From a virus (taxonomy: Duplodnaviria > Caudoviricetes), in the IMG/VR virus record IMGVR_UViG_3300025575_000001, positions 34,997 to 98,996 of that record: a stretch of 64,000 nucleotides of DNA; one strand, 5' to 3'. Of the stretch, positions 1 through 64,000 are shown piece by piece. The translations under genes were made by a program, and so were the position numbers. Under the pieces are notes generated by a model. The model was not told where the DNA came from. It made no database searches and saw only the letters and a program-made list of their open reading frames with translations. Numbering within the stretch: position 1 is the first letter of the stretch; each line of letters opens with the position of its first letter.

Positions 1-204
1 ATAATAGTTGGTATAATTATTATAGGAGTAACAATATTATCCAAATCCATAAAATCCATGCGTATTATTCCAGAAGATGACAGCCCAATTCCAGAACCAA
101 ATATAGCTCTAGTAGCTCGTAAACAACCTGTTGGTCCCCCAGAGGATGATACCGTGATTGTAGAAGAGGTAGAAGAAGAACCCTTTACAGGAATTCCTGT
201 TTAA
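1..204 (+). CDS. hypothetical membrane-anchored protein, 5'-truncated by the window edge
   Basis: Frame 1 is open from base 1 to TAA at 202-204. Hydrophobic IIVGIIIIGVTIL is followed by an acidic/Pro-rich tail. Confidence 0.6.
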   Translation: MIVGIIIIGVTILSKSIKSMRIIPEDDSPIPEPNIALVARKQPVGPPEDDTVIVEEVEEEPFTGIPV

Positions 205-218
205 ATCAATTAGAAAAT

Positions 219-614
219 ATGGCTAAAAATTTTAAAATAAAAATTACAGATCAAACATATAAACAATTAGATTTATATAGGGACGCAAATGGAGATCAAG
301 CTCTTACTCATTTACTTGTAAATGGAAATCCTTTTAACAATTGTCAATTATTTACAATAGGAGCTATCCATCATCTTATTATATCTAAAGTAACAGAAGA
401 AGAATTGAAAAATCTTTTATCTATTGCAATCCAACATGCAAAAATGAGAAGGTTATGTTTATTAGATATTAATCGATGCAATGTAACTGAAATCCTTGAA
501 ATGTTAAAACCTTTTACAGCTAAGGTTATATACAATCACCCTTATACCAGTACCAATTCAAGTGCAATGAATACAGTGATGGTTGAATTAAATTTAGATA
601 AAATAATTAAATAA
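219..614 (+). CDS. hypothetical protein (paralog of 621-1055)
   Basis: 131 aa ORF that shares NPFxNCQxF and PYxSTNxSAM motifs with the next ORF. Confidence 0.8.
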   Translation: MAKNFKIKITDQTYKQLDLYRDANGDQALTHLLVNGNPFNNCQLFTIGAIHHLIISKVTEEELKNLLSIAIQHAKMRRLCLLDINRCNVTEILEMLKPFTAKVIYNHPYTSTNSSAMNTVMVELNLDKIIK

Positions 615-620
615 AAATAG

Positions 621-1055
621 ATGGCTTTGGAAATAACTACAATAAAAGACTACAACTTAAGAGTTATAGTTAAACAAGTAAAATTTGAAGATCCCGAAAT
701 CAATCAACAAATTTATGACGATGAAGACAGTGAAGATAATCCTGTAAGTGGAACAATAGATGTATATCAAAATCCATTTGGCAACTGTCAAACATTTTGT
801 GTTGCATATGCTTATGCATTAAACAACAGTGGAGGAGATCCTGAATCAGTAAGACTTATTCTTAGAACTACTCTTGAAGCTGCTGGTATGAAACATCAAG
901 GATTATTTGATCTTAATGAAAAGGAATTAGCAGCATTTATTGCTAATATAACTCCTTGGGCATTAGCAATTCATCAAATGCCTTACAAAAGTACTAATGG
1001 CTCAGCTATGATATTAGTATTAGTTCAATTTGACATTAAAAACATTTGTAAATAA
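621..1055 (+). CDS. hypothetical protein (paralog of 219-614)
   Basis: 144 aa ORF with NPFGNCQTF and PYKSTNGSAM. Confidence 0.8.
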   Translation: MALEITTIKDYNLRVIVKQVKFEDPEINQQIYDDEDSEDNPVSGTIDVYQNPFGNCQTFCVAYAYALNNSGGDPESVRLILRTTLEAAGMKHQGLFDLNEKELAAFIANITPWALAIHQMPYKSTNGSAMILVLVQFDIKNICK

Positions 1056-1444
1056 TGGCGAAAACTCTTCTATGGTTAGATCATGCAAATACTCATAATC
1101 TTGATATTAGTCCTATAGGAAAAGATGTAACGGTCATTTGGATTCACAATTATGCTGAATTTGAACAATACATCATTGCTAATGGATTACCTGATGGAAT
1201 TTGTTTTGACTATGATTTAGGAGAGGGTAAAACTGGATTTGATTGTGCAAGATTTCTTACGAGATATTGTATGAATTATACACTTCCTCTTCCTAACTAT
1301 GCTTTTCAAGCTAAGGATGCACGTGAAATAGTTTCTATGGAAATATTACTTCAAAGATATGAACGTTTCTATGAGACAATCAAGTCTAAAGTAGAATACA
1401 ATGCGCTTGTATCAGATGGATTTGACAATGAATTACCTTTTTAA
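1055..1444 (+). CDS. cyclic-phosphate-processing receiver-like domain protein
   Basis: LWLD...NYAEF...GLPDGICFDYDLGEGKTGFDCARFL matches the pattern of this phage receiver-domain family. Confidence 0.7.
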   Translation: MAKTLLWLDHANTHNLDISPIGKDVTVIWIHNYAEFEQYIIANGLPDGICFDYDLGEGKTGFDCARFLTRYCMNYTLPLPNYAFQAKDAREIVSMEILLQRYERFYETIKSKVEYNALVSDGFDNELPF

Positions 1445-1472
1445 TTAATTAACCCTTTTATTCTTAAACAAA

Positions 1473-1847
1473 ATGAGTAAACCAGATTTCATTCCCTATG
1501 TATTTCACACCAAAGGCGAAAGTCCTAAAAGTAGGCGTGTTACAGTTGTAGGAACAGTAGACAACAATGTTTTGAATTTAGCAGTATCTTGCTGCAGTAA
1601 AAAAGACCATTTTACTCGTAAGACTGGTCGATCAATTGCTACAGATCGTCTTACAAAAGGTGATTTTGTTGCTCAAGTACCTTTGAAAGAAGTTACATTG
1701 CACAATTTCATTACTTGTGCTCAAGCTGTTTCTGAAGGAACTCTTCATTTTGGAGTACATCAGAAACTAAATATCTCTTTACCAGAAGGAATCCAATATG
1801 TATTGGGTAATTCCTTTCCAGTAAGAGCAACTTATCAACCAGTGTAA
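1473..1847 (+). CDS. hypothetical phage protein
   Basis: 124 aa ORF with a CSKKDHFTRKTGRSIA motif of a type seen in small phage proteins. Confidence 0.75.
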   Translation: MSKPDFIPYVFHTKGESPKSRRVTVVGTVDNNVLNLAVSCCSKKDHFTRKTGRSIATDRLTKGDFVAQVPLKEVTLHNFITCAQAVSEGTLHFGVHQKLNISLPEGIQYVLGNSFPVRATYQPV

Positions 1848-1852
1848 AGATT

Positions 1853-1875
1853 GGGGGTTTAATCCCCCTTTCTTT
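1853..1875 (+). terminator. intrinsic terminator
   Basis: GGGGG-tttaat-CCCCC hairpin followed by TTTCTTT, just after a stop codon. Confidence 0.6.
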
Positions 1876-1894
1876 CCCATTTTATAAAAAATAT

Positions 1895-2710
1895 ATGATT
1901 GAATTTAAATTTGAAAAAGTAGATTGGGAAAAATACGAATATCCTGGTTTTGAAATTGGGGATATCATTCGTGAATTAGTTACAAAACAACAATCTTGGG
2001 TAAGAGATGTTGCTACTGCAATAGATTTAAAACTCGGTGAAGAAGATATTCCAGGATACTACAAATTCATATGTATTGATAATCCTTATGGATTTGCTGG
2101 TACTATTTGGACTAATCCAGAACTCTTTGAGTTAATGCAAAAGAAAAGTACCCAAACTTTAAAAAGTAAATCAGGTACTTATCGTACTATGAATTGGGAG
2201 GAATTTATGCAACAGGATGCCGCAAGGAGACATGCTGGAATTCCTAATGAATTAGATGAAGAAGAAGCTGCTGAATTAAGAGATGCAGTTGTAAATCAAG
2301 CAAATGCTGGTCAAGTTGAATGGCATATTCCAGCACCAGGAATTCAACAAGTTCAACAAGTGAATGTTAATAATATTCGTCAGGTTAATGAATTTGAACG
2401 ACGTATTGCCGTAGAACCAGCTCCTTGGGAAGATGCATTAGATCAACCTATTAGACTTGAAAATGCACGTCAACTTCAAGTAGGTGATGTCAGAGTCTCA
2501 TTAGAAGGGCATCGTTGGATATTTGAAGCAGATGGTCGTTGGCATATACAACCCAGACTTGGAGAACAACCAAATCAACAAGTTGTACAAGAAATTGATT
2601 TAAACGCTCGTGCTGAAGCAATTATTGAAGAAAGAAGATTGCATGACCAAGAACAAGCTGATCGACTAAGACGAGCTGCTGAAGCAGTTAACCCAAACAG
2701 AAGGAGATAA
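1895..2710 (+). CDS. hypothetical protein
   Basis: 271 aa ORF with a Q/E/R-rich C-terminal half. Confidence 0.75.
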   Translation: MIEFKFEKVDWEKYEYPGFEIGDIIRELVTKQQSWVRDVATAIDLKLGEEDIPGYYKFICIDNPYGFAGTIWTNPELFELMQKKSTQTLKSKSGTYRTMNWEEFMQQDAARRHAGIPNELDEEEAAELRDAVVNQANAGQVEWHIPAPGIQQVQQVNVNNIRQVNEFERRIAVEPAPWEDALDQPIRLENARQLQVGDVRVSLEGHRWIFEADGRWHIQPRLGEQPNQQVVQEIDLNARAEAIIEERRLHDQEQADRLRRAAEAVNPNRRR

Positions 2711-2714
2711 AAAT

Positions 2715-3140
2715 ATGTTAATACCATCGAAAAAAATTGATGAAGAGAATCTCAAATTAGGTAGATTTTTAGGTATTAAAGGCCTTGAGAAAGAGGAATT
2801 AATAGTACCAGGAATTTATCATGAAATAGAGAAAATACCATTTTTAAGATTTGATAAATCTTTTGATTGGTTAATGGTAGTTGTTTGCTATTTAGAAAGT
2901 TTGGGTTATCATGTCAATATTGATGAAGGATCTTGTATGATTAGTAAGGATGACGATTCAGAACCAAATATTTGGAATACTTGCAAAAAAGACATCACTC
3001 CTGAAGATTTAAGAGAAGCCTTATTCAATAGTTGTATTGAAGCAGTGGATGACTATTACGATGTTGACCCAGAAATTAGTTTATCAACCACATTTAAAAA
3101 TATACATGAATGGAACGGAGCAGAGATCGACTCAGAATAA
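2715..3140 (+). CDS. hypothetical protein
   Basis: 141 aa ORF containing FDKSFDWLMVVV, a common phage hypothetical motif. Confidence 0.75.
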   Translation: MLIPSKKIDEENLKLGRFLGIKGLEKEELIVPGIYHEIEKIPFLRFDKSFDWLMVVVCYLESLGYHVNIDEGSCMISKDDDSEPNIWNTCKKDITPEDLREALFNSCIEAVDDYYDVDPEISLSTTFKNIHEWNGAEIDSE

Positions 3141-3313
3141 CTAATTATAAGTTATCCTATAGTACCAAACCTACTAAAGTAGTCTTATTAACACTTAAAT
3201 CAACTGTTAAAAAGGAGCCTATTTTAACCACAGATGAGATTAATTTATTAAAGTTTGAACAAAAACTGAAACAACAATTAACTCAATTTAGAAATTCACG
3301 AAAACAAAACTAA
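3110..3313 (+). CDS. small hypothetical protein
   Basis: 67 aa ORF filling the gap between its neighbours. Confidence 0.45.
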   Translation: MERSRDRLRITNYKLSYSTKPTKVVLLTLKSTVKKEPILTTDEINLLKFEQKLKQQLTQFRNSRKQN

Positions 3314-4521
3314 CTAAAAGTATTATACAGAATAATTCTGTAGAATTAGCTAAGTTATACCCTAATCTTATTCTTAAACATGTAACTGGAACAGGTAAAA
3401 CTCTAAGTTTTATTCAAATACAAGAAGCCCTTCAACCTAAAAGTGTTTATATTGTACTTGCTGAAAGAAACCATAAAAAGAATTGGATTGATGAATACAA
3501 GAAGCATGGCAAAGAGTATCTATTAAACAATGTGATATTCTTCTGCTATGCATCTTTGAAAAAATATGCTAATACTCAAGTAGATATGATCTGTCTTGAC
3601 GAAGGGCATCATGTAACTTCAGATTTACGATTAGATTATTTATCTTCTATAAGATATACTAATCTCATCCTATTATCTGCTACTATCAAAGATAGTCAAA
3701 TCTATGAAATTGAATCTATCAAAGGAGAATTTTATAAATATAAAATACCACTAAAAGAAGCAATAGAGAATGACGTAGTACCCCAACCAACATTTTATCT
3801 TATCCCATTAGAATTAAATAATATACCATCAGAGTATATTGAATTTATTAGGGGATCAAAGACAACTTACAAAAAAGTACATTGTGAATTCAAGGATAGA
3901 TTCACATATATGTCTGATAAAGCACAATATCCTAATTTACACCTAGTTATAAGGTGCACTCAATTTCAAAAAGAACAATATTTAACCCATCAATACTCTT
4001 ATTACAAAAATAGATTTTTTGTAAATAAGAATGTAATAGATAGGAATAGATGGATGCTTTCTGGAAGTGAGCGTAAAAGATATTTAGCGGATATAAAAAC
4101 ATCTTATGTTCAACAAATATTACTCAAATTACAAGATAAACGATTTGTATGTTTTTGTGGTAGTATCAAGCAAGCAAGAATCTTATCAGCGGATAAGAAT
4201 TTAATTTGTTCAGAAATAAAAAATAGTCAAGAAATCATTGACTCCTTTAATGCTGAAGAAATTAGTAATTTGTTTGTAGTAGATATGATACAAGAGGGTA
4301 ACAATCTTACTAAAATTGAAATTGGAGTAATTGTACAATTAGATGGAGAAACTGGTCCTTTTATTCAAAAAAGTGGTAGAATTATGCGTTCAAAAGAACC
4401 TATAATAATTATCTTATACTTTAAGAATACAAGAGATGAAGTTTATCTTGACAATGTACTAAAAGAAATAAGTATAGAACATATTCGCACCGTAGACAAC
4501 ATTGATAATTTAATAATTTAA
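3298..4521 (+). CDS. superfamily 2 (DExH) helicase with probable non-canonical start
   Basis: The frame is open upstream of the track start (3532) and contains Walker A HVTGTGKT. Downstream are DEGHH, SAT and QKSGRIMR. No ATG/GTG/TTG precedes Walker A; ACG at 3298 is a candidate start. Confidence 0.8.
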   Translation, partial: TKTKLTKSIIQNNSVELAKLYPNLILKHVTGTGKTLSFIQIQEALQPKSVYIVLAERNHKKNWIDEYKKHGKEYLLNNVIFFCYASLKKYANTQVDMICLDEGHHVTSDLRLDYLSSIRYTNLILLSATIKDSQIYEIESIKGEFYKYKIPLKEAIENDVVPQPTFYLIPLELNNIPSEYIEFIRGSKTTYKKVHCEFKDRFTYMSDKAQYPNLHLVIRCTQFQKEQYLTHQYSYYKNRFFVNKNVIDRNRWMLSGSERKRYLADIKTSYVQQILLKLQDKRFVCFCGSIKQARILSADKNLICSEIKNSQEIIDSFNAEEISNLFVVDMIQEGNNLTKIEIGVIVQLDGETGPFIQKSGRIMRSKEPIIIILYFKNTRDEVYLDNVLKEISIEHIRTVDNIDNLII

Positions 4522-4524
4522 AAA

Positions 4525-4842
4525 TTGATGATTATGATGGATAGAAATCCTGGTGATGTTGAAAGAACTGATTACATTAAACCTTACGCAATTGTAAAAT
4601 TAGGCGAAAAGGTAGCAACCGTGATTGCAAATGGTTACAATTCAAATTCTGCTGAAGAAAAACTTCAAGCTGTAGTTAAAATTCTAACCCTAACTGAAGA
4701 AGAACTGGTAGCCCCAGCAAAAGTAAAATTTATTGGAGATATTATGACTCGCCCTAAAAAAGAGAGAATTAAAATCGCCGCTAAATTATTCTTATTATTA
4801 TCTTCACCTCAAACTGAAGAAAAATACATCCCTGAAGCATAA
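4525..4842 (+). CDS. hypothetical protein
   Basis: 105 aa ORF tightly packed in the operon. Confidence 0.7.
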   Translation: MMIMMDRNPGDVERTDYIKPYAIVKLGEKVATVIANGYNSNSAEEKLQAVVKILTLTEEELVAPAKVKFIGDIMTRPKKERIKIAAKLFLLLSSPQTEEKYIPEA

Positions 4843-5453
4843 TGACTATATCCATTAATGATGTCTTAATAGAACAAAATGAACTCACATTAGCTGAATT
4901 CCTTGTCCTATTACCAATATATTTAAAAGTAGACACAATTAATGTAGATAAAAAAGCCCTTGCTAGAAAGGGTTTATTAAGAGAGAAATATCAATTCAAT
5001 TTTGAAACAAACAAACTTGAATCTAATGGTTTCGCTCTTATGGATGTATGTTCAAAGATGATGAGAGATATATTACTAGACTCTGACAAAACTGTAGCTC
5101 CAGTAAATGATTTAGTAGATCTTGCTAAACAAATGCAAGAACTATTTCCTAAAGGAAAAAAAGAAACTACCAACTACTACTGGAGAGGGAATACCCCTGA
5201 AATCATAAGGAAGCTTCAAATCTTCTTTAAGCGATATGGAGACGTTTCATATGAACAAATCTTAGAAGCTACTAGGAACTATGTTGAGTCATTTCAAGAC
5301 TCTAATAGCCCTTATATGCAGCTTCTAAAGTACTTCATATGGAAAGATAAGACAGATGGTTCACAAGAATCATCTCTTTTAACATATATAGAAAACTACA
5401 GTGAAGATGAGGTAAAACCTAGGAATGATGACTGGACTACTAATTTAAAATAA
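4842..5453 (+). CDS. putative replication initiator / helicase-loader-like protein
   Basis: 203 aa ORF directly upstream of DnaB, with a YMQLLKYFIWK motif. Function is inferred from position. Confidence 0.5.
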   Translation: MTISINDVLIEQNELTLAEFLVLLPIYLKVDTINVDKKALARKGLLREKYQFNFETNKLESNGFALMDVCSKMMRDILLDSDKTVAPVNDLVDLAKQMQELFPKGKKETTNYYWRGNTPEIIRKLQIFFKRYGDVSYEQILEATRNYVESFQDSNSPYMQLLKYFIWKDKTDGSQESSLLTYIENYSEDEVKPRNDDWTTNLK

Positions 5454-5455
5454 GT

Positions 5456-6610
5456 ATGTCTGAATTATTTGATAGGGTTGCTAAGAATCTAGTAACAAGA
5501 AAAGAAAGAATAGAAAGTGGACAAATCAATTGTATTCCATTTGGTTTACCTCGATTTGAGAAAGAGTTTCCTGGAGTAGAACAAAAGACATACTATCAAA
5601 TAACCGCTTCAACTAAGGTTGGTAAGACACAAATTACAGACTTCTTATTAATGTATCAAACATTAATGTATGCGTACAAGCATAGGGAACAGGTAAGATT
5701 AAAAGTGTTCTATTTCAGCTTAGAGATGAGTGCAGAACAGAAGTATCAACAAATGCTCTGTCACATTCTATTCAGAATGAGTAAAGGTAAAATACGAATA
5801 GATCCAAAAGATCTAAGAAGTACTAAAGCAGATAAACCACTTCCACAACAAATTTTAGAGATACTTGGGACAGATGAATATCAAGATTTCTTTGAATTTT
5901 TTGAAAAAAGTGTTGTTTTTATTGATCAAATCCGCAATCCCTTTGGAATTTACAATTTTGTAAGGGATTATGCTAGTACACATGGTACTCAACATAAAAA
6001 AAGAGTTGATTTTACTGATAACAGCACTGGAGAAGTAAAAGAACACGAAATTGATGATTACTATGAACCAGATGATCCTGATGAATATGTAATTGTTATA
6101 GTAGATCACATGGCTCTGTTAACTCCAGAGAAAGGAACTACTACTCGTGACGCAATGGTAGAACTCTCTTCAAAGTATTTTATCAAAATGAGAAACAAAT
6201 TTAAGTATATTCCCGTAGCAGTAGTTCAACAAGCCGCCGCACAGGAATCTAATGAGAATAAAAAACTCAACAAGTTGAGACCCACACTCGATGGTTTTGG
6301 TGATGCCAAAGTCATAGCAAGGGATGCAGACATCATATTAGGATTATTTTCCCCATATAGGCATGAAATACCTGAATATATGGGATATAATATTACCCAC
6401 TGGAAAGATAACATTAGATTCCTAGAAATAATAGCCGGTAGAGAAGGAGGAGGAGGTACACTATGCCCTCTATTCTTTGATGGAGGAGTTAATTATTTCT
6501 TTGAACTACCTCTACCTACTGACACTGTAGAGCTTAACAAAGCTGAAGCATTAGCAGATAGAGCAAGGAATAGTAAAATATTCATGATGGCATATCGCCA
6601 TAAAAAATAA
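5456..6610 (+). CDS. dnaB: DnaB-like replicative helicase
   Basis: Walker A ASTKVGKT, YFSLEMS, VIVDH, QQ, RPTLDGFGDAKVIARDADIILGLF. Confidence 0.9.
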   Translation: MSELFDRVAKNLVTRKERIESGQINCIPFGLPRFEKEFPGVEQKTYYQITASTKVGKTQITDFLLMYQTLMYAYKHREQVRLKVFYFSLEMSAEQKYQQMLCHILFRMSKGKIRIDPKDLRSTKADKPLPQQILEILGTDEYQDFFEFFEKSVVFIDQIRNPFGIYNFVRDYASTHGTQHKKRVDFTDNSTGEVKEHEIDDYYEPDDPDEYVIVIVDHMALLTPEKGTTTRDAMVELSSKYFIKMRNKFKYIPVAVVQQAAAQESNENKKLNKLRPTLDGFGDAKVIARDADIILGLFSPYRHEIPEYMGYNITHWKDNIRFLEIIAGREGGGGTLCPLFFDGGVNYFFELPLPTDTVELNKAEALADRARNSKIFMMAYRHKK

Positions 6611-6613
6611 TAA

Positions 6614-7288
6614 ATGGGTAAAATTTTAATTGTAGTAGGTCCAACAGGATCTGGTAAAAGTAGAAGTACAAAAAATCTAAATCCTGATGAAACGTTGATA
6701 ATCAATGTATTAAAGAAGGATTTACCCTTTAAGGGTTCAAGAGCTATGTACTCTACTGAAAAGAAAAACATCGTTTCAATCTCTGATTGGGACAAAATAG
6801 TGAATTTTCTAGGAGTTGTAAATGGTATGCCTCATATAAAGCAAGTCGTGATCGATGATATTCGCTTCGTGATGGAGAAGGAGTTTATGAAGCGTGCCAA
6901 AGAAGTTGGTTACGCTAAATTCACTGAACTTGGACAACACTTTCAAGCAATTATTGAAGCTGCTGAAAATGCTAGAGAAGATTTAGTAGTTGTACTAATG
7001 ATGCATGATGATGATGTCGTTAATGACAAAATCATTGTTAGCAAAAAGGTTAAACTGGTTGGGAAGCTTGTAGAGGATCATTACAATCCTATAGAGGTAG
7101 TTCCAATTTGCTTATATTGCAAACCAACATTTGATAAGAATGACCAACCAATCTTTCAGTTTTATACCAATAAAACTCTAATTGATGGGGTTGAAATTCC
7201 AGCTAAATCTCCTGAAGGAATGTTTGATTTAAAGATTCCAAATGATTTGAATATTGTAGTAGAAGCAATGAATGCTTACTATGAATAA
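6614..7288 (+). CDS. AAA_24 / Sak4-like ATPase
   Basis: GPTGSGKS, VVIDD, PAKSPEGMF; located next to SSB. Confidence 0.85.
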   Translation: MGKILIVVGPTGSGKSRSTKNLNPDETLIINVLKKDLPFKGSRAMYSTEKKNIVSISDWDKIVNFLGVVNGMPHIKQVVIDDIRFVMEKEFMKRAKEVGYAKFTELGQHFQAIIEAAENAREDLVVVLMMHDDDVVNDKIIVSKKVKLVGKLVEDHYNPIEVVPICLYCKPTFDKNDQPIFQFYTNKTLIDGVEIPAKSPEGMFDLKIPNDLNIVVEAMNAYYE

Positions 7289-7313
7289 GTTTTTAACAAG
7301 TAAACAAGAAAAG

Positions 7314-8210
7314 ATGAGTAAAGTCGTGATGATGGCATTCGGTGGTGGCCAAGATACTACCGTAGAAGTTGGTGGATTTAAGAAATACATCGGTGTAGGA
7401 GTTTGTAACGTAGTTGCGGTTAATCCTACAAAAGCACAAATAGAACAAATTTATGGTTCTGCTCCTGAGAAAGACCCCGAATATATAGGTAAATCTCCAG
7501 ATGACAAGGATCAAATTAGAATAGACTTCATTCTCAAAACAGTTCCTGAAAAGAACAATGGGATTGAAGCAATTAGCAAAGTAAGCTTCTTTGTAAAGAA
7601 AGCCATTCGTAATAGTGCTACTGGTAAAGTACAAGTAGTCAATAAATATGGTGAATTTGGTTGGATTGAAGAATCTATGGCTAAAAAAGGAGAAATTCCT
7701 GAAAATACCCCTTGGTATATAGGTCCATATCGCCCTGCAATGGATGGTGAAGAAAATCTTACTCATTTTGTAAAGACTTATTTAGGTATTCCTACAAGAG
7801 CATGGAAAGATGCAAATGGTAAAGAACATTTTGTAGAAGATTTAGCTACTGCAGAAGCTCAATTAGAAGACATTCAAAAATATTTCACTGGAAATGTTAA
7901 AGAATTAGTTGATCTAATTGCTTTGCAAAAGGATAACACAATCAAAGCAGACTTTGGTATTAAATCTACTGATGACGGTAAAGAGTATCAAGATATATAC
8001 ACCCGCAAATTCATTCGTGGAAATGCTCGTAACAACTCTACCCTCGATGCTGATATCACCAAAGCACAAGCAGCAGGTGCATATCCTAAAACTGTCTTCT
8101 CTAGTGCACCTCTAAAGGAATACACTGTAGAAGCTACTGCATTTGCTAATACATCAGGAACAGCACCAACTCCTGCTAGTCTTGACGAGTGGTTTGTTTC
8201 TAGTAATTAA
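7314..8210 (+). CDS. crAss-type single-stranded DNA-binding protein (putative)
   Basis: KKYIGVG..VVAVNPTK, RIDF, acidic/aromatic C-terminus LDEWF. Lies between the ATPase and primase. Start chosen at ATG 7314. Confidence 0.65.
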   Translation: MSKVVMMAFGGGQDTTVEVGGFKKYIGVGVCNVVAVNPTKAQIEQIYGSAPEKDPEYIGKSPDDKDQIRIDFILKTVPEKNNGIEAISKVSFFVKKAIRNSATGKVQVVNKYGEFGWIEESMAKKGEIPENTPWYIGPYRPAMDGEENLTHFVKTYLGIPTRAWKDANGKEHFVEDLATAEAQLEDIQKYFTGNVKELVDLIALQKDNTIKADFGIKSTDDGKEYQDIYTRKFIRGNARNNSTLDADITKAQAAGAYPKTVFSSAPLKEYTVEATAFANTSGTAPTPASLDEWFVSSN

Positions 8211-8217
8211 TCACTAA

Positions 8218-9225
8218 ATGTTTGCACAAGGGAGAAATAACTCAAATGTAGACAAAGTATTTGCTATTCCTGAAATAGACATTCTTAATTTCTATTTAGG
8301 TATCAATGAAATACCATGTCTTATAAATTCTCCTCTTAGAGTAGACAACAACCCCTCTTTTGGTATCACAACCACAAATGGGATAAAACTGCACTTTAAA
8401 GATTTTTCAACTCAGGAATCTGGGGGTACTTTTGATTTACTCATGAAGTACCTTCAGCTTCCTTTTGATGAATTAATAGAGAAGATTTATAAAGATATGT
8501 CTCCAGGATACACTCAGAATGGTTCATTTGTAATCCCACATAGAACAAAGGGAAAAATAAGTTACAACAGTAACACTGAACTCAAATGTAAAACCAGAGA
8601 ATGGCGTGATTATGATTTAAAGTTTTGGGAAGATTTTGGTATATCTCTACCTTGGTTACAATTTGGTAATGTATACCCTATCTCCCACACAATCATTCAC
8701 AATCTTGATACCAATCAAAGATACACATTTGTAGCTGAAAAGTATGCATATGCGTATGTAGAATTTAAGGATGACGTAGAATCTTTAAAAATTTATCAAC
8801 CTTTTAGCCAAACACGCAAATGGACCAATAAACATGATTCATCTGTATGGGATTTATGGCAACAATTGCCTGAATCTGGTGAAACTCTTATAATCACCTC
8901 TTCTAGAAAAGACGCTCTATGTATTTGGGAGAACACAGGTATACCTGCTTGTAGTTTCCAAGCCGAGACTGCATTGCCCAAGTTGCACGTGTTAGAAGAC
9001 ATTAAAAACAGGTTTACTAATGTGTACATTCTATATGACAATGACTTTGACAAAAAAGAAAACTGGGGTGAAACCCTTGGTGCTAAAATGGCAGAGAAAT
9101 ATGGACTTACACAATTACATTTACCTATAGGACTTAAGGCTAAAGACCCTAGTGACCTATGCAAAATGTATGGAAGACAAATAATTAATCAAGTAATAAC
9201 ATCAATTATTGACAATCATGGCTAA
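8218..9225 (+). CDS. dnaG: DNA primase (DnaG/TOPRIM)
   Basis: SPLRVDNNPSF, KDF, ITSSRKD, LYDND, KDPSD. Confidence 0.88.
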   Translation: MFAQGRNNSNVDKVFAIPEIDILNFYLGINEIPCLINSPLRVDNNPSFGITTTNGIKLHFKDFSTQESGGTFDLLMKYLQLPFDELIEKIYKDMSPGYTQNGSFVIPHRTKGKISYNSNTELKCKTREWRDYDLKFWEDFGISLPWLQFGNVYPISHTIIHNLDTNQRYTFVAEKYAYAYVEFKDDVESLKIYQPFSQTRKWTNKHDSSVWDLWQQLPESGETLIITSSRKDALCIWENTGIPACSFQAETALPKLHVLEDIKNRFTNVYILYDNDFDKKENWGETLGAKMAEKYGLTQLHLPIGLKAKDPSDLCKMYGRQIINQVITSIIDNHG

Positions 9226-9448
9226 AACAAGCATGTTCGCTGTATTGGGTAGTAGATACCCAGAATTCAACAATCTATCTACAAATCATTTCAGTGAATT
9301 GAATCGTATGAATGAAATCTATCCAATTGTTAGGAAACTCCGTGAAGACTATCCGCAAGCATTGAATGATTTTGCTAGCTATCCTTCAGTCTCCTCAAAA
9401 GAATTGGGACAGAAGATTTTTTCATTCGTGAAGAATAATTTGAATTAA
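9209..9448 (+). CDS. hypothetical protein
   Basis: About 76-79 aa ORF followed by a terminator. Confidence 0.65.
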   Translation: MTIMAKTSMFAVLGSRYPEFNNLSTNHFSELNRMNEIYPIVRKLREDYPQALNDFASYPSVSSKELGQKIFSFVKNNLN

Positions 9449-9461
9449 ACAAAACAAAAAT

Positions 9462-9492
9462 GGGTATGAGGATTAATTTCCTCATTCCCTTT
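9462..9492 (+). terminator. intrinsic terminator
   Basis: GGGTATGAGGA-ttaatt-TCCTCATTCCC stem followed by TTT. Confidence 0.6.
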
Positions 9493-9512
9493 ATAAATTT
9501 AGATAATTAACA

Positions 9513-10013
9513 ATGGAAGAACAACTTGACTTATTTGAAGAATTAAGAGATTTAAAACCTTTTACTATTTCTGAACAATATGATACTCCTGAAAAATACC
9601 TCAAATATTACTTTGCTAATAAACAACCATCTACAAGATTCTCTGGTGGTGCCCCACAATGTCATGCTGGAGTGTTTAGAAGTTTCTTTGATTTATATTA
9701 CCTTACGAGAGCTAGATTCTCAAATGTGACCTTAGAACAGGTTGCAACAATCCTAATCAATTTATGTGAGGATTATGGTAATTCAAGAGTTAGTGTATTC
9801 TACAACACAGATGTAGAAAAAGTAGTATTTGGTAACTTTGAAAACACAAACAGAAATAGTAGCCTCATCTTTGATAAGAGTTGCAGAATGTTTGATATTT
9901 ATGGAATTGATAATTTGTCTTTTTTAGACATTATATCACTTGCTGGTAAAAAATTAAGAGATTTGATTGCAATACAAACCCTTCCCACTCAACCCTGGGA
10001 ACAAACTAGATAA
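9513..10013 (+). CDS. hypothetical protein (paralog of 10015-10521)
   Basis: PEKYLKYYF...QCHAGVFRSFFDLYYLT. Confidence 0.75.
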   Translation: MEEQLDLFEELRDLKPFTISEQYDTPEKYLKYYFANKQPSTRFSGGAPQCHAGVFRSFFDLYYLTRARFSNVTLEQVATILINLCEDYGNSRVSVFYNTDVEKVVFGNFENTNRNSSLIFDKSCRMFDIYGIDNLSFLDIISLAGKKLRDLIAIQTLPTQPWEQTR

Positions 10014-10014
10014 A

Positions 10015-10521
10015 ATGGCTGAAGAAAAGAAATTATATGTGATTCCTCAAGCAATTGTGGATGATTTATCAAGAATGGTACCCTATGTAGGGGGTGAAGA
10101 ATTTACTGATCCTAGAGAATATCTATTGAATTATTTCAAATTATACTCTCCGGCTACTTATTACAATGATGGAACAATACAATGTAGTTCTGGTAGAAAT
10201 AGAAGTTTCCTCGATTTGTACTTCTTAACAAAAGCTCAATTCCCAGAAATCACTCTACAAGAGTTTGCTAAATTGTTTTTCTCATTAGACCAAGAAATTT
10301 ATGGTTCTACAAGTGAACATGAATATCATATGTTTATATATTTTTGCACAAATATTCGTAAACCCGTGATTTATACAAATAAAGCAACCTTTAGATACTA
10401 TTTTATTCAAGATAAAGATTGGTTAAAAACCTATCTTTCATATCCTTCAAACGATATATTGCTTTCCCAAATTTTTGATTTAGCTGAATTAGATTATCAT
10501 CATTTCGTAAAAAAAGATTAA
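10015..10521 (+). CDS. hypothetical protein (paralog of 9513-10013)
   Basis: ATG at 10015; PREYLLNYF...QCSSGRNRSFLDLYFLT. Confidence 0.75.
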   Translation: MAEEKKLYVIPQAIVDDLSRMVPYVGGEEFTDPREYLLNYFKLYSPATYYNDGTIQCSSGRNRSFLDLYFLTKAQFPEITLQEFAKLFFSLDQEIYGSTSEHEYHMFIYFCTNIRKPVIYTNKATFRYYFIQDKDWLKTYLSYPSNDILLSQIFDLAELDYHHFVKKD

Positions 10522-10523
10522 TT

Positions 10524-10865
10524 ATGTATATTGGAGTTTATGGAACCCTTAAAACGGGTCAAAGAGCTAATTCAATGTTAGCAACTGGAACATTTATTGG
10601 AGAATTCAGAACAGAAATCCCATTTCAAATGTATGATTTAGGATCATTTCCTGCACTTGTAAAAACTGAAGAGAATCATCCTATCACATTAGAAGTGTAT
10701 GAAGTCAATGATGAACAAACCCTTAAATCCCTTGACAGATACGAAGGATTTCCATCATTGTATCAAAAAAGTACAGTTCAAGTAAAAGAAATGGATGTAA
10801 CAATCTATACAATGAATTCAATGCGTCACGGTGGTGAACTTATGGAATCTGGTAATTGGAAATAA
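10524..10865 (+). CDS. gamma-glutamylcyclotransferase (AIG2/GGCT family)
   Basis: VYGTLKTG, LGSFPAL, EVYEV, LDRYEG..LY. Confidence 0.9.
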   Translation: MYIGVYGTLKTGQRANSMLATGTFIGEFRTEIPFQMYDLGSFPALVKTEENHPITLEVYEVNDEQTLKSLDRYEGFPSLYQKSTVQVKEMDVTIYTMNSMRHGGELMESGNWK

Positions 10866-10875
10866 ATTAATAATT

Positions 10876-11178
10876 ATGATACTAAAAGCTAAAATTAAAT
10901 GTCAAAATGGATTATTTTTTGCTATATTTTCAAATAGAATATATAATGAATATAATGCATATATATTAAATATTCCAAAAAATTTTAAAAATGAGTTTAA
11001 TAAAGAATTTGAATTTAAAGTTGTTTCTTATATTAGGCCATCTAAAGGATATTTAAATGCACATATAAAAAGATGTGAGGATATATTTAATCTTATTGGA
11101 ACGAACGGAGATACAACCCAAGAAAAAGAATTATTAAAATATGATTACATACCAAATTTAGTAGAATTAATAAATTAG
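10876..11178 (+). CDS. hypothetical AT-rich protein
   Basis: ATG at 10876, 100 aa, ends in TAG. Confidence 0.55.
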   Translation: MILKAKIKCQNGLFFAIFSNRIYNEYNAYILNIPKNFKNEFNKEFEFKVVSYIRPSKGYLNAHIKRCEDIFNLIGTNGDTTQEKELLKYDYIPNLVELIN

Positions 11179-11183
11179 AAAAA

Positions 11184-11963
11184 ATGTTTATACAAATAAG
11201 AAGTAAAAATGATACTGCTGCCTCTCTTAGAGGTCAAGTAGTTACTAGAAAAAGAACAGTCTTACGTTTAGGTAGCAGTACCCCCACAGATCAAATCTTT
11301 CCTGAAGGAGTCCGTCGTGGTAAGGAAATCATTGAAATCAACACAGTTGAAGCTTGTCATAACAGTGGTAACAAAATTACAATGAAACAAATGTTTGATG
11401 CTGTTGGAGTGGTTAGTGCTGAATGGGCGCAAATGAGTAATATTCATGGATACGAAGGTGATCCTTGGGAACATTATCCAGCTATAATTAAACACAAAAA
11501 TTCAAGTAAAGGTAATGGTATTTTTTATATTGAAAATGAACCTGCCCTTGCTGCATTTATACTAGAACACAATTACAATATTAATGACTACATCATTGAA
11601 AAATTCTACAACTATGTAAAGGAATACCGTCTCCATGTCACAAAAGATGGTTGCTTCTACACATGTCGTAAAATGCTTAGGGATGATGCTACTGAACGTT
11701 GGCATCGTCATGACTCCAATTCAGTATGGATTCTCGAAGAGAATGAACTCTTTGCTAAACCAGCAAATTGGGATGAAATAGTTGCAGAATGCGTAAAAGC
11801 TATGACTTCAGTTGGATTGGACATTAGTGCAATTGATATCAAAGTAAGCAATCACAATCCTGCGAGATTTATCATCCTTGAGACAAATAGTGCCCCTGCC
11901 TTGGCAGAAATCACTACCGTTAAATACATTGACAAATTAAAAGCAATAGTAGATGAATTTTGA
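11184..11963 (+). CDS. ATP-grasp ligase (RimK/YheC-like, phiEco32-type)
   Basis: NKITMKQMF, PAIIKH..SKGNGI, KEYRLHV, GLDISAIDI, ILETNSAP. Confidence 0.88.
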   Translation: MFIQIRSKNDTAASLRGQVVTRKRTVLRLGSSTPTDQIFPEGVRRGKEIIEINTVEACHNSGNKITMKQMFDAVGVVSAEWAQMSNIHGYEGDPWEHYPAIIKHKNSSKGNGIFYIENEPALAAFILEHNYNINDYIIEKFYNYVKEYRLHVTKDGCFYTCRKMLRDDATERWHRHDSNSVWILEENELFAKPANWDEIVAECVKAMTSVGLDISAIDIKVSNHNPARFIILETNSAPALAEITTVKYIDKLKAIVDEF

Positions 11964-12720
11964 TGACAAAATAGTAATATACCAATATTATAATTATGTT
12001 AGTTACAAATACAGATTTTTATCTGATAAAGAATTTACAATCATTCCAAGAGCAGCTTGTTTTAGTAAGTTGACATATAATGACTCATATGACCCTAAAG
12101 TAGGTGTTGAAGTGTTAATAGATGCATTTACTGTTCCAAATATGAATGGTTATTGTGCTTTAACAGAAGAAGAACTACTTGCTTGGTTAGCTGAGATTAA
12201 ACAATGGATTGATTATGAGTACACATTAATTAAGGAATCAGATCAATTTGTTATTCAATTAACTACTCATGTTCCTACAGGAGCTTTAAAGATACTTCTA
12301 ACATTAATTAGATTTGCTTTTGAAGCCCCTTTTAGTCTTGCTCTCAAAGAAGCATTTACTGTTGCTAAAAAGGATTATTTCCCTAATACATTAATTCTTC
12401 ATAGGTATCAAACTATTCAAAATAGTATTGACTATCCTACCAATACAAATCATTGTTTTTGTACTTATCAACAAATACCTCTTTTAACTATTGATAAATT
12501 AAAAGAAAAAGTTAAAAACTATACAGGTTATGTAAATACCTTTTTTGGTGGAAAAGGCAATTATAATGGTACATTTGTTGATGAACAAATGAATCTCTTT
12601 ATACGACAAAAATTAGTAAATGTTCAATCTGAATTAAGTATGAAAGATGAAGACATTGCTAATAGAGTAAATAACTTATACATTCCCAATTTTAAAGTAA
12701 CTTATGGACAAACAGATTAA
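11953..12720 (+). CDS. hypothetical protein within the ligase cluster
   Basis: 255 aa ORF overlapping both neighbours. Confidence 0.75.
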   Translation: MNFDDKIVIYQYYNYVSYKYRFLSDKEFTIIPRAACFSKLTYNDSYDPKVGVEVLIDAFTVPNMNGYCALTEEELLAWLAEIKQWIDYEYTLIKESDQFVIQLTTHVPTGALKILLTLIRFAFEAPFSLALKEAFTVAKKDYFPNTLILHRYQTIQNSIDYPTNTNHCFCTYQQIPLLTIDKLKEKVKNYTGYVNTFFGGKGNYNGTFVDEQMNLFIRQKLVNVQSELSMKDEDIANRVNNLYIPNFKVTYGQTD

Positions 12721-14327
12721 AATATATGTAGTGGGTTCATCTAGTGGTTATGCTAGATTTATTCAAAATTCTACACTTGTGAAAGACATGGATCAAGCTG
12801 ATGTGATTCTTTTTACCGGAGGTGAAGATGTAGATCCTCATCTCTATGGAGAAAAAACTCATAAATACACATATTGTACTCCTCAACGAGATGCTTATGA
12901 AATATATGAATATGAACAATCATTGTGTTTTCCTAATACACTTCGCGTTGGAGTTTGTCGTGGGTTAATTTGATGGCCCACGTTAAACAAGGTGAATTGC
13001 TGGAACGCTGTAATGCCAATCAGCAGCTAAGCTATTTAGAAATAAATAGAAAGTTCAACGACTAGAAGTAAGACTAAGTTTGGAAGTAAATTCTCCAAAT
13101 ATGTCGGTAATACTTCCAAGAGCGCCTTGGTTTTTATAAAAATTTATTAATTTTAAAGAATTATTACAAAAAGTTTCAAGTTGATCTAAAGAAGCACAAT
13201 TTTTCATTGCATTTGCCATTCTAGATACAACAATAATATTACCTTTAATATACCCCTTATTATTATCAATTCTATCTATAGAAGCGTGTGATGGATCTTG
13301 TCCGCCACTTTCGTGCATATATGTGAGTTTGATTCCCAAATAAGGGCAATATTCTGGAATTTCTAAATCTTGATAGGTTAGATTAAATTCTAATCCTCTT
13401 CTTTTTGACATAAATTTTGTATTTCTAATCATGTATCCTCTTATTCGGTCATGTTGATTTAAATACACCCTTTCTGGCATTTTTGGAAGTAATCCTAAAA
13501 GATTTCGTATTTCTGATAATCTTTGTTCGTACATATTCTTCTTTTTAAATAAAGGATGTTCTTGCAACCAAAGCACTATCTCAGAATTTTTGGTACTATT
13601 GTTATAAATTTCAGTAAATTCTTCTTTAAAATTAGGATAATTTAATATTTGTTTAATTGTAGAAGCAGAAGGAATATTTAAACCTCTTTTTAATGAGGAT
13701 ATCTAATCATTATTTACATGATACTCTCTTGCTAATTCTACAACTAATTCTCCTTGCATTAATCTTTTAATAATTTCTTGTTCATTCATAATTTTTAATT
13801 TTATGTAAAGATACAATAAATTATTGGAATATGCAACAGGTTAAACAAATTACTAATTATTCATAAATAAATTGCTTATAAAAATATGATATAGTCTGAA
13901 CTATAGGGAATAATAACCTATAGAATCTAAGGATAAAGAGCCTTAGAGATAACATAATGCTCAATTACTAACTGTCTTAAATGGTGGTAAACTTGTGCAA
14001 GATGTCACTAATCATGTTGGTAGAAGTCATCAAGTATTAACCACAGATGGTCAAATACTTGAATGTACATCTACTCATCACCAAATGGCTTATCCATACA
14101 ACATACCTAAAAAGGACTATGAGATACTTGCTCATACATTTCCAAAATTGTCTAAACACTACGAAGGTAGTGGAATCAATTGGGAAGATCAATTTCAAGA
14201 AGTAGAAGTAATCTATTTCCCAAAAACAAACTCTCTAGGAGTTCAAGGACATCCAGAAATGATGGAGTTAAATTCTCCATTTGTTAACTATATCAATGAA
14301 TTAATAATCACTAAATTAAATAAATAA
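12704..14327 (+). CDS. class I glutamine amidotransferase / peptidase C26-like, spliced: join(12704..12965,13960..14327), 209 aa
   Basis: Exon 1 has FTGGEDVDP..RD..E..GVCRG. Splicing restores GVCRG-SQLLTVLNGGKL. Exon 2 has STHHQ and GVQGHPE, completing the Cys-His-Glu triad. Confidence 0.9.
13055..13789 (-). CDS. intron-encoded HNH-like homing endonuclease, antisense to its intron, 244 aa when TAG is read as Gln
   Basis: ATG at 13789 in A-rich context, one in-frame TAG at 13703-13705 (codon 29), TGA at 13055. Motifs CPYLG, ASIDRIDNNKGYIKGN, ANAMKN. Confidence 0.85.
13806..13837 (-). promoter_or_regulatory. putative Bacteroidota sigma-70-type promoter for the antisense endonuclease
   Basis: The minus strand reads GTTG-N20-TATCTTTA, close to the consensus TTTG-N19/21-TAnnTTTG, 16 nt upstream of the ATG. 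Confidence 0.6.
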
Positions 14328-15199
14328 TGGCATATACTCTTATAGAACATGTTACTATTGGCACAGATCCTGAATTATTTATTGTAAATACAAAGACTGG
14401 TTTAGTTGTATCTTCAATTGGTCTTATTCCAGGACATAAAAATGATGCCTTCTTACCTGAAGGATTTCAAAAAGGTTTTGGTTTACAGACTGACAATGTA
14501 TTGGCTGAATTTAATGTTCCACCAATTCATTTAACTTCAGGAGCAAGTAAAGTATTCAGTACACAAATTACTCAAATGAAAGAGTATATCAAGGATTTTG
14601 TAAAAAAAGTCAATCCTGATTATGACATTCTGTGTAGTGCTTCTGAATTAGTTCCAGATGACCAATTACAAAGTGATGAGGCTAAACAATTTGGATGTGA
14701 CCCCGATTACAATGTATACACTCTGAGTCAAAACGAAACTCCTGAAGGGGTTAAAACTAACTTGAGGAGTACTGGTGTTCACATACATGTGGGATACCAT
14801 GAAAACAATCTAACAACCTCTTTAGCTCTGTTAAAAGTTTTAGATTTATATCTTGGAGTACCTTCAGTTTTGATTGATCCTGATACAAGGAGACGTTCTC
14901 TCTATGGTAAAGCTGGTTGTTTTCGTCTTACTGACTATGGTGTTGAATATAGAGTATTATCTGGTTACTTCATCAAAGATGAAATCACTACTACTTGGGT
15001 TCTTCATCAAACTGCAGCAGCAATTGATTATTACAACAAGTGTCTTCGAGAGTATTCCAGTAATTTCCATACAGAACCATTTGCTATTGATAATTACTTA
15101 CCATCTGAAGAAACTGTATTCAATAGTATCAACAATGGTAATGTTGCATCAGCAAGAAGAATTGTAAAAAAATATCAAATTGCTCTCATAAGAGAATAA
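14327..15199 (+). CDS. phiEco32-like COOH-NH2 ligase (type 2)
   Basis: GTDPELF, DNVLAEFN, FGCDPDYN, LRSTGVHIHVGY, RRSLYGKAGCFR, YGVEYRVLS. Confidence 0.92.
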   Translation: MAYTLIEHVTIGTDPELFIVNTKTGLVVSSIGLIPGHKNDAFLPEGFQKGFGLQTDNVLAEFNVPPIHLTSGASKVFSTQITQMKEYIKDFVKKVNPDYDILCSASELVPDDQLQSDEAKQFGCDPDYNVYTLSQNETPEGVKTNLRSTGVHIHVGYHENNLTTSLALLKVLDLYLGVPSVLIDPDTRRRSLYGKAGCFRLTDYGVEYRVLSGYFIKDEITTTWVLHQTAAAIDYYNKCLREYSSNFHTEPFAIDNYLPSEETVFNSINNGNVASARRIVKKYQIALIRE

Positions 15200-15252
15200 C
15201 AGAGAATTTAAAATTATTCTTTGAATTTTTTAATTAAACACAGATAAAATAA

Positions 15253-16785
15253 ATGTTAAATATAATTTTAAGTTTTTTACTTGCTCATACAATTCTCTTC
15301 CTATTCCTCAAACCCAAATTAACCAATCTATTTTGTGGACTATTTGGCTATGTAGGAATTGCAAGAAAATTTGATAAAAAGACCTTTTACACACTTGGTT
15401 GCATTAATGACACCAGAGGAGGAGACTCCTGTGGTGTATTTATTGATGGAGAAGTAGAATATGGGGTTGATAAAGAGAAACTGTTTACCAATTTCTATGA
15501 GACTAGTATATTATTAGAAAATACTAAGGTAGCTAAAATAGCCATAGGCCATTGCAGAAAAGCATCTGTTGGTGCAGTAGGAGTTACTACAGCTCAACCA
15601 GTTGTAATTAAAAACAAAGAAACTAAGGAAACTGAGTTTGTTTTGATTCACAATGGCACTCTTTTAAATCATAAAGCTCTAGCAAACAAGTATTTAAAGG
15701 ATACTCCTGATACATTCACAGATAGTCAAATTATGGCTTATATCATTTATTTCAAAGGATTTGAAGTATTGACTGAATATGAAGGAGCTGGTGCATTTGT
15801 AATGATAGACTATAGAAAGAATAGAGAGAATCCTGATGTCTATATGTTTAAAGGAGAATCTCTTCAATTTCATTACTCTAAGGAAACCTGTGAAGAAAGG
15901 CCTTTATATTTTTCTATTGAAGATAGAGGTATTTGGTTTTCTTCAATTGCTCAATTCTTAGATACTACAAGATATGGTGAAGGAGATGTTCGTAATGTAA
16001 AATGTAATCATTTGTATCATATCAAAAGTGGTGTAATCAAATCTCGTACATTTATGGACAGAAGTAAAAGACATCAGTCTGGATCTACTGTTTATAACTA
16101 CAATAGTTACAGTAGTTATGAAAGACCTACTCCAATGCTTCCTATTAGACCAAGTAATCCCCCTGCAAATTATACTGCAGGAGCTAATTCTTCTATATTT
16201 GTTTGTGATGTTTTTACAAAACCTACATTTAATATATCAGGTAAGTTAATATTTGTTGATGGTTTCTATTATATTGATGGTAAAAAAGCACATGGTAAAC
16301 ATGAATTGAATGAATATGGTTATACTCCAACTACATATAGAGCTAATATTAAAGATTTTTGGTTCTTTGATGGAGTATTATTGTATAATGAAACCTGTTT
16401 TGACATAGTATGTGGATTACAGGACAAATTTCAATTTGAAGATATCACTGGCTATGTAGACAGTTTTCCAGAAACAGTTTATTGTTACAGTCCTCAAGTA
16501 TACTTTGACACAAATGATAAGAAATTTGTTAAATGGGAAAAGAATTTGAGTTCACAATTCACTGGTAAAATGGGTATTATTTTAGATCAAGATGATACTG
16601 AATACAATTTTACTAATGGTGTTTTGAAAACAAAGACTACTTATACATATTGTGTAAATAAAAGACAAATAATTGTATTTGAAGAGAAAGCAAAAGAATT
16701 TAAAACTCTTGACAAAGATGATGAAATCCTCAGAATGTGTCTCTTACTAAATTGGTTTGATAATGAAAATAAAGATAATAATTAA
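15253..16785 (+). CDS. class II (Ntn) glutamine amidotransferase with a hydrophobic N-terminal leader
   Basis: CGLFG, RGGDSCG, GHCRKAS, AQP, HNGTL, TDS. Confidence 0.9.
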   Translation: MLNIILSFLLAHTILFLFLKPKLTNLFCGLFGYVGIARKFDKKTFYTLGCINDTRGGDSCGVFIDGEVEYGVDKEKLFTNFYETSILLENTKVAKIAIGHCRKASVGAVGVTTAQPVVIKNKETKETEFVLIHNGTLLNHKALANKYLKDTPDTFTDSQIMAYIIYFKGFEVLTEYEGAGAFVMIDYRKNRENPDVYMFKGESLQFHYSKETCEERPLYFSIEDRGIWFSSIAQFLDTTRYGEGDVRNVKCNHLYHIKSGVIKSRTFMDRSKRHQSGSTVYNYNSYSSYERPTPMLPIRPSNPPANYTAGANSSIFVCDVFTKPTFNISGKLIFVDGFYYIDGKKAHGKHELNEYGYTPTTYRANIKDFWFFDGVLLYNETCFDIVCGLQDKFQFEDITGYVDSFPETVYCYSPQVYFDTNDKKFVKWEKNLSSQFTGKMGIILDQDDTEYNFTNGVLKTKTTYTYCVNKRQIIVFEEKAKEFKTLDKDDEILRMCLLLNWFDNENKDNN

Positions 16786-16787
16786 AC

Positions 16788-18116
16788 ATGGCTAACGAAC
16801 AAACAGTTTTTGATCACGAATTTCAACGTGAAGTAGTCATTGGATCTCCTGAAGCTAGAGGATTAATTCAAGGTATAATTGGTGTAAGAGGAAGAGTCCA
16901 TGATTTAGGATACTTCACAGTCAATCTTACTAAAAACATCACAGTCCAATTTAGAGGAGGTACTTATAATGCCCTCTCTAAAGACATTTTTGTTGAGAAA
17001 TTCTTAGTATTTGACAACAATACAGGTAAATATAGCTACAATGCTGGACAAGACAATATTGTTCAAATTAAAGCATTTGCTACTCATAAAGGTAATGGTC
17101 AATTCCCTTATCACAATATCCGTAGAGAATACAATGCTGAGAATAATTTACAAAAATTTGGTGCTTTGGCTAAACCGTCTCATATAATTAAATCCAATAA
17201 TAAGGCTCTTATACCCTTTACATTTGGTTTAGAATATGAAACCTCTTGTGGTTACATTCCAGAAGAAGAATGCTTTAGAACAGGTCTAATTCCTCTTAGA
17301 GATGGTTCTATCACAGGTATTGAATATGCTTCTGTTGTTTTAGATTCTTCTAAAGGAGGATTTGAACTATTAGAAGAACAATTGGAATTATTAAGAAAAT
17401 ATACTGAATATGATAAGGAGTGTTCCCTCCATATCCATTTTGGTAATTTTCCAGTAAGTCAAAAAGCTATTGGTGTTTTATATATGCTGGCTGAATCACT
17501 TCAGGCTTGCATGTACCATACAGGACTGCTTCCAAAATATACATTTGATACTAAGGCCTACAAAGCAAGTGGTAAAGATTATTGTAAGCTTTTACCTGCT
17601 TATAATAGTTTTGAAGGAATCTACAATTTCCTTAGTGGGGGAACACCATTTTTAGGAAGTTTAACTATTCCTCATCCTGGAGATCAACGTCATGAAGCTA
17701 AGTGGAATGTGCATTCTCGTTACTATCAGATTAATCTTATCAACATGTGTTTCTATAACTCTCCTAAGACTGTAGAAATGAGGTTCTTAAGACCTTCTTA
17801 CAATTTTAACAAAATTGTTAATTGGATATTCATCTTTTCAGCTATGTTGCAGTATGCAATTGATTTTGCTAAAAAGAATAAAGGAATGTCTGATGATACA
17901 ATTTATAGAACATTTCATAAAATGTTTCCAGGAGAGCCTAATGATTTCCAAAAAATATTCACAAGTGTATATTCCCCAGAGATTACACAAGAATTGAATA
18001 CATTTATGGACAATCTTAGAATCATTGTTAGAAAACAAGGTCAATTAAATGATGGAATTGGTAAATTAGATACATTTGATGATCCAATTATCACTACAAA
18101 CTGTCTACAACGATAA
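16788..18116 (+). CDS. putative amidoligase (COOH-NH2 ligase fold)
   Basis: TFGLEYET, RDGSITGIEYAS, CSLHIHFG, RYYQIN, KTVEMRF. Confidence 0.85.
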   Translation: MANEQTVFDHEFQREVVIGSPEARGLIQGIIGVRGRVHDLGYFTVNLTKNITVQFRGGTYNALSKDIFVEKFLVFDNNTGKYSYNAGQDNIVQIKAFATHKGNGQFPYHNIRREYNAENNLQKFGALAKPSHIIKSNNKALIPFTFGLEYETSCGYIPEEECFRTGLIPLRDGSITGIEYASVVLDSSKGGFELLEEQLELLRKYTEYDKECSLHIHFGNFPVSQKAIGVLYMLAESLQACMYHTGLLPKYTFDTKAYKASGKDYCKLLPAYNSFEGIYNFLSGGTPFLGSLTIPHPGDQRHEAKWNVHSRYYQINLINMCFYNSPKTVEMRFLRPSYNFNKIVNWIFIFSAMLQYAIDFAKKNKGMSDDTIYRTFHKMFPGEPNDFQKIFTSVYSPEITQELNTFMDNLRIIVRKQGQLNDGIGKLDTFDDPIITTNCLQR

Positions 18117-18826
18117 TGATTTTAGCTCCTTTCCAGAGATGGAAAAACCTAATAGATGTTAAAGCATTAGGAGACATTCTTTCAATTCTAGAAGTTGCCT
18201 ACAAAGTAGTAGGAGTTACTCCAGAAAAGAAAGATGTCTTCAATTGCTTTACTGAATGTCCTTATGATAAACTCAAAGTGGTTATGATTGGTTTAGATCC
18301 ATATCCACAAAGAGGAATAGCTACAGGATTAGCATTTGCAAATAAGGAGGGTACTAAAGAAATTAGTCCCCCCTTGTCTGTTTTAAGAGATGCTCTTTTC
18401 AATCCCCACAATCCACCAATTTGGCCTAATGGAGAAAATATAGAACAATTAAAGAATAATTTTGACATTACCCTCAAATATTGGGCTAATCAAGGAGTAC
18501 TTCTTTTAAATTCTGCATTGACTGCTAAAATAAATGCATCTGAATTGCATCTTGATTTGTGGAGACCATTTATAGTAACTCTTTTAACAGAACTCTCTCT
18601 TAGAAACCCTGGAATAGTCTATATTTTATATGGTACTATTGCTAAAAATTTAGGAGTATACATTAATCATACTAATAATCTTGTATTAACATCGGATCAT
18701 CCTTCTTATTATTCAAGATACAACAAAGAAATGGATGATGAAGTGTTTATTAGTGCAAACAATTACTTAAAAGAACACTATGGGGAAACAATTGATTGGT
18801 ATGGAGTCAGAAATTCCAAAGATTGA
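18116..18826 (+). CDS. ung: uracil-DNA glycosylase, family 1
   Basis: KVVMIGLDPYP, ATGLAF, WANQGVLLLNSALT, HPS. Confidence 0.9.
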   Translation: MILAPFQRWKNLIDVKALGDILSILEVAYKVVGVTPEKKDVFNCFTECPYDKLKVVMIGLDPYPQRGIATGLAFANKEGTKEISPPLSVLRDALFNPHNPPIWPNGENIEQLKNNFDITLKYWANQGVLLLNSALTAKINASELHLDLWRPFIVTLLTELSLRNPGIVYILYGTIAKNLGVYINHTNNLVLTSDHPSYYSRYNKEMDDEVFISANNYLKEHYGETIDWYGVRNSKD

Positions 18827-18995
18827 TGAAAAATTAACTAAAATTAATCCTGATTATCCAATTTTTAAATGTTTAATGGATTATCATAATGATTTTGGAA
18901 CACATCCTGATAATTACAAAGATTTAATGAATTATCTTGATAAACAAACTAATGAATTTAAAATCTATTATGAATCTAGAAGAAGACTTGGATGA
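18801..18995 (+). CDS. small hypothetical protein
   Basis: ORF overlapping both neighbours; ATG at 18801. Confidence 0.5.
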   Translation: MESEIPKIDEKLTKINPDYPIFKCLMDYHNDFGTHPDNYKDLMNYLDKQTNEFKIYYESRRRLG

Positions 18996-19452
18996 CCAAT
19001 TAGAAAATAAAAAAATATTAAATACAAGAAGAGTCTTATATGATAACATCCAATTTAGAAGTAAGTTAGAAGTAGCTTGCTACAAACGATTAGTCATTGC
19101 AGGATTCACTCCTTTATATGAGCCCCATAAATTTAGTCTAATTGAAAAATTAGTTCTTGATAGAGTGCAATACTTTTGCCCCTATAAAGAAAAAAAACTA
19201 AAGAAGTATGGTACATATCCAAGGGATTTAATGGGAATAAGTTATACACCAGATTTTTATATCCTCTACAAAAACATTCACATTTATTTCGATACTAAAG
19301 GCCATCCTAATGATGTATATCCTTTAAAGAAAAAGATGTTTTTGAGAAAATTAGAAGAGCTCGCTGTTGAATCAGATGAGGCTTATATGTTCTTTGAACC
19401 CCACAACATTAGTCAAATACAACAAAGTATTAATACAATATTAGCGTTATGA
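18970..19452 (+). CDS. PD-(D/E)XK nuclease (DUF1064 / T7 endonuclease I-like)
   Basis: FRSKLE, YEP, YTPDF, FDTKG. The start is uncertain. Confidence 0.75.
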   Translation: MNLEEDLDDQLENKKILNTRRVLYDNIQFRSKLEVACYKRLVIAGFTPLYEPHKFSLIEKLVLDRVQYFCPYKEKKLKKYGTYPRDLMGISYTPDFYILYKNIHIYFDTKGHPNDVYPLKKKMFLRKLEELAVESDEAYMFFEPHNISQIQQSINTILAL

Positions 19453-19760
19453 GTTTATTAAAAGATATAATTAATCTTAGTGAAAAACTTCCCGAAAAGG
19501 ATAAACTTTACTTTGACAAATTTATTCAAGAAAGAAAATTTGAAGATGCTTTAAATTTAATCAATTCTATAATTTTTTTATCAGAAAAAGCGGAAGATCG
19601 TAATAATGATTACAGTTTTATAAATTTAGATAAAAAAAATCATAATTACAATTATTTAAATTTAGATAAGGAATCAATTCTATTATTGCAAAACTATTTA
19701 GTAAAATACTTAGATCAACTCAATATTGAATATGAATCTAACTTAAATATGAATGATTAA
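19449..19760 (+). CDS. hypothetical protein
   Basis: 103 aa ORF coupled to the upstream gene by an ATGA overlap. Confidence 0.65.
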   Translation: MSLLKDIINLSEKLPEKDKLYFDKFIQERKFEDALNLINSIIFLSEKAEDRNNDYSFINLDKKNHNYNYLNLDKESILLLQNYLVKYLDQLNIEYESNLNMND

Positions 19761-20796
19761 AAAAAGTATCAAAGATTTAGCTTGGGATGTTACTGAAGAC
19801 ATTTATAGAGCATCCCCAGCTCTTTCTTATTCCACATTAGCCACTTTTGAAAGAGAAGGGGCTAAATGTATTCCTACTCTACGAGATAAAAAAACATCTG
19901 AACCACTTAGGTATGGATCTCTTGTAGATACATTAATGACGGCTCCTGAAGAAATGGAAGATAAGTTCTACATTGCTCAAATAAGTAAACCATCTGAAGC
20001 CATTGCTTCAATTGCTAATTTAGTTTGGGAGCAAAGTGATAAATCAATTAAAACCTTAGCACAATTTCCACAAGAAACCCTTTTAAAAATTGCAAATGAT
20101 CTCAGTTATGGCATGTTTTGGAAAGAAGCCACTCGATTAGATAAAATCATAGGAGAAGGTTCTACTTATTTCAAACAACTCGCATTAGCAGGTAACAAAA
20201 TGATAGTTTCAGATGCTGATTATGCATTAGCTCAATCAAATATTGAAACACTTAAACTTCACAAATTTACAAAAGATTTATTCTACGATAATCCATTTGA
20301 AACAGATATTGAAGCCCACTATCAATTGAAATTTAAAACTTCATTTGAGGGATTAGAAGTACGCATGATGGCAGATAGGATAATTTGCGATCACGCAAGA
20401 AAAATCATTTATCCAATTGATTTAAAAACTACAGGCAAGCCAGAAGAGCATTTTGATGAATCCTTCGTAACTTGGTCTTATTGGATACAAAGTAATATGT
20501 ACTCCCAAATTCTTGAGAAACTAATCTCTGAAGATGAATACTTCAAAGATTTTACAGTTTACTCATTTGAATTTGTATGTATCAATCGTTATGCCAAATC
20601 TCCCCTCATTTGGGTAGACCACAATAACTTGATTACAGGAGATAGATTAGACAATAATGGAATTCGCCATAAGCATTGGAAAACCCTCGCAAAGGAGCTT
20701 AAATGGCATTTAGATAGCGGTATTTACAACTACTCATATGATTCAATGATGAATAACGGAGTAAGAGTACTAAACAGTATAAAAATTATACAATGA
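19753..20796 (+). CDS. PD-(D/E)XK exonuclease (RecE/ExoVIII-like)
   Basis: YRASPALSYS, GSLVD, RMMADRI, IDLKTT, YWIQSNMY. Confidence 0.8.
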   Translation: MIKKSIKDLAWDVTEDIYRASPALSYSTLATFEREGAKCIPTLRDKKTSEPLRYGSLVDTLMTAPEEMEDKFYIAQISKPSEAIASIANLVWEQSDKSIKTLAQFPQETLLKIANDLSYGMFWKEATRLDKIIGEGSTYFKQLALAGNKMIVSDADYALAQSNIETLKLHKFTKDLFYDNPFETDIEAHYQLKFKTSFEGLEVRMMADRIICDHARKIIYPIDLKTTGKPEEHFDESFVTWSYWIQSNMYSQILEKLISEDEYFKDFTVYSFEFVCINRYAKSPLIWVDHNNLITGDRLDNNGIRHKHWKTLAKELKWHLDSGIYNYSYDSMMNNGVRVLNSIKIIQ

Positions 20797-23700
20797 CACA
20801 AGAACTATTGAATTATTTCAATGGAGATACAATGGCTTCCCAAGTTTGGTGGGATAAATATGCTTTACAGGATACAGAAGTAACTCCTGATGATATGCAT
20901 AAACGTTTGGCTAAGGAATATGCTCGAATAGAGGTTAAATATTGTCGATTACCAGAAGAAGATTTTCATTATGAAAAATTGTCTGAATATGGTAAAACTA
21001 GAGCAGATTATCATAGTGCTGTAGGGCAAATGACTGAAAATCCAAAGGATTTAGCTGCATTATCATATGTAGAGCAATTTGAAAAAGATATTTATAACCT
21101 ATTCAAAGATTTCAAATACATCATTCCCGCAGGTTCAGTAATGGCCAATTTAGGTAAAGACACGCCAACCAGTTTAAGCAATTGCTTTGTTTTAGGTCAA
21201 CCTAAGGATAATATTGAAAGTATATTTAATTATTCTAGAGATTCTGCACAACTATTTAAACGTAGAGGTGGAGTAGGAATTGATTTGTCTCTCCTTCGCC
21301 CTAATGGAGCTGGAGTTAAGAATGCATCAAATAGTTCTACAGGACCTATATCTTTTATGAATATATATGATGCAACTACTAAAACGATTGGACAAGATGG
21401 TAGAAGAGCTGCATTAATGCTTTCATTAGATATTAGACATCCAGATTCACCTGAATTTGTTAGATGTAAGGAGGATAAATCTAAAATTACAGCCGCTAAT
21501 ATTTCATTAAAAATTGGTAAAGATTTTATGGAAGCGGTTGCTAAGGATGAAGATTTTATTCTTAGGTTTCCTGTAGAACAAGATTTATCTTATTTTTCAG
21601 AAAATTATTTGGAATGTCCTTATAATACAATGATTTATTTAGAAGACCATAAAAGAAATAATGAAGTTTTCTATATCAAAAGAATTAAAGCAAAAGAACT
21701 TTGGAACAGTATTTGTCAACATGCTCATGATGATGCAGAACCAGGGATTATATTTGAAGATAACCATCTTGAATATGATCCTGCCGCAGTATACCCTGAT
21801 TATAAACCAGTTACAACCAATCCATGTGGTGAAATCTTCATGGGTCCAAAGGACTCTTGTCGACTAAGTGCAATCAATTTATATTCATTTGTAGATCAAC
21901 CCTTTAGTAAAACTCCATCAATTGATTTTGAAAAACTCTACGAAGTCTCATATGAACAATTAGTTCTATCAGATGATTTAGTAGATTTAGAAATTGAAGC
22001 AATTGATAGGATTTTAGATAAGATTAATCCTACTTATTTGAATGAATTTGTAAGATATAATGAAGTTGCAAAACATCTATTTACGAAACAACAATCAGAG
22101 GAATTCAAGCTCTGGTGGGAAATTAGGGAAAACGGTAGAAAAGGTAGACGAGTAGGTAATGGTTTTACAGCTCTTGGAGATATGATTGCAGCAATGAATT
22201 TGAAATATGGTTCTGATGAATCATTAGAATTAATTCAATCTGTTTTACATACAAAAATGCAAGCAGAATTAGATGCTTCTATTGATTTAGCTATTCTTAG
22301 AGGTTCTTTTGATGGATTTAATCCAGATTTAGAATATATTTCTACTCAAAAGATGGGGGGTGTATCTATTTCAGGAACAAATACATTCTATGATACAATC
22401 TATCAAATGTTCCTAACACAAGTAGATAGAATGCGTCAATATGGAAGGAGAAATATTTCAATTTCAACTGTTGCTCCAACGGGTACCGTAAACAACCTTG
22501 CGGCATAATAAAGTAATTTATTATGAGAATCGGATGAATTGCTGGAAAGCTAAAATTAATTAAATTATTTATTTAAACACTAGGAATTGTCGATTATTTA
22601 TTGTACCTTTGCGGAATTGAACCCGTAAAAATTAAAAAAATGAGTAAAAGAAAACATTTTCCTATTGTTGGAACAAGATTTGGAGAATTTACAGTTATTG
22701 ATGAAGAACTTGTAAAATCTAAAGATGCAAAAATACTTTATCATGTAAAGTGTTCTTGTGGAAAAGAACAATTTGTCAGAGCTTATTTCTTAGAAGTAGG
22801 TAGACAAACTTGTTGTAAAGAATGTAGAAGTAAAATAAATTATGAAAAAGCGATAAAAAATGGAACTAGTATTGGTTTTATAAAATTACACCATGAAGGT
22901 ATTGGTAATTTTACAAAAACAGCATATAATCATTTTAAAAGAAATGCTAAAAGAAGAGATATAGAGTGGTCTAAAGATTTAACTCTTGAGTTCTTATATA
23001 ATTTATTATTAAATCAAAATAGAAAATGTGCTCTTTCTGGTGTAGATATTGATCTAACCGAGTTTAGAAAGGGTAGTAATGTAAATTTTGAATTTATGAC
23101 TGCATCTTTAGATAGAATTGATTCTTCTAAAGACTATAACCCAACAAATGTTCAATGGGTACACAAAGATGTAAATAGAATGAAATGGGCACTTGACCAA
23201 GACTATTTTATTTAGATGTGTGCTAAAATAATTAATCATGCTAATCAGCAGCCAAGTTAGGAATAAATTCCTAAACGGTTCAGAGACTACCTGAGCAGTA
23301 AATCTGCTTAATAACAGGAAGTAGTATAGTTTAGTCACTATATGAAAAAGAGTCCGATACCCTAGTAATAGGGTAGTGATATAGTCCACACTTATATGAA
23401 AATATAAGATAATGTGAAGTTTATTAACACAAACTACTTCAGGAATTGAACCTCTATTCAAAGCTGTCTATAAAAGGAGAGTTAAAGTAGAAGAGGGGGC
23501 TTATGATTTCAAAGCTGAAGATGGTCAACTCTTTAAAGAGTATTTAGTAGTACATCCCAAATTGGCTGATTTTGCAGCAAATAGTCTTGGATATCTAAAA
23601 GAAGTCATTGCTAAATTCACAGAAGATGATTGGAACAATATTTATAAGCAATCTCCTTATTTTGAAAGTACAGCTAATGATATCTCTTGGAAAGATAGGA

Positions 23701-24431
23701 TAGACTTACAAGCATTAGTTCAACAATATACCACTCACTCCATTAGTTCTACGATTAATCTCCCCAAAGGTACAAAAGTAGAAGAAGTAGATCAATTATA
23801 CCGATATGCCAATGAAAAGAATTTAAAAGGTATTACAGTCTATGTTGATGAATCAAGGGAAGGAATATTAGTTACTAATAACCCAAATAAAGGCTTATGG
23901 AAGGCCACAGAGGGACGTAGAGCACCTGAGAGACCTAAAGTATTATCAGCTAAATTAACCCCCGTTAAATCAAAGGGAATTAACTATGCAGTAATTGTAG
24001 GATTCTTAGAAGGTAAACCATATGAAGTATTTGCATATGAATTAGATACTGAAGAAAAGGCTTGTGAAGGTCATGTGATTAAAATAAAAAGAGGAGTTTA
24101 CAATTTCGTATCTCCCACTTATACAGTATCAAATCTTCAATTAGCTGCAGAAAAGGTAGAAGAAAAGGCTTGTACACTATACACATCAATGCTTCTTAGA
24201 GAAGGTGCTGAAATTAATCACATCATCAAAACAGCTAAAAAGGTTAATGAAAACATTAGTTCCTTTAGTTCAGCAATGTGTAGAGTATTAGCCAAATATG
24301 CTCCAAAAGAATACAGTAGAGATCTTTGTCCCAAATGTGGACAACCACTCAAGCATGAAAACGGTTGTATCAAGTGTGATTCTTGTACTTACAGTGCGTG
24401 CTTCTTAATGTATAAACATAAAACAATTTAA
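20793..24431 (+). CDS. nrdJ: class II (B12-dependent) ribonucleotide reductase, spliced: join(20793..22489,23417..24431), 903 aa
   Basis: SLSNCFV, RRGGVG, TNPCGEI, CRL. Splicing restores TVAPTGTV-SLLTQTTSGIEP. C-terminal TSCPD-like domain and CPKCG..GC..CDSC zinc ribbon. No small-subunit gene is adjacent. Confidence 0.9.
22604..22611 (+). promoter_or_regulatory. putative Bacteroidota -7 promoter element for the intron endonuclease
   Basis: TACCTTTG is an exact TAnnTTTG match, 28 nt upstream of ATG 22640. Confidence 0.6.
22640..23266 (+). CDS. intron-encoded HNH-like homing endonuclease, 208 aa when TAG is read as Gln
   Basis: CSCGK..CCKEC, CALSG, ASLDRIDSSKDY, NVQWVHKDVNRMK. The TAG at 23213 interrupts the C-terminal helix DQDYFI*MCAKI. 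A second TAG is at 23258 and TAA at 23264. Confidence 0.85.
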
Positions 24432-24433
24432 AA

Positions 24434-24988
24434 ATGATAGGATCAATAATAGTCATCGTAATTCTTATAGGCGTATATGGTAAATTCATGGCTAATCATA
24501 TTACTAAGGTAATGAAAGAAGAATTTCAGTATCATCTTGGTTTAGTCAAGAAAGATACTAACTTATTTCAAGATACCATATCTTTTAAAACCAGTTATTT
24601 AAAAGGAGATTCACAACTTCCTGTTTTACAACTTAAAGTAGAGGGCAGACTCTGTAATCTACTTTTAGACACAGGGGCTAATCTCAACATTTTAAATGAA
24701 TCTGTTTTTAATGAAATCAATATTAACAATAAAATAGAAGTAATCAAATGTAAGGATAACATCATTTTTGGTGGTGGATCTGAAGAACAAATAGGAACAG
24801 CTAAATTAAAATTCTCATATCAAAGAGTCAAATTTAATGATGATTTTGATATTATTGATGTCAGTAAAGCCTTCAATGAATTTCATGAAAAAACTGGAGT
24901 TCTTATCGATGGTATTTTAGGAAATCAATTCTTTAAAACAAATCAATGGAGTCTCGACTTCGATAAAATGGTAGTATGGGTGAAATAA
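24434..24988 (+). CDS. membrane-anchored retropepsin-like aspartic protease
   Basis: N-terminal TM segment, LLLDTGAN, IDGILG. Confidence 0.85.
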   Translation: MIGSIIVIVILIGVYGKFMANHITKVMKEEFQYHLGLVKKDTNLFQDTISFKTSYLKGDSQLPVLQLKVEGRLCNLLLDTGANLNILNESVFNEININNKIEVIKCKDNIIFGGGSEEQIGTAKLKFSYQRVKFNDDFDIIDVSKAFNEFHEKTGVLIDGILGNQFFKTNQWSLDFDKMVVWVK

Positions 24989-25242
24989 TTAAATTAAAAT
25001 CAAGGTATTCTAATGTCAAGTCTATATTGAAACAGATGATTCCTTTGAATTCTGACAATGAGAATACTTTTAAACTTGTTACAGATGCTCAATCAGTCAG
25101 ATGTGGTTATATGGAAGATGGCTCATTTTGGATTGATCCAGAAGGGGGACCAATGCTTCAAAAAGGAAATACAATTGAAGGAAGAGTGATTAAAAATATC
25201 ACTCATTCTTATGAAGTAGGCTACATAATTACTTTTGAATAA
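24976..25242 (+). CDS. hypothetical protein
   Basis: 88 aa ORF containing IDPEGGPML. Confidence 0.7.
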   Translation: MGEIIKLKSRYSNVKSILKQMIPLNSDNENTFKLVTDAQSVRCGYMEDGSFWIDPEGGPMLQKGNTIEGRVIKNITHSYEVGYIITFE

Positions 25243-27153
25243 ATGCTTACAGAAGTTTATGATTTAGAAACAATCATAAATCTTTTTACTTATACTGGAT
25301 ACTGTTTACAAGATAAACAATATTATCAATTTGTTATACATGATTCTGTCAATCAATTAGAAGAGTTAGTTGCTCATCTGAAAAGACCTCAACTAGTACA
25401 AGTAGGATTCAATAATGAAAACTTTGATTATCCACTTATACATCACATTCTCTCTAATTATGAACGGCTACAATATCTCACAGGCTCTGAAATAGCTGCT
25501 GAACTCTATGAAGAGGCTCAGCGGTTAATCAGAGGTGAGGAATACAATGTAGTCCCTGATAGGAAGAAATATATATCACAAATTGATTTATTTTTGATTT
25601 GGCATTATAACAATGCTGCTAGAAGAACAAGTCTAAAAGATTTAGAATTTGCTATGAATATGCAAAATATTGAAGAAATGCCTATAGCACACAATCAATA
25701 TTGCCGATGGGAAGACATATCAAGTGTACTCTTGTACAATAAAAATGATGTAGAAGCGACTGTTTTATTCCTAGAGGCAACTCTTGGACAAACAGATTAC
25801 TCACTGTACAAAAAGAAGAATAAACTCGCTTTAAGATTTCAATTAGCTAAAAAATTCAATATTCCCTGCAACAATTATCCTGATGTCAAAATTGGTGAAC
25901 AATTAATGCTTCAACTCTATTCAAGAGCAACTGAAAAGAATCCTTGGGATGTTAAGAAATTAAGAACTCCTAGAGAATCAGTTGATTTAAAAGACTGCAT
26001 CCCACCTTGGTGTCAAATAAGATCAAAAGAATTTAATCGATTCTTAGAACTCATCAAAAACACTAAAGTAAAAGGAGATAAAAAGGAATTTGCACATTCA
26101 ATCATCTTTCATGGAATCTCATTTGATTTTGGTTTAGGTGGAAGTCATGGATGTATCAACTCAGGAATATATAAATCTGATGAATCTGGAGTCATTTTAG
26201 ACTTAGATGTGTCATCTCTATATCCCTCAGTAGCAAAATCATTAAATGCATTTCCTGCACACTTAGGAATTGAATTTATGGATTTGTATAGTCAATTTAT
26301 TGAAGCTAGACTTGCTGAGAAGAAGAAACCTAAAGGAGAAAGAGATGAAGTACTAATTGAAGGATACAAATTGATTTTAAATGGCACATATGGTAAGTCT
26401 GGTGAAGACACTTCATTCCTATTTGATAAACTCTACACATACAAAACAACTATTGCTGGTCAATTGTTCATATGTATGTGGGCAGAACGAATGGTTGAAG
26501 TTTGTCCTGAGTTACAGTTTATTCAAATTAACACTGATGGTATAACCATTAAACTCCCTAAAGAAAAGATTCCTCTTATCATGGAAGTATGTACACAATT
26601 GACCAAAGAGACTACTCTTGAAGTTGAAGATGCTTACTATAGTCAAATGGTTATTAGGGATGTCAATAATTATATGGCTCAATATTCTGATGATATTGAA
26701 CATATCAAATATAAAGGCTGTTTTGAAATTGACAAGGAATACCACAAAGACAATTCAATGCGAATTGTTCCTATTGCTTTAAAGAATTATTTCATCAACA
26801 ACACACCCATTTCAGACACAATTAGAACTCATAAAAACATATATGACTTCTGTATTAGATTAAAATGCAATCACTCCAGTAAAGCTTTATACAGCTATTT
26901 AGATGAAGATGACCGAGTTAAAGACTTAATTCTCTCTCGTACAACTAGATATTTCATTAGCAAAAAAGGTGGTGCATTGAGTATTTATTATAATGGTGCA
27001 ACTAATCCTAATAAAGTAAACAAGGGTTACACAGTTACTCTATTCAATAATTTTGTTGAACGAGAGGACTACAACATCAACTACAAATTCTATGAGATTG
27101 AAACTAACAAAATCATAGATACAATTGTAGATAATCAATTAAATATGTTTTAA
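25243..27153 (+). CDS. polB: DNA polymerase, family B
   Basis: Exonuclease motifs YDLE, GFNNENFDYP, YNKNDV; polymerase motifs DVSSLYPS, KLILNGTYGK, NTDG. Confidence 0.93.
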   Translation: MLTEVYDLETIINLFTYTGYCLQDKQYYQFVIHDSVNQLEELVAHLKRPQLVQVGFNNENFDYPLIHHILSNYERLQYLTGSEIAAELYEEAQRLIRGEEYNVVPDRKKYISQIDLFLIWHYNNAARRTSLKDLEFAMNMQNIEEMPIAHNQYCRWEDISSVLLYNKNDVEATVLFLEATLGQTDYSLYKKKNKLALRFQLAKKFNIPCNNYPDVKIGEQLMLQLYSRATEKNPWDVKKLRTPRESVDLKDCIPPWCQIRSKEFNRFLELIKNTKVKGDKKEFAHSIIFHGISFDFGLGGSHGCINSGIYKSDESGVILDLDVSSLYPSVAKSLNAFPAHLGIEFMDLYSQFIEARLAEKKKPKGERDEVLIEGYKLILNGTYGKSGEDTSFLFDKLYTYKTTIAGQLFICMWAERMVEVCPELQFIQINTDGITIKLPKEKIPLIMEVCTQLTKETTLEVEDAYYSQMVIRDVNNYMAQYSDDIEHIKYKGCFEIDKEYHKDNSMRIVPIALKNYFINNTPISDTIRTHKNIYDFCIRLKCNHSSKALYSYLDEDDRVKDLILSRTTRYFISKKGGALSIYYNGATNPNKVNKGYTVTLFNNFVEREDYNINYKFYEIETNKIIDTIVDNQLNMF

Positions 27154-27444
27154 ATGTCTGAAGAAAAATCTATAAGATACAATGAAGGTAAACCAAAGTG
27201 GGGTTATGTCCACTTTGAATCCCTTGTACCAATGATTCGTGTACTTGAATTTGGAGCCAAAAAATATGAGCCAGATAACTGGAAAAAAGGATTAGATTTA
27301 AAAGAAATCCTTGAGTCACTTCAACGGCATCTCGCTAAACTTATGGACGGTGAGGAGAATGATGAAGAAACTGGGATTTCACATATGGGCCACATTCAAT
27401 GTAATGCGATGTTTTATAATTACCATAAAAATAAACAAAAATAA
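27154..27444 (+). CDS. dATP/dGTP diphosphohydrolase-domain protein (DUF5664-like)
   Basis: RYNEGKPKW, VLEFGAKKYEPDNWKKG, SLQRH, DEETGISHMGHIQCNAMF. Confidence 0.85.
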   Translation: MSEEKSIRYNEGKPKWGYVHFESLVPMIRVLEFGAKKYEPDNWKKGLDLKEILESLQRHLAKLMDGEENDEETGISHMGHIQCNAMFYNYHKNKQK

Positions 27445-27447
27445 CAA

Positions 27448-27921
27448 ATGCAAACACAATTAGTAATTCTAGTTGGCCCTCCAGGAACAGGAAAAAGTCA
27501 TTATGCCTATAAAACTGCTAAAAAGAATCCCTTAAAATGGATTGTAATTAGTCGTGATGGTATTAGACGTTCTCTTGGAGACAAAAAATCACATCTAATA
27601 TTTAAACAAGACAAGGAAGAAATCCTATCGTCTATTGAATTTGATGCAATTGTAACATCTCTTTCCTCTGGGTTTTCTGTAATTGCTGATATATCTAACA
27701 ATGGTTATAAAGGACAATTTGATGGTATCCCAGACATCATTTGTCCTTATCAAGTATCTATTCAGATTAAGTATTTCAAATGCTCAATCTGGTTAGCTAC
27801 CTTGAGAGATCTGTGGAGAAGAATTAAAGGAGGTCATATGGTTGGTTATCAAAGAATTAAACGACTACACAATCAATTTTACATTCCTAAAGATTATAGA
27901 AACGACTATGGAAATAATTAA
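27448..27921 (+). CDS. P-loop kinase (AAA_33, polynucleotide kinase-like)
   Basis: GPPGTGKS, ISRDGIR, VIADISN. Confidence 0.75.
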   Translation: MQTQLVILVGPPGTGKSHYAYKTAKKNPLKWIVISRDGIRRSLGDKKSHLIFKQDKEEILSSIEFDAIVTSLSSGFSVIADISNNGYKGQFDGIPDIICPYQVSIQIKYFKCSIWLATLRDLWRRIKGGHMVGYQRIKRLHNQFYIPKDYRNDYGNN

Positions 27922-28090
27922 AGATTCAGTAATCAGTATTCACATTTCTGGTGATAAAGAAATTAACACATTTCAATCTATTGTTGAAAAAACATTTTCA
28001 CAAAATAGAATGATGGGGTTTAATCGAAACAAACTCACAACAGAAGAGAGTGATTTTTTAGAACAAATATACCAAAATATTAGAAAATGA
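27908..28090 (+). CDS. small hypothetical protein
   Basis: ATG at 27908; coupled to its neighbours. Confidence 0.5.
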   Translation: MEIIKDSVISIHISGDKEINTFQSIVEKTFSQNRMMGFNRNKLTTEESDFLEQIYQNIRK

Positions 28091-29031
28091 AATTAATAAA
28101 ACCTTCTGTTGAAGTAATCAAACAAATAGAGAATCATGATATTTATAAACACATAGCAACTTGTTATGCCTTTATACACAATATCAAAGTCCCTGAGACA
28201 TTAAAGGAATGCAGAAAAATTGTAGATACTTTAGAAATAAACAATGATGTAAACATGCTTTGTCATAGTGCTGTATATTTGACTCTACCCCTTACTGAAT
28301 TCTATGTTGATAAATACAGTGACGAAAATAAGTGTGATGCATATGAAGATCTTCTTGCTAAGAAACTACATGTAACAACTACTTATGATTACATCTTTGA
28401 GAATAACTATTTTAATGATTTACAATACCTTAATTCTCAACCAGTTATACATGAAAAGATGATTACCGTCAAATTTGTTTTAGACAAATTGGGTAGACAA
28501 TCTCTTCAACAACTTGGAGATGCATTTTCAATCACTCATGGAAATAGTTTTAACTTCAACTATGGTAAGAAAAGAAATAATACTCAAATCTCATTTCTTA
28601 TACCCTCTTATCTGAATTTAGAACCAGGATGTTATATGCCTACTAAATTAGAGGATAAAACTGTTTTTAGACATACTGCTACAGGTAATGTACACAAATT
28701 GATTACAGACAATCTAGGAGTAAGCCCTGAGATGTTTAAAACATTTAGTTGTGATGAACAATTAGACCATACAAAATACATTAAAGAAGCAAATGTAATC
28801 CATTCATTTTTGACAAGGCGTTTTGAGAATGAACAAGAAGTCTACAAACTCATTGATAATAAGCAATTTACACCTAAATCATATAGGAATATAATGACTT
28901 ATTTTGGTGAGGAACATGCACTTGTTACAGCATCTCATTATGCTTGGACAACATTTATGAATAAAAGAATGGATCTACTTATTGGACCAAATACTAAAAA
29001 ATTATTTACAGAAATACAGCATCAATTATGA
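28087..29031 (+). CDS. degenerate ThyX-like protein
   Basis: MKLIKPSVE, IYKHI, HSAVYL, HEKMITVKF and NYGK resemble Bacteroidota-phage ThyX, but the RHRxxS..ESxRY motif is absent. Confidence 0.6.
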   Translation: MKLIKPSVEVIKQIENHDIYKHIATCYAFIHNIKVPETLKECRKIVDTLEINNDVNMLCHSAVYLTLPLTEFYVDKYSDENKCDAYEDLLAKKLHVTTTYDYIFENNYFNDLQYLNSQPVIHEKMITVKFVLDKLGRQSLQQLGDAFSITHGNSFNFNYGKKRNNTQISFLIPSYLNLEPGCYMPTKLEDKTVFRHTATGNVHKLITDNLGVSPEMFKTFSCDEQLDHTKYIKEANVIHSFLTRRFENEQEVYKLIDNKQFTPKSYRNIMTYFGEEHALVTASHYAWTTFMNKRMDLLIGPNTKKLFTEIQHQL

Positions 29032-29204
29032 ATATAAACTTTTTTAATGAAAAAAATCTACTTAAAACTAAAAATACAAAAAGAGAAGTAGTTCCTATGA
29101 GAGGAGATTTAATCTCCTTTGTTAGAGATGTATATTATGTTGTTGTTTCAATTGAATATCATTATGAAAATGAAATCATAATCATTAGATTAGACAAAGT
29201 ATGA
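29028..29204 (+). CDS. small hypothetical protein (58 aa, below the track cutoff)
   Basis: ATGA overlaps at both ends; contains VVPMRGDLI. Confidence 0.6.
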   Translation: MNINFFNEKNLLKTKNTKREVVPMRGDLISFVRDVYYVVVSIEYHYENEIIIIRLDKV

Positions 29205-29962
29205 AAATATTAATTATAGGAGATGTGCATGGAGAAGATATAATTTGGAATTTAGCTGATTTAAATCTTCTTCAAGCATTCCCATATTTGGACACAGATT
29301 TTGACTATTATATCTTCTTAGGAGACTATGTTGATTCCCATGTAATACATGCACCAAAAATAATTGAGAATCTTGAAAAGATTATTCAATTAAAAAGGAA
29401 TTATCCTGACAAAGTAATTACTCTTATGGGAAATCATGATTTGTCTTATATGTTTGGTCATGATAAATTCCCATGTTCAGGACAAAATGTTCAATATGGT
29501 AGTTTTATCTCTAAACTTTTAACAGACAATAAGGACATATTTCAACCTCTTTTCTATATTGATAATCTACTATTTTCTCATGCTGGAATTTCAAATAGAT
29601 GGTTAAAGGAATTTAATCAACAATTTGGTATTACAGATGGTAAATTACATCCTAATGCAATCTCAGAATCTTATTACAAAGCTGTTTCAGAAAAACCAAT
29701 GGACATATATTCTGCCATTTTTGATGTAGGTATGTTAAGAGGAGGAGATAGTCTCGTAGGAGGTCCATTTTGGGCTGATTTTAAAGAAACTGTAATAGAT
29801 ATAGTACCTGATTGGCATCAAGTAGTAGGACATACACCTGTAAAAAAGATCCAAACTGTTCAATATTGCAAAGACGATATTGACATGGGATCAATCACAT
29901 ATATAAACACTATCCCAGCTACAACGAAGGTTAGTGAAATCGCTTATGCTTTGGAAGTATAA
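29201..29962 (+). CDS. calcineurin-like metallophosphoesterase
   Basis: GDVHG, GDYVD, GNHD, SHAG, GHT. Confidence 0.92.
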   Translation: MKILIIGDVHGEDIIWNLADLNLLQAFPYLDTDFDYYIFLGDYVDSHVIHAPKIIENLEKIIQLKRNYPDKVITLMGNHDLSYMFGHDKFPCSGQNVQYGSFISKLLTDNKDIFQPLFYIDNLLFSHAGISNRWLKEFNQQFGITDGKLHPNAISESYYKAVSEKPMDIYSAIFDVGMLRGGDSLVGGPFWADFKETVIDIVPDWHQVVGHTPVKKIQTVQYCKDDIDMGSITYINTIPATTKVSEIAYALEV

Positions 29963-30000
29963 CAATCGTTATCAGTTTTATTAAGGGTTTTACTGGTAAC

Positions 30001-30043
30001 AAAAAGAGGGGAGTCACATTTAATTGTGCTCCCCTTACTTTTT
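30001..30043. terminator. intrinsic terminator, probably bidirectional
   Basis: A-tract, GGGGAG-tCACA...TGTG-CTCCCC stem, then T-tract. Confidence 0.7.
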
Positions 30044-30057
30044 AAAAATTAATTAAA

Positions 30058-30291
30058 ATGAAAAAATCAAATTGTAAAACAAAATCATCTACAGTTCATT
30101 ATATATACGGCAATTTAAATGTTGAAGACTGTATGTTTGCATTTATAGAATATACTAGAGAAAAAATGTGGACTGTATCTTTTAATCCTTTATTTCCACG
30201 TACTTATTTTAGAGGTGGAATAAATGGTGGTATAGAACGCATTACCTTTCAAAAATTATGGGAAGAATTCTCAACTAATACAGAAATATAA
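30058..30291 (+). CDS. hypothetical protein between two terminators
   Basis: 77 aa ORF. Confidence 0.55.
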   Translation: MKKSNCKTKSSTVHYIYGNLNVEDCMFAFIEYTREKMWTVSFNPLFPRTYFRGGINGGIERITFQKLWEEFSTNTEI

Positions 30292-30329
30292 AAAGGGAGA
30301 GTCTAAACAACTCCCCCTTTCTTTTTTTT
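30290..30329. terminator. bidirectional terminator at the convergence of the two arms
   Basis: AAAAGGGAGAGT...ACTCCCCCTTT hairpin with A-tract upstream and a long T-tract downstream. Confidence 0.75.
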
Positions 30330-30347
30330 ACTACTCGCTTGTTCAGA

Positions 30348-33300
30348 TTATTGAACCTTCAAGAATACTAATGCTTGATCTGGATTAAATACCTTATACA
30401 ATGTTCTATTCATTGGAACTGTTTCTAACCAGAATTTCTCACCCTTATACATTCCTTTATACCTACCAGATTGAATCTTATCACCATAATTGACTACATT
30501 AAATACATCCAAGACTCTCTATACATAATCACTAGCAGCAGCAGGTGATTTAACAATTGTAAACAACTGTTTGGGTAACAACCATGTAGGAGTCATAGCC
30601 CCTATTTCAGTCTAAAGACGTCTCATTTCATATTCAGCAAATTGACTAAACCACGTATCTTCATCAGGCCATTCAATTAATCCAAGAGCTAGTGTTAAAG
30701 ATGCAAATGTACCTAATTCAGCAAGTGCTCTTTTAATATTACCTTTTTCTAACTTACTTAATTCACTCCATTTCTCACTCATAAGTGCAAACTAGAATCC
30801 TTTTAAATCCTTAGCAAATTGACCCATAAAGTTAAAGAATGATCTATAATATCCCTCAGTCCAATCACCTGCCTAGTAGTTATATTGAGCCTTACCAGCT
30901 CTTCTGTTCCATGCAGCGGGCATCCATTTCCTAAACATATAAGCCAATCGCATAATTGCATGTTTTTGACTCATATTCATGTCCTATTTATTATAAATCC
31001 CCTAGAGTGATTGATTCACATATTTGATTCTATTGTAGATTTCATCTCTATCTTTACTAGTAAATTCACTTCCATCCATTTTGGTGTAACCCTATTTGAC
31101 AACAATCTTACCCCCCAATCTCAAATCATTCCCTTTTACAGGAACTACTTCCATTGCATCAATTAAATCAACTTCTTTACCAGATGAATCTTTCATTTTA
31201 ATCTTACTCAACATTGCTAATCCTGAAACACTAGACATCTAATGTTCACCAGCACGAGTAAGGAAGAAGAGGGTGCTTGTATTCATAAATCTTGCTAGAC
31301 CCTTTTGATCCATCTATAATTCATGTGCTCTTCCTTCTGCATCCTATGATATATTAAAGTACTCAATTAGAAGTGACAACTTATCAGTTTTGATTCTGTT
31401 TCCAATATTTCCTAAAAGCTGGGGTAACATTTGTGTATAAGTCTTATTTGCTTTAGCTAAATCTTTTACATTGTAATACTAACCAGCAACAGCTTCAATC
31501 ATCATCATTACATTACCCGTCAATAAGTTAGAAGTACCAGCTAATCCATTCAATGCTAGATTGTTAAGTGAAGTCATTCTATTGACAAAATCTGCAGTTT
31601 TAGCTTTATCTATTTTACTATTACCAAATGTGCCTTCATCCTCTTTAAATCTACCATAAATCTACATGTCCATATAGTCATTGAATTTAGCTAACATGTT
31701 AGAGGCATCAGCATTTTTAGTCATCTTATTGCTAAATTCTCTACCAAATCCTTGAATAGTTTGCATAATAGGTTTACCATTTTCAGTCATATCAACTACT
31801 CTCTATTTCATTAGATCTCTAGTTAATTCTAAAAGATGAACGGCTTGATTCATTTCATTGAATTCAACAGCCATACTTGCATACGCAGCTAATGAAGAAG
31901 TAGCATCTGTGGATAAATCATCCATATTATCTAATTTACCTACAAAGTAAATTGGAAGAGTCATTACTTTATTTCCTTCAAAATCAAGTAAATTCTTTGT
32001 ATCCGCAAGTCCTTCACCCCCAAATTCAATATCCTTTTCTCTCCTATACAATAGATCCTTAGCACTCTCTTTAACTGTATTCATTGCACCCTTCACAGAT
32101 TTAGCACCTTTAATACGTTCAATCAGATCCTTACGAATCTAAACAGCATTGTAGTTATTTCTACTTCCTTGAGGTAAAAATGAATCCAATTCTTTTTTAA
32201 TACGCATGAAGTCATTATAATAATCTTTTTCTGCTTTACTTAGTTTGTTATATTTATTAGAGGAGTATATGTTTTTAGTGGGTAGAGTATCTTCGCCAAT
32301 CTTTTCAGTATTAACCTAGTACCAATCATATAAATCTTTCTATCTACCTTCCCACTATTCTTGAGTAGGATGTACTCCGTATTTGACATCTAATTCTTTT
32401 TTATATTTATCTTTAGCTAATTCAAAAGCAGTATAGTCTAATTCAGCAATGTATTTACCAGTCAAATTACCATTCTTATCTCTATCATGTATAAAATCAG
32501 TATTTTTGATTCCTGCATCCTCTAGAGTCTTCTACATAGCCTATAACTCTTTCATATAGTCTAACGTCCTTCTGATTGAATTCTATTTAAATGAGTCAAC
32601 AGAATGATTAAATAATCTTAACATCTAATCAGATGAATCTGCCATAGAGTCCATCCATCTATCGAAGAATCCAATGTCTTGCGAGGAGTGGTCCAATAAT
32701 TCTTCTAGAGTAAGAGTTTGTCCTTTTAATTTACCCATCTTCATCACTAATGAATCTCCTACAAATGGTCTAAGGAAGTCTAATACTAAATCCCTACTAA
32801 AATCTCTATATTGTACCTCTAAATAAGTACATAAATCTGACAATTCATTTAATTCTTTTTTGAATTCAGTAGAGTATTGATTAGTCTTTTCAACATCATC
32901 TCTAACCATCTCTTCTTTTAACTCTTTTACACTTCGAGTATATGAAGCAGTGAAATTCTTAATAGTCCTAAGCATTGCAGCCATTTGATTTGTAGTAGTT
33001 GCTCCACTATTACCTTCACCCATTCTAACAAAAGCAGCTTGATGAGATTTTAATTCTTCCGCAGCATTGGTAATAAATGTATATAATCCTTTTGCAAACT
33101 ATTTATTTTCAATATCTGCATCTAATTCATTAATGTAATCTCTCTATAATTCATCTACAATTCCATGTACAGCTCTTTTTTCAGCAATACGCCTCTATTT
33201 AATCTTATTCTAAATGACATTAGTAAGAATCTCTTCTTGTTTCTTCACTCTATCCTCTAGAGCAAACAATTTAGTCTATTGTCTAGATATATTTTTCAAA

Positions 33301-34373
33301 TCAATCTTATCAGCCATTCTATTAGCCAATAAATCCTATGCGAATTCACCAACTTCTTGATTAACTTGTTCAATTGCTTTCTATAAATCCTATTCTAAAC
33401 CCTTCTTACCATTGAAGAATTGTTTAATTGCATCAAAGAAACGAGTTAATAGACTCTTATATGGTGTATTAGGAATTGGTTCATTTTTGATCCAGTGTTT
33501 AGATACTAATTGACCAAGTGCTTCTTTAGCTAAGAGAAATCTATCTCCTTCATATTGAGCATCATATGCATCATAAGCTGTACCTAAAACCTCTTCAACC
33601 ATTCCTTCCTGTCCAAGTAGATTAATTAACCTCTTGACTACAGGATGATTATCCCCAAGTAACTCAATAAAAGCATGAGCGAATTCTTCAGGGATGGCCT
33701 TTTGACCTCTTTCATCTCTACTTACTCTAATAGTCTCTAGGAGCCCATCTACAGTCTTTTTAGCTGTCAATGTATCCATAACTCCATTAATACCCATCTA
33801 CTCTTCTACCTCAGTTAAAAAGCCATCTGAGATGCCATATTGCTTACCTAACTCTCTTAGTTTTGTATTCAATGCAATATTGACATCCTAATCCTTCTCT
33901 AAGTTTCTCTAAGAGTATAATACAGTAGCATATGGATCATCTTTACCTTCTATTACTTTTATATGACGTTTTCCATTAGTGGCTAAATTAGACTTCATAT
34001 GATAAGATAAGGCTAAAGGGTTGTTAGGATTATTAAATCTTTTTACAATTTCTCTAGCATTCTCCATAGTATAGTTCTTTACCTTATTATTTGAACCATA
34101 TCTACCCCACTAATGATCTAATTCATCTATATAAGATTCCTATGATTGCAACTCCATCATTACTTTGACAGGCCCCAATAGGAATTCACCATTTTCATCT
34201 ACAGGTAAAACCTCTTTATATCCATCTATTTTTGCTGGGTCTACTAAACCTTTATAAATCTGTGTCGCTCTCTCATAGGTGGTAGATTGGAGTAGACCTC
34301 TATTTAGTCTACTCTCAATCTTATTACCATTCCTATCAGTGATCGTCATAATTGTTATACATGACTCTCCCAT
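30348..34373 (-). CDS. large virion cargo/ejection protein (about 1341 aa, TAG=Gln)
   Basis: Track fragments 34140, 33390, 32625 and 31803 are in one frame and end in TAG. TAA is at 30348. Contains zincin-like EEFAH and a hydrophobic segment near the C-terminus. Confidence 0.8.
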
Positions 34374-34378
34374 ATTAA

Positions 34379-37300
34379 TTATTTTTTACAAAATGTTTGC
34401 CCGTTTTCATCAGTAGGCTCATGAGTACTATTATTAACTTCTTTTTTAATTTCATCCATTTTCTATCTAAGGAATGAACTAGTTGTTGATTCACCTATAT
34501 GAGGAGCTGGAGGAGTTACATCTTCAAATCCTTCCATAGGCATTGTTTCTGGTCCTTCAACATCATCCTCTTCATATCCCTTGTATTTAGGATCAATCTA
34601 TGATTCCATATCTTCCATGTTTAATCCATTTTGATATTCAAGGAATTTATTAGGAATTCCTATTGGATTTTCTATGAGAGAATACTAAGTAATATATGTA
34701 TCAGATCCTAACAATTCAGTATCTCCATATTTGCTATAGTAATATTCAACTCCATTTAATTTTTTCATGATTATAGGAAAACTAATTCCTTTTCTAATCA
34801 TAATTTGTCCATTTCTAGATTCATCTACAGGTGTCTAAATTTGAATTGCTTCATTTAACTCTTTATTTCCATTAATAAATACAGAATCATCAATCTCATT
34901 CATTTCAGGAACAAACTTTCTCAGATTTCTATGATTCATTAGAAATTGATTTACAAATCTATCATAAGCATGTTTATCCTCTTTCATCAAATTCAATTTA
35001 ATCAAGGTTCTTCTATAATTTGGAATTGCCAATCTAACATTTACAGGAGCAAGATGAATAAAACTAGTTGGTCCAAATGCGAATCCGTTTCTAAAATAAC
35101 TATAAGCTAATAAGTCAGTTGCTAATTTCTTAGCCTCATCTCCCATAGATAACAATGAATCCCAATCTCTTGTTACACTGTCTTTCTAATTAGGTGATAG
35201 AGAACCTACATTACTAAATTTTATAATCTTTTTACCCTTATCATCAGTTCTAACTTTTAATCCCTATATAAGAACTAATTCACCAATTTCCTTATTAGAA
35301 GTTTTTAATTTCTCAAATTCATCAGGGAATTTATTAATATAATAGTCTCTCTTAACTTGAGCTTCTTGAGCAGTTTTGCCCCCAAAGAATTCCAATTCAG
35401 AAGTGATGTATACAAATAAATCATTGTAAATCTATTTAACCTATTTAGCAGTTAAACTCCCTTTAGAGAATTCAAATGTTTTAGTCAAATTCTTAATCGC
35501 CTTAATTACTTGTCTAAAAGATTCTTTTGCATATGGGTAGTATTGACTCAAGAGCAATTCAGAAGTTTCTAATCCCAGAGTATAATTAGCCTAAACCATT
35601 GGTAAAGTACTCTCATTGATTGTATCTCTTAGTCTAGCAATATTCTCTTTTTTAGAGAGACTTCTATCTTTTAATATATCAACTTTAATCAATTTAGCTC
35701 CTTCAAGAGGAAAATTCTTACTATCAGTTTCTTCCATCAAATCAGTAACATCATCAATTTTTAAATCTGTATCTGCTTGGCCGGGTCCTGTTGAACCCCC
35801 ACTTGTATCACTACGCATAGATGAAACCACTCGTGAAAGAACCTATCCAGTACTGTATGAAGTCTTAAATGCATTAGCTATCTTCAATTGGAATACATAA
35901 TACTATTTATGTTCAGCAGGAGTTAACTCTTCTCCATTTGCAATAGCATTTCCATAAACAATTGCTGTAGCCATATCACTTTGAGATAAATCTGAATTGG
36001 TGTAATCCTATTCTGTTGTAGTATAATCTGTTTTATAAGTTTTACCAAAGAATTCTTCAATAGTCTTTTTAATTGCATCTCTTTTACTTATTCCACTATC
36101 ACTCAATAGTTCATAAGTATTAGTCATTTCAATTACAATTGGCTATGACAAAAACAAACCAACTGTTCCATGAGTATGACCTAATCTGAGTAACAATGAA
36201 GCTAAATCAGCTGTAAATCCATTCAAATTTAAATCACTTAATACAGGATCTTTTACAGCATCTACAGAAGCAGCTACAGGTTCAGAAGTATTTCTACTAA
36301 TATACTATCTATGTTTATTAAAAATTTCATGCAAACTTAAATATAATTCACCTCCAATTTTAACCCCAAATTCTTTTTTAACCGCTAATTTGGTTCCTTG
36401 AATGACTGCATGATTAGCATTGTGATTAGCAAATATACCAATTAATGCACCAGCAGTGTGATTCTATTTGTGAAAATAAGTCTGAGTTGATGGACTAAGT
36501 GGGTCTAATTTCTCTTTGTACTTCTCAGCCATTTGATTTAGAGTTTCTAAACCTAAACTATTCAAGTATTTAGGAACATTTGCTACTTCTTTTTCATCAA
36601 TGACTTTAAAAAATCCTTTTTCTATAGCAATTGCTTCAAATTCTCTATATTCAGCAAGTTTCAATCCTTTATTAATAGTTACAACTCTAGCTGATTTCTT
36701 TAATCCATCAAATGCTCCAGGATTAATCATATTCTATACAGTATCAGGATTGGTTAAAATCCCCCACATGATGTCAATAATTTGATTGTTTCTGGCTTTT
36801 AAACTATTAATTAATGATGGATTTTCTAAAGCGGCTTTTTTAAATTCTTCCCAAGATTGTAAACCTTTTTCTTCAGCAATCTATTTTACATTATCAGCAT
36901 TAATATCTTTTAACTCTGTAACATATTTTATATATGTGATATAATGATTTAATGTAGGTGTTTCTTCAAATTTAACTTTTTCAATTATTTCACCAAGAAA
37001 ATATTTAGATTCACCATTTTCATCTTTTAAATCCCTACTTTCTAACCAATTTTCAAATACTTTATATTCATTACTTTCTTTATCAAGTTTATCTGCGTTT
37101 TCCTTATAAGTTAAATTTTTAATAGTTTTAAACTACTCTCTATTTTCTTTAGGATCAACCCCCATTTGCTACATAAGTTCTGTAACGAATTTATTTCTAT
37201 CATATTTTTTAATTGTATTAAATTCCTAAAACATTGCATACAATTTGTCCACGTCAAAATCTAACCCAGCAATAGTAGTTACCTCTTTAGGCATCATTAT

Positions 37301-40300
37301 TGCACTACCAGAATTTCCAGGCAAGAAACCTTTAATATATAAAGGAAACATTGAATATTTATTCTCAGTTGGAATCCTATAACCAATCAGTTTCCTCAAT
37401 TCATCTGGGAGTACTTTTAATGGATTACCATTCTTGTCTTTGAGATTCTTATGAACAGCATCTACATCCAACAGACCTGTTTTAGGGTCCATGAGAGCTT
37501 CAAAGTATTCAGAGGAATACCAAGGCATATAACATTCAATATATTCAATATATTTCTCACCATTGTCATTAGTTGCCCATTTGATGTTTAAATCATCATG
37601 AACTCCCCAAGAAGTCACATGAACTAATGAACCACCTTTAGTCTTCTATTTAGTAATCTCATTTTTAATTCCTGAATGCAGTAAACTCGATGTACGATCT
37701 GAATGAATCTAATCACTATAAGGAAGTGTAGGAAATCCATCTTCAGCAAGTTCAAGAGCTTTAGCCATTTCTGGACTATATCTCTTACTTCCATTGACTT
37801 CTTTCTTTAATGTATCATTAACTGCTTGTTTATCTCTGAGACTATCTACAGTCCTGTAGAATGAGCCTAATAGATTCTCAACATTTAAAGCGGCATATAT
37901 CTATGTGATCTAATCCTTTGTATAATCTTTTCCATTAACCTTATAAATCTAATTTGGATTTAAATCAGATAGAATCAATTTCCTAATCTAAGTACCAAAC
38001 CCTTGTGTAGTATCCATGTAGTGACTAGGTACAGGCTGTACAAGTGCATAATCATCGTAAGGAATACTATGGACTATCTATGGATTATATCGTCCTACAT
38101 TAGAGCTAATTGATTCCTATAGGTATCCTTTAATTGCTTCTTTAGTAGTAAATTCATGCACATCCAATGCACCCTATCCACCTACTTTTACAGCACTAGA
38201 GAACTAAACTACATCAATCTGATTCTCTTCCATAAATTCTTCAATAGCCGAGAGCTAAGGAGACTTCTTAAGTATGTTAGAGAAGATTAATAGAAATTCT
38301 GCATTCTTATTTTGTATAGGAGTTCTAAGTAACTATTCCTTATTGATCCCAGTTGCTTCATCTTTTACTAATCCTTGATTAGCTATTTGAGTATAGACAA
38401 ATGGTTTTTTAGGTTGCCAAATTGTATTGAAATCATTTGCATCAAATTTGACATCCTCCCCTTTTTGCATCTTTTTGAGTTTATCAAAAACTCTCTGCAT
38501 CTCAGGAGTCCATTGTCCAGACATATCCATGATTGCTCTATAAGAGGATAAACTCCTATATGCTTGAGCATCAGTTACTTCTACTTGATTCTCATTCTTA
38601 TCATTAGTACTATACTTCTCTAAAATCAAATCTCTATCCTTTGCAGTCATTGTGCCTTTTTTGACAAATGCATCAAGAGCTTCTTTAATATCTGCTAAAG
38701 TATTTGAAACTGATTTGAAATCCTTGAGAAATATTGTATTCTCAATAGTTCTACCATGTTCTGACTATGTATCCAATCTTAATCCTGGAGTATGAATCTG
38801 TTTCATACGTTTCTATACATCTCCTAGATTCTTGTAGTAAGCTAAGTCAGTAGTAGTGATTTGAAGCATTTGTGATTGAGCAAACCTTTGATTCCAAAAG
38901 TAATTCCTCAATTCCTTTTCAGCATTTTCAACACTACTTAGATTCTATAGATGTTTAAGAGTCTTTCCATCATCAGTCATTTTAAATAGACCAATCTTTC
39001 TATATCTCTTCTTTTCCTATTCATACAATAAATCTGTTTCTACTTTAATTGTATCTTTTAGAAATTTAGTAAACTTTTCAACAGTATCAGGCATTACTGA
39101 TTTTAAATCTATTGATTCTTGATAGGTATCAAATTCTTTAATATACTTGTCTAAGAATGGTAAGAATTGGAATTCTAATCCTTTTGTTTCAAAATTATCA
39201 ATAGGAGCAATCTATCCTTTAGCAATTTGATTCTGTCTATTTCTAACCATTTTAATCCTATCATACTCCTACATAGCAACATCATAGAATCCATCTAAAA
39301 GAGATTCTTCCCAATTCTTGCTAGTCTAATCATTGTATTTATGAAATCTTACAAATTCTGCAGAAGGTGCATCAGCTAAAATGAATTGAGGAAACCATGC
39401 TACTTTATTAGTAGTATCGATTGTATTTGAGTATTCATTAATCATCATTATTGTATGATCTAATGCACTCAATTTAGAGTATTCCTTTTTATTGTAGTTC
39501 AATACAACCTTGTGTGAAAATAACTCTCTCGATTTTGCATCAGTGGCTAAATCTCTTAACCACGCATTTCTATATTTACCATTTTGATAAAACCAATTGT
39601 ACTATTCATACTCTTTTGCAAAGAACTCTTTTAATTCTTCATCTGAGTATTCAGTTCCTTTCAACTTATTCATCAAATCTGCCATATATGAAGGAGCTGT
39701 AAATGAGTAGTAACTCTTCTAATTCTCATAGACAGAACTTCTCATTAACTATGTATTAGACCTCTATAGGATTTCTGCAATTCCCTTGTAATCAGCAGCA
39801 TATGCATTAATGAAATCTAAATGAGTTGCTTTACTTCTATCTAACCCATTAGTTATTCGCACCAAATTGTCTAACATTTTAGTAAACATATGATTTATGG
39901 TCATAGTCATGCCAGGAACATTTGGTGATTTAGGTATGTATTGAAGTGCTTCTAAGAGAGAAGTTATATCTGTATCAACTCCTAAAGCTCCTAAGATGTC
40001 TTTAATCTTACCAATGTTGTTATTGACATATTTGGTAATCTCTTCAATTGATTTACCTTTAATATCATCAACCATACCATCTATTTTAGGCTAATCATCG
40101 GTTTCTTTCTATCCTACAAGAGTAAGTTTAAGTGTTGCAAGATTGTCTCTATCAATGTTTCCAGCATCATCATAGACTGAATTGAATGATAGTAAGGTTT
40201 TACTCTCCATAATTGCTCTCCATTCATCTAAGAAATAAGCCACTCCATCGGGTTTATTCAACTCTTTAGTCATATAGGTATAAGACCCATCAGCCATTTT

Positions 40301-41947
40301 CTTACGAATTTGAACCCAATAGGACATAAACACTTTTCTAAAATCTTGATAGAATATACTATGTAACTATTGATTATCTTCAAGAGCTTTGACAATACTA
40401 TTAACCCAAGGTTTAGTTTTGGCTAATCTATTGAGTATAGGAATCATTTGACTTGATTTAGTCATACCACTCAATTGTTCAATTAGAACTCCGTGAGAGA
40501 CCTCAGAATCAAGGTATCTAGGCATATCTAAATCATCTAAATCTTCCCTTCCCTTAAAATCTAATTTAGGGATTTCCATGAGGATCTTCCTAGTCTATTG
40601 ACTCAATGCTTGTAGGGGATCAATGAATTTGTGTTTAATCATCCATCCATCCTTTACAGGTTCTTCATCGTCATTAGTCTATTCAACTCCATCAATGTCA
40701 TCTGTAAGTGATTCAGGTATATCTTCGTCTTTATTTGGTTTGATTGTTTGCAATTGACCATTCATGAATTTAATATCAACAGCTTCGTGATCTGCAAGAA
40801 TCCTTGGAGTTTCTCTAATTAATAAATCAAAATTGTCAACTATTTTTTGTAGTTCCCCCATCTAATATTCTGTAAAAGTATCAGCATTTTGACTCTGTTC
40901 AATGAAGTAATCCTTTGTCTCCTCATAAATTGCACTTATACCATATTCATCAATGATTTCTTGTCTTGTAGAATTAGGTCTAAGTTGTTTTTGAATTGCA
41001 TCAACAGTATTACTAAATTCCCTAGCTACTAGATTAACCCTATCAATTCGCATTTCTGGTCTGTAGAGTCGGTCTAACTCATTAGTGATTGTGATTTCTT
41101 TAATGTGTACAATTTCTTTGGCTACTTGTTCAATTGCTTTCTATTCAATATTGTTACTTACCTATTTTTGAGAATTTATGGTCTAAGACACATTTTCAAC
41201 AATTGTATTGTAGTGTATTATTCTGTTTGGTATATATACGTCATTTTTTCCATAACCAGTTAATTCTATTTTATTTATATCGAATTTAGTAGCAACTATA
41301 TCAAGTATATATTTTACAGCATTATTATAATATCCAAATAATTCAATATATCTAGCAGCATCTATATGATTTTGAGGTAAAATCATATTTAATTTTTTTA
41401 ATTCGTCACTACTAGATTTTAATGTGCCTATAATATCATTAATTTCTTTAATCTCAATATTATAGTTATTTTTTAATGTATCTAAGACAGTTAATAATTT
41501 ATTATAAGTGTAATTTCCAACAAGATCTTCTATATTACTCCTAAGTCTACTTGTTCCAAATTTTTCAACAGGAAGTTGTTCTACAAATTTAAGTATGTCC
41601 TCTTCTGAAAATTGTTTAAATTCTTCTTTTTTTATAGTATATGGATCACCTAAATATTCATATACATTATTACCATCTTGCTCAATTTTAAATACATAGC
41701 CAACTCCTTCTTTAACTTCCTCTACATTTTCTATAGGAGTTTTAGTAAGAGTGGGTTGGATTGATTCATCCACATTATTAGCAATCCCCAAATAATCCTT
41801 AAATTCTTCTTCTACAGGAAAATGTCCATCAGCAAACAGATCCATCTAAGTTCCTATTTTAGCAGCAGCTACAACAGGATCTAGTCCTGTTGCTTTTGCT
41901 AAACTAATTACATCTTTATTTTTATACGGTAAACAATTATTTCCCAT
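34379..41947 (-). CDS. virion-packaged DNA-dependent RNA polymerase (about 2522 aa, TAG=Gln)
   Basis: Eleven track fragments share one frame from ATG 41947 to TAA 34379. Motifs VTDAQAY, GYRIPTENKYS and the catalytic GLDFDVDK. Confidence 0.9.
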
Positions 41948-41953
41948 TATTTA

Positions 41954-44900
41954 TTATTTTATACAATTGAGTTCATGTTCCTTTTCTTCTTGAGTTAATG
42001 CATCAAATGACTCATTAGTAAAACCTTTTTTCACTAGAGGACCTTTTAAATTACTTTCAAGACTTGCAAAGTTAGGTATTTTTTTCGACAATTCCTAATT
42101 TTTTAGAACATTTGTTTGACTATTTTTGAAATCAGTTGATTTTTCTCCATAACTTCCCATAAGATTTGGATCTCTTTTCAGTTTGATGCCGAGAGGAGAA
42201 GAGGAAGGGGTGCTTTTAGTCTCTGATTCATTTGATTTTTCAGTAGGTACATTCTATTTATAAACCAGTGTATTTACATTCAATATAGATCCATCCTAAA
42301 CTTTCCATTCGTCTTTACTAACTTTATGATTCTATTCAAAATCAGTTCCAAATTTACCATTGACTCCGTCTCTAATATAGGCTAAATCAAGTATTGGTTT
42401 TGTTACAATTTTACTTGTAATCACTTCACCATTTGAATCAGTTACTACACCGTTGTCTACAAAATAATCAGTACCACCTTTAGTTACTTTAGTTCCTTTA
42501 ATTACACTTTCAGATTCAACTACTGGATTTGTTTTAGGAAGTGATTTCACTTGTAAAACTATCCCATTAGTCTATAAACTAGGTGCTACGAAGTCAATAG
42601 GAGTCCCTGATGGCGTTTTAGCCTATATATAGAACCATACTGTCTATACACCTGATTTAACCATAGAAGTCTTTAAAACATTACTATCGTATAACTCTTC
42701 ATTGTATCCAGGAGTATTAATCTTAGACGCATCTACATTGAATAGAATATCATTCTTGTATAGGGATTCATAAATCTAATCCTTGATAGATTCAACATCA
42801 TTTCTAGCTAAATTCTTTGGTGGGTATACTTTGTTTGGATTTTTATCTTGTTCAGTTAACCAAATTTTATCAACTCCAGTTTCTCTGTATATTCCGTCAA
42901 CCCCTAATTCTTCTTTTCTAATAATTAGAGTAGATTTATCCTTGCTTAATCCAATGTGAATGGCCTATTTATTTGAACTAATGGCTGTTTTTTTATCCTT
43001 TGCCATTTTACTTTCACCTAAAAATAAGGCCTCAGATAATTCATCATAACCATCTTTAACATCTTCAGGTTGTTGAGCTTTTGCTAATGTATTAACGGCT
43101 TTATCAATCTACTGGAACATTGGGTTAGCCTATGTAGTGACATCTGCTCTATCAAATTCTTTTTTATTAAATGTCTTTACAGTCAATGGTACAGATGCAT
43201 AATTTCCATCAGCCATCTTCTCATGCATATAAACCATCCCAGGTTTATTAGGAGGAGTTATTTTGTTTACTGGAACAGTTGAGTGATCAAAATAGAATGC
43301 TAATCCTGTAGAAGCAATCGAGAATACTAAATTCTTCTTATCCACGTTTTTAGTTGTGTCATTTAAATCAGTATCCTTACCTCTTTTCTATTCAACATAT
43401 CCACCATTGACTTTACCAATCTTTGTGGTTTCAGTAATCTTGCCAGTCTCAGCATATTCTTTTTCAATTCTATCTCTAAGTTCTGTTAATCCAGTAAAGT
43501 CACCAGATTTCTTATACCCATGAAGACTACCAATGATTTGATTATTTGGCCCATGAGTAATAAATATAGTATCAGCATGAGATGATTTCTTTTTTCTAAA
43601 TTCAGGATCAATCATAAATCCAATTGTATCTCCTTCTTTTATATTGAATTCACCTTTTTCATTAGGTTTATTTAAATAATCCCAAGTACCCTAATTAGTA
43701 AAGTGGTCATATTTAGATGCATCATGTGGAAATATATCTTTGTGAGGAATAAAATTACCTTTTTTCTTTTCATTTACATCAAATTCAGGTATTTCATTCC
43801 AATAGACTTGATGATTTTGTCCTTTTATCTTTGCTTCTAGTTGAGGAGTTGGTGTAATAGAAATCTTTAATTTATCAAGTACAGTATCTTCAAAGAGAAC
43901 TTCATATTTTTGTATAATTGGACCATCTTCTGTTTTTCCAGTAATTCTTATAGTTCCAGTAATTTTACCTTGATTGTTTCTTCCACGAATTTCCAATACT
44001 ACTATTTTAGTAATATCTATATCTTCAAAAGATCCCCTCCATTCTGAATCTATATCTGTTAATTCTATAGAAGGGGTTGTTGTATTAGTGTATTTAATGA
44101 CTTTTACTGTATTTACTTTAGGAACTGAAATAATACCACCTTCATTAGTCTATGGAGCTACAGGAGTTAAATCTTTTCCAGGAACAGGTTCTATTAATGC
44201 AACAATTTGTGCATCATATTTAGCCATAATTTCTTTATATTCTGCACTAACATTTTCCCCATTTTGCAAACCCATTCCATCAGGGTATTTTGCTGAATAA
44301 ATATTTGTCCAATCAATGGCATATGTACTACTTGAACTAGCTAATTCAACATTTTTACCAAATGTAACTTCTAATTCCTTACGTCTGGCTCTATTGATTT
44401 CATCAATTTCAGAAGTTTGTTCCATAGGAGTTTCTGTTTTATCCACTTTACCTATAGGAATTTCCTATAAATTATCTGTACTAATAGCATTTATTTTAGC
44501 ATTTGCTATACTCTATTTAACTAATTTCTCAACAGCAAGAGATTCTTCGGGTGTAATCATTGCTCCACTTTTCAAAACTACATCATCAAATAAATTTTTA
44601 GTTATTTGATTTTCATCAAAAAGTTCTTCTTTACTATTAGTTTTTTTAAGGAGACGGTCAAATATCTATTGTGCCCCCTCTTTAACTGCAGGAGATTCTC
44701 GTGTTTTATTTATCTAATCTTTAACTGTAAGTGCATTTAAACTTAAATCCTTATGCTATTTAGCAAATTGATTTCCTGATACAACCATTTGATTATTGAA
44801 ATCAGCAGCATCATCCTTATTAGTGAAGGTAGTATTTAAGTAGTCTTTATATTCATCATAAGTAGTAAATTTATCAACTACATTCTTTTTATCTTTGATT

Positions 44901-47566
44901 TCAGTATTATCAACTTTAACCTATTCCTTTTTGGATTCAGCAATTACTTTTTTCTAATCCTATTTTAATCGTTCAGGATTTTGAATGTATCCATTATATC
45001 TCTATAGGAATGAAACTCTAGCAGCAGATAATCTTTCAAGATCATTTATTTGACCAATTATATCATCACTATTTTTAAGTATATTTTCATTCTTTTTGAC
45101 CTCTTCTTTAAGTCTGGCTAATTTACCCATTGCTTGAGATAAACCCCTGTTGTCTGTTTTCTAATCTAATTGAATCTCTTGATTAATTACTGCACCATGA
45201 GCATCCTATGCTTTCTAATCACGCTTAGTAAGTGTTTTATCAATCTTTCCTCTCAAGTTAGAAGCATCATCCTATAGAGCAGCTAATAGATCTCCAGGAG
45301 ATTGGTTTAGTACTTCATTAATAGGTTGTTCTTCTCCATATATATCTGTATATACACCTTTGTTTAATTGTTTAACAATGGGTCTAATATTCTCTGATAA
45401 GTCTTTATGAACTTGATGAAATCTCTATTCCCAATTGTCTACTTTGCTAAGCATCCACACAAGTTCAGATAAATCATCTCCTTTAAAAGTATCACCAGAC
45501 TTAACTGCTAAGTCATCAGCAATTTTTCTGTAGTTGTCAATTGACTCTTTAGTTTGAATTGCTTGATTTTTAAAGTATTCCCTTAATTCCTCATCAGTTT
45601 TATTTTGATAGGGTAATTCTTCATTCCCTTTTTTAGTTAAATCCTATCTAATTCCAGCAATATCTTCATCACTAAGATTATTCATACCATCTATATGGTC
45701 ATATAAATCCTGTATCCTACCTACTTTGTCAAATAAGATAGCATCACTAATGAGTTCAGAATGCTCAGCATTTTTGAATTCAAATTCGTCTTTGGTTTCT
45801 AATGCGGACTATTTATCAGCACCAAAACTAAGTCGTCTATTATTTGCCTTGTAATATTCCTAGAATTTAGGATCTTGAAATCTTTTGTTTAATTCTTCAG
45901 CAAGCTATTGATCTTCTTTATAGTTTTCATTAAGTTCTCTTACTTCACCAATGACACCGTTCATAATGATAGGATGAGTAGCTTTACCATTTTTATCAAT
46001 GCGTACTTCTCCCCCTCTCATAGGAATACCTATAGCACCCATGAGTCCACCAATGAAACCATCTTCCCAACCAGCCATTGTGCCATACTCTTGTTTAGCA
46101 CCTTGACCTATTGCGTTTAACCAATCAATAGATTCTTTATTAGCATTAGGATCAATCTAATGACCCATAAAACTATTCAATTCAGCCCCATAGTATTGTT
46201 GGAGGGTATTAGATATAGTTGACTAACCCATTTCTTCATATGGACCTTCAGTTAAAGGAGTCTTAGCAATAATCCATGCTTTTTTGAGTAGTGATGGTTT
46301 AACTGCTTCAACAGATTTAATTCCATCTACTACTTTGTCTACCATATTAATATCTCTTGCAGCATTTTTAAATCCACCTGCATAACTCCTACCAAACTAT
46401 ACATAGTCAGATAGAGTTAATAGAGGTAAATTAGCAAGGAAATCTCTATTGCCATATTTAGTTCTCTATTCTTCAATCTTAGCTAATCCAACAGTATATT
46501 TTTCATTAACTCTGTTATCTAATTCTTCTTTACCTTCTTTTGTTAAACTTCCGTCTAAATCAAAATAACTAGGATTTTCTTTTTCTAATTTATCATGTTC
46601 TTCTTTTACAATGGAGGGTAAGGCTTCTTGTAACTATCCTTGTAATCTTTCAGCAAATTGAGTTGAATTATTAACTGCTTCAAGTCTAGCTTCTCCAAGA
46701 GCACCTGCAGTAGCCCCAATTATTTTTAACTATTGACCACCAGTCCTTAATTTCTTAGCAGCATATAGAGCATCCTATGCAATGGCTTTACCATCTATAG
46801 TAGCGTCTCCAGTAGCAACCATCTTTAATTTCTCAATTAAATTCTCTGCCTTTTTACCATCATTAGCAATTACTGAATAACCTTCATATAATTTCCTAGC
46901 TTCCCCCAGTTTCATAAGACCTTCTGCAGCACCAGCTACTACTTTACCACTTAATGCAGCACCAACCATGAATCCAGTGTTCTTCAAGAGTACATCTCCA
47001 ATGAAATTAGCAGTAAATATATTCTTATACCAATTACCTTCTTGATTATTCTTATTTTCTTCATTAGAATAATAATTGGGCAACCACTTTTCTAAATTAT
47101 TGTTCCATTTATTAAAACCCTATGTAATTGGATTATCCCAACCATTAGTTATAGGATTGTCTAATATACCTTTCCAATTATTTGAATCTCCTGTTTCTGA
47201 TACACCCTTAATTAATCCTGCAATAGTTCCTGCAAATGTGTCTGCAAAGGTTGTAGCAGCAAGTGAGGTGCCTTTAATGGCACCCGCACCTATTTTATCA
47301 TACCAAGGTTGAATTTCTGATCTTAATTGATTTACTCCTTCTTCTTCTACTCTACTTAATTTGGTAATTCCAGAATCATATCTAGATGTGTCTTCAAAAT
47401 AATTACCATAATTTCCTTTTGTAGGAATACCCATAGTAGAGTTTCTACTATGGATTTTTAATTGCTAAGGACTTGGTAAATTAAGTAAATCATTATTATC
47501 TGTGGTCATATTATTGACCTATTCCATTGCACCAAGTTTTAGACCTTTTAATTTATCTTGTCCCAT
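41954..47566 (-). CDS. large virion cargo protein (about 1870 aa, TAG=Gln)
   Basis: Seven fragments are in one frame from ATG 47566 to TAA 41954. N-terminal Gly/Ala hydrophobic segments; syntenic upstream of the RNAP. Confidence 0.8.
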
Positions 47567-47570
47567 ATTT

Positions 47571-49571
47571 TTAATAATCTTCGTTTACATCTGTATTTAC
47601 AGTATCATCTTTTCTACTATAAGTACTAGACTCAGTATTTTCTCCTAAACCAATATTTGTTGCATTTTGTAATGATTCAATTGCTAAACCATTCATATCT
47701 CTATTTCTCAATTGTCCAGAACCATTTGCTTCATCGGACAAACTACTCTTATAGAATTTTGGTACATTACTAGAGAAATCATAGACAACTTTTACATAAT
47801 CAATGTTACCTTGTTTATCTACAGTTTTAAATATACCTCCTACAGAATTTTCATTAATCTAATCCTTTAAATATGGTGCCAATCCTTTAATATCATTCTA
47901 CTATAAAGCCTGTGTCAAACTTTCTCTAGACACATCTTGAGGTTTTGAAATATTATGTCTATTATATGTTGCTAAGTAATTGGATATCTTTGTAATATGT
48001 TTATCCATATTTTTAAATGGAGTTATACCATCCATTGAATATTTATTACCCTACGAATCTGTTAATTTAAACCCTCTATTTCTATCTACACTAATCACTT
48101 TTATAGGATTCTTATTTGACGGATCACTACTAAATAATTGTGACATTTCTTTGTTAGAGATTGATTCTTTTTCTCCTTTATCATTATATTTATAAATAGA
48201 TTGTCCACCTGAAACAGTTGCCATATTTTCAATGTTTTTCAATACAGCATTCTATTTATCTCCTTTAAGGATTAAAGGAATTTCTATATTACTTTGTTCA
48301 GATTGATTCTTTTCTAATTGTGCACCCAACTTTACATTATTTTCATAACCTAATCCTAAATAAGAATATTTATCATGAAATTTATTCATTTTATCTAATT
48401 CTTGAGTACGTTCTTTTATAAGATTTGCTCTCTGTGTTTGTAAATCACCAATCACTTCAGGTCCTCGAATGATAGGAATTGCTCCAGCAATTTTAGATTG
48501 TTTTGGTGGTTCAGATATATTTTTATCTAAATCTGCAATCTTTTTATTAATGTCTATAATTTTACTATTTACAATACTGGCTATACCATTTTCTGTTTTA
48601 GTAACTTTGAATCCATTAAAAATATCATTACCTTTAAGGGACTCTTTATTTTGTGTAGCCCCTGTTTCTAATCCAGTATAATTTCCTGATAAAACAGGAC
48701 CATTTGGATTTTTCAATGCATCTATTCTAGCCTATTGATACTATAATTGTTTTGCTCTAATAGGATCTATATAATTTTGATTTTGATGTATTTCATCTTT
48801 ACTTTCCCCTACACCCGCATATAATCCTTGAATTACGTCACTTCTCAATTGATTCTTATCCACATTACTCCATTTATTAGAACCGGATGATTCTATGGCT
48901 TGATTAATCAATGCTTCTACTCTATGAGTTGATTTACCATTTGCTGCATCCGTTAATTCTTTTTGGGTTAATCCCATAGAAGTCTTACGTTCAATCAATT
49001 GACCTCCTGCAGTAGTTTCCCACTTAGATTGGCCGTTCTCTTGTTTAGCAAGAGTCTAAGCCATTTTAGCTGCATTAGCAATACGACTTGCCTATGTTTC
49101 ATATTGAGGAGTAACATTTGGATTCTTCATAATTTCATCTAAAGATATCTACTATAAATCAGGTCTATCTGAATATAATACCGAACCAGACATCATTGCC
49201 TATTGTCTTAACTTTGTATCCTAATCAATTAATTGTTTTCTCTAAGCATAAGCCTATTCAATAGGAACAATCTCTTTACCATATCTTTGTTTAAGCTATG
49301 ATAACTATTGTCTATTAGTTGCATTTAATCCCTCTTTAGCCAATTGGTTAGCTTGTGCATTTATATCATTAGCATACTTTTCATATGCTGCATGAGTCAA
49401 TGGATCAGTATTGTTATTAGTTAATCCTTCCCAAATACTAGATTTGGTTGCTAAATCCTCTAAACCCATTTCCTATTCCTTATAAGCCTATCCATACATT
49501 TGATAGGGTCTTATCATTTCTTCAAAGGAGTATGGTTTAAATTTAGCACCTATTGTTAGATAGTTTCCCAT
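47571..49571 (-). CDS. virion cargo protein (about 666 aa, TAG=Gln)
   Basis: Begins MGNYLTIGAKFKPYSFEEMIRP; fragments 48741, 48252 and 48051 are in frame. Confidence 0.78.
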
Positions 49572-49572
49572 A

Positions 49573-51381
49573 TTATTTCTTCTTAGTATTTAGTTTTCCA
49601 CCATATGCTTTAACTGTTCCAAAGAGACCTTTTTCAATCATCCAGTTAATAATAGCCTTCTGATCCTTTTCTTTACCAATGTCTCCTAGACCTTCTACAA
49701 AGGTGTTTAAGTTATTCATTTTAGCTCCTCTAGATTCTTGTCTAGCATAAGCTTTCATTTGTGCTTTAGTCATAATTGAATTCTCTTTCATGCGAGTATT
49801 AATTCCCTATTCCCAATTACTCTATTGAGCATTGAATTGATTAGTACCTCTATTGAAATCAGCTACTTGCATTCTCTATGCTTGATTAGATTCAGCAGCC
49901 TATCTACCCAATTGACCCAGACCTTGATTATATGAAGCATCTGCTCCTAAGAGTCCTGCCATATAAGTAGCTCTATTACCACCTGATACATTTCTTAATC
50001 CCGCTCTTGTAGAAGCTGAATTAGCAGCTAATTGATTTGTTAAATAGTTGGTATCCAATGGTTTATAATTTACGTAATCGCCAAGTTTAGAACCTTTAAC
50101 TCCTAACTAATCTAACCCCTATAAATCTTGTACAGCAGAATAGTCTGGTGTATTAGTTACTCCTAGAGCATCAGTTAGACTAGCTAATCCTGAAGCAGCA
50201 ATTGGAGCATACCTCAATAGGTTATTTTGGTTTGGGCCATTTCCTCCTGGAGTCTATTGAACATTCTATTGAGTGCCTTGATTTATTAAGGGAAAATCTC
50301 CTTTATTTGCAGTTGCATATGTTCCAGAAGTAAATACATTGTTTGGATCAAATCCCATTGGTTTAGTTTGAAATTGATTCCTATCATTAAAAGGTAGAGT
50401 AGTTCCTGGATTAGTAATCTATAAATTCATTAAATTCTAATTGATTAATCCTCTGCCCAAAGTACCACCTGGCCAGAATGAATTACCTTCTTTAACTCCT
50501 TGAGCCTATTTAAGCATTTCTTGGGCCTATTGTAATTTGGTCATACCCTTATCTAATCCATTCTTACTAATTGGATCATTAGGTCTCTCTGAGGACTCCT
50601 TAGACTCCTTCTTAGCCATATCTGCAAATGATGTCTTATCATCATATTTGAGTCTATTGCTAAAGATATAGTCCTTGAATTTGAATTCACCTTCTTCTAC
50701 TAGATTAGGTTTACCATCTTGCGCCATACCCATTAGTACACCTCCATTAGGATTCTATTCATGTGTTCCTCCAGCATTTATTTCCATACCCCCATTACCA
50801 AATTCACCACCATGAGTGGCCTAGTTGGGTAGGTCTGCGTATAAGTTACCACCTTGGTCAAATAAATAACCACCATTAGCAGCGTAATTAGCAAACTAAT
50901 TTATATTATTCATACTTTGAATACCCTCAATGTTAGCTTTAAAGTTACCCATTTGTTGACTTTTTAATAGTTGTTCCTATTGTTGTTTTTTACTATTTCC
51001 TATCATAGAAGTAATTCCGCCAGATAAACCCCCAATTAGACCCCCAGCAATAACTCCAGGAAGACCAAATGCCATTCCAGCACTAGCCCCTGAAGCCAAA
51101 CCACTCAAAGCCTATCCACCTACATTAGCTTGCTAAAACTAAACAGGTTTATAATTCTACATCTAACTCATTAACTACTCATTAGTTGAGGCAGTAAACT
51201 TACTATTCTATGCTGTTGGCACATTAAGATTATTAATTCCTTGCCCTAATAGACCAGAGACTCCCCCAACTATTCCTCCAACAGCCCCCCCCTTTTGAGA
51301 GGGGTTCATTGCTGCCCAAGTGCCGCCTAAATCAAAAACATGTGCTTTTGATTTGTTTATATGTTTTCTTTTTGTTGTCAT
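49573..51381 (-). CDS. cargo protein 1-like ejection protein (about 602 aa, TAG=Gln)
   Basis: Glycine-zipper TM segments, GGTHE*NPNGGV, NLVEEGE, YIFSNR, RPNDPISK. Confidence 0.8.
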
Positions 51382-51398
51382 AATAAATTAATTATATA

Positions 51399-51430
51399 CA
51401 AAGATAAAATAAAATTTTTAATTATACAAG
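51399..51430 (-). promoter_or_regulatory. Bacteroidota sigma-70-type (late) promoter for the cargo operon
   Basis: CTTG-N20-TATCTTTG on the minus strand, upstream of ATG 51381. Confidence 0.7.
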
Positions 51431-51468
51431 TAATTATTGAAATTAGTAACAATGTGTAATTAAAATAT

Positions 51469-54400
51469 TTATACATTGTAATATACATTTATATCATGTA
51501 GAGTAGTTTCTAAGTTATTAACACCCGCAGACCATAACTATAAATATGCCCAATTACCTCTAAGTCTATCTAAACCAGCATGATATGAAGGATTTGGTAA
51601 TCCACCAGAATTCTAATAAGGAGATGTCACACTATCATAATTAATAGATGTTACTCTAGGAATTGGGATTCTCCATGCTCTAAATTTAGATTTTAATGTA
51701 GAAGGTCTACCATTATCATTAATTAAATCTGAATCACCTATCTAATATTCATTCCAAACATTTAATTTATTAAAATTTACAATCCTTTGTAAGGTTCTAG
51801 TTCCATCTATAGGAGTATTATCCCAACTATCAGCTCTAAATTCAAGTGTATTAAATACTTTGTTTAGAGTAGGATTTTGATTACTAATTATAGTTGTATA
51901 GAATGGTTTAGATGCTCCATAGAAACGATTATATACACCCGCATTATGTTTCCACAATTGAATATAAGTTGCCCCTTTTCTAATTGAAAACAGACCATCC
52001 CACATATTTACAATGTAAGGAGTTTTTTCATAGTTAAAGAATGAAGTGAACTATCCAATTAATTCAGAAAAACATAGTGCTGTTTTTTCACCAACAAAAT
52101 ATACATCTTTGTTTATAGAATCATAGTGCCCTGTAAAGTTTTGATAATCTATAGGATTCCAAGGAAGCAATCCTGTAAAATTAGTTTTACTCCAAGATCT
52201 GAATCCAAGTTTATCAGATAAGTTAGTTACCTAATCACTTATAAGATTAATTGATTTGTTGATATCATCAATAAAATACAATCCATTGGGAGTTTCAACA
52301 ATACTATATTTATTAGTAGTTCCTATATTAGATGTAATATATCTTATACCATCTACACTACCACTATTTGCAAATTCAATTGGAAAACCATCAGACGCAT
52401 TTACCTATACTCTACTGTTATATAATATTTTAAACAACCCTTTATTCTAGAATCCTACTAACTCATTGTTAAAGGCTCTCAGTGCAGTTATAGGACCATA
52501 CTTACCATTAGCATCATACGTATTAATCATATCAATGTTAGTCCAACTATCAGTCAATTCACCTGCAATTTTTTTAGGGGTCCATGTAAATGTATTGGAA
52601 AACTTATTCAATGACATTAAGTCATAATCCAATGCATGATATAAATAATAATTATCTTTCTAATCATATATAGGATTTAATAGATTAAAATTATTTGGTG
52701 TCATTGCTAAATTATTAGAACTATTTCTATTGTTATCATATCTACCGTCTAAATTAATCTTAGTTTCACATAATACCGATACAATTTCAGTCATAGTCTA
52801 AAAATCATCTATTGAACTAGGATATACTCTTAAACAATCGTATCTTTGAACAAAAGTATCACCATTTGTAAAAGGTATTTGTGATAAATTTAAATCATTA
52901 ATATCCATAGTCTCTCCTGCAATATACCAATCATTATTTGTGTATGCTGATTTATTTGATCCTCCAAATATTGTAGAGGTATTTATATCTCTATAAAGTT
53001 CAGCTAACCATACCCCTCCATACGGAGTATCAATTCCTCTAGTATAAACATAAATAGAATCCTATTCAACAGTCATACTTAAATCATCGTTCCAAAAAGG
53101 TTTACCTCCTATAGCATTAGTAGAAGTATTAAACCCATTTAATCTAGGAGCAACTATCTAAGTACCCGCATCTTTCCAATTAAAAGCAATAACAGCATGA
53201 CTATTAGTTTTATATTTTATATTTACACTACTAGTAATTGCTGTATTATTAATTGAAGATGATACACCTTCATAATTAGCATTAGATATATCCCAAGTAC
53301 TACCACAATCCACCCCCATTATAAGATAACTTGAATCGGGGGTTACTATTTTATCTATAGTTCCTTTATATATTAAATCACTTTCATAATAATTATCTAT
53401 ATTAGTAATTTTATGAATAGTATCCTCACTATCAGTTATAATTGATACGGGAGCTATTCCATAAGCAGGAGTCCAAGGAGTTGTTAAATAAGTATTGAAT
53501 CCTGAATATCTAACATTAGACATATTCTTTCTGGATAATAATGCATGAGTGCCATCATCATCAATTAAAGATCTCTCACTATGCCAAGGATATACTTTAA
53601 AATTGAAGAATACACCTCTACCACTACCAGCAACAGCACGTGCCTGATCGTACCATAAATGAGCCGCAATCATAGCATTAATACCTGAAGTACCTGAATA
53701 GTTTTTAACTCCTATTTCTTGGGGTTTTATAAATCCCCCACCTGTGTGAAATGGCCCTGTACTAGTAGTTAAATCTACATCTGCTTCAAAACCTGTTAAA
53801 TGTGATAATCCTATAATCTATAGATTTAATTCTGTATTATTAAGTGCCTAAATACCTGCATCAAATTCTAACTCAGGTGAATTAAAAGTTAATACTGACT
53901 AATCTACAAAGAACTACCCACCAAAGTAATTTTTAAAAGCTGAACCATTTTCAATATTAAAATCTAATGGGTTTATAAATGGAGATAAAGGTGTTCTATC
54001 TGCAGATTGTACTTCCCCATTAGCTTTATCATAACGGGGTAGAGGTTTATTATGTCTAAATTCTGCGGTATTACCTGTTAGATAAGTAGTGTATTGACTA
54101 CTATCAATAGATGTATTAACACTCATTGGTCTTAAAAACCAAGAGTTTATATTAGAAGGACTATTATTGTATCTATCATCCACATTAAATAGTGTAGGAT
54201 TTAAAAATCCTTGAGCAATAACTCTTCGTTCATATATTTTAGGATACACTACTACACCCCTTACTTTCTTATAACCTTTAGATACTAAGTCAGCAGATAT
54301 TCCTGCATTTACCCACTCTGTAGTTAGTATATCCATAGTAGCCATTACACCGCTAACAGTTACCTATTGAATAGGATACCCATCATAGGCAATACCAAAA

Positions 54401-55662
54401 GTAGGAGTAGTGGTGGGGTATAAAGTATTCTATATATCTTTTACAAATAAAACTTCAGACCATTGTCCAGATTCATGTTGAAATTGCACACCAAATCTAT
54501 AATATTCACCCCCCTTAAAAGAAGTACTAGCTCTCTACCCATCTATAAGAGTATGAGGAATATAAGGATAACTTACATCTTTACCTACCTCTGTATACAG
54601 TTCTTTAGGGGTAAAGTGAATAACTCCTGTTTTAACTCTATCTTCTAAAGTAGTTCCCCAATAAGTATTCTCTCCAATAACAGGAACAGATAATTCAACA
54701 TTACCTAAAAATAAAACATTATCTTTCTAAGTAATTGTTTGAGCAATTACTTTATTTCCACCTTTGTATAATAAACTAGTTGATGTCTATGACTCTCCTG
54801 TAGTATTAGTATCTATTAAAGTTACAACACTATTAGAGGTAGTTATATCTCTAACTTTCTTAACAACGGGAGTAGAATCTATACTAGTTCTAATAATACT
54901 ATATATACGAATGTAATTAAAATTAGTCTAAGAATTTGTAATCTCAATATTAAAACTATTATTAGAAGTATCTTCTGCTGAACCACCTCTGTTTTCTTTA
55001 GAAGTGTAATATAAAGAAGAAATAAAGAAAGGGGCAGTTTCTACTCCATTCCTATTGAAATATGTAAATACATACTAAACCGTACCTATAGGAAAAACTC
55101 CCGTACTATTAGTATTCTTAGTAATAGTTACCCCTTCATCTAAAGACATGCTTTGTATAAAATCAAAAGAATCCTTAGTATAGGTAGGAGAAACTGCGGT
55201 TATATTTATAAATCTAGGTTGATTTTTACCATCTGTCCAATACACCTTTTGTATATCCTCGTTCTCATAAAAAGGAATTGTTTCTATAGGATGTGTCACA
55301 TCAAAATCTAAATCTCCCTAAAATAACTAAGTTACAAGAAGAGTATTTAGTGTGGAAGTATTAGTTATACTGTATATAGTATCATAACCTGCATCAGAAC
55401 CATCTGTGACATTCATTGTGGTAAATAGTACTAAAGTATCATTCATCACACAATAACCTATAGGATAGCCTGGAATACTTGCTACACCAGTTGTTGTCAT
55501 CAACTAAGTGCCCTTCTCATTAGTTAGACTTAAAAAAGTATTACTATCTTTAGCAGTAATACGCATATTCATATTTTCAAAGGCAAATCTAGAATCAAAT
55601 GCTGATTCAGAAGTATCCCTCTACATTCCTATTGTTTTATAATTTGCTACCTGTATTGCCAT
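51469..55662 (-). CDS. tail muzzle / stabilization protein (about 1397 aa, TAG=Gln)
   Basis: Begins MAIQ..GM*RD..FAFENMNMRIT and contains YENEDIQKVYWTDGKNQPRFINI. Five fragments are in frame; TAA is at 51469. Confidence 0.85.
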
Positions 55663-55664
55663 AA

Positions 55665-56339
55665 TTAAATTCTTTTACCTAAGTCTCTAAACCCTCGTTG
55701 ATACTCTCTCTTTCGTATAAGTAGAGAAGAATACATATTGTAGAATGATTCGGCTGTATCTAAATTAAGTCGATTGAATTCTGCTTGGCAATCTCCTGCA
55801 GCAAAGGCATATTCCTATTGAGTATTCTACAATACTCCTGGACTTATTTTACCCAAATCAAATAAAATAGTAAACCAACTCTTTTTTACAAATAATTCTA
55901 ATGCTCTACTAAAACTTGAATTATCGGGTAAAAGTGGATAGCCTTCTTCATCTGTAGAAATTGCTCTATAAGATAGTTCTATAGTTCCTTCTTTTACAGT
56001 TGTATATAAAAATGTTCCTTGAATCTTATAAGTCAAATCAGTAACTTCTTCAAGTTGTTCACTCATATGAAAACTATCGGTAGAGAGTCTAAACATAAAC
56101 ATACCTTCTTCATTAATAAATCTTAATTGATTCATTTCATAGAAATCATCTGGTAAACTTGCTCTATAGTCTACAAGAGTTACTGTTGCAACCTTTTCTT
56201 CAAACATAGAAGGAGTTCCCATTAATCGCATGAAGTTAACAGTCATATCTATAACCTACTCTAATGTAATGTCTTGTAATAAAGGATGCTACATTATGCG
56301 ATCCATTATTGTTTTTATTGATGTTTGTTGATTAGCCAT
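55665..56339 (-). CDS. tail ring / tubular protein (R1-like, 224 aa, TAG=Gln)
   Basis: HPLLQDI, YRASLPDDF, DEEGYPLLPDN; directly upstream of the muzzle gene. Confidence 0.8.
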
Positions 56340-56886
56340 AATTAGGTTTACGTGTTAAGAAAGCACTCATAGTTCCTTCTTGTTGTTTTTTATATATTTG
56401 TTTTGATAATGGTCTTACTATGTTGAATCTATAATAAGTCTAATTCTAAAATCGAGCACTTCGTTTACTTAAAAAAGCTTTAAATCCAATTTTACCTTCA
56501 TGTCGAACTAAGATTTTATCTCTTGCAGCTTCCTCATCTTCATGCCATAATTCTATAGTTTTATCCCAGTCAATAGAATATCCTATTTTAAGTTTACCCT
56601 CTTTATTAAATCTAGCCCCTCCTTCAAATTGACCTACTAATAATTCACCCATTCTATAAGGAAGTTTAACTACTTCACCCATTACTAAATATTCACCAAG
56701 TAATTTATTTACTCCACGAATAATCTTATAGTATTCAGATGAATCTAAGGGTTTCTATTTTTTAGCATGAAGTAGTTTCATATAAAATCTATAGGCCTAC
56801 TGTACTCCGTATGAATTGGTAATTTTAGCTTTTCTAGGACCTGTAACTTTTTTAATATTATTTTTAAATTCCTTTAAGGATTCCAT
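56332..56886 (-). CDS. crAss IHF/HU-like protein (184 aa, TAG=Gln)
   Basis: KITNSYGV, VKLPYRMGEL, IDWDKT.ELW.EDEEA; conserved position in crAss tail modules. Confidence 0.65.
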
Positions 56887-57542
56887 TACCTTTTAGTTTG
56901 CATATTAGAAGTATCGTCAGATGCATTGTTTTCATCATCTTTAGGTGTGTATTTAACACCAAGAATTTCTTTCATAACTAATTCTACTAAAGGAGAAATT
57001 AATGCTTCTTCTATAGGAAATGTTTTATCCATTATATCTGTAGTAGCATCTTGCTATATAGCAGCTTGAATACAATCCTAAAAAATAGCAGTTATATTAG
57101 CAGTTGTTAAAGTAAGTACTGTTGATGTAGCAGATGTAAAATACATATAAGAATCTGGATGTATAGAACAATAAACTATCTACTTTAAGAATCTATTATT
57201 TCCAACATATCTCATTCTATCTCTAGTAACTAAAGCAATATCTCCTTTATAATAGTCAGTTGAATATACTCTAGGATTACCTATTTGCATGAGATAAGGA
57301 ATTGTCACACTACTTTTTAAATAAGTACTATCAGACACAGTTTCACTTGCTAATGTTAAACCTATAGTCTAATAATTAGACTCAGGCATTTGTTTCTTTA
57401 TATCACTATATCTCTATTTAAGTAAGAATGATCTATACTTATTTAAGAGAAATAGAATATGATCTTCTGTATAGTAACTATCATCAGAAGTCAATTTAAG
57501 CTCTTCCAGAGCTAAGTACACAATTTCTTTAAATGTGCTCAT
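56886..57542 (-). CDS. tail ring protein (R2-like, 218 aa, TAG=Gln); absent from the ORF track
   Basis: MSTFKEIVYLALEELKLTSDDSYYTEDHILFLLNKYRSFLLK*RYSDIKKQMPESNY*TI; TAA at 56886. Confidence 0.82.
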
Positions 57543-57576
57543 ATGTATTACAAATTAGTTTAAATGACAAATTCCT

Positions 57577-57608
57577 GCAAGATATGAATAAAATTTCATA
57601 TATGCAAG
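57577..57608 (-). promoter_or_regulatory. putative late promoter
   Basis: CTTG-N20-TATCTTGC upstream of ATG 57542, resembling the motifs at 51399 and 13806. Confidence 0.5.
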
Positions 57609-57668
57609 AACATTAATGTTTTATTTAGTATTTATTAGTATTATTATTATAGGTCAACTAATTAAACA

Positions 57669-57697
57669 ATTAAGGGGACCTTTTGAGTCCCCTTATT
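57669..57697 (-). terminator. intrinsic terminator after the auxiliary capsid gene
   Basis: ATAAGGGGAC-loop-GTCCCCTTAA inverted repeat (minus-strand reading) just past the stop codon. Confidence 0.7.
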
Positions 57698-57702
57698 TAT
57701 TA

Positions 57703-58959
57703 TCAAGCTTCTGTACCGAGATCAGCAATTGTCAATCCAGTAGCAGTTTCTAGAACAGCTATAATACTGTTTGTCAATACATTACTAACAGAGTTAGTTG
57801 CACCTACTTTAGGAATTACCAAAGTAATATCCTTTTCAGATTTTTGAACCCCTTCTCCACTTCCTGCATAGAAGTAATGAATGTCAATATAATTATAAGC
57901 TACTGTTGGATCAACCAAGTAAGTAGTTCTAATAACATTAGGCCAACCAATCATACGATATTGATCTCCTTTTTCACCGGCAGCAAAGTATTCCAAATCA
58001 GCAGTTTTCTTACCGTTAAGAATATAAGTTGTTGGAGAAAGAGTAGTTACAATACCCCAAATTACTTCATCTCCAGTAACTACAATAGTTGTAGGTTGTA
58101 GTGTAAAGTTTACAGGAACTTGTTCGAATGTACCAAGAATCCATTCTTGAGCAACGGCTTCAACAGTAATACCAGTACTTGTACCACCAATCAACGTAAC
58201 AGGAGTAGTTTCAGCAACAACCGCCGTAGCATCAGTACCAGTTACAACAACTAGTGCATTAGCAGCAGCATTAGCAACAACAGCAGCTTTCAAATCTGCA
58301 ATAGTCTTAGCAGCAGTCGTCAAACTAACAGAGATTGCATTACCTGTAACAGTAACAGCAGTAACCCCTGCAGAAACAGAAGCAACAGCAAAAGTAATAG
58401 CATTACCATCTGCACCAATGTTTTTAGCAGTAACAGTTACTCCAGTATTTGTTGTCATTGCAACGGCAGCTTTAGCACCAGTCAATGTAAATGTCAATAG
58501 AGGAGATAGTTCACGGGAGAAATTCTTAGTTAGAGAAGTAATCATCGTCTTGTAAAAAGTATTGGCAGTCATCCCTGTAATAGCATGTACAGCACCATAC
58601 TTGAAGTATTGATCTTCTTCAGATAAACCAATGAAGTTTCTAAATGCAATTCTCAAGATATAATCTTGTCCTGCAACAGGAGCACCACTATTAACAGCAG
58701 AATCCAAAGAAATGTTATACTTAGGTAATCCATTTTTAAGAGCATCAGCATCTGTAACTTTCACAGATAAAATGTTTGCAGTTGGGATTAAATCACTGCG
58801 AGTTTGTCCACCCGGACTCATGTATTTAAAATACGTGTTAGTCTTGGCTGTGTCATACTTTACTGCGATATCACCTGCAGTATCAGTTGATGTGACATCA
58901 GATTGTAACACTTTCGCAACATAAAGTTGACGAACTTGGTTTGAGCTAAATGTAGCCAT
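57703..58959 (-). CDS. auxiliary capsid protein with an Ala/Thr/Val-rich insertion
   Basis: NQVRQLYVAK, PVAGQDYILRIAFR.FIGLSEEDQYFKYG, ADLEYF, VQKSEKDITL match the crAss001-type auxiliary capsid protein (recalled). Confidence 0.85.
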   Translation of the reverse strand: MATFSSNQVRQLYVAKVLQSDVTSTDTAGDIAVKYDTAKTNTYFKYMSPGGQTRSDLIPTANILSVKVTDADALKNGLPKYNISLDSAVNSGAPVAGQDYILRIAFRNFIGLSEEDQYFKYGAVHAITGMTANTFYKTMITSLTKNFSRELSPLLTFTLTGAKAAVAMTTNTGVTVTAKNIGADGNAITFAVASVSAGVTAVTVTGNAISVSLTTAAKTIADLKAAVVANAAANALVVVTGTDATAVVAETTPVTLIGGTSTGITVEAVAQEWILGTFEQVPVNFTLQPTTIVVTGDEVIWGIVTTLSPTTYILNGKKTADLEYFAAGEKGDQYRMIGWPNVIRTTYLVDPTVAYNYIDIHYFYAGSGEGVQKSEKDITLVIPKVGATNSVSNVLTNSIIAVLETATGLTIADLGTEA

Positions 58960-58991
58960 TTTTTATAAATATTTAGTTAAACAATAAAAAA

Positions 58992-59705
58992 TTATTTTGT
59001 TGCTGTCTACAATTTGCTCTTCCAAGCTAAATCTACAGCTCTTTTTAAAATTTCCCTATGTAATATAGGATTCATTGTACATTCTGTAATTATTGCAACA
59101 CCGTTAATAAATATTTCTGTTGGAAGGGTTGTTACAATAATAGGTGTTGGTCTTTCTAAGTAACGTGTTGTATAGGATTCAATTCCATATTTAGAAATCA
59201 ATTCTACTGTAACTAAGTCTATATCCAATCTTAATACTCTTCTACTGTTTGCTCCTTTATAAGGACTATTTGCTATCTTAAAATATTCATCTTGTTTAAC
59301 AGGAACCACAGAAGCGGTTTTACCATTAACCCAAGAAGGAGTATTTGTAGTATCAAATTTTACAGATTCATATGTTGTAAAAAGAGTTTCATCTGGAATA
59401 GTATAGAATACTGAAGTAGTAGATAGACCCATTTTTCCAGTAGTCTTAGTAGCTATAACAATAGTTTTAATAAAATTAGCTAAATACTTTCTAGCTTCTT
59501 CTGTATCTTCAAAAGATCCAGATTCTATATTATATCCATTATATAATGCTCTAACTAAATCCTCTTGAGCCTATGTTAGAAATACAGACTTTTCGTATTC
59601 ATTAAATTCAATACTAGAACTTGAATCTTTACTTTTAAATTCATTAGAGTTTTTATAACTGTCTAGTAACAAATCGAACTCATTAGAAAACTCTTGTGTT
59701 GTCAT
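58992..59705 (-). CDS. tail ring protein paralog (237 aa, TAG=Gln)
   Basis: MTTQEFSNEFD..NEYEKSVFLT*AQE..RYLERPTPII..ECTMNPILHREIL. Confidence 0.85.
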
Positions 59706-59711
59706 AATTTA

Positions 59712-60698
59712 TTATTTTTGGTCTTTACTAATAGCTCCAAATCTTGAAAAAGCAAGTTCAACGGCTTTATTCAAAATATCTATATGTATGATAGGATTCA
59801 ATTCACATTCTGTTGTAGTTGTAATTCCATCAATTGATAAACCCGTACTATAAGAGCCTTGTGCCAGATCTGTTAAAACAATAGGTCTTGGTCTTTTTAC
59901 ATATCTGATAATATAATCATTTATGGTAACTCCTATTACTGGAATCAATTCTGAATATAAATCTATTCCAGATACATTCTAAAACAATCGCCAACACTAT
60001 TTTTTCAACGGTTGACCAAATGGTTTAGACATCATTCTGTCATATTCTTTATAATTTATAGGAACAATAACATAGGTTTTCTTAGTAGTTGTACCACTTA
60101 TAATTTTTTCATTTAACATGAATAAAATATTAGTTGGCATTAAATATAAACTACTTCTATCATCATATCTTGTTGCAAAGGAGTCCAATTTAACCGCTGT
60201 AGGTACAAGAACACTACCCGCATTGTCTTCCATTCCAATCATTTTAACATCGTAGATATTGGCTGCAATAAATGCATCCTGCCACAACTATTCTGATAAT
60301 ATCTCACCGACAGGAACATTAATTGTAATTAAATTATTTACTAATGTAACATAGGGTCCACCATTTGGACCATTATTTACTATAAAAGTATATAATGGGT
60401 TGGAAGAACTTAGGATAAAACCACTTATAGTACCTTTAATAAGAGGTTTATCAATAGTAATTAGTTCAGAAAAATCTATCTATCTACGTTCACTATCATC
60501 CATACCCTATCCTTGAGGATTAAGATTTCTATCAAAATAGGATTTTACAACAATATCTTGAGCCTAAGTAAGTAAAATTGATTTTTCATATTCGTCTAAT
60601 TCTAAAGAGTAAGGGCTATTGGTATTACCAAAACTCTTAATATCTCTATAACTATTTATTAGAGTATCAAATGAGTTTGAAAATTCTTGAGTTGTCAT
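59712..60698 (-). CDS. tail ring protein paralog with insertion (328 aa, TAG=Gln)
   Basis: MTTQEFSNSFD..DEYEKSILLT*AQD..RYVKRPRPIVL..ECELNPIIH. Confidence 0.85.
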
Positions 60699-61417
60699 TA
60701 TTCACCACGTTGATTAAGTTGGACAATTGTGTTTAGTTCTCCTGTATAAGCGGCTTTAGCTAACTCTACAGCTCTATCCAAAACTTCTCTATGAAGGATT
60801 GGATTCAATTCACATTCTGTGACAACACTTATACCGTCAATTGTTAACCCTGTATAAATACTAGTTAATGCAACTAAAATAATGGGTACAGGTCTCCTAA
60901 TAAATCTAACACTATATGAAGGTGTTGTAACAGCTCCACTATGAGGAATGATTTCTACATTAGGTATACCTGCTGTTGTCCCGTCTTTAATGAGCCTCCA
61001 CACTTGATATTTCAAAGGATCTTTAAATGGTTTTGACATTAATCTATCATACTCCTAAAAATCAATTGGAACAACTCTATAATGTATAGCATTATTCACA
61101 AATGATTCATTAAGAATTAAAAGTACATTAGGAGGTAATGCAAAAATCTATCCACGTAGATCAAATGCTCCTGTTGTTGAAACAGTACTGACTGTTGCAT
61201 TTGCTATTAGTTCAGAGAAATCAATCTGTCGTTTAGGTGAATTATCAAATCCTTCTTTATATTTATTGCCATTAGGATTAAAATGATTAAATATGATTTC
61301 ATTCTATGCCTTAGTTAAGAATACAGATTTTTCATATTCATTTAATCCAGGAGCGGCGTTGCTCATTATGTTGTTATAGAGTACGTCGAATTCGTTAGAA
61401 AATTCCCCGGTTGTCAT
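60698..61417 (-). CDS. tail ring protein paralog (239 aa, TAG=Gln)
   Basis: MTTGEFSNEFDVLYNNIMSNAAPGLNEYEKSVFLTKA*NEI..RFIRRPVPIIL..ECELNPILHRE. Confidence 0.88.
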
Positions 61418-61418
61418 A

Positions 61419-62432
61419 TTATTGTTTTAATTTAGCCTCAAGTAAGAATTTAATATCTTGTCTCTTGGGATTATTTAAAAATTTAGCTGCAATATTAATT
61501 GTGGGTTCTTCGTTATTTTCACACAAAGGAGTATTATCACTTCGTAGATACAAGAAGTTACCTCTATTAGCAATTAAACCAGCTTCAATACTTTTTTTAA
61601 TTAAAACTTTTGTATTAAGTAAAGGATCAGTAATAATCTTTAAGAACATCTTACTATCTGTTTGAATCAAATTGTTTATCTTCGTATGCAACGAATCTAA
61701 TTTTTCATTTACAGATAAAGGTCTATTAGACATTGTTTCTACAATTACTCTCAATACATCAGCTTCTGTTTCAATTCTACCAAACTCTTTATAGCACTTC
61801 ATTGTAGTACTCATATTATCTTTGGCAGTTTTATTTTCTTCCCCTTCTATAATTATTACAAATTGATAGGTTGCTTTAGGTGCATCTTGTAATGCATATA
61901 AGGAAGGTGCAATCATATCTTTGTTTGATAAAAGTACTTTGTAACGAATATAATCATCTGGGTCCATTAGATTAAATAGGTTATCCTACTTAGTAAGACG
62001 TACCATAAAATTATCCCAGTAATTATCTACTTTCTTATAAATACTTAAAGCATTATATTCAAGACCCATGATTTGTTCTAGATAAGTTTTCTCATCATCT
62101 GTTAGTACATTTACATACATTCCAGAGGATAATCTAGGTATTGTAAAATACCTCACTGCACTCTCAGCCATGCCCCCAGATAGAATATGTTTAGGATTTG
62201 GTCCTACCATACCACCTTCTTTAGGAATGTGTCTTACAATGACTCTTTCGTTCCTTAAACAATTCAACAAGACATCTTGTTCTACAACTGGTGTAGACTT
62301 CTTATACGTTTCTTTCACTTTAATAGGTTCTTCACTTTGAACCATTTGCAAGGGTAATTCCATAGCAACTTCATCTATGCTGAAATTCTATTCCTCATAT
62401 CCTACTTTTTCTTCCATTTTTTCTTTTGCCAT
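61419..62432 (-). CDS. conserved crAss protein downstream of MCP (337 aa, TAG=Gln)
   Basis: ATG 62432 joins fragments 61986-62363 and 61419-61967 across TAG codons. Confidence 0.8.
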
Positions 62433-62454
62433 TTCTCCTAAAATTTTAAAAAAT

Positions 62455-62483
62455 AAGGGGAAGGAAGTAACTCCCTCCCCTTT
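62455..62483 (-). terminator. intrinsic terminator after MCP
   Basis: Minus-strand AAGGGGAGGGAG...TTCCTTCCCCTT hairpin followed by ATTTTT. Confidence 0.65.
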
Positions 62484-62492
62484 GGTTAATTA

Positions 62493-64000
62493 TCAAGCCT
62501 GCAATATAGCAGGAATCAAAGACATTGTTCGTGTCGGATCAAGTACGCAAAGACCCAACGTTGCCATTCTGTGTATTACAGCAGAATCTTCATCAAAGGA
62601 CATATAAGGATTACCCTTTTGACCTGTGAAAGGATTACGTAAACCCCATTGATATCCACGATATTCAGTGTCACCTTTAATTTTACATTTAAAGATGTTA
62701 GGTTGATCCATAGTACCGATATACATGATATCATAACGATAGGACATAGCCACACCACCTTGTGGATGCAAGATTTTATTACGAACTGGATCGTCATAGA
62801 AGGAGTCAACATCCAACTTAACACGAACTCCATTAGGAGCTTTATACTCAACGAACTGGAATCCAGCGGATAGAGCATTAGAGTGAAGTTTAGATTGAAC
62901 TTTTTCAATAACACCGATTGAACTATTGTCTAGCATGAACTGAGTCCAACCAGAGATAACATTCAATACAGCTTTGTGGAATGCAATAGCACCCCGTTCA
63001 CCAGTTTTAATTACAAAGTAACGATCACCAAAATCAAGTTTAGCAGCAGACAATTCATACAAAGCATCTTCTAGCAATTTCAAACTAAATGTGTTGTAAT
63101 ACATAGTATTAGCAACTTCCATTTGTTCAAACAAACCAGCACCAGTTTTGATTACATTACCTGATTTACCAAAGTTCATATATTCACCATTGGAATTTCT
63201 GTTAGAAGTACCAAAGGCAAGTACATTGTTTTTGTATTCAGAGAACTATTGTTCTACTTCCCAATCTACATTGTGCATCCACATCGTAGCAATATCCTTA
63301 GACAAACCACCACTGTCTGTGGGTTTTGTGATTGGAATACCTACTGCGAGTTTCTTGTTAAGCATGTTACCACCAACCTTGTGTTGAATACGAATCTGAG
63401 ACCACTCATTACGCATAGAGACCGGAGAAGTAAACCTAACATCACCAACTTTTCTAGAGAATTCTTTTTCTACAGGAGCAAAGTCAATAGAGAAACGTTC
63501 ACCCGAAAGTAATCGTTCTGCTGGACAACCTGTAGTATTACCACCCATAAGTTCAACCTTATAAACAGCATTTGTACCTTCCATACGTGCATCACCAAGG
63601 ATACGGAATGGATAGATCTGATTCAAGTGACCTACGATTACTTCACCATCGGCAAACCAATCTTCTGGGAATACTAGATAGAACGGAGCAGTACCTACTC
63701 CTGAATTGCTTGAAGCTGATGTAACAACTACACCATTTTCATCTCGTGCTTCTACAAGAGGAATATTCCTACGAGAGGAACCAATTACATCCCAATAGTA
63801 TTCACTATCATCCTCAAATTCCCTTGTAGGAAATTGATTCAGGAACGTGTCCAGACTCTTACCTCTGTAATAAGCTAACAACTATACCATGAGGTTAGTT
63901 GCTTTTTGGGGAGCCAGTTGAAAAATAGAACCTAAGTGATTGTCTTTTGTCAAACCTTTCCAATGCTGGAATCCTACCATTTGGTATTTACCCAATTTAC
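62493..64000 (-). CDS. major capsid protein (start just outside the window; TAG=Gln)
   Basis: KLGKYQMVGFQHWKGLTKDNHLG..APQKATNLMV*LLAYYRGKSLDTFL..WEVEQ*FSEYKNN..IPAILQA, crAss001-like MCP. In-frame TAGs at 63882 and 63246. Confidence 0.95.

What the first reader, a model, noticed from the sequence alone, without database searches (positions are those of the whole stretch)
9513..18116. Complete phage peptide/amide-ligation cluster of unknown substrate
Seen: after a terminator, one tightly packed run encodes two paralogous unknowns, GGCT, an unknown, ATP-grasp ligase, an unknown, class I GATase, COOH-NH2 ligase, class II GATase and amidoligase. That is three ATP-dependent ligases, two ammonia donors or hydrolases, and one gamma-glutamyl remover. 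Established: a similar module was predicted computationally in phiEco32-like phages, with no product known to me. Inference: it is a write/erase system for glutamyl or amide modification of the host envelope, proteins or nucleic acids. A speculative link is that Glu-to-Gln amidation chemistry co-occurs here with TAG=Gln recoding.
Basis: partly seen in the sequence, partly recalled or inferred. Interest (0 to 1): 0.8.

Follow-up and report, generated by a model that had tools for sequence, protein, structure and literature searches.

The report
Known phage amide-ligase cassette, crAss version
This gut (crAss-like) phage carries the well-known but never biochemically solved "phiEco32-type" cassette of amide-bond ligases, glutamine amidotransferases and a gamma-glutamyl cyclotransferase. 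The cassette is intact and strongly co-conserved, and it has nothing to do with the phage's stop-codon recoding.

Summary

Corrections:
- The class I GATase gene is split by a 994-nt group I intron (12966-13959).
- The ORF between GGACT and the ATP-grasp is unique to this phage.
- The "terminator" is only a weak hairpin.

This is the crAss-phage version of the phiEco32/LUZ24/RIO-1 "amidoligase / putative peptidoglycan-modification cassette" (Pfam PF14395 is named after it). Its product has never been determined.

In 66 related loci with full flanks:
- COOH-NH2 ligase, class II GATase and amidoligase co-occur in 66/66.
- Class I GATase is in 62, a new Cys-bearing 255-aa family in 54, the ATP-grasp in 52 and GGACT in only 21.
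- Adjacency suggests two GATase-ligase pairs.

The recoding link is refuted. The ligase occurs in 316 GenBank phages, mostly cultured coliphages and Pseudomonas phages, and in the standard-code crAss phage cr108_1. All cassette genes here are code-neutral.

The substrate stays unknown. I rank a peptidoglycan precursor first (about 0.3), then gamma-glutamyl-amine metabolism. This scan has already reported the same cassette on other DNA (98 notes, at least 83 genomes), with the same verdict. It is a new member of a known kind, of modest interest.

The parts
9466..9485 (.). Weak hairpin in the 65-nt gap after the primase-associated small ORF.
   Evidence: It has a 7-bp stem, and the count of such sites in the region is not above the shuffled controls.
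9513..10013 (+). Accessory unknown protein, paralog A (166 aa). The family shares a QC...RNRSF.DLY motif.
   Evidence: The family is in 8 of 66 full loci and always lies next to GGACT.
10015..10521 (+). Accessory unknown protein, paralog B (168 aa from ATG 10015; the ORF listing starts it at TTG 9967).
   Evidence: It is 31% identical to paralog A (E 1e-16). P0005 is the 168-aa form. The close relative L007 has only one copy.
10524..10865 (+). Gamma-glutamylamine cyclotransferase-like protein (GGACT/AIG2), 113 aa.
   Evidence: PF06094 at 1e-20 and phrog_2520 at 2e-26. The best solved relatives are mammalian GGACT and E. coli YtfP, with the YGTLK and LDxxE motifs aligned.
10876..11178 (+). Window-specific ORF (100 aa from ATG 10876, or 115 aa from GTG 10831). 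It ends in TAG and is probably not part of the cassette.
   Evidence: It has no family hit, no homolog in 88 loci, and L007 has no room for it. Stop codon.
11184..11963 (+). RimK-like ATP-grasp ligase, short form (259 aa).
   Evidence: phrog_2599 at 4e-32, NCBIfam MptN/RimK/Ddl, and solved structure 7qyr (RimK-type alpha-L-glutamate ligase) with the D...E-x-N metal motif aligned.
11953..12720 (+). Conserved unknown 255-aa protein ("u255" family). C36 and R120 are invariant; F37, E124 and H167 are nearly invariant.
   Evidence: 48 representatives, alignment A1, AF2 pLDDT 88. There is no solid solved-structure match. It is always next to the class I GATase (54/54). BFVD hits fall on uncharacterised proteins of cassette-bearing phages.
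12704..12965 (+). Class I GATase (Peptidase_C26-like), exon 1. It ends one base into the codon after the nucleophile motif GVCRG.
12966..13959 (+). Group I intron (994 nt), inserted right after the catalytic-Cys motif.
   Evidence: Rfam Intron_gpI gives 40.9 bits, E 1.5e-8, below the gathering score of 50. P1 pairs GUGGGU with GCCCAC, giving a U.G at the 5' splice site, and G13959 sits before exon 2. Intronless alleles exist in cr108_1, L007 and L009. The last 75 nt are 81% identical to the 3' end of an intron-like insert in the DNA polymerase I gene of cr116_1.
13055..13816 (-). Antisense HNH-type endonuclease ORF inside the intron. It is 253 aa only if the TAG at codon 38 is read as a residue; a 173-aa form from GTG 13576 is open under the standard code.
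   Evidence: phrog_3322 at 1.9e-26 and HNH PHROGs.
13960..14327 (+). Class I GATase, exon 2. It contains the His-Pro-Glu of the catalytic triad (GVQGHPE).
   Evidence: The spliced 209-aa product aligns end to end, with no gap at the junction, to intronless homologs (43-73% identity). The L007 homolog matches solved C26-type protein 3fij across both motifs.
14327..15199 (+). phiEco32-type COOH-NH2 ligase type 2 (GCS2/GS-like carboxylate-amine ligase), 290 aa.
   Evidence: PF14395 at 55 bits and phrog_3815 at 1e-62. All 35 invariant residues of the 8-member alignment are kept, including D14/E16, E61, H152/H154 and R200/E207/R209.
15253..16785 (+). Class II (Ntn) glutamine amidotransferase, 510 aa. 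It has a 27-aa hydrophobic leader, then Cys28 and the GATase domain, then a C-terminal domain of about 250 aa of unknown fold.
   Evidence: GATase_6/7. Cys28 aligns to Cys1 of mature B. subtilis PurF, with the RG, HNG and D motifs kept. The leader is found only in this lineage. The C-domain model has pLDDT 77, best Z 2.4, and no invariant polar residue.
16788..18116 (+). GS-like amidoligase (Amidoligase_2 type), 442 aa.
   Evidence: phrog_2443 at 2.5e-13. Pfam gives 19.5 bits against a cut-off of 22. It aligns with LUZ24 gp18 and EK010 ORF37, with invariant E149/E151, D172, E179, H215/H217 and E330/R332. It is next to the class II GATase in 66/66 loci.

Best explanation
This is the crAss-phage version of the phiEco32/LUZ24/RIO-1-type amidoligase cassette, called in the literature the "putative peptidoglycan modification cassette".

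Shown here:
- It is a co-directional block written in code-neutral form, lying among the replication genes.
- All enzymes keep their catalytic motifs.
- Gene adjacency groups the block into [u255, class I GATase, COOH-NH2 ligase], [class II GATase, GS-like amidoligase], and an optional arm [ATP-grasp, GGACT, +/- u166 paralogs].

Inferred:
- In the infected cell's cytoplasm, the two GS/GCS-fold ligases and the ATP-grasp each activate a carboxylate with ATP and form an amide bond on one small acceptor.
- Each GATase is paired with a ligase. It either supplies glutamine-derived ammonia (as GatD does for MurT) or hydrolyses a gamma-glutamyl amide (as PuuD does for PuuA, or EgtC for EgtA).
- GGACT, where present, releases a free amine from a gamma-glutamyl-amine.

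The acceptor is unknown. My first choice, at about 0.3, is the carboxylates or amines of the peptidoglycan stem-peptide precursor, as proposed by Iyer et al. 2009 and Hardies et al. 2013. The cassette is unrelated to TAG recoding.
For: - Family assignments and motifs.
- Same cassette in LUZ24 gp14-22, EK010 ORF33-45, LAh_8 and cr108_1.
- Co-occurrence in 66 full loci, all on one strand: COOH-NH2 ligase 66, class II GATase 66, amidoligase 66, class I GATase 62, u255 54, ATP-grasp 52, GGACT 21.
- Adjacency: amidoligase-GATase II 66/66, u255-GATase I 54/54, GATase I-COOH-NH2 ligase 56/62.
- The class II GATase C-domain has no conserved polar residues and no known synthase fold, so its acceptor site probably lies in another protein.
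- The closest solved relatives are gamma-glutamyl-type enzymes: C26-type 3fij, RimK 7qyr and GGACT.
- Literature naming and the peptidoglycan hypothesis: PMC11945000, PMC5498523, PMC10580990.
- Recoding excluded.
Against: - No enzyme here belongs to a family with proven peptidoglycan activity (Mur ligase, GatD-type GATase_3, AsnB).
- No product has ever been measured for any copy of the cassette.
- A strictly lytic phage gains little from superinfection exclusion.
- GGACT and the ATP-grasp are dispensable in many loci, so a fixed "three linkages" scheme cannot hold everywhere.
- No class I GATase was detected by sequence in LUZ24, EK010 or LAh_8.
- The u255 family has no assigned chemistry.
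- The co-occurrence set is biased toward relatives of this phage's ligase, because it is the best 80 of at least 447 hits.
Confidence: 0.7

Rival explanations
1. Gamma-glutamyl-amine (for example polyamine) metabolism. The GS-like amidoligase and/or GCS2-like ligase gamma-glutamylate a host amine such as putrescine or spermidine. The C26-type GATase I, the Ntn GATase II and GGACT take the gamma-glutamyl group off again. The phage thereby controls free polyamine or amine pools during replication and packaging.
For: - The nearest characterised relatives are gamma-glutamyl-amine enzymes: Peptidase_C26 is the best Pfam family.
- GGACT, not GGCT, is the closest solved relative.
- GS-like ligase plus C26 hydrolase mirrors PuuA/PuuD, and GCS2-like ligase plus stand-alone Ntn GATase mirrors EgtA/EgtC (established pathway knowledge).
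- LUZ24 gp9 bound host gamma-glutamylpolyamine synthetase PauA2 in an unconfirmed two-hybrid screen (PMC4635203).
Against: - A ligase plus hydrolase with no intervening processing enzyme is futile on its face.
- No oxidase, dehydrogenase or transporter is linked to the cassette.
- Specificity cannot be read from these distant similarities (E 1e-3 to 1e-10).
- No solved relatives of either ligase were found.
Confidence: 0.15
2. Host or phage protein modification. The RimK-like ATP-grasp and the other ligases add glutamate or other amino acids to a protein, such as a ribosomal or transcription protein or one of the unknown cassette proteins, as a host-takeover step.
For: - The ATP-grasp's closest relatives are RimK-type alpha-L-glutamate ligases that modify ribosomal protein S6.
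- Small conserved Cys-bearing proteins (u255, u166) are encoded alongside and could be targets or carriers.
Against: - The ATP-grasp is missing from 14 of 66 full loci, while the other ligases are invariant.
- GGACT-type enzymes act on free gamma-glutamyl-amines, not on proteins (established knowledge).
- u255 and u166 have no acidic C-terminal tail or repeat typical of such substrates.
Confidence: 0.1
3. DNA or nucleotide hypermodification. The ligases decorate a modified base in phage DNA with an amino acid or amide.
For: - The cassette sits among replication genes in three unrelated phage groups, next to primase or primase-helicase.
- Amidoligase and amidotransferase genes are reported next to thymidine-hypermodification genes in some viral contigs (PMC8989533).
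Against: - The complete 98,996-bp genome has no ThyA-like hydroxymethylase, no ThyX and no Tet/JBP hit (the Tet/JBP control was uninformative).
- The only P-loop kinase found (27445-27921, AAA_33) lies near a metallophosphoesterase, a pairing more typical of RNA repair.
- Earlier follow-ups in this scan on other copies also argued against DNA.
Confidence: 0.05
4. Functional link to TAG=Gln recoding, for example amidation of a mischarged suppressor tRNA.
For: Only the co-occurrence in this one genome.
Against: - The ligase is in 316 GenBank phages, overwhelmingly standard-code cultured phages.
- The full cassette is in standard-code crAss phage cr108_1.
- None of the GATases is of the GatA/GatB/GatD/GatE type.
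- The cassette genes avoid TAG altogether.
Confidence: 0.01

Closest known systems
phiEco32 / LUZ24 / PaP3 / tf / RIO-1 / CW02 "amidoligase" or "peptidoglycan modification" cassette (Iyer et al. 2009, Mol Biosyst 5:1636, cited from memory and via PMC10580990; Hardies et al. 2013 via PMC5498523; Pfam PF14395)
   Same: It has the COOH-NH2 ligase type 2, GS-like amidoligase, class II GATase, RimK-like ATP-grasp and GGCT/GGACT, all co-directional among early and replication genes next to a primase.
   Different: - The gene order differs: here it is GGACT, ATP-grasp, u255, GATase I, ligase, GATase II, amidoligase; in LUZ24 and EK010 it is ligase, x, amidoligase, GATase II, ATP-grasp, GGCT.
- A recognisable Peptidase_C26-type class I GATase is present here but was not detected by sequence in LUZ24, EK010 or LAh_8.
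- The proteins of about 300 aa upstream of the ligase in those phages match u255 only at the level of predicted structure.
Cassette of crAss-like phage cr108_1 (MT774385.1, Steigviridae), annotated in GenBank
   Same: It occupies the same position (primase ... cassette ... UDG) and the same order from the ATP-grasp onward. Protein identity is 34-58%.
   Different: - cr108_1 has two u255 paralogs, an intronless GATase I, and no GGACT or u166 genes.
- Its class II GATase starts directly at Met-Cys.
- Its late genes use the standard code.
Heteromeric glutamine-dependent amidating enzymes of peptidoglycan: MurT/GatD (PMC3267633) and AsnB/LtsA-type mDAP amidotransferases
   Same: A GATase is paired with an ATP-dependent ligase that amidates a stem-peptide carboxylate. 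This is the logic proposed here for the two GATase-ligase pairs.
   Different: The folds are different. MurT is a Mur ligase and GatD a CobQ-type GATase, whereas here the ligases are GS/GCS-fold and the GATases are C26-type and Ntn-type. Membership is not claimed.
Gamma-glutamyl "handle" pathways: PuuA/PuuD (putrescine), EgtA/EgtC (ergothioneine), BtrJ/BtrG (butirosin)
   Same: They use the same fold pairings: GS-like ligase with C26 hydrolase, GCS-type ligase with stand-alone Ntn GATase, and ATP-grasp with gamma-glutamyl cyclotransferase.
   Different: Those pathways include enzymes that transform the gamma-glutamylated intermediate. None is recognisable here unless u255 or the GATase II C-domain does that job.

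Membership tests
phiEco32-type phage amidoligase cassette | COOH-NH2 ligase type 2 (PF14395) above the curated cut-off | tested here: met
   55 bits against a cut-off of 25; phrog_3815 at 1e-62.
phiEco32-type phage amidoligase cassette | Second, GS-like amidoligase (Amidoligase_2) next to a class II GATase | tested here: met
   phrog_2443 at 2.5e-13. An iterated profile joins it to LUZ24 gp18 and EK010 ORF37, with invariant acidic, His and Arg residues. It is adjacent to the class II GATase in 66/66 loci. Caveat: the Pfam score of 19.5 is under the cut-off of 22.
phiEco32-type phage amidoligase cassette | RimK-like ATP-grasp and GGCT/AIG2-like protein in the same co-directional block | tested here: met
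phiEco32-type phage amidoligase cassette | Co-conservation of the genes across unrelated phages | tested here: met
   66 full loci; 316 GenBank records for the ligase.
phiEco32-type phage amidoligase cassette | Modifies peptidoglycan (the function the name implies) | not testable with these tools
   No biochemical data exist for any copy; the papers only quote the prediction.
Class I glutamine amidotransferase / Peptidase_C26 | Cys-His-Glu triad in the canonical motifs | tested here: met
   GVCRG and GHPE are in the spliced product and align to 3fij through the L007 homolog.
Class II (Ntn) glutamine amidotransferase | Nucleophile Cys at the mature N-terminus, plus the Arg-Gly, Asn-Gly and Asp motifs | tested here: inconclusive
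   The motifs are present and Cys28 aligns with Cys1 of PurF. However, a 27-aa leader precedes the Cys in this lineage and its removal cannot be shown here.
Group I intron (in the class I GATase gene) | Conserved catalytic core scored by the Rfam model | tested here: inconclusive
   40.9 bits, E 1.5e-8, below the gathering score of 50. The model is stretched because the antisense ORF splits the core.
Group I intron (in the class I GATase gene) | U at the 5' splice site paired in P1, G before the 3' splice site, and an exact in-frame restoration of the host gene matched by intronless alleles | tested here: met
Group I intron (in the class I GATase gene) | Spliced RNA observed | not testable with these tools
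Thymidine hypermodification cluster (5-hmdU route) | dUMP hydroxymethylase (ThyA-like) or Tet/JBP enzyme in the genome | tested here: not met
   The complete genome gives no PF00303, PF02511 or PF12851 hit. The PF12851 control rang nowhere, so that part is weak.
Carboxylate-amine ligase (GS/GCS/PafA) fold, for the u255 protein | Structural match and the acidic/His/Arg ATP-Mg site | tested here: inconclusive
   Only weak long alignments were found: Dop Z 4.3 over 145 residues, PafA Z 4.0 over 145, gamma-GCS Z 3.2 over 162. There is no profile similarity to either cassette ligase. The conserved residues are C36, R120, E124 and H167, not an ExE/HxH/ExR set.

The most novel reading that the evidence does not exclude
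The cassette is not a cell-wall modifier. It is a phage pathway for gamma-glutamyl-amine (for example polyamine) conjugation and release. Within it, the u255 family (confident model, no known fold, invariant Cys) acts as a new kind of partner or acceptor subunit for the C26-type GATase, to which it is adjacent in 54/54 loci.
Probability: 0.15. Interest if true: 0.65.

Novelty: new member of a known kind. Interest (0 to 1): 0.3.

Why it matters
The cassette is one of the most widespread phage enzyme blocks without a known product. It occurs in at least 447 IMG/VR contigs and 316 GenBank phages, including therapy candidates against Pseudomonas and E. coli, and now in crAss-like gut phages.

Knowing the product would show how lytic phages rewire host envelope or amine chemistry. 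This copy adds three things:
- a sharper parts list (an invariant three-enzyme set, two GATase-ligase pairs and a new conserved Cys protein);
- evidence that GGACT and the ATP-grasp are optional;
- a clean rejection of the recoding idea.

It does not make the open question more testable than cultured carriers such as LUZ24 or phiEco32-like phages already do.

Tried and rejected
- ESM Atlas look-ups for u255 and paralog B gave nothing usable.
- Word-indexed homolog searches returned only 2-4 close relatives each.
- Sequence searches of solved structures with either ligase, singly or as profiles, found no real relative.
- hhalign of the u255 family against both ligase families gave no similarity.
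- Pfam on u255-family members and on LUZ24, EK010 and LAh_8 neighbour proteins gave nothing.
- Fold searches for the GATase II C-domain reached a best Z of only 2.4.
- Foldseek against solved structures for u255 gave nothing at E <= 0.001.
- Iyer et al. 2009 is not held in the library, so its content is quoted second-hand or from memory.
- The scan of 185,579 prokaryote genomes found only 5 loci, mostly MAG contigs, with one narrow pattern. This is suggestive of phage restriction but not proof.
- The 277-nt insert in L011 is not a recognisable Rfam family.
- I considered and dropped the idea that P0002 is a Rosetta-stone fusion of u255 and GATase I. It removes the first 68 residues of the GATase fold and comes from a single contig, so a deletion is as likely.

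Full report
**Setting.** The window is the right-hand 64 kb of a complete 98,996-bp virus genome with terminal repeats.
- Its plus-strand half (1-30,000) is a crAss-type replication block: SF2 helicase, DnaB-like helicase, Sak4-like ATPase, primase, UDG, exonuclease, split class II RNR and DNA polymerase.
- The minus-strand half (30,348-64,000) holds very large late genes that are open only if TAG is read as a residue, with 2-53 in-frame TAGs per gene.
- Reading TAG as a residue raises long-ORF coverage from 31.9 kb to 60.6 kb. Recoding is therefore real, but it is confined to late genes.

**The observation.** Between the primase-associated small ORF and UDG lies one co-directional run, 9513-18116, open under the standard code.
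- The two leading unknowns are true paralogs (31% identity, E 1e-16). The second begins at ATG 10015 and is 168 aa.
- All conserved genes stop with TAA or TGA. Only the window-specific small ORF 10876-11178 ends in TAG.
- The "terminator" is a modest 7-bp hairpin that does not stand out from shuffles.

**A split gene.** The class I GATase appears as two ORFs (12704-12973 and 13995-14327) separated by about 1 kb.
- Rfam places a group I intron at the 5' junction (40.9 bits, E 1.5e-8, under the gathering score because the core is interrupted).
- P1 (GUGGGU pairing with GCCCAC) puts the 5' splice site after U12965, and G13959 precedes exon 2.
- Joining 12965 to 13960 gives GVCRG-S-QLLTVLNGG, the canonical nucleophile motif, and a 209-aa protein.
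- That protein aligns without a gap at the junction to intronless homologs in cr108_1 (43%), L007 (73%) and L009.
- The intron carries an antisense HNH-type endonuclease ORF with one in-frame TAG at codon 38.
- Its last 75 nt resemble the end of an insert in the DNA polymerase I gene of cr116_1.
- Other notes of this scan cover the intron itself. Here it matters only because it shows the GATase gene is intact once spliced.

**Are the enzymes alive?**
- GATase I keeps Cys (GVCRG) and His-Pro-Glu.
- In GATase II, Cys28 aligns with Cys1 of mature B. subtilis PurF, and the Arg-Gly, His-Asn-Gly and Asp positions are kept.
- A 27-aa hydrophobic leader precedes Cys28 in this lineage only; L008, L010 and LUZ24 gp19 start at Met-Cys.
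- The COOH-NH2 ligase keeps all 35 invariant positions of an 8-phage alignment.
- The amidoligase keeps the E-x-E, D, H-x-H and E-x-R positions shared with LUZ24 gp18 and EK010 ORF37.
- The ATP-grasp aligns with RimK (7qyr) through the D...E-x-N metal site.
- GGACT aligns with mammalian gamma-glutamylamine cyclotransferase through YGTLK and the catalytic-Glu motif.

**What it is.** tblastn with the ligase finds 316 GenBank phage records: Pseudomonas 121, Escherichia 94, Vibrio 20, Aeromonas 11 and others.
- LUZ24 (gp14-gp22), the phiEco32-like EK010 (ORF33-45), Aeromonas LAh_8 and the crAss-like cr108_1 carry the same set of enzymes next to their primase genes.
- The literature calls it a seven-gene "peptidoglycan modification cassette". 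It is hypothesised, never shown, to build three unusual peptide linkages and to block superinfection or prepare lysis (PMC5498523; PMC11945000; PMC10580990).
- This scan has already met it 98 times in at least 83 genomes, with the same verdict.

**Co-conservation.** A profile scan of IMG/VR gave at least 447 contigs. I analysed the best 80 together with the loci fetched earlier (GenBank and a first IMG/VR scan), using iterated HMMs on six-frame translations. The table gives presence in the 66 loci with at least 8 kb on both sides; every hit lies on one strand.

| Component | Loci (of 66) |
|---|---|
| COOH-NH2 ligase | 66 |
| Class II GATase | 66 |
| Amidoligase | 66 |
| Class I GATase | 62 |
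| u255 family | 54 |
| ATP-grasp | 52 |
| GGACT | 21 |
| u166 family | 8 |
| Small ORF 10876-11178 | 1 (this window) |

Adjacency:

| Pair | Adjacent in |
|---|---|
| Amidoligase - GATase II | 66/66 |
| u255 - GATase I | 54/54 |
| GATase I - COOH-NH2 ligase | 56/62 |
| GGACT - u166 | 8/8 |

- The minimal unit is about 4.6 kb: u255, GATase I, ligase, GATase II, amidoligase.
- The sample is biased toward relatives of this ligase.
- In LUZ24, EK010 and LAh_8 I could not detect a class I GATase by sequence.

**The unknowns.** u255 has 48 representatives at 50% clustering.
- It has invariant C36 and R120, and near-invariant F37, E124 and H167. Its AF2 model is confident (pLDDT 88).
- Foldseek finds nothing among solved structures.
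- The exhaustive aligner gives only weak matches (best Z 4.5). The long ones are repeatedly carboxylate-amine ligases: Dop, PafA, GshF, plant GCL, E. coli gamma-GCS and GS III (Z 3.1-4.3 over 145-168 residues).
- Profile comparison with the two cassette ligases is blank, and the usual acidic/His/Arg ATP site is absent. I therefore treat the fold hint as a lead only.
- In BFVD the model hits both cr108_1 paralogs (E 2e-10 and 2e-9). More weakly, it hits uncharacterised proteins of cassette-bearing phages GAP52, LAh_6, PaP4, CVT22 and CW02. The family is thus probably a general cassette component.
- The GATase II C-domain (model pLDDT 77) has no fold match (best Z 2.4) and no invariant polar residue. 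It is undetectable in 20 of 66 loci.
- It is therefore not a conserved synthase domain. This GATase either serves the adjacent amidoligase or acts as a hydrolase.

**Mechanism.**
- Shown: three ATP-dependent ligase folds, two GATase folds and one cyclotransferase, all intact, arranged as two GATase-ligase pairs plus an optional arm, and translatable under either reading of TAG.
- Inferred: successive amide-bond formation on one small acceptor in the cytoplasm.
- The GATases would act as ammonia donors (on the GatD/MurT or CarA/CarB precedent) or as gamma-glutamyl amidohydrolases (on the PuuD or EgtC precedent).
- I rank the acceptor candidates as peptidoglycan precursor (about 0.3), gamma-glutamyl-amine or polyamine (about 0.15), protein (about 0.1) and DNA (about 0.05).
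- The polyamine reading rests on which characterised enzymes are closest (C26, GGACT, GS-like) and on an unconfirmed LUZ24 gp9-PauA2 interaction.
- The DNA reading loses support because the complete genome lacks ThyA-like, ThyX and Tet/JBP hits.

**Recoding.** The proposed link fails on distribution, on enzyme type (no GatCAB or GatDE relatives) and on the cassette's own codon usage.

**Verdict.** This is a correct and careful observation of a real, intact and strongly co-conserved cassette. The cassette is already known, and its function is no clearer from this copy than from cultured phages. It is a new member of a known kind, with interest 0.3.

Noticed in passing
window 12966-13959 and 13055-13816 (-): The group I intron in the GATase I gene carries its HNH endonuclease ORF on the opposite strand. 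The full 253-aa form, with an N-terminal HTH, needs the TAG at codon 38 read through. The nuclease part is open under the standard code from GTG 13576.
   Followed up: partly
window 15253-15333: The class II GATase has a 27-aa hydrophobic leader before the nucleophile Cys. It is shared only with the close relative L007; L008, L010 and LUZ24 gp19 start at Met-Cys. The leader must be removed for Ntn activity.
   Followed up: partly
L011:10423-10701: In another crAss-like contig the COOH-NH2 ligase gene is interrupted by about 277 nt with a frame change. There is no Rfam match. It could be a small intron or a frameshifted copy.
   Followed up: partly
protein P0002 (Logan SRR23086397 contig, 25 kb): A relative encodes one 339-aa protein joining u255 residues 1-191 to GATase I residues 69-209, followed directly by the ligase gene. 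The same contig has three u166 paralogs. It is either a functional fusion or an in-frame deletion.
   Followed up: partly
window 24422-24988: An ORF between the RNR and the DNA polymerase matches retropepsin-like aspartyl protease domains (Asp_protease_2, E 3e-5), which is unusual for a phage replication block.
   Followed up: no
window 27445-29962: An AAA_33 P-loop kinase, an unknown 325-aa ORF and a calcineurin-like phosphoesterase lie in a row, possibly an RNA-repair set. The last two carry one in-frame TAG each although they are on the early strand.
   Followed up: no
L002 (cr116_1) 1873-2846: The DNA polymerase I gene of cr116_1 is split by an endonuclease-bearing insert. Its last 75 nt are 81% identical to the 3' end of the GATase intron here, suggesting one mobile intron family moving between genes of crAss-like phages.
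   Followed up: no
Genome-contig scan (L090-L094): The COOH-NH2 ligase type 2 turned up in only 5 loci among 185,579 prokaryote species genomes, mostly short MAG contigs. The family looks essentially phage-restricted, although only one narrow search pattern was used.
   Followed up: no

Follow-up and report, generated by a model that had tools for sequence, protein, structure and literature searches.

In-frame TAG codons in homing endonuclease genes of a two-code crAss-like gut phage

Introns, endonucleases and the two coding arms

The window analysed here, a 64,000-nucleotide stretch from the genome of a crAss-like gut phage related to the Steigviridae, belongs to a two-code phage. Its + arm ORFs (219..29962) stay open when read with the standard code, and the large genes of the - arm carry 19-53 TAG apiece. 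Positions of the features discussed are listed in Table 1.

An early amidotransferase gene of the Peptidase_C26 type is interrupted by the first of two group I introns. Its first exon ends in ...GVCRG and, when joined to the second, yields an in-frame protein of 204 aa (GVCRG...GHPE). The splice sites of this intron were set by eye, with U12965 closing the 5' exon and G13974 closing the intron as read from the sequence; P1-P7 lies at about 12956-13070 and P7' (GATATAGTC) at about 13889. The endonuclease 1 gene, whose final codons overlap the P7 segment, encodes an N-terminal HTH (a weak match to Pfam HTH_28) and a C-terminal His-Me/HNH-like nuclease, matches phrog_3322 endonuclease (1.9e-26) and phrog_3118 HNH (4.5e-15), and has more than 100 full-length homologs. 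A Peptidase_C26 gene split in two with an antisense ORF between the halves was found at nine loci, and L007, L008 and L018 match this arrangement less completely.

The second intron lies in a ribonucleotide reductase (RNR) gene whose first exon ends in ...APTGTV, and the two exons align end to end on the uninterrupted RNR of phage cr128_1 with the junction between APTGTV and SLLTQ. U22489 precedes the 5' splice site, G23416 forms the 3' end, and the 5' half of the intron was read from the sequence as AATTGCTGGAAAGC at about 22537. Endonuclease 2, which combines an N-terminal Cys4 module with a His-Me/HNH-like nuclease and has 1,225 homologs, is encoded in the P5 loop, its last ~8 codons forming P5'/P4'/P6; conservation of these codons is confounded by constraints on the intron core RNA. 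Both introns proposed in the first-pass annotation are therefore real, given that their removal restores the host frames and that they have U/G borders. Their RF00028 scores are lowered because the ORFs split the cores.

A third, free-standing paralog lies in the early arm just outside the window. All three proteins match phrog_3322 'endonuclease' (1e-16 to 1e-26), phrog_3118 'HNH endonuclease' and phrog_1035 'endonuclease VII', while a Pfam search gave no match for their nuclease domain. An AlphaFold model of endonuclease 2 (pLDDT 83.7) has a strand-strand-helix arrangement at residues 168-197, for which the top Foldseek matches in the PDB were HNH nucleases, all weak (PacI 3ldy, E 7e-3; Cas9 HNH; Gme HNH; none with E <= 1e-3). 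The DRID motif of the family has Arg in place of the usual first His, and the invariant residues of the family are all intact in the three proteins. From these similarities we predict His-Me/HNH-type homing endonucleases, and propose that they cleave intron-less alleles; an intron-less RNR allele is present in cr128_1, a close relative that uses the standard code.

Table 1. Features of the two intron loci and of the coding arms; positions refer to the window unless marked as genome positions
Feature	Position	Strand	Evidence or remark
Amidotransferase exon 1 (Peptidase_C26, early)	12704..12965	+	PF07722, E 5.6e-9, profile positions 51-115
Group I intron 1	12966..13974	+	RF00028 40.9 bits, E 1.1e-8, under gathering score 50
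Endonuclease 1, 244 codons	13055-13789	-	ATG 13789; antisense to its own intron
TAG codon 29 of endonuclease 1	13703..13705	-	In HTH; 'cta' on + strand
Promoter-like -7 box TATCTTTA	13806..13813	-	16 nt 5' of endonuclease 1 ATG; consensus match only
Amidotransferase exon 2 (...FLNGGKLVQD...GHPE)	13975..14327	+	In-frame join to exon 1
RNR exon 1	20793..22489	+	PF02867, 2e-65; tblastn vs cr128_1 RNR residues 1-524
Group I intron 2	22490..23416	+	RF00028 29.8 bits, E 2.4e-5, under gathering score 50
Promoter-like -7 box TACCTTTG	22604..22611	+	28 nt 5' of endonuclease 2 ATG; consensus match only
Endonuclease 2, 208 codons with TAG=Gln	22640-23266	+	TAA at 23264
Endonuclease 2 internal TAG	23213..23215	+	C-terminal helix; 24 nt 5' of core strand GCTAATCAGCAGCC
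Endonuclease 2 second TAG	23258..23260	+	Followed by GAA TAA
RNR exon 2 (SLLTQTTSGIEP...)	23417..24431	+	tblastn vs cr128_1 RNR residues 521-854
Recoded late (virion) arm	30348..64000	-	ORFs require TAG=Gln
Third paralogous endonuclease, free-standing	genome 30718-31257	-	Outside window; 3 TAG
Suppressor tRNA, anticodon CTA	genome c[17730-17803]		ARAGORN; Rfam tRNA 49.8 bits

Distribution and conservation of TAG codons

Two features of code 15 (TAG=Gln) were found: the phage encodes its own CUA suppressor tRNA, and in-frame TAG is concentrated in its late genes. The gene directly upstream of the tRNA gene is free of TAG and carries a host-type promoter box. Across the whole genome the late arm contains 281 TAG in 16,524 codons, whereas the + arm without the endonuclease genes contains no internal TAG in 12,495 codons. 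The two host genes are likewise free of in-frame TAG in all exons, as the first-pass annotation had stated for them and for the remaining + arm genes. Its observation that both intron endonucleases contain in-frame TAG was borne out and becomes stronger with the third paralog: together the three genes have 4 internal TAG in 653 codons (Fisher p = 6e-6 against the rest of the + arm). The description of these genes as written in the late code was, however, overstated, since TAG accounts for only 15% of their Gln codons vs 39% in the late arm (p = 0.02). The recoded stop is not preferred over the standard codons, and the endonuclease genes are lightly recoded.

In endonuclease 1, the annotated TAG at codon 29 was confirmed, and would leave a peptide of 28 aa if read as a stop. 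The aligned residue is Gln in 7/7 of the nearest homologs, and codon 29 is likewise TAG in L020, a homolog of 87% identity recovered from a different sample, which also carries a second TAG, at codon 76, that endonuclease 1 lacks. Comparison of endonuclease 1 with L020, the only pair for which dS was measured (about 0.3), gave dN/dS of 0.25 overall, 0.25 for codons 30-90 and 0.30 for codons 1-90. Codons 30-90 would be untranslated if the TAG terminated.

The two TAGs of endonuclease 2 fared differently from what had been annotated. TAG 23213 does lie in the helix that follows the nuclease motif (residues 200-214, confidently modelled), but its column holds E/N/D in homologs rather than Gln; the sequence beyond it is conserved to the extent that an invariant Cys follows two residues on. 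The further in-frame TAG at 23258 is present but is not an internal codon of the family: 22/26 aligned homologs end at this point (...NHANQQGS/PS/PN), and L021 and L022 stop there with a codon other than TAG. It is the ancestral stop position, situated inside intron stem P6. In the third endonuclease, TAG105 falls at a position occupied by an invariant Gln across 25 sequences, and an 80% identical homolog also has TAG there; one TAG lies inside the nuclease domain, before the DRID motif.

The internal stops of the three genes are TAG in 4/4 cases, whereas only 15-20% of the single-base nonsense changes possible in these genes would produce TAG; TAA, TGA and frameshifts are absent from all three. 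Taken together, the data support the use of TAG as a sense codon in the endonuclease genes, unlike in the genes around them.

Strain-private nonsense mutations were considered as a source of these codons and rejected, the same-codon TAG being present in the 87% and 80% identical homologs. TAG-bearing relatives came from one other sample only, and pattern scans of two collections for further ones found none. Most family members in other phages are without TAG, and internal TAG is also missing from the endonuclease 1 homologs of three contigs whose gene calls assumed TAG=Gln, so that the pattern does not hold generally. Ordinary decay is seen in other members of the family, with a frameshift at the N-terminus of L018 and a TGA in frame in L017.

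Promoter-like boxes and the timing of endonuclease production

Boxes of the Bacteroidota -7 type (TAnnTTTG/A) were found 22-30 nt before the endonuclease ATGs, against a genome-wide background for TAnnTTT[GA] of 0.0023 per position. The box of endonuclease 1 belongs to a shared element, TTTATTGTAyyTTTr...AAATTAAAAA, which is conserved upstream of L020, and the TTTATTGTAyyTTTr box precedes all three endonucleases. Similar boxes stand 5' of several - arm genes. At the level of consensus matches, this agrees with the earlier suggestion that each endonuclease has its own promoter resembling those of the - arm.

Given their in-frame TAGs, full-length endonucleases need an active suppressor tRNA and are probably made only once it is present, and late gating by the phage tRNA(CUA) is a plausible consequence. 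Early in infection, host release factor 1 would terminate at UAG and leave only fragments, of 28 aa for endonuclease 1 and 32 aa for the third endonuclease, and a form of endonuclease 2 missing half of the last helix and the invariant Cys. After the suppressor becomes active, full-length enzymes would be made and could cut the intron-less alleles of co-infecting relatives. We infer that suppression does not set in until later in infection, that the truncated forms are inactive and that the TAG arrangement is an adaptive timer rather than a tolerated by-product. On balance we favour, with some reserve, the interpretation that the endonucleases are intact and under selection, that their full-length form requires TAG as an amino acid and that the code switch gates their production. 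That this switch times homing is a further interpretive step, and passive accumulation of TAG in late-transcribed genes fits the same data.

In such a passive scenario, which we consider possible but rather unlikely, the TAGs would record late expression without causing it. Host-type promoters of their own would drive the endonuclease genes at the stage when the - arm genes are transcribed, so that CAG/CAA-to-TAG changes would be neutral and drift in slowly. The resemblance of their promoter-like boxes to those of the - arm fits this scenario, as does their low to intermediate TAG share, which would be expected of recent mobile arrivals from standard-code phages that are only partly adapted; the scarcity of TAG among family members in other phages and the unshared codon 76 TAG of L020 point the same way. 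Against it, both diverged pairs have kept TAG at an identical codon, and even a lone TAG stops early translation, such that the functional outcome would be identical whatever the origin of the codon.

Going beyond gated production, the TAGs could be selected switches by which the change of code toggles an intron from splicing to homing. Early ribosomes would stop at the TAG of endonuclease 2 before reaching the P5'/P4' core strand, and termination short of the catalytic core would keep RNR mRNA splicing undisturbed; later readthrough would give active enzyme while sacrificing the splicing of an RNR message no longer needed. We regard this elaboration as doubtful. If true, functional spread of the elements would be confined to suppressor-carrying phages.

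It is improbable that the shorter standard-code products are the functional ones, with the TAGs acting as ordinary stops or being irrelevant. For endonuclease 1, the standard-code ORF 13055-13576 covers the entire nuclease domain and could yield 173 aa from an internal GTG at 13576. Truncation at TAG 23213 gives 191 aa of endonuclease 2 with the DRID...N...K nuclease motif retained, and this form might stay active because only about 15 residues are removed. However, purifying selection acts on codons 1-90 of endonuclease 1, which encode an HTH conserved family-wide, the TAG of the third endonuclease interrupts the nuclease domain ahead of DRID, and the tail of endonuclease 2 contains the invariant Cys.

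Least probable, and largely refuted by the sequence comparisons, is that these are decaying pseudogenes being lost after intron fixation, their TAGs being nonsense mutations: homing endonuclease genes do decay, as L018 and L017 illustrate within this family, and TAG 23213 is not Gln-aligned, but the TAGs recur at the same codons in diverged homologs, selection is purifying 3' of the TAG, one TAG stands at an invariant Gln, TAG is the sole stop type (a chance of about 0.2^4) and the invariant family residues have all been retained.

Relation to known systems

While the first-pass annotation took late gating of a recoded endonuclease to be undescribed, it had already been proposed by Borges et al. 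(bioRxiv 10.1101/2021.08.26.457843), and the present phage is an additional, well-documented case of a published idea. These authors described in Agate phages a recoded (TGA) group I intron endonuclease within an early gene (section 8 of that work), whose in-frame stops should delay it until late infection. The likeness lies in a homing endonuclease that sits in a self-splicing intron, within an early gene written in the standard code, and uses the recoded stop of its phage. The cases differ in that TGA=Trp is used there and TAG=Gln here, in that the endonuclease family there prefers TGA (p = 1.3e-3) whereas the recoded codon is not preferred here, and in that the host lineage here is crAss-like, with three paralogs, including a free-standing gene and one that runs antisense to the intron containing it. 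Like other TAG-recoded crAss-like phages, this one encodes tRNA(CUA), reads TAG as Gln mostly in late genes and has a standard-code replication arm (Yutin et al. 2021, PMC7886860; Borges et al.). For that group, recoding has been reported as biased towards lysis and tail genes, and TAG as occurring in a TerL intein (PMC7886860; Borges et al.); those crAss-like accounts do not report TAG-bearing early-arm endonucleases like the ones found here.

The td intron of T4 resembles the RNR intron in that the I-TevI ORF lies in a peripheral loop with its 3' end extending into the intron core ('core creep'; reviewed by Edgell, Chalamcharla & Belfort 2011, PMC3073962). Ribosomes in the core impair splicing of td, and translation is therefore held back early (PMC3073962). 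The brake on I-TevI consists of a late promoter and an RNA hairpin that covers the ribosome-binding site (PMC3073962), whereas the brake proposed here would be a stop codon that later becomes sense, placed in endonuclease 2 shortly before the core strand.

The phage offers a natural example in which a mid-infection change of code may schedule selfish genes and not just virion and lysis genes, and its three paralogs, with TAGs at conserved or invariant Gln and a second phage sharing two of them, provide test material. For annotation, the lesson is to apply the late code to short broken ORFs found in the 'standard-code' arm of two-code phages; gene callers using the standard code gave 173-aa and 204-aa fragments of the present endonuclease genes.

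Endonuclease 1 also recalls I-DirII of Didymium iridis, which is antisense to a group I intron and has its own promoter; that element, cited in PMC3073962, involves a eukaryotic rDNA intron, a Pol II promoter and a spliceosomal intron, whereas the intron here interrupts a protein-coding phage gene. The antisense endonuclease at the Peptidase_C26 site is retained in every related phage contig examined.

Split host genes and recoded endonucleases

The window makes up positions 34997-98996 of a 98,996-bp phage genome whose 418-aa TAG-free structural protein is 60% identical to that of cr128_1, a crAss-like phage (Steigviridae, Asinivirinae, Mahlunavirus). The standard code leaves the + strand genes open, and the large - strand genes are open solely when TAG is decoded as an amino acid. 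Cr128_1, the deposited phage nearest to this one, is not recoded, given 0 TAG in the 2,432 codons of its RNAP gene. No tRNA genes were found in the 64-kb window; a tRNA with anticodon CTA is encoded elsewhere in the genome. One + arm gene stops at a TAG that the late code would extend by 7 residues, up to TAA, and since a few more + arm genes also terminate with TAG, this codon is a stop in the early arm. Coordinates are collected in the table.

Features of the phage genome and of homologous loci (window coordinates unless marked; L001, part of the genome outside the window; L017 and L107, loci of homologs)
Feature	Position	Strand	Codons of interest
Genes open in the standard code	219-29962	+	
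+ arm gene ending in TAG	10831-11199	+	TAG stop 11176-11178
Early cluster with split amidotransferase	11184-18116	+	
Peptidase_C26/GATase fragment	12704-12973		
Joined GATase exons	12704-12965, 13975-14327		
Endonuclease 1	ATG 13789 to TGA 13055	-	TAG at codon 29 (13703-13705)
RNR intron	22490-23416		
Endonuclease 2	from ATG 22640	+	TAG at 23213 and 23258, TAA at 23264
Large genes open with TAG as amino acid	30348-64000	-	19-53 TAG per gene
tRNA with anticodon CTA	genome c[17730-17803]		
tRNA(CUA)/tRNA-Thr pair	genome 17403-17803 (L001:407-804)	-	
tmRNA match	genome 30222-30705 (L001:13223-13706)	+	
Third endonuclease (outside window, within + arm)	genome 30718-31257	-	TAG at codons 33, 105, 179
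Homolog of third endonuclease	L107:375-1022	+	
Homolog of endonuclease 1	L017:9776-10510	+	one in-frame TGA
ORF neighbouring the L017 homolog	L017:2566-3510	-	four TGA to be read through

Both host genes are split. The Peptidase_C26/GATase fragment ends with the residues GVCRG, and joining the two exons yields a single in-frame 204-aa protein bearing the Cys...His-Pro-Glu signature. The RNR fragments match the uninterrupted RNR of cr128_1 over residues 1-524 and 521-854 and abut between APTGTV and SLLTQ, which defines the intron. While no intron was detected in the window at Rfam gathering thresholds, a permissive search matched both intervening sequences to the group I intron model with 40.9 and 29.8 bits (gathering score 50), low scores being expected because a large ORF splits the core. 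A DNA-level search of the phage collection recovered intron-core fragments alone and no close relative. Endonuclease 1 is antisense to its own intron, its final codons overlapping the P7 segment; endonuclease 2 lies in the P5 loop, and its final ~8 codons form P5'/P4'/P6. With COOH-NH2 ligase, GATase_6/7, and Amidoligase_2-type genes, the split amidotransferase forms a conserved early gene cluster that is retained in related phage contigs.

A homolog-built profile identified exactly three family members in the genome, the third being a free-standing paralog. Together, the three genes contain 4 internal TAG in 653 codons versus 0 in the 12,495 codons of the remaining + arm genes (Fisher p = 6e-6), confirming the first-pass observation of in-frame TAG in both intron endonucleases amid TAG-free host genes. 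Expressed as a share of Gln codons, TAG accounts for 15% in the endonuclease genes and 0% in the other + arm genes, versus 39% in the late arm (281 internal TAG in 16,524 codons; p = 0.02 for endonucleases versus late arm). The endonuclease genes are clearly recoded, though lightly, and to describe them as written in the late code is an overstatement.

TAG as a sense codon

The TAG column of endonuclease 1 is Gln in the seven nearest homologs. The nearest of these (L020; 87% identical, from another sequencing run, SRR30681606) likewise carries TAG at codon 29, and also at codon 76, for which the window gene uses a standard Gln codon. Between the two genes dN/dS is 0.25 overall and 0.25 for codons 30-90, the stretch left untranslated if TAG terminates and an internal GTG restarts translation. 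In the third endonuclease, TAG105 occupies a Gln column invariant in 25 sequences, and is again TAG in a homolog with an 80%-identical nuclease domain (L107). The expectation that TAG positions are Gln in homologs did not extend to endonuclease 2, where the column of TAG 23213 holds E, N, or D; this codon lies within a confidently modelled helix, two residues ahead of an invariant Cys. TAG 23258 stands apart: of the 26 aligned homologs, 22 terminate at this very position, making it the ancestral stop, which lies inside P6. Reading through it adds two more residues before TAA.

In the L107 homolog, the nuclease domain is fused to a different N-terminal HTH that replaces the Cys4 module, which points to domain shuffling within the endonuclease family. 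A profile search against PDB sequences returned a zinc finger, for the N-terminal module, as its sole match.

Proposed timing of endonuclease production

The Bacteroidota -7 consensus is TAnnTTTG. Upstream of all three endonuclease genes lie TTTATTGTAyyTTTr and an A-rich leader that ends in AAATTAAAAA..ATG; as judged by consensus matching, this box fits the -7 element, its last position being A in endonuclease 1. A box of the same form and spacing stands before several - arm genes, among them the TAG-free gene immediately 5' of the suppressor tRNA, and was not found at that position before + arm genes. The proposed resemblance to - arm promoters holds at the level of consensus matching. Three homologs (L020, L107, and L024) carry the box upstream as well, so it travels with the endonuclease cassette.

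To be translated in full, each endonuclease most likely needs the suppressor; before it acts, endonuclease 1 would yield a 28-aa peptide, the third endonuclease a 32-aa peptide, and endonuclease 2 a product lacking half of its last helix; were the suppressor made after the early phase, the endonucleases would appear along with the late proteins. Such timing is suggested, rather than shown, by the location of the suppressor tRNA at the head of the - arm, after a host-type promoter. The tRNA(CUA)/tRNA-Thr pair lies just 3' of the TAG-free gene bearing the host-type box, with ~250 nt of unusually G+C-rich spacer between the two tRNAs. An Rfam search beside the suppressor tRNA, spacer included, matched neither a theta/HDV-like ribozyme nor any other family.

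The data fit, and do not tell apart, a TAG selected as a timer and TAG codons that drifted into genes already expressed late. Three observations favour drift: the TAG share is low, three homologs on TAG=Gln-called contigs lack internal TAG, and standard-code phages are home to most of the endonuclease family. That TAG has stayed at the same codon in both pairs of diverged homologs argues weakly against it. That the TAG just ahead of the intron core strand in endonuclease 2 acts as a splice-versus-home toggle is speculative. A pseudogene reading is rejected for this genome, since TAG recurs at the same codons in diverged homologs, selection continues past it, none of the three genes contains TAA, TGA, or a frameshift, and, with just 15-20% of possible single-base nonsense changes yielding TAG, 4/4 TAG by chance has a probability of ~0.2^4. 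Elsewhere, members of the family have decayed, as a frameshifted copy (L018) shows.

Known systems and related phages

A group I intron endonuclease located in an early gene of TGA-recoded Agate phages prefers TGA for Trp, and its in-frame stops, according to the authors, should block production until late infection (Borges et al., bioRxiv 10.1101/2021.08.26.457843). Because this is the same principle, with TGA=Trp in place of TAG=Gln, the claim that a code switch timing homing was previously undescribed fails. That interpretation is partly supported: use of TAG as a sense codon stands, whereas its "late code" wording and its novelty do not. Late-gene TAG recoding, suppressor tRNAs, dense introns, and TAG inside a TerL intein have been reported in crAss-like phages, whereas TAG in early-arm endonucleases, present here, was not described (Yutin et al., PMC7886860). 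What is new is the principle in its TAG form in a Steigviridae-like crAss phage, with three recoded endonuclease paralogs within one genome, TAG at an invariant Gln (third endonuclease), conservation of TAG positions in a second phage, and one TAG just before an intron core strand.

T4 I-TevI has a T4 late promoter. Its translation is controlled by a hairpin over the ribosome-binding site, and its ORF runs into the intron core, where ribosomes cause a splicing defect (PMC3073962). Didymium I-DirII, like endonuclease 1, is encoded antisense (PMC3073962).

No in-frame TAG was found in the cr111_1 locus examined, and in cr111_1 and cr116_1 the endonuclease ORFs contain no in-frame stop; these phages and cr128_1 are uninformative on recurrence. 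For the endonuclease 2 family, a tblastn survey covering 80 IMG/VR loci is likewise uninformative, because tblastn picks stop-free segments and nearly all loci are from standard-code phages. In the endonuclease 1 family, the IMG/VR loci contain no internal TAG, and all end with a TAG stop. Degenerate DNA patterns with TAG at conserved codons gave chance matches alone in viral_contigs and metagenome_contigs.

The Rfam tmRNA match (65.8 bits, gathering score 47, E 8e-25) has large insertions within it and directly adjoins the stop of the third endonuclease gene. It may represent a tmRNA encoded by the phage, which the mobile endonuclease has possibly invaded or flanks. Members of the endonuclease 1 family are antisense in all contigs examined (L002-L008, L017-L019, L024, L108, and L109; match regions near 10001-10750), two Peptidase_C26 halves flank the ORF in every related phage contig examined, and the natural stop is usually TAG, in the antisense of P7. 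In the L017 homolog, the column of the in-frame TGA is Trp in some homologs and Phe in others; together with its neighbouring ORF, it may mark a TGA=Trp recoded relative with the same endonuclease pattern.
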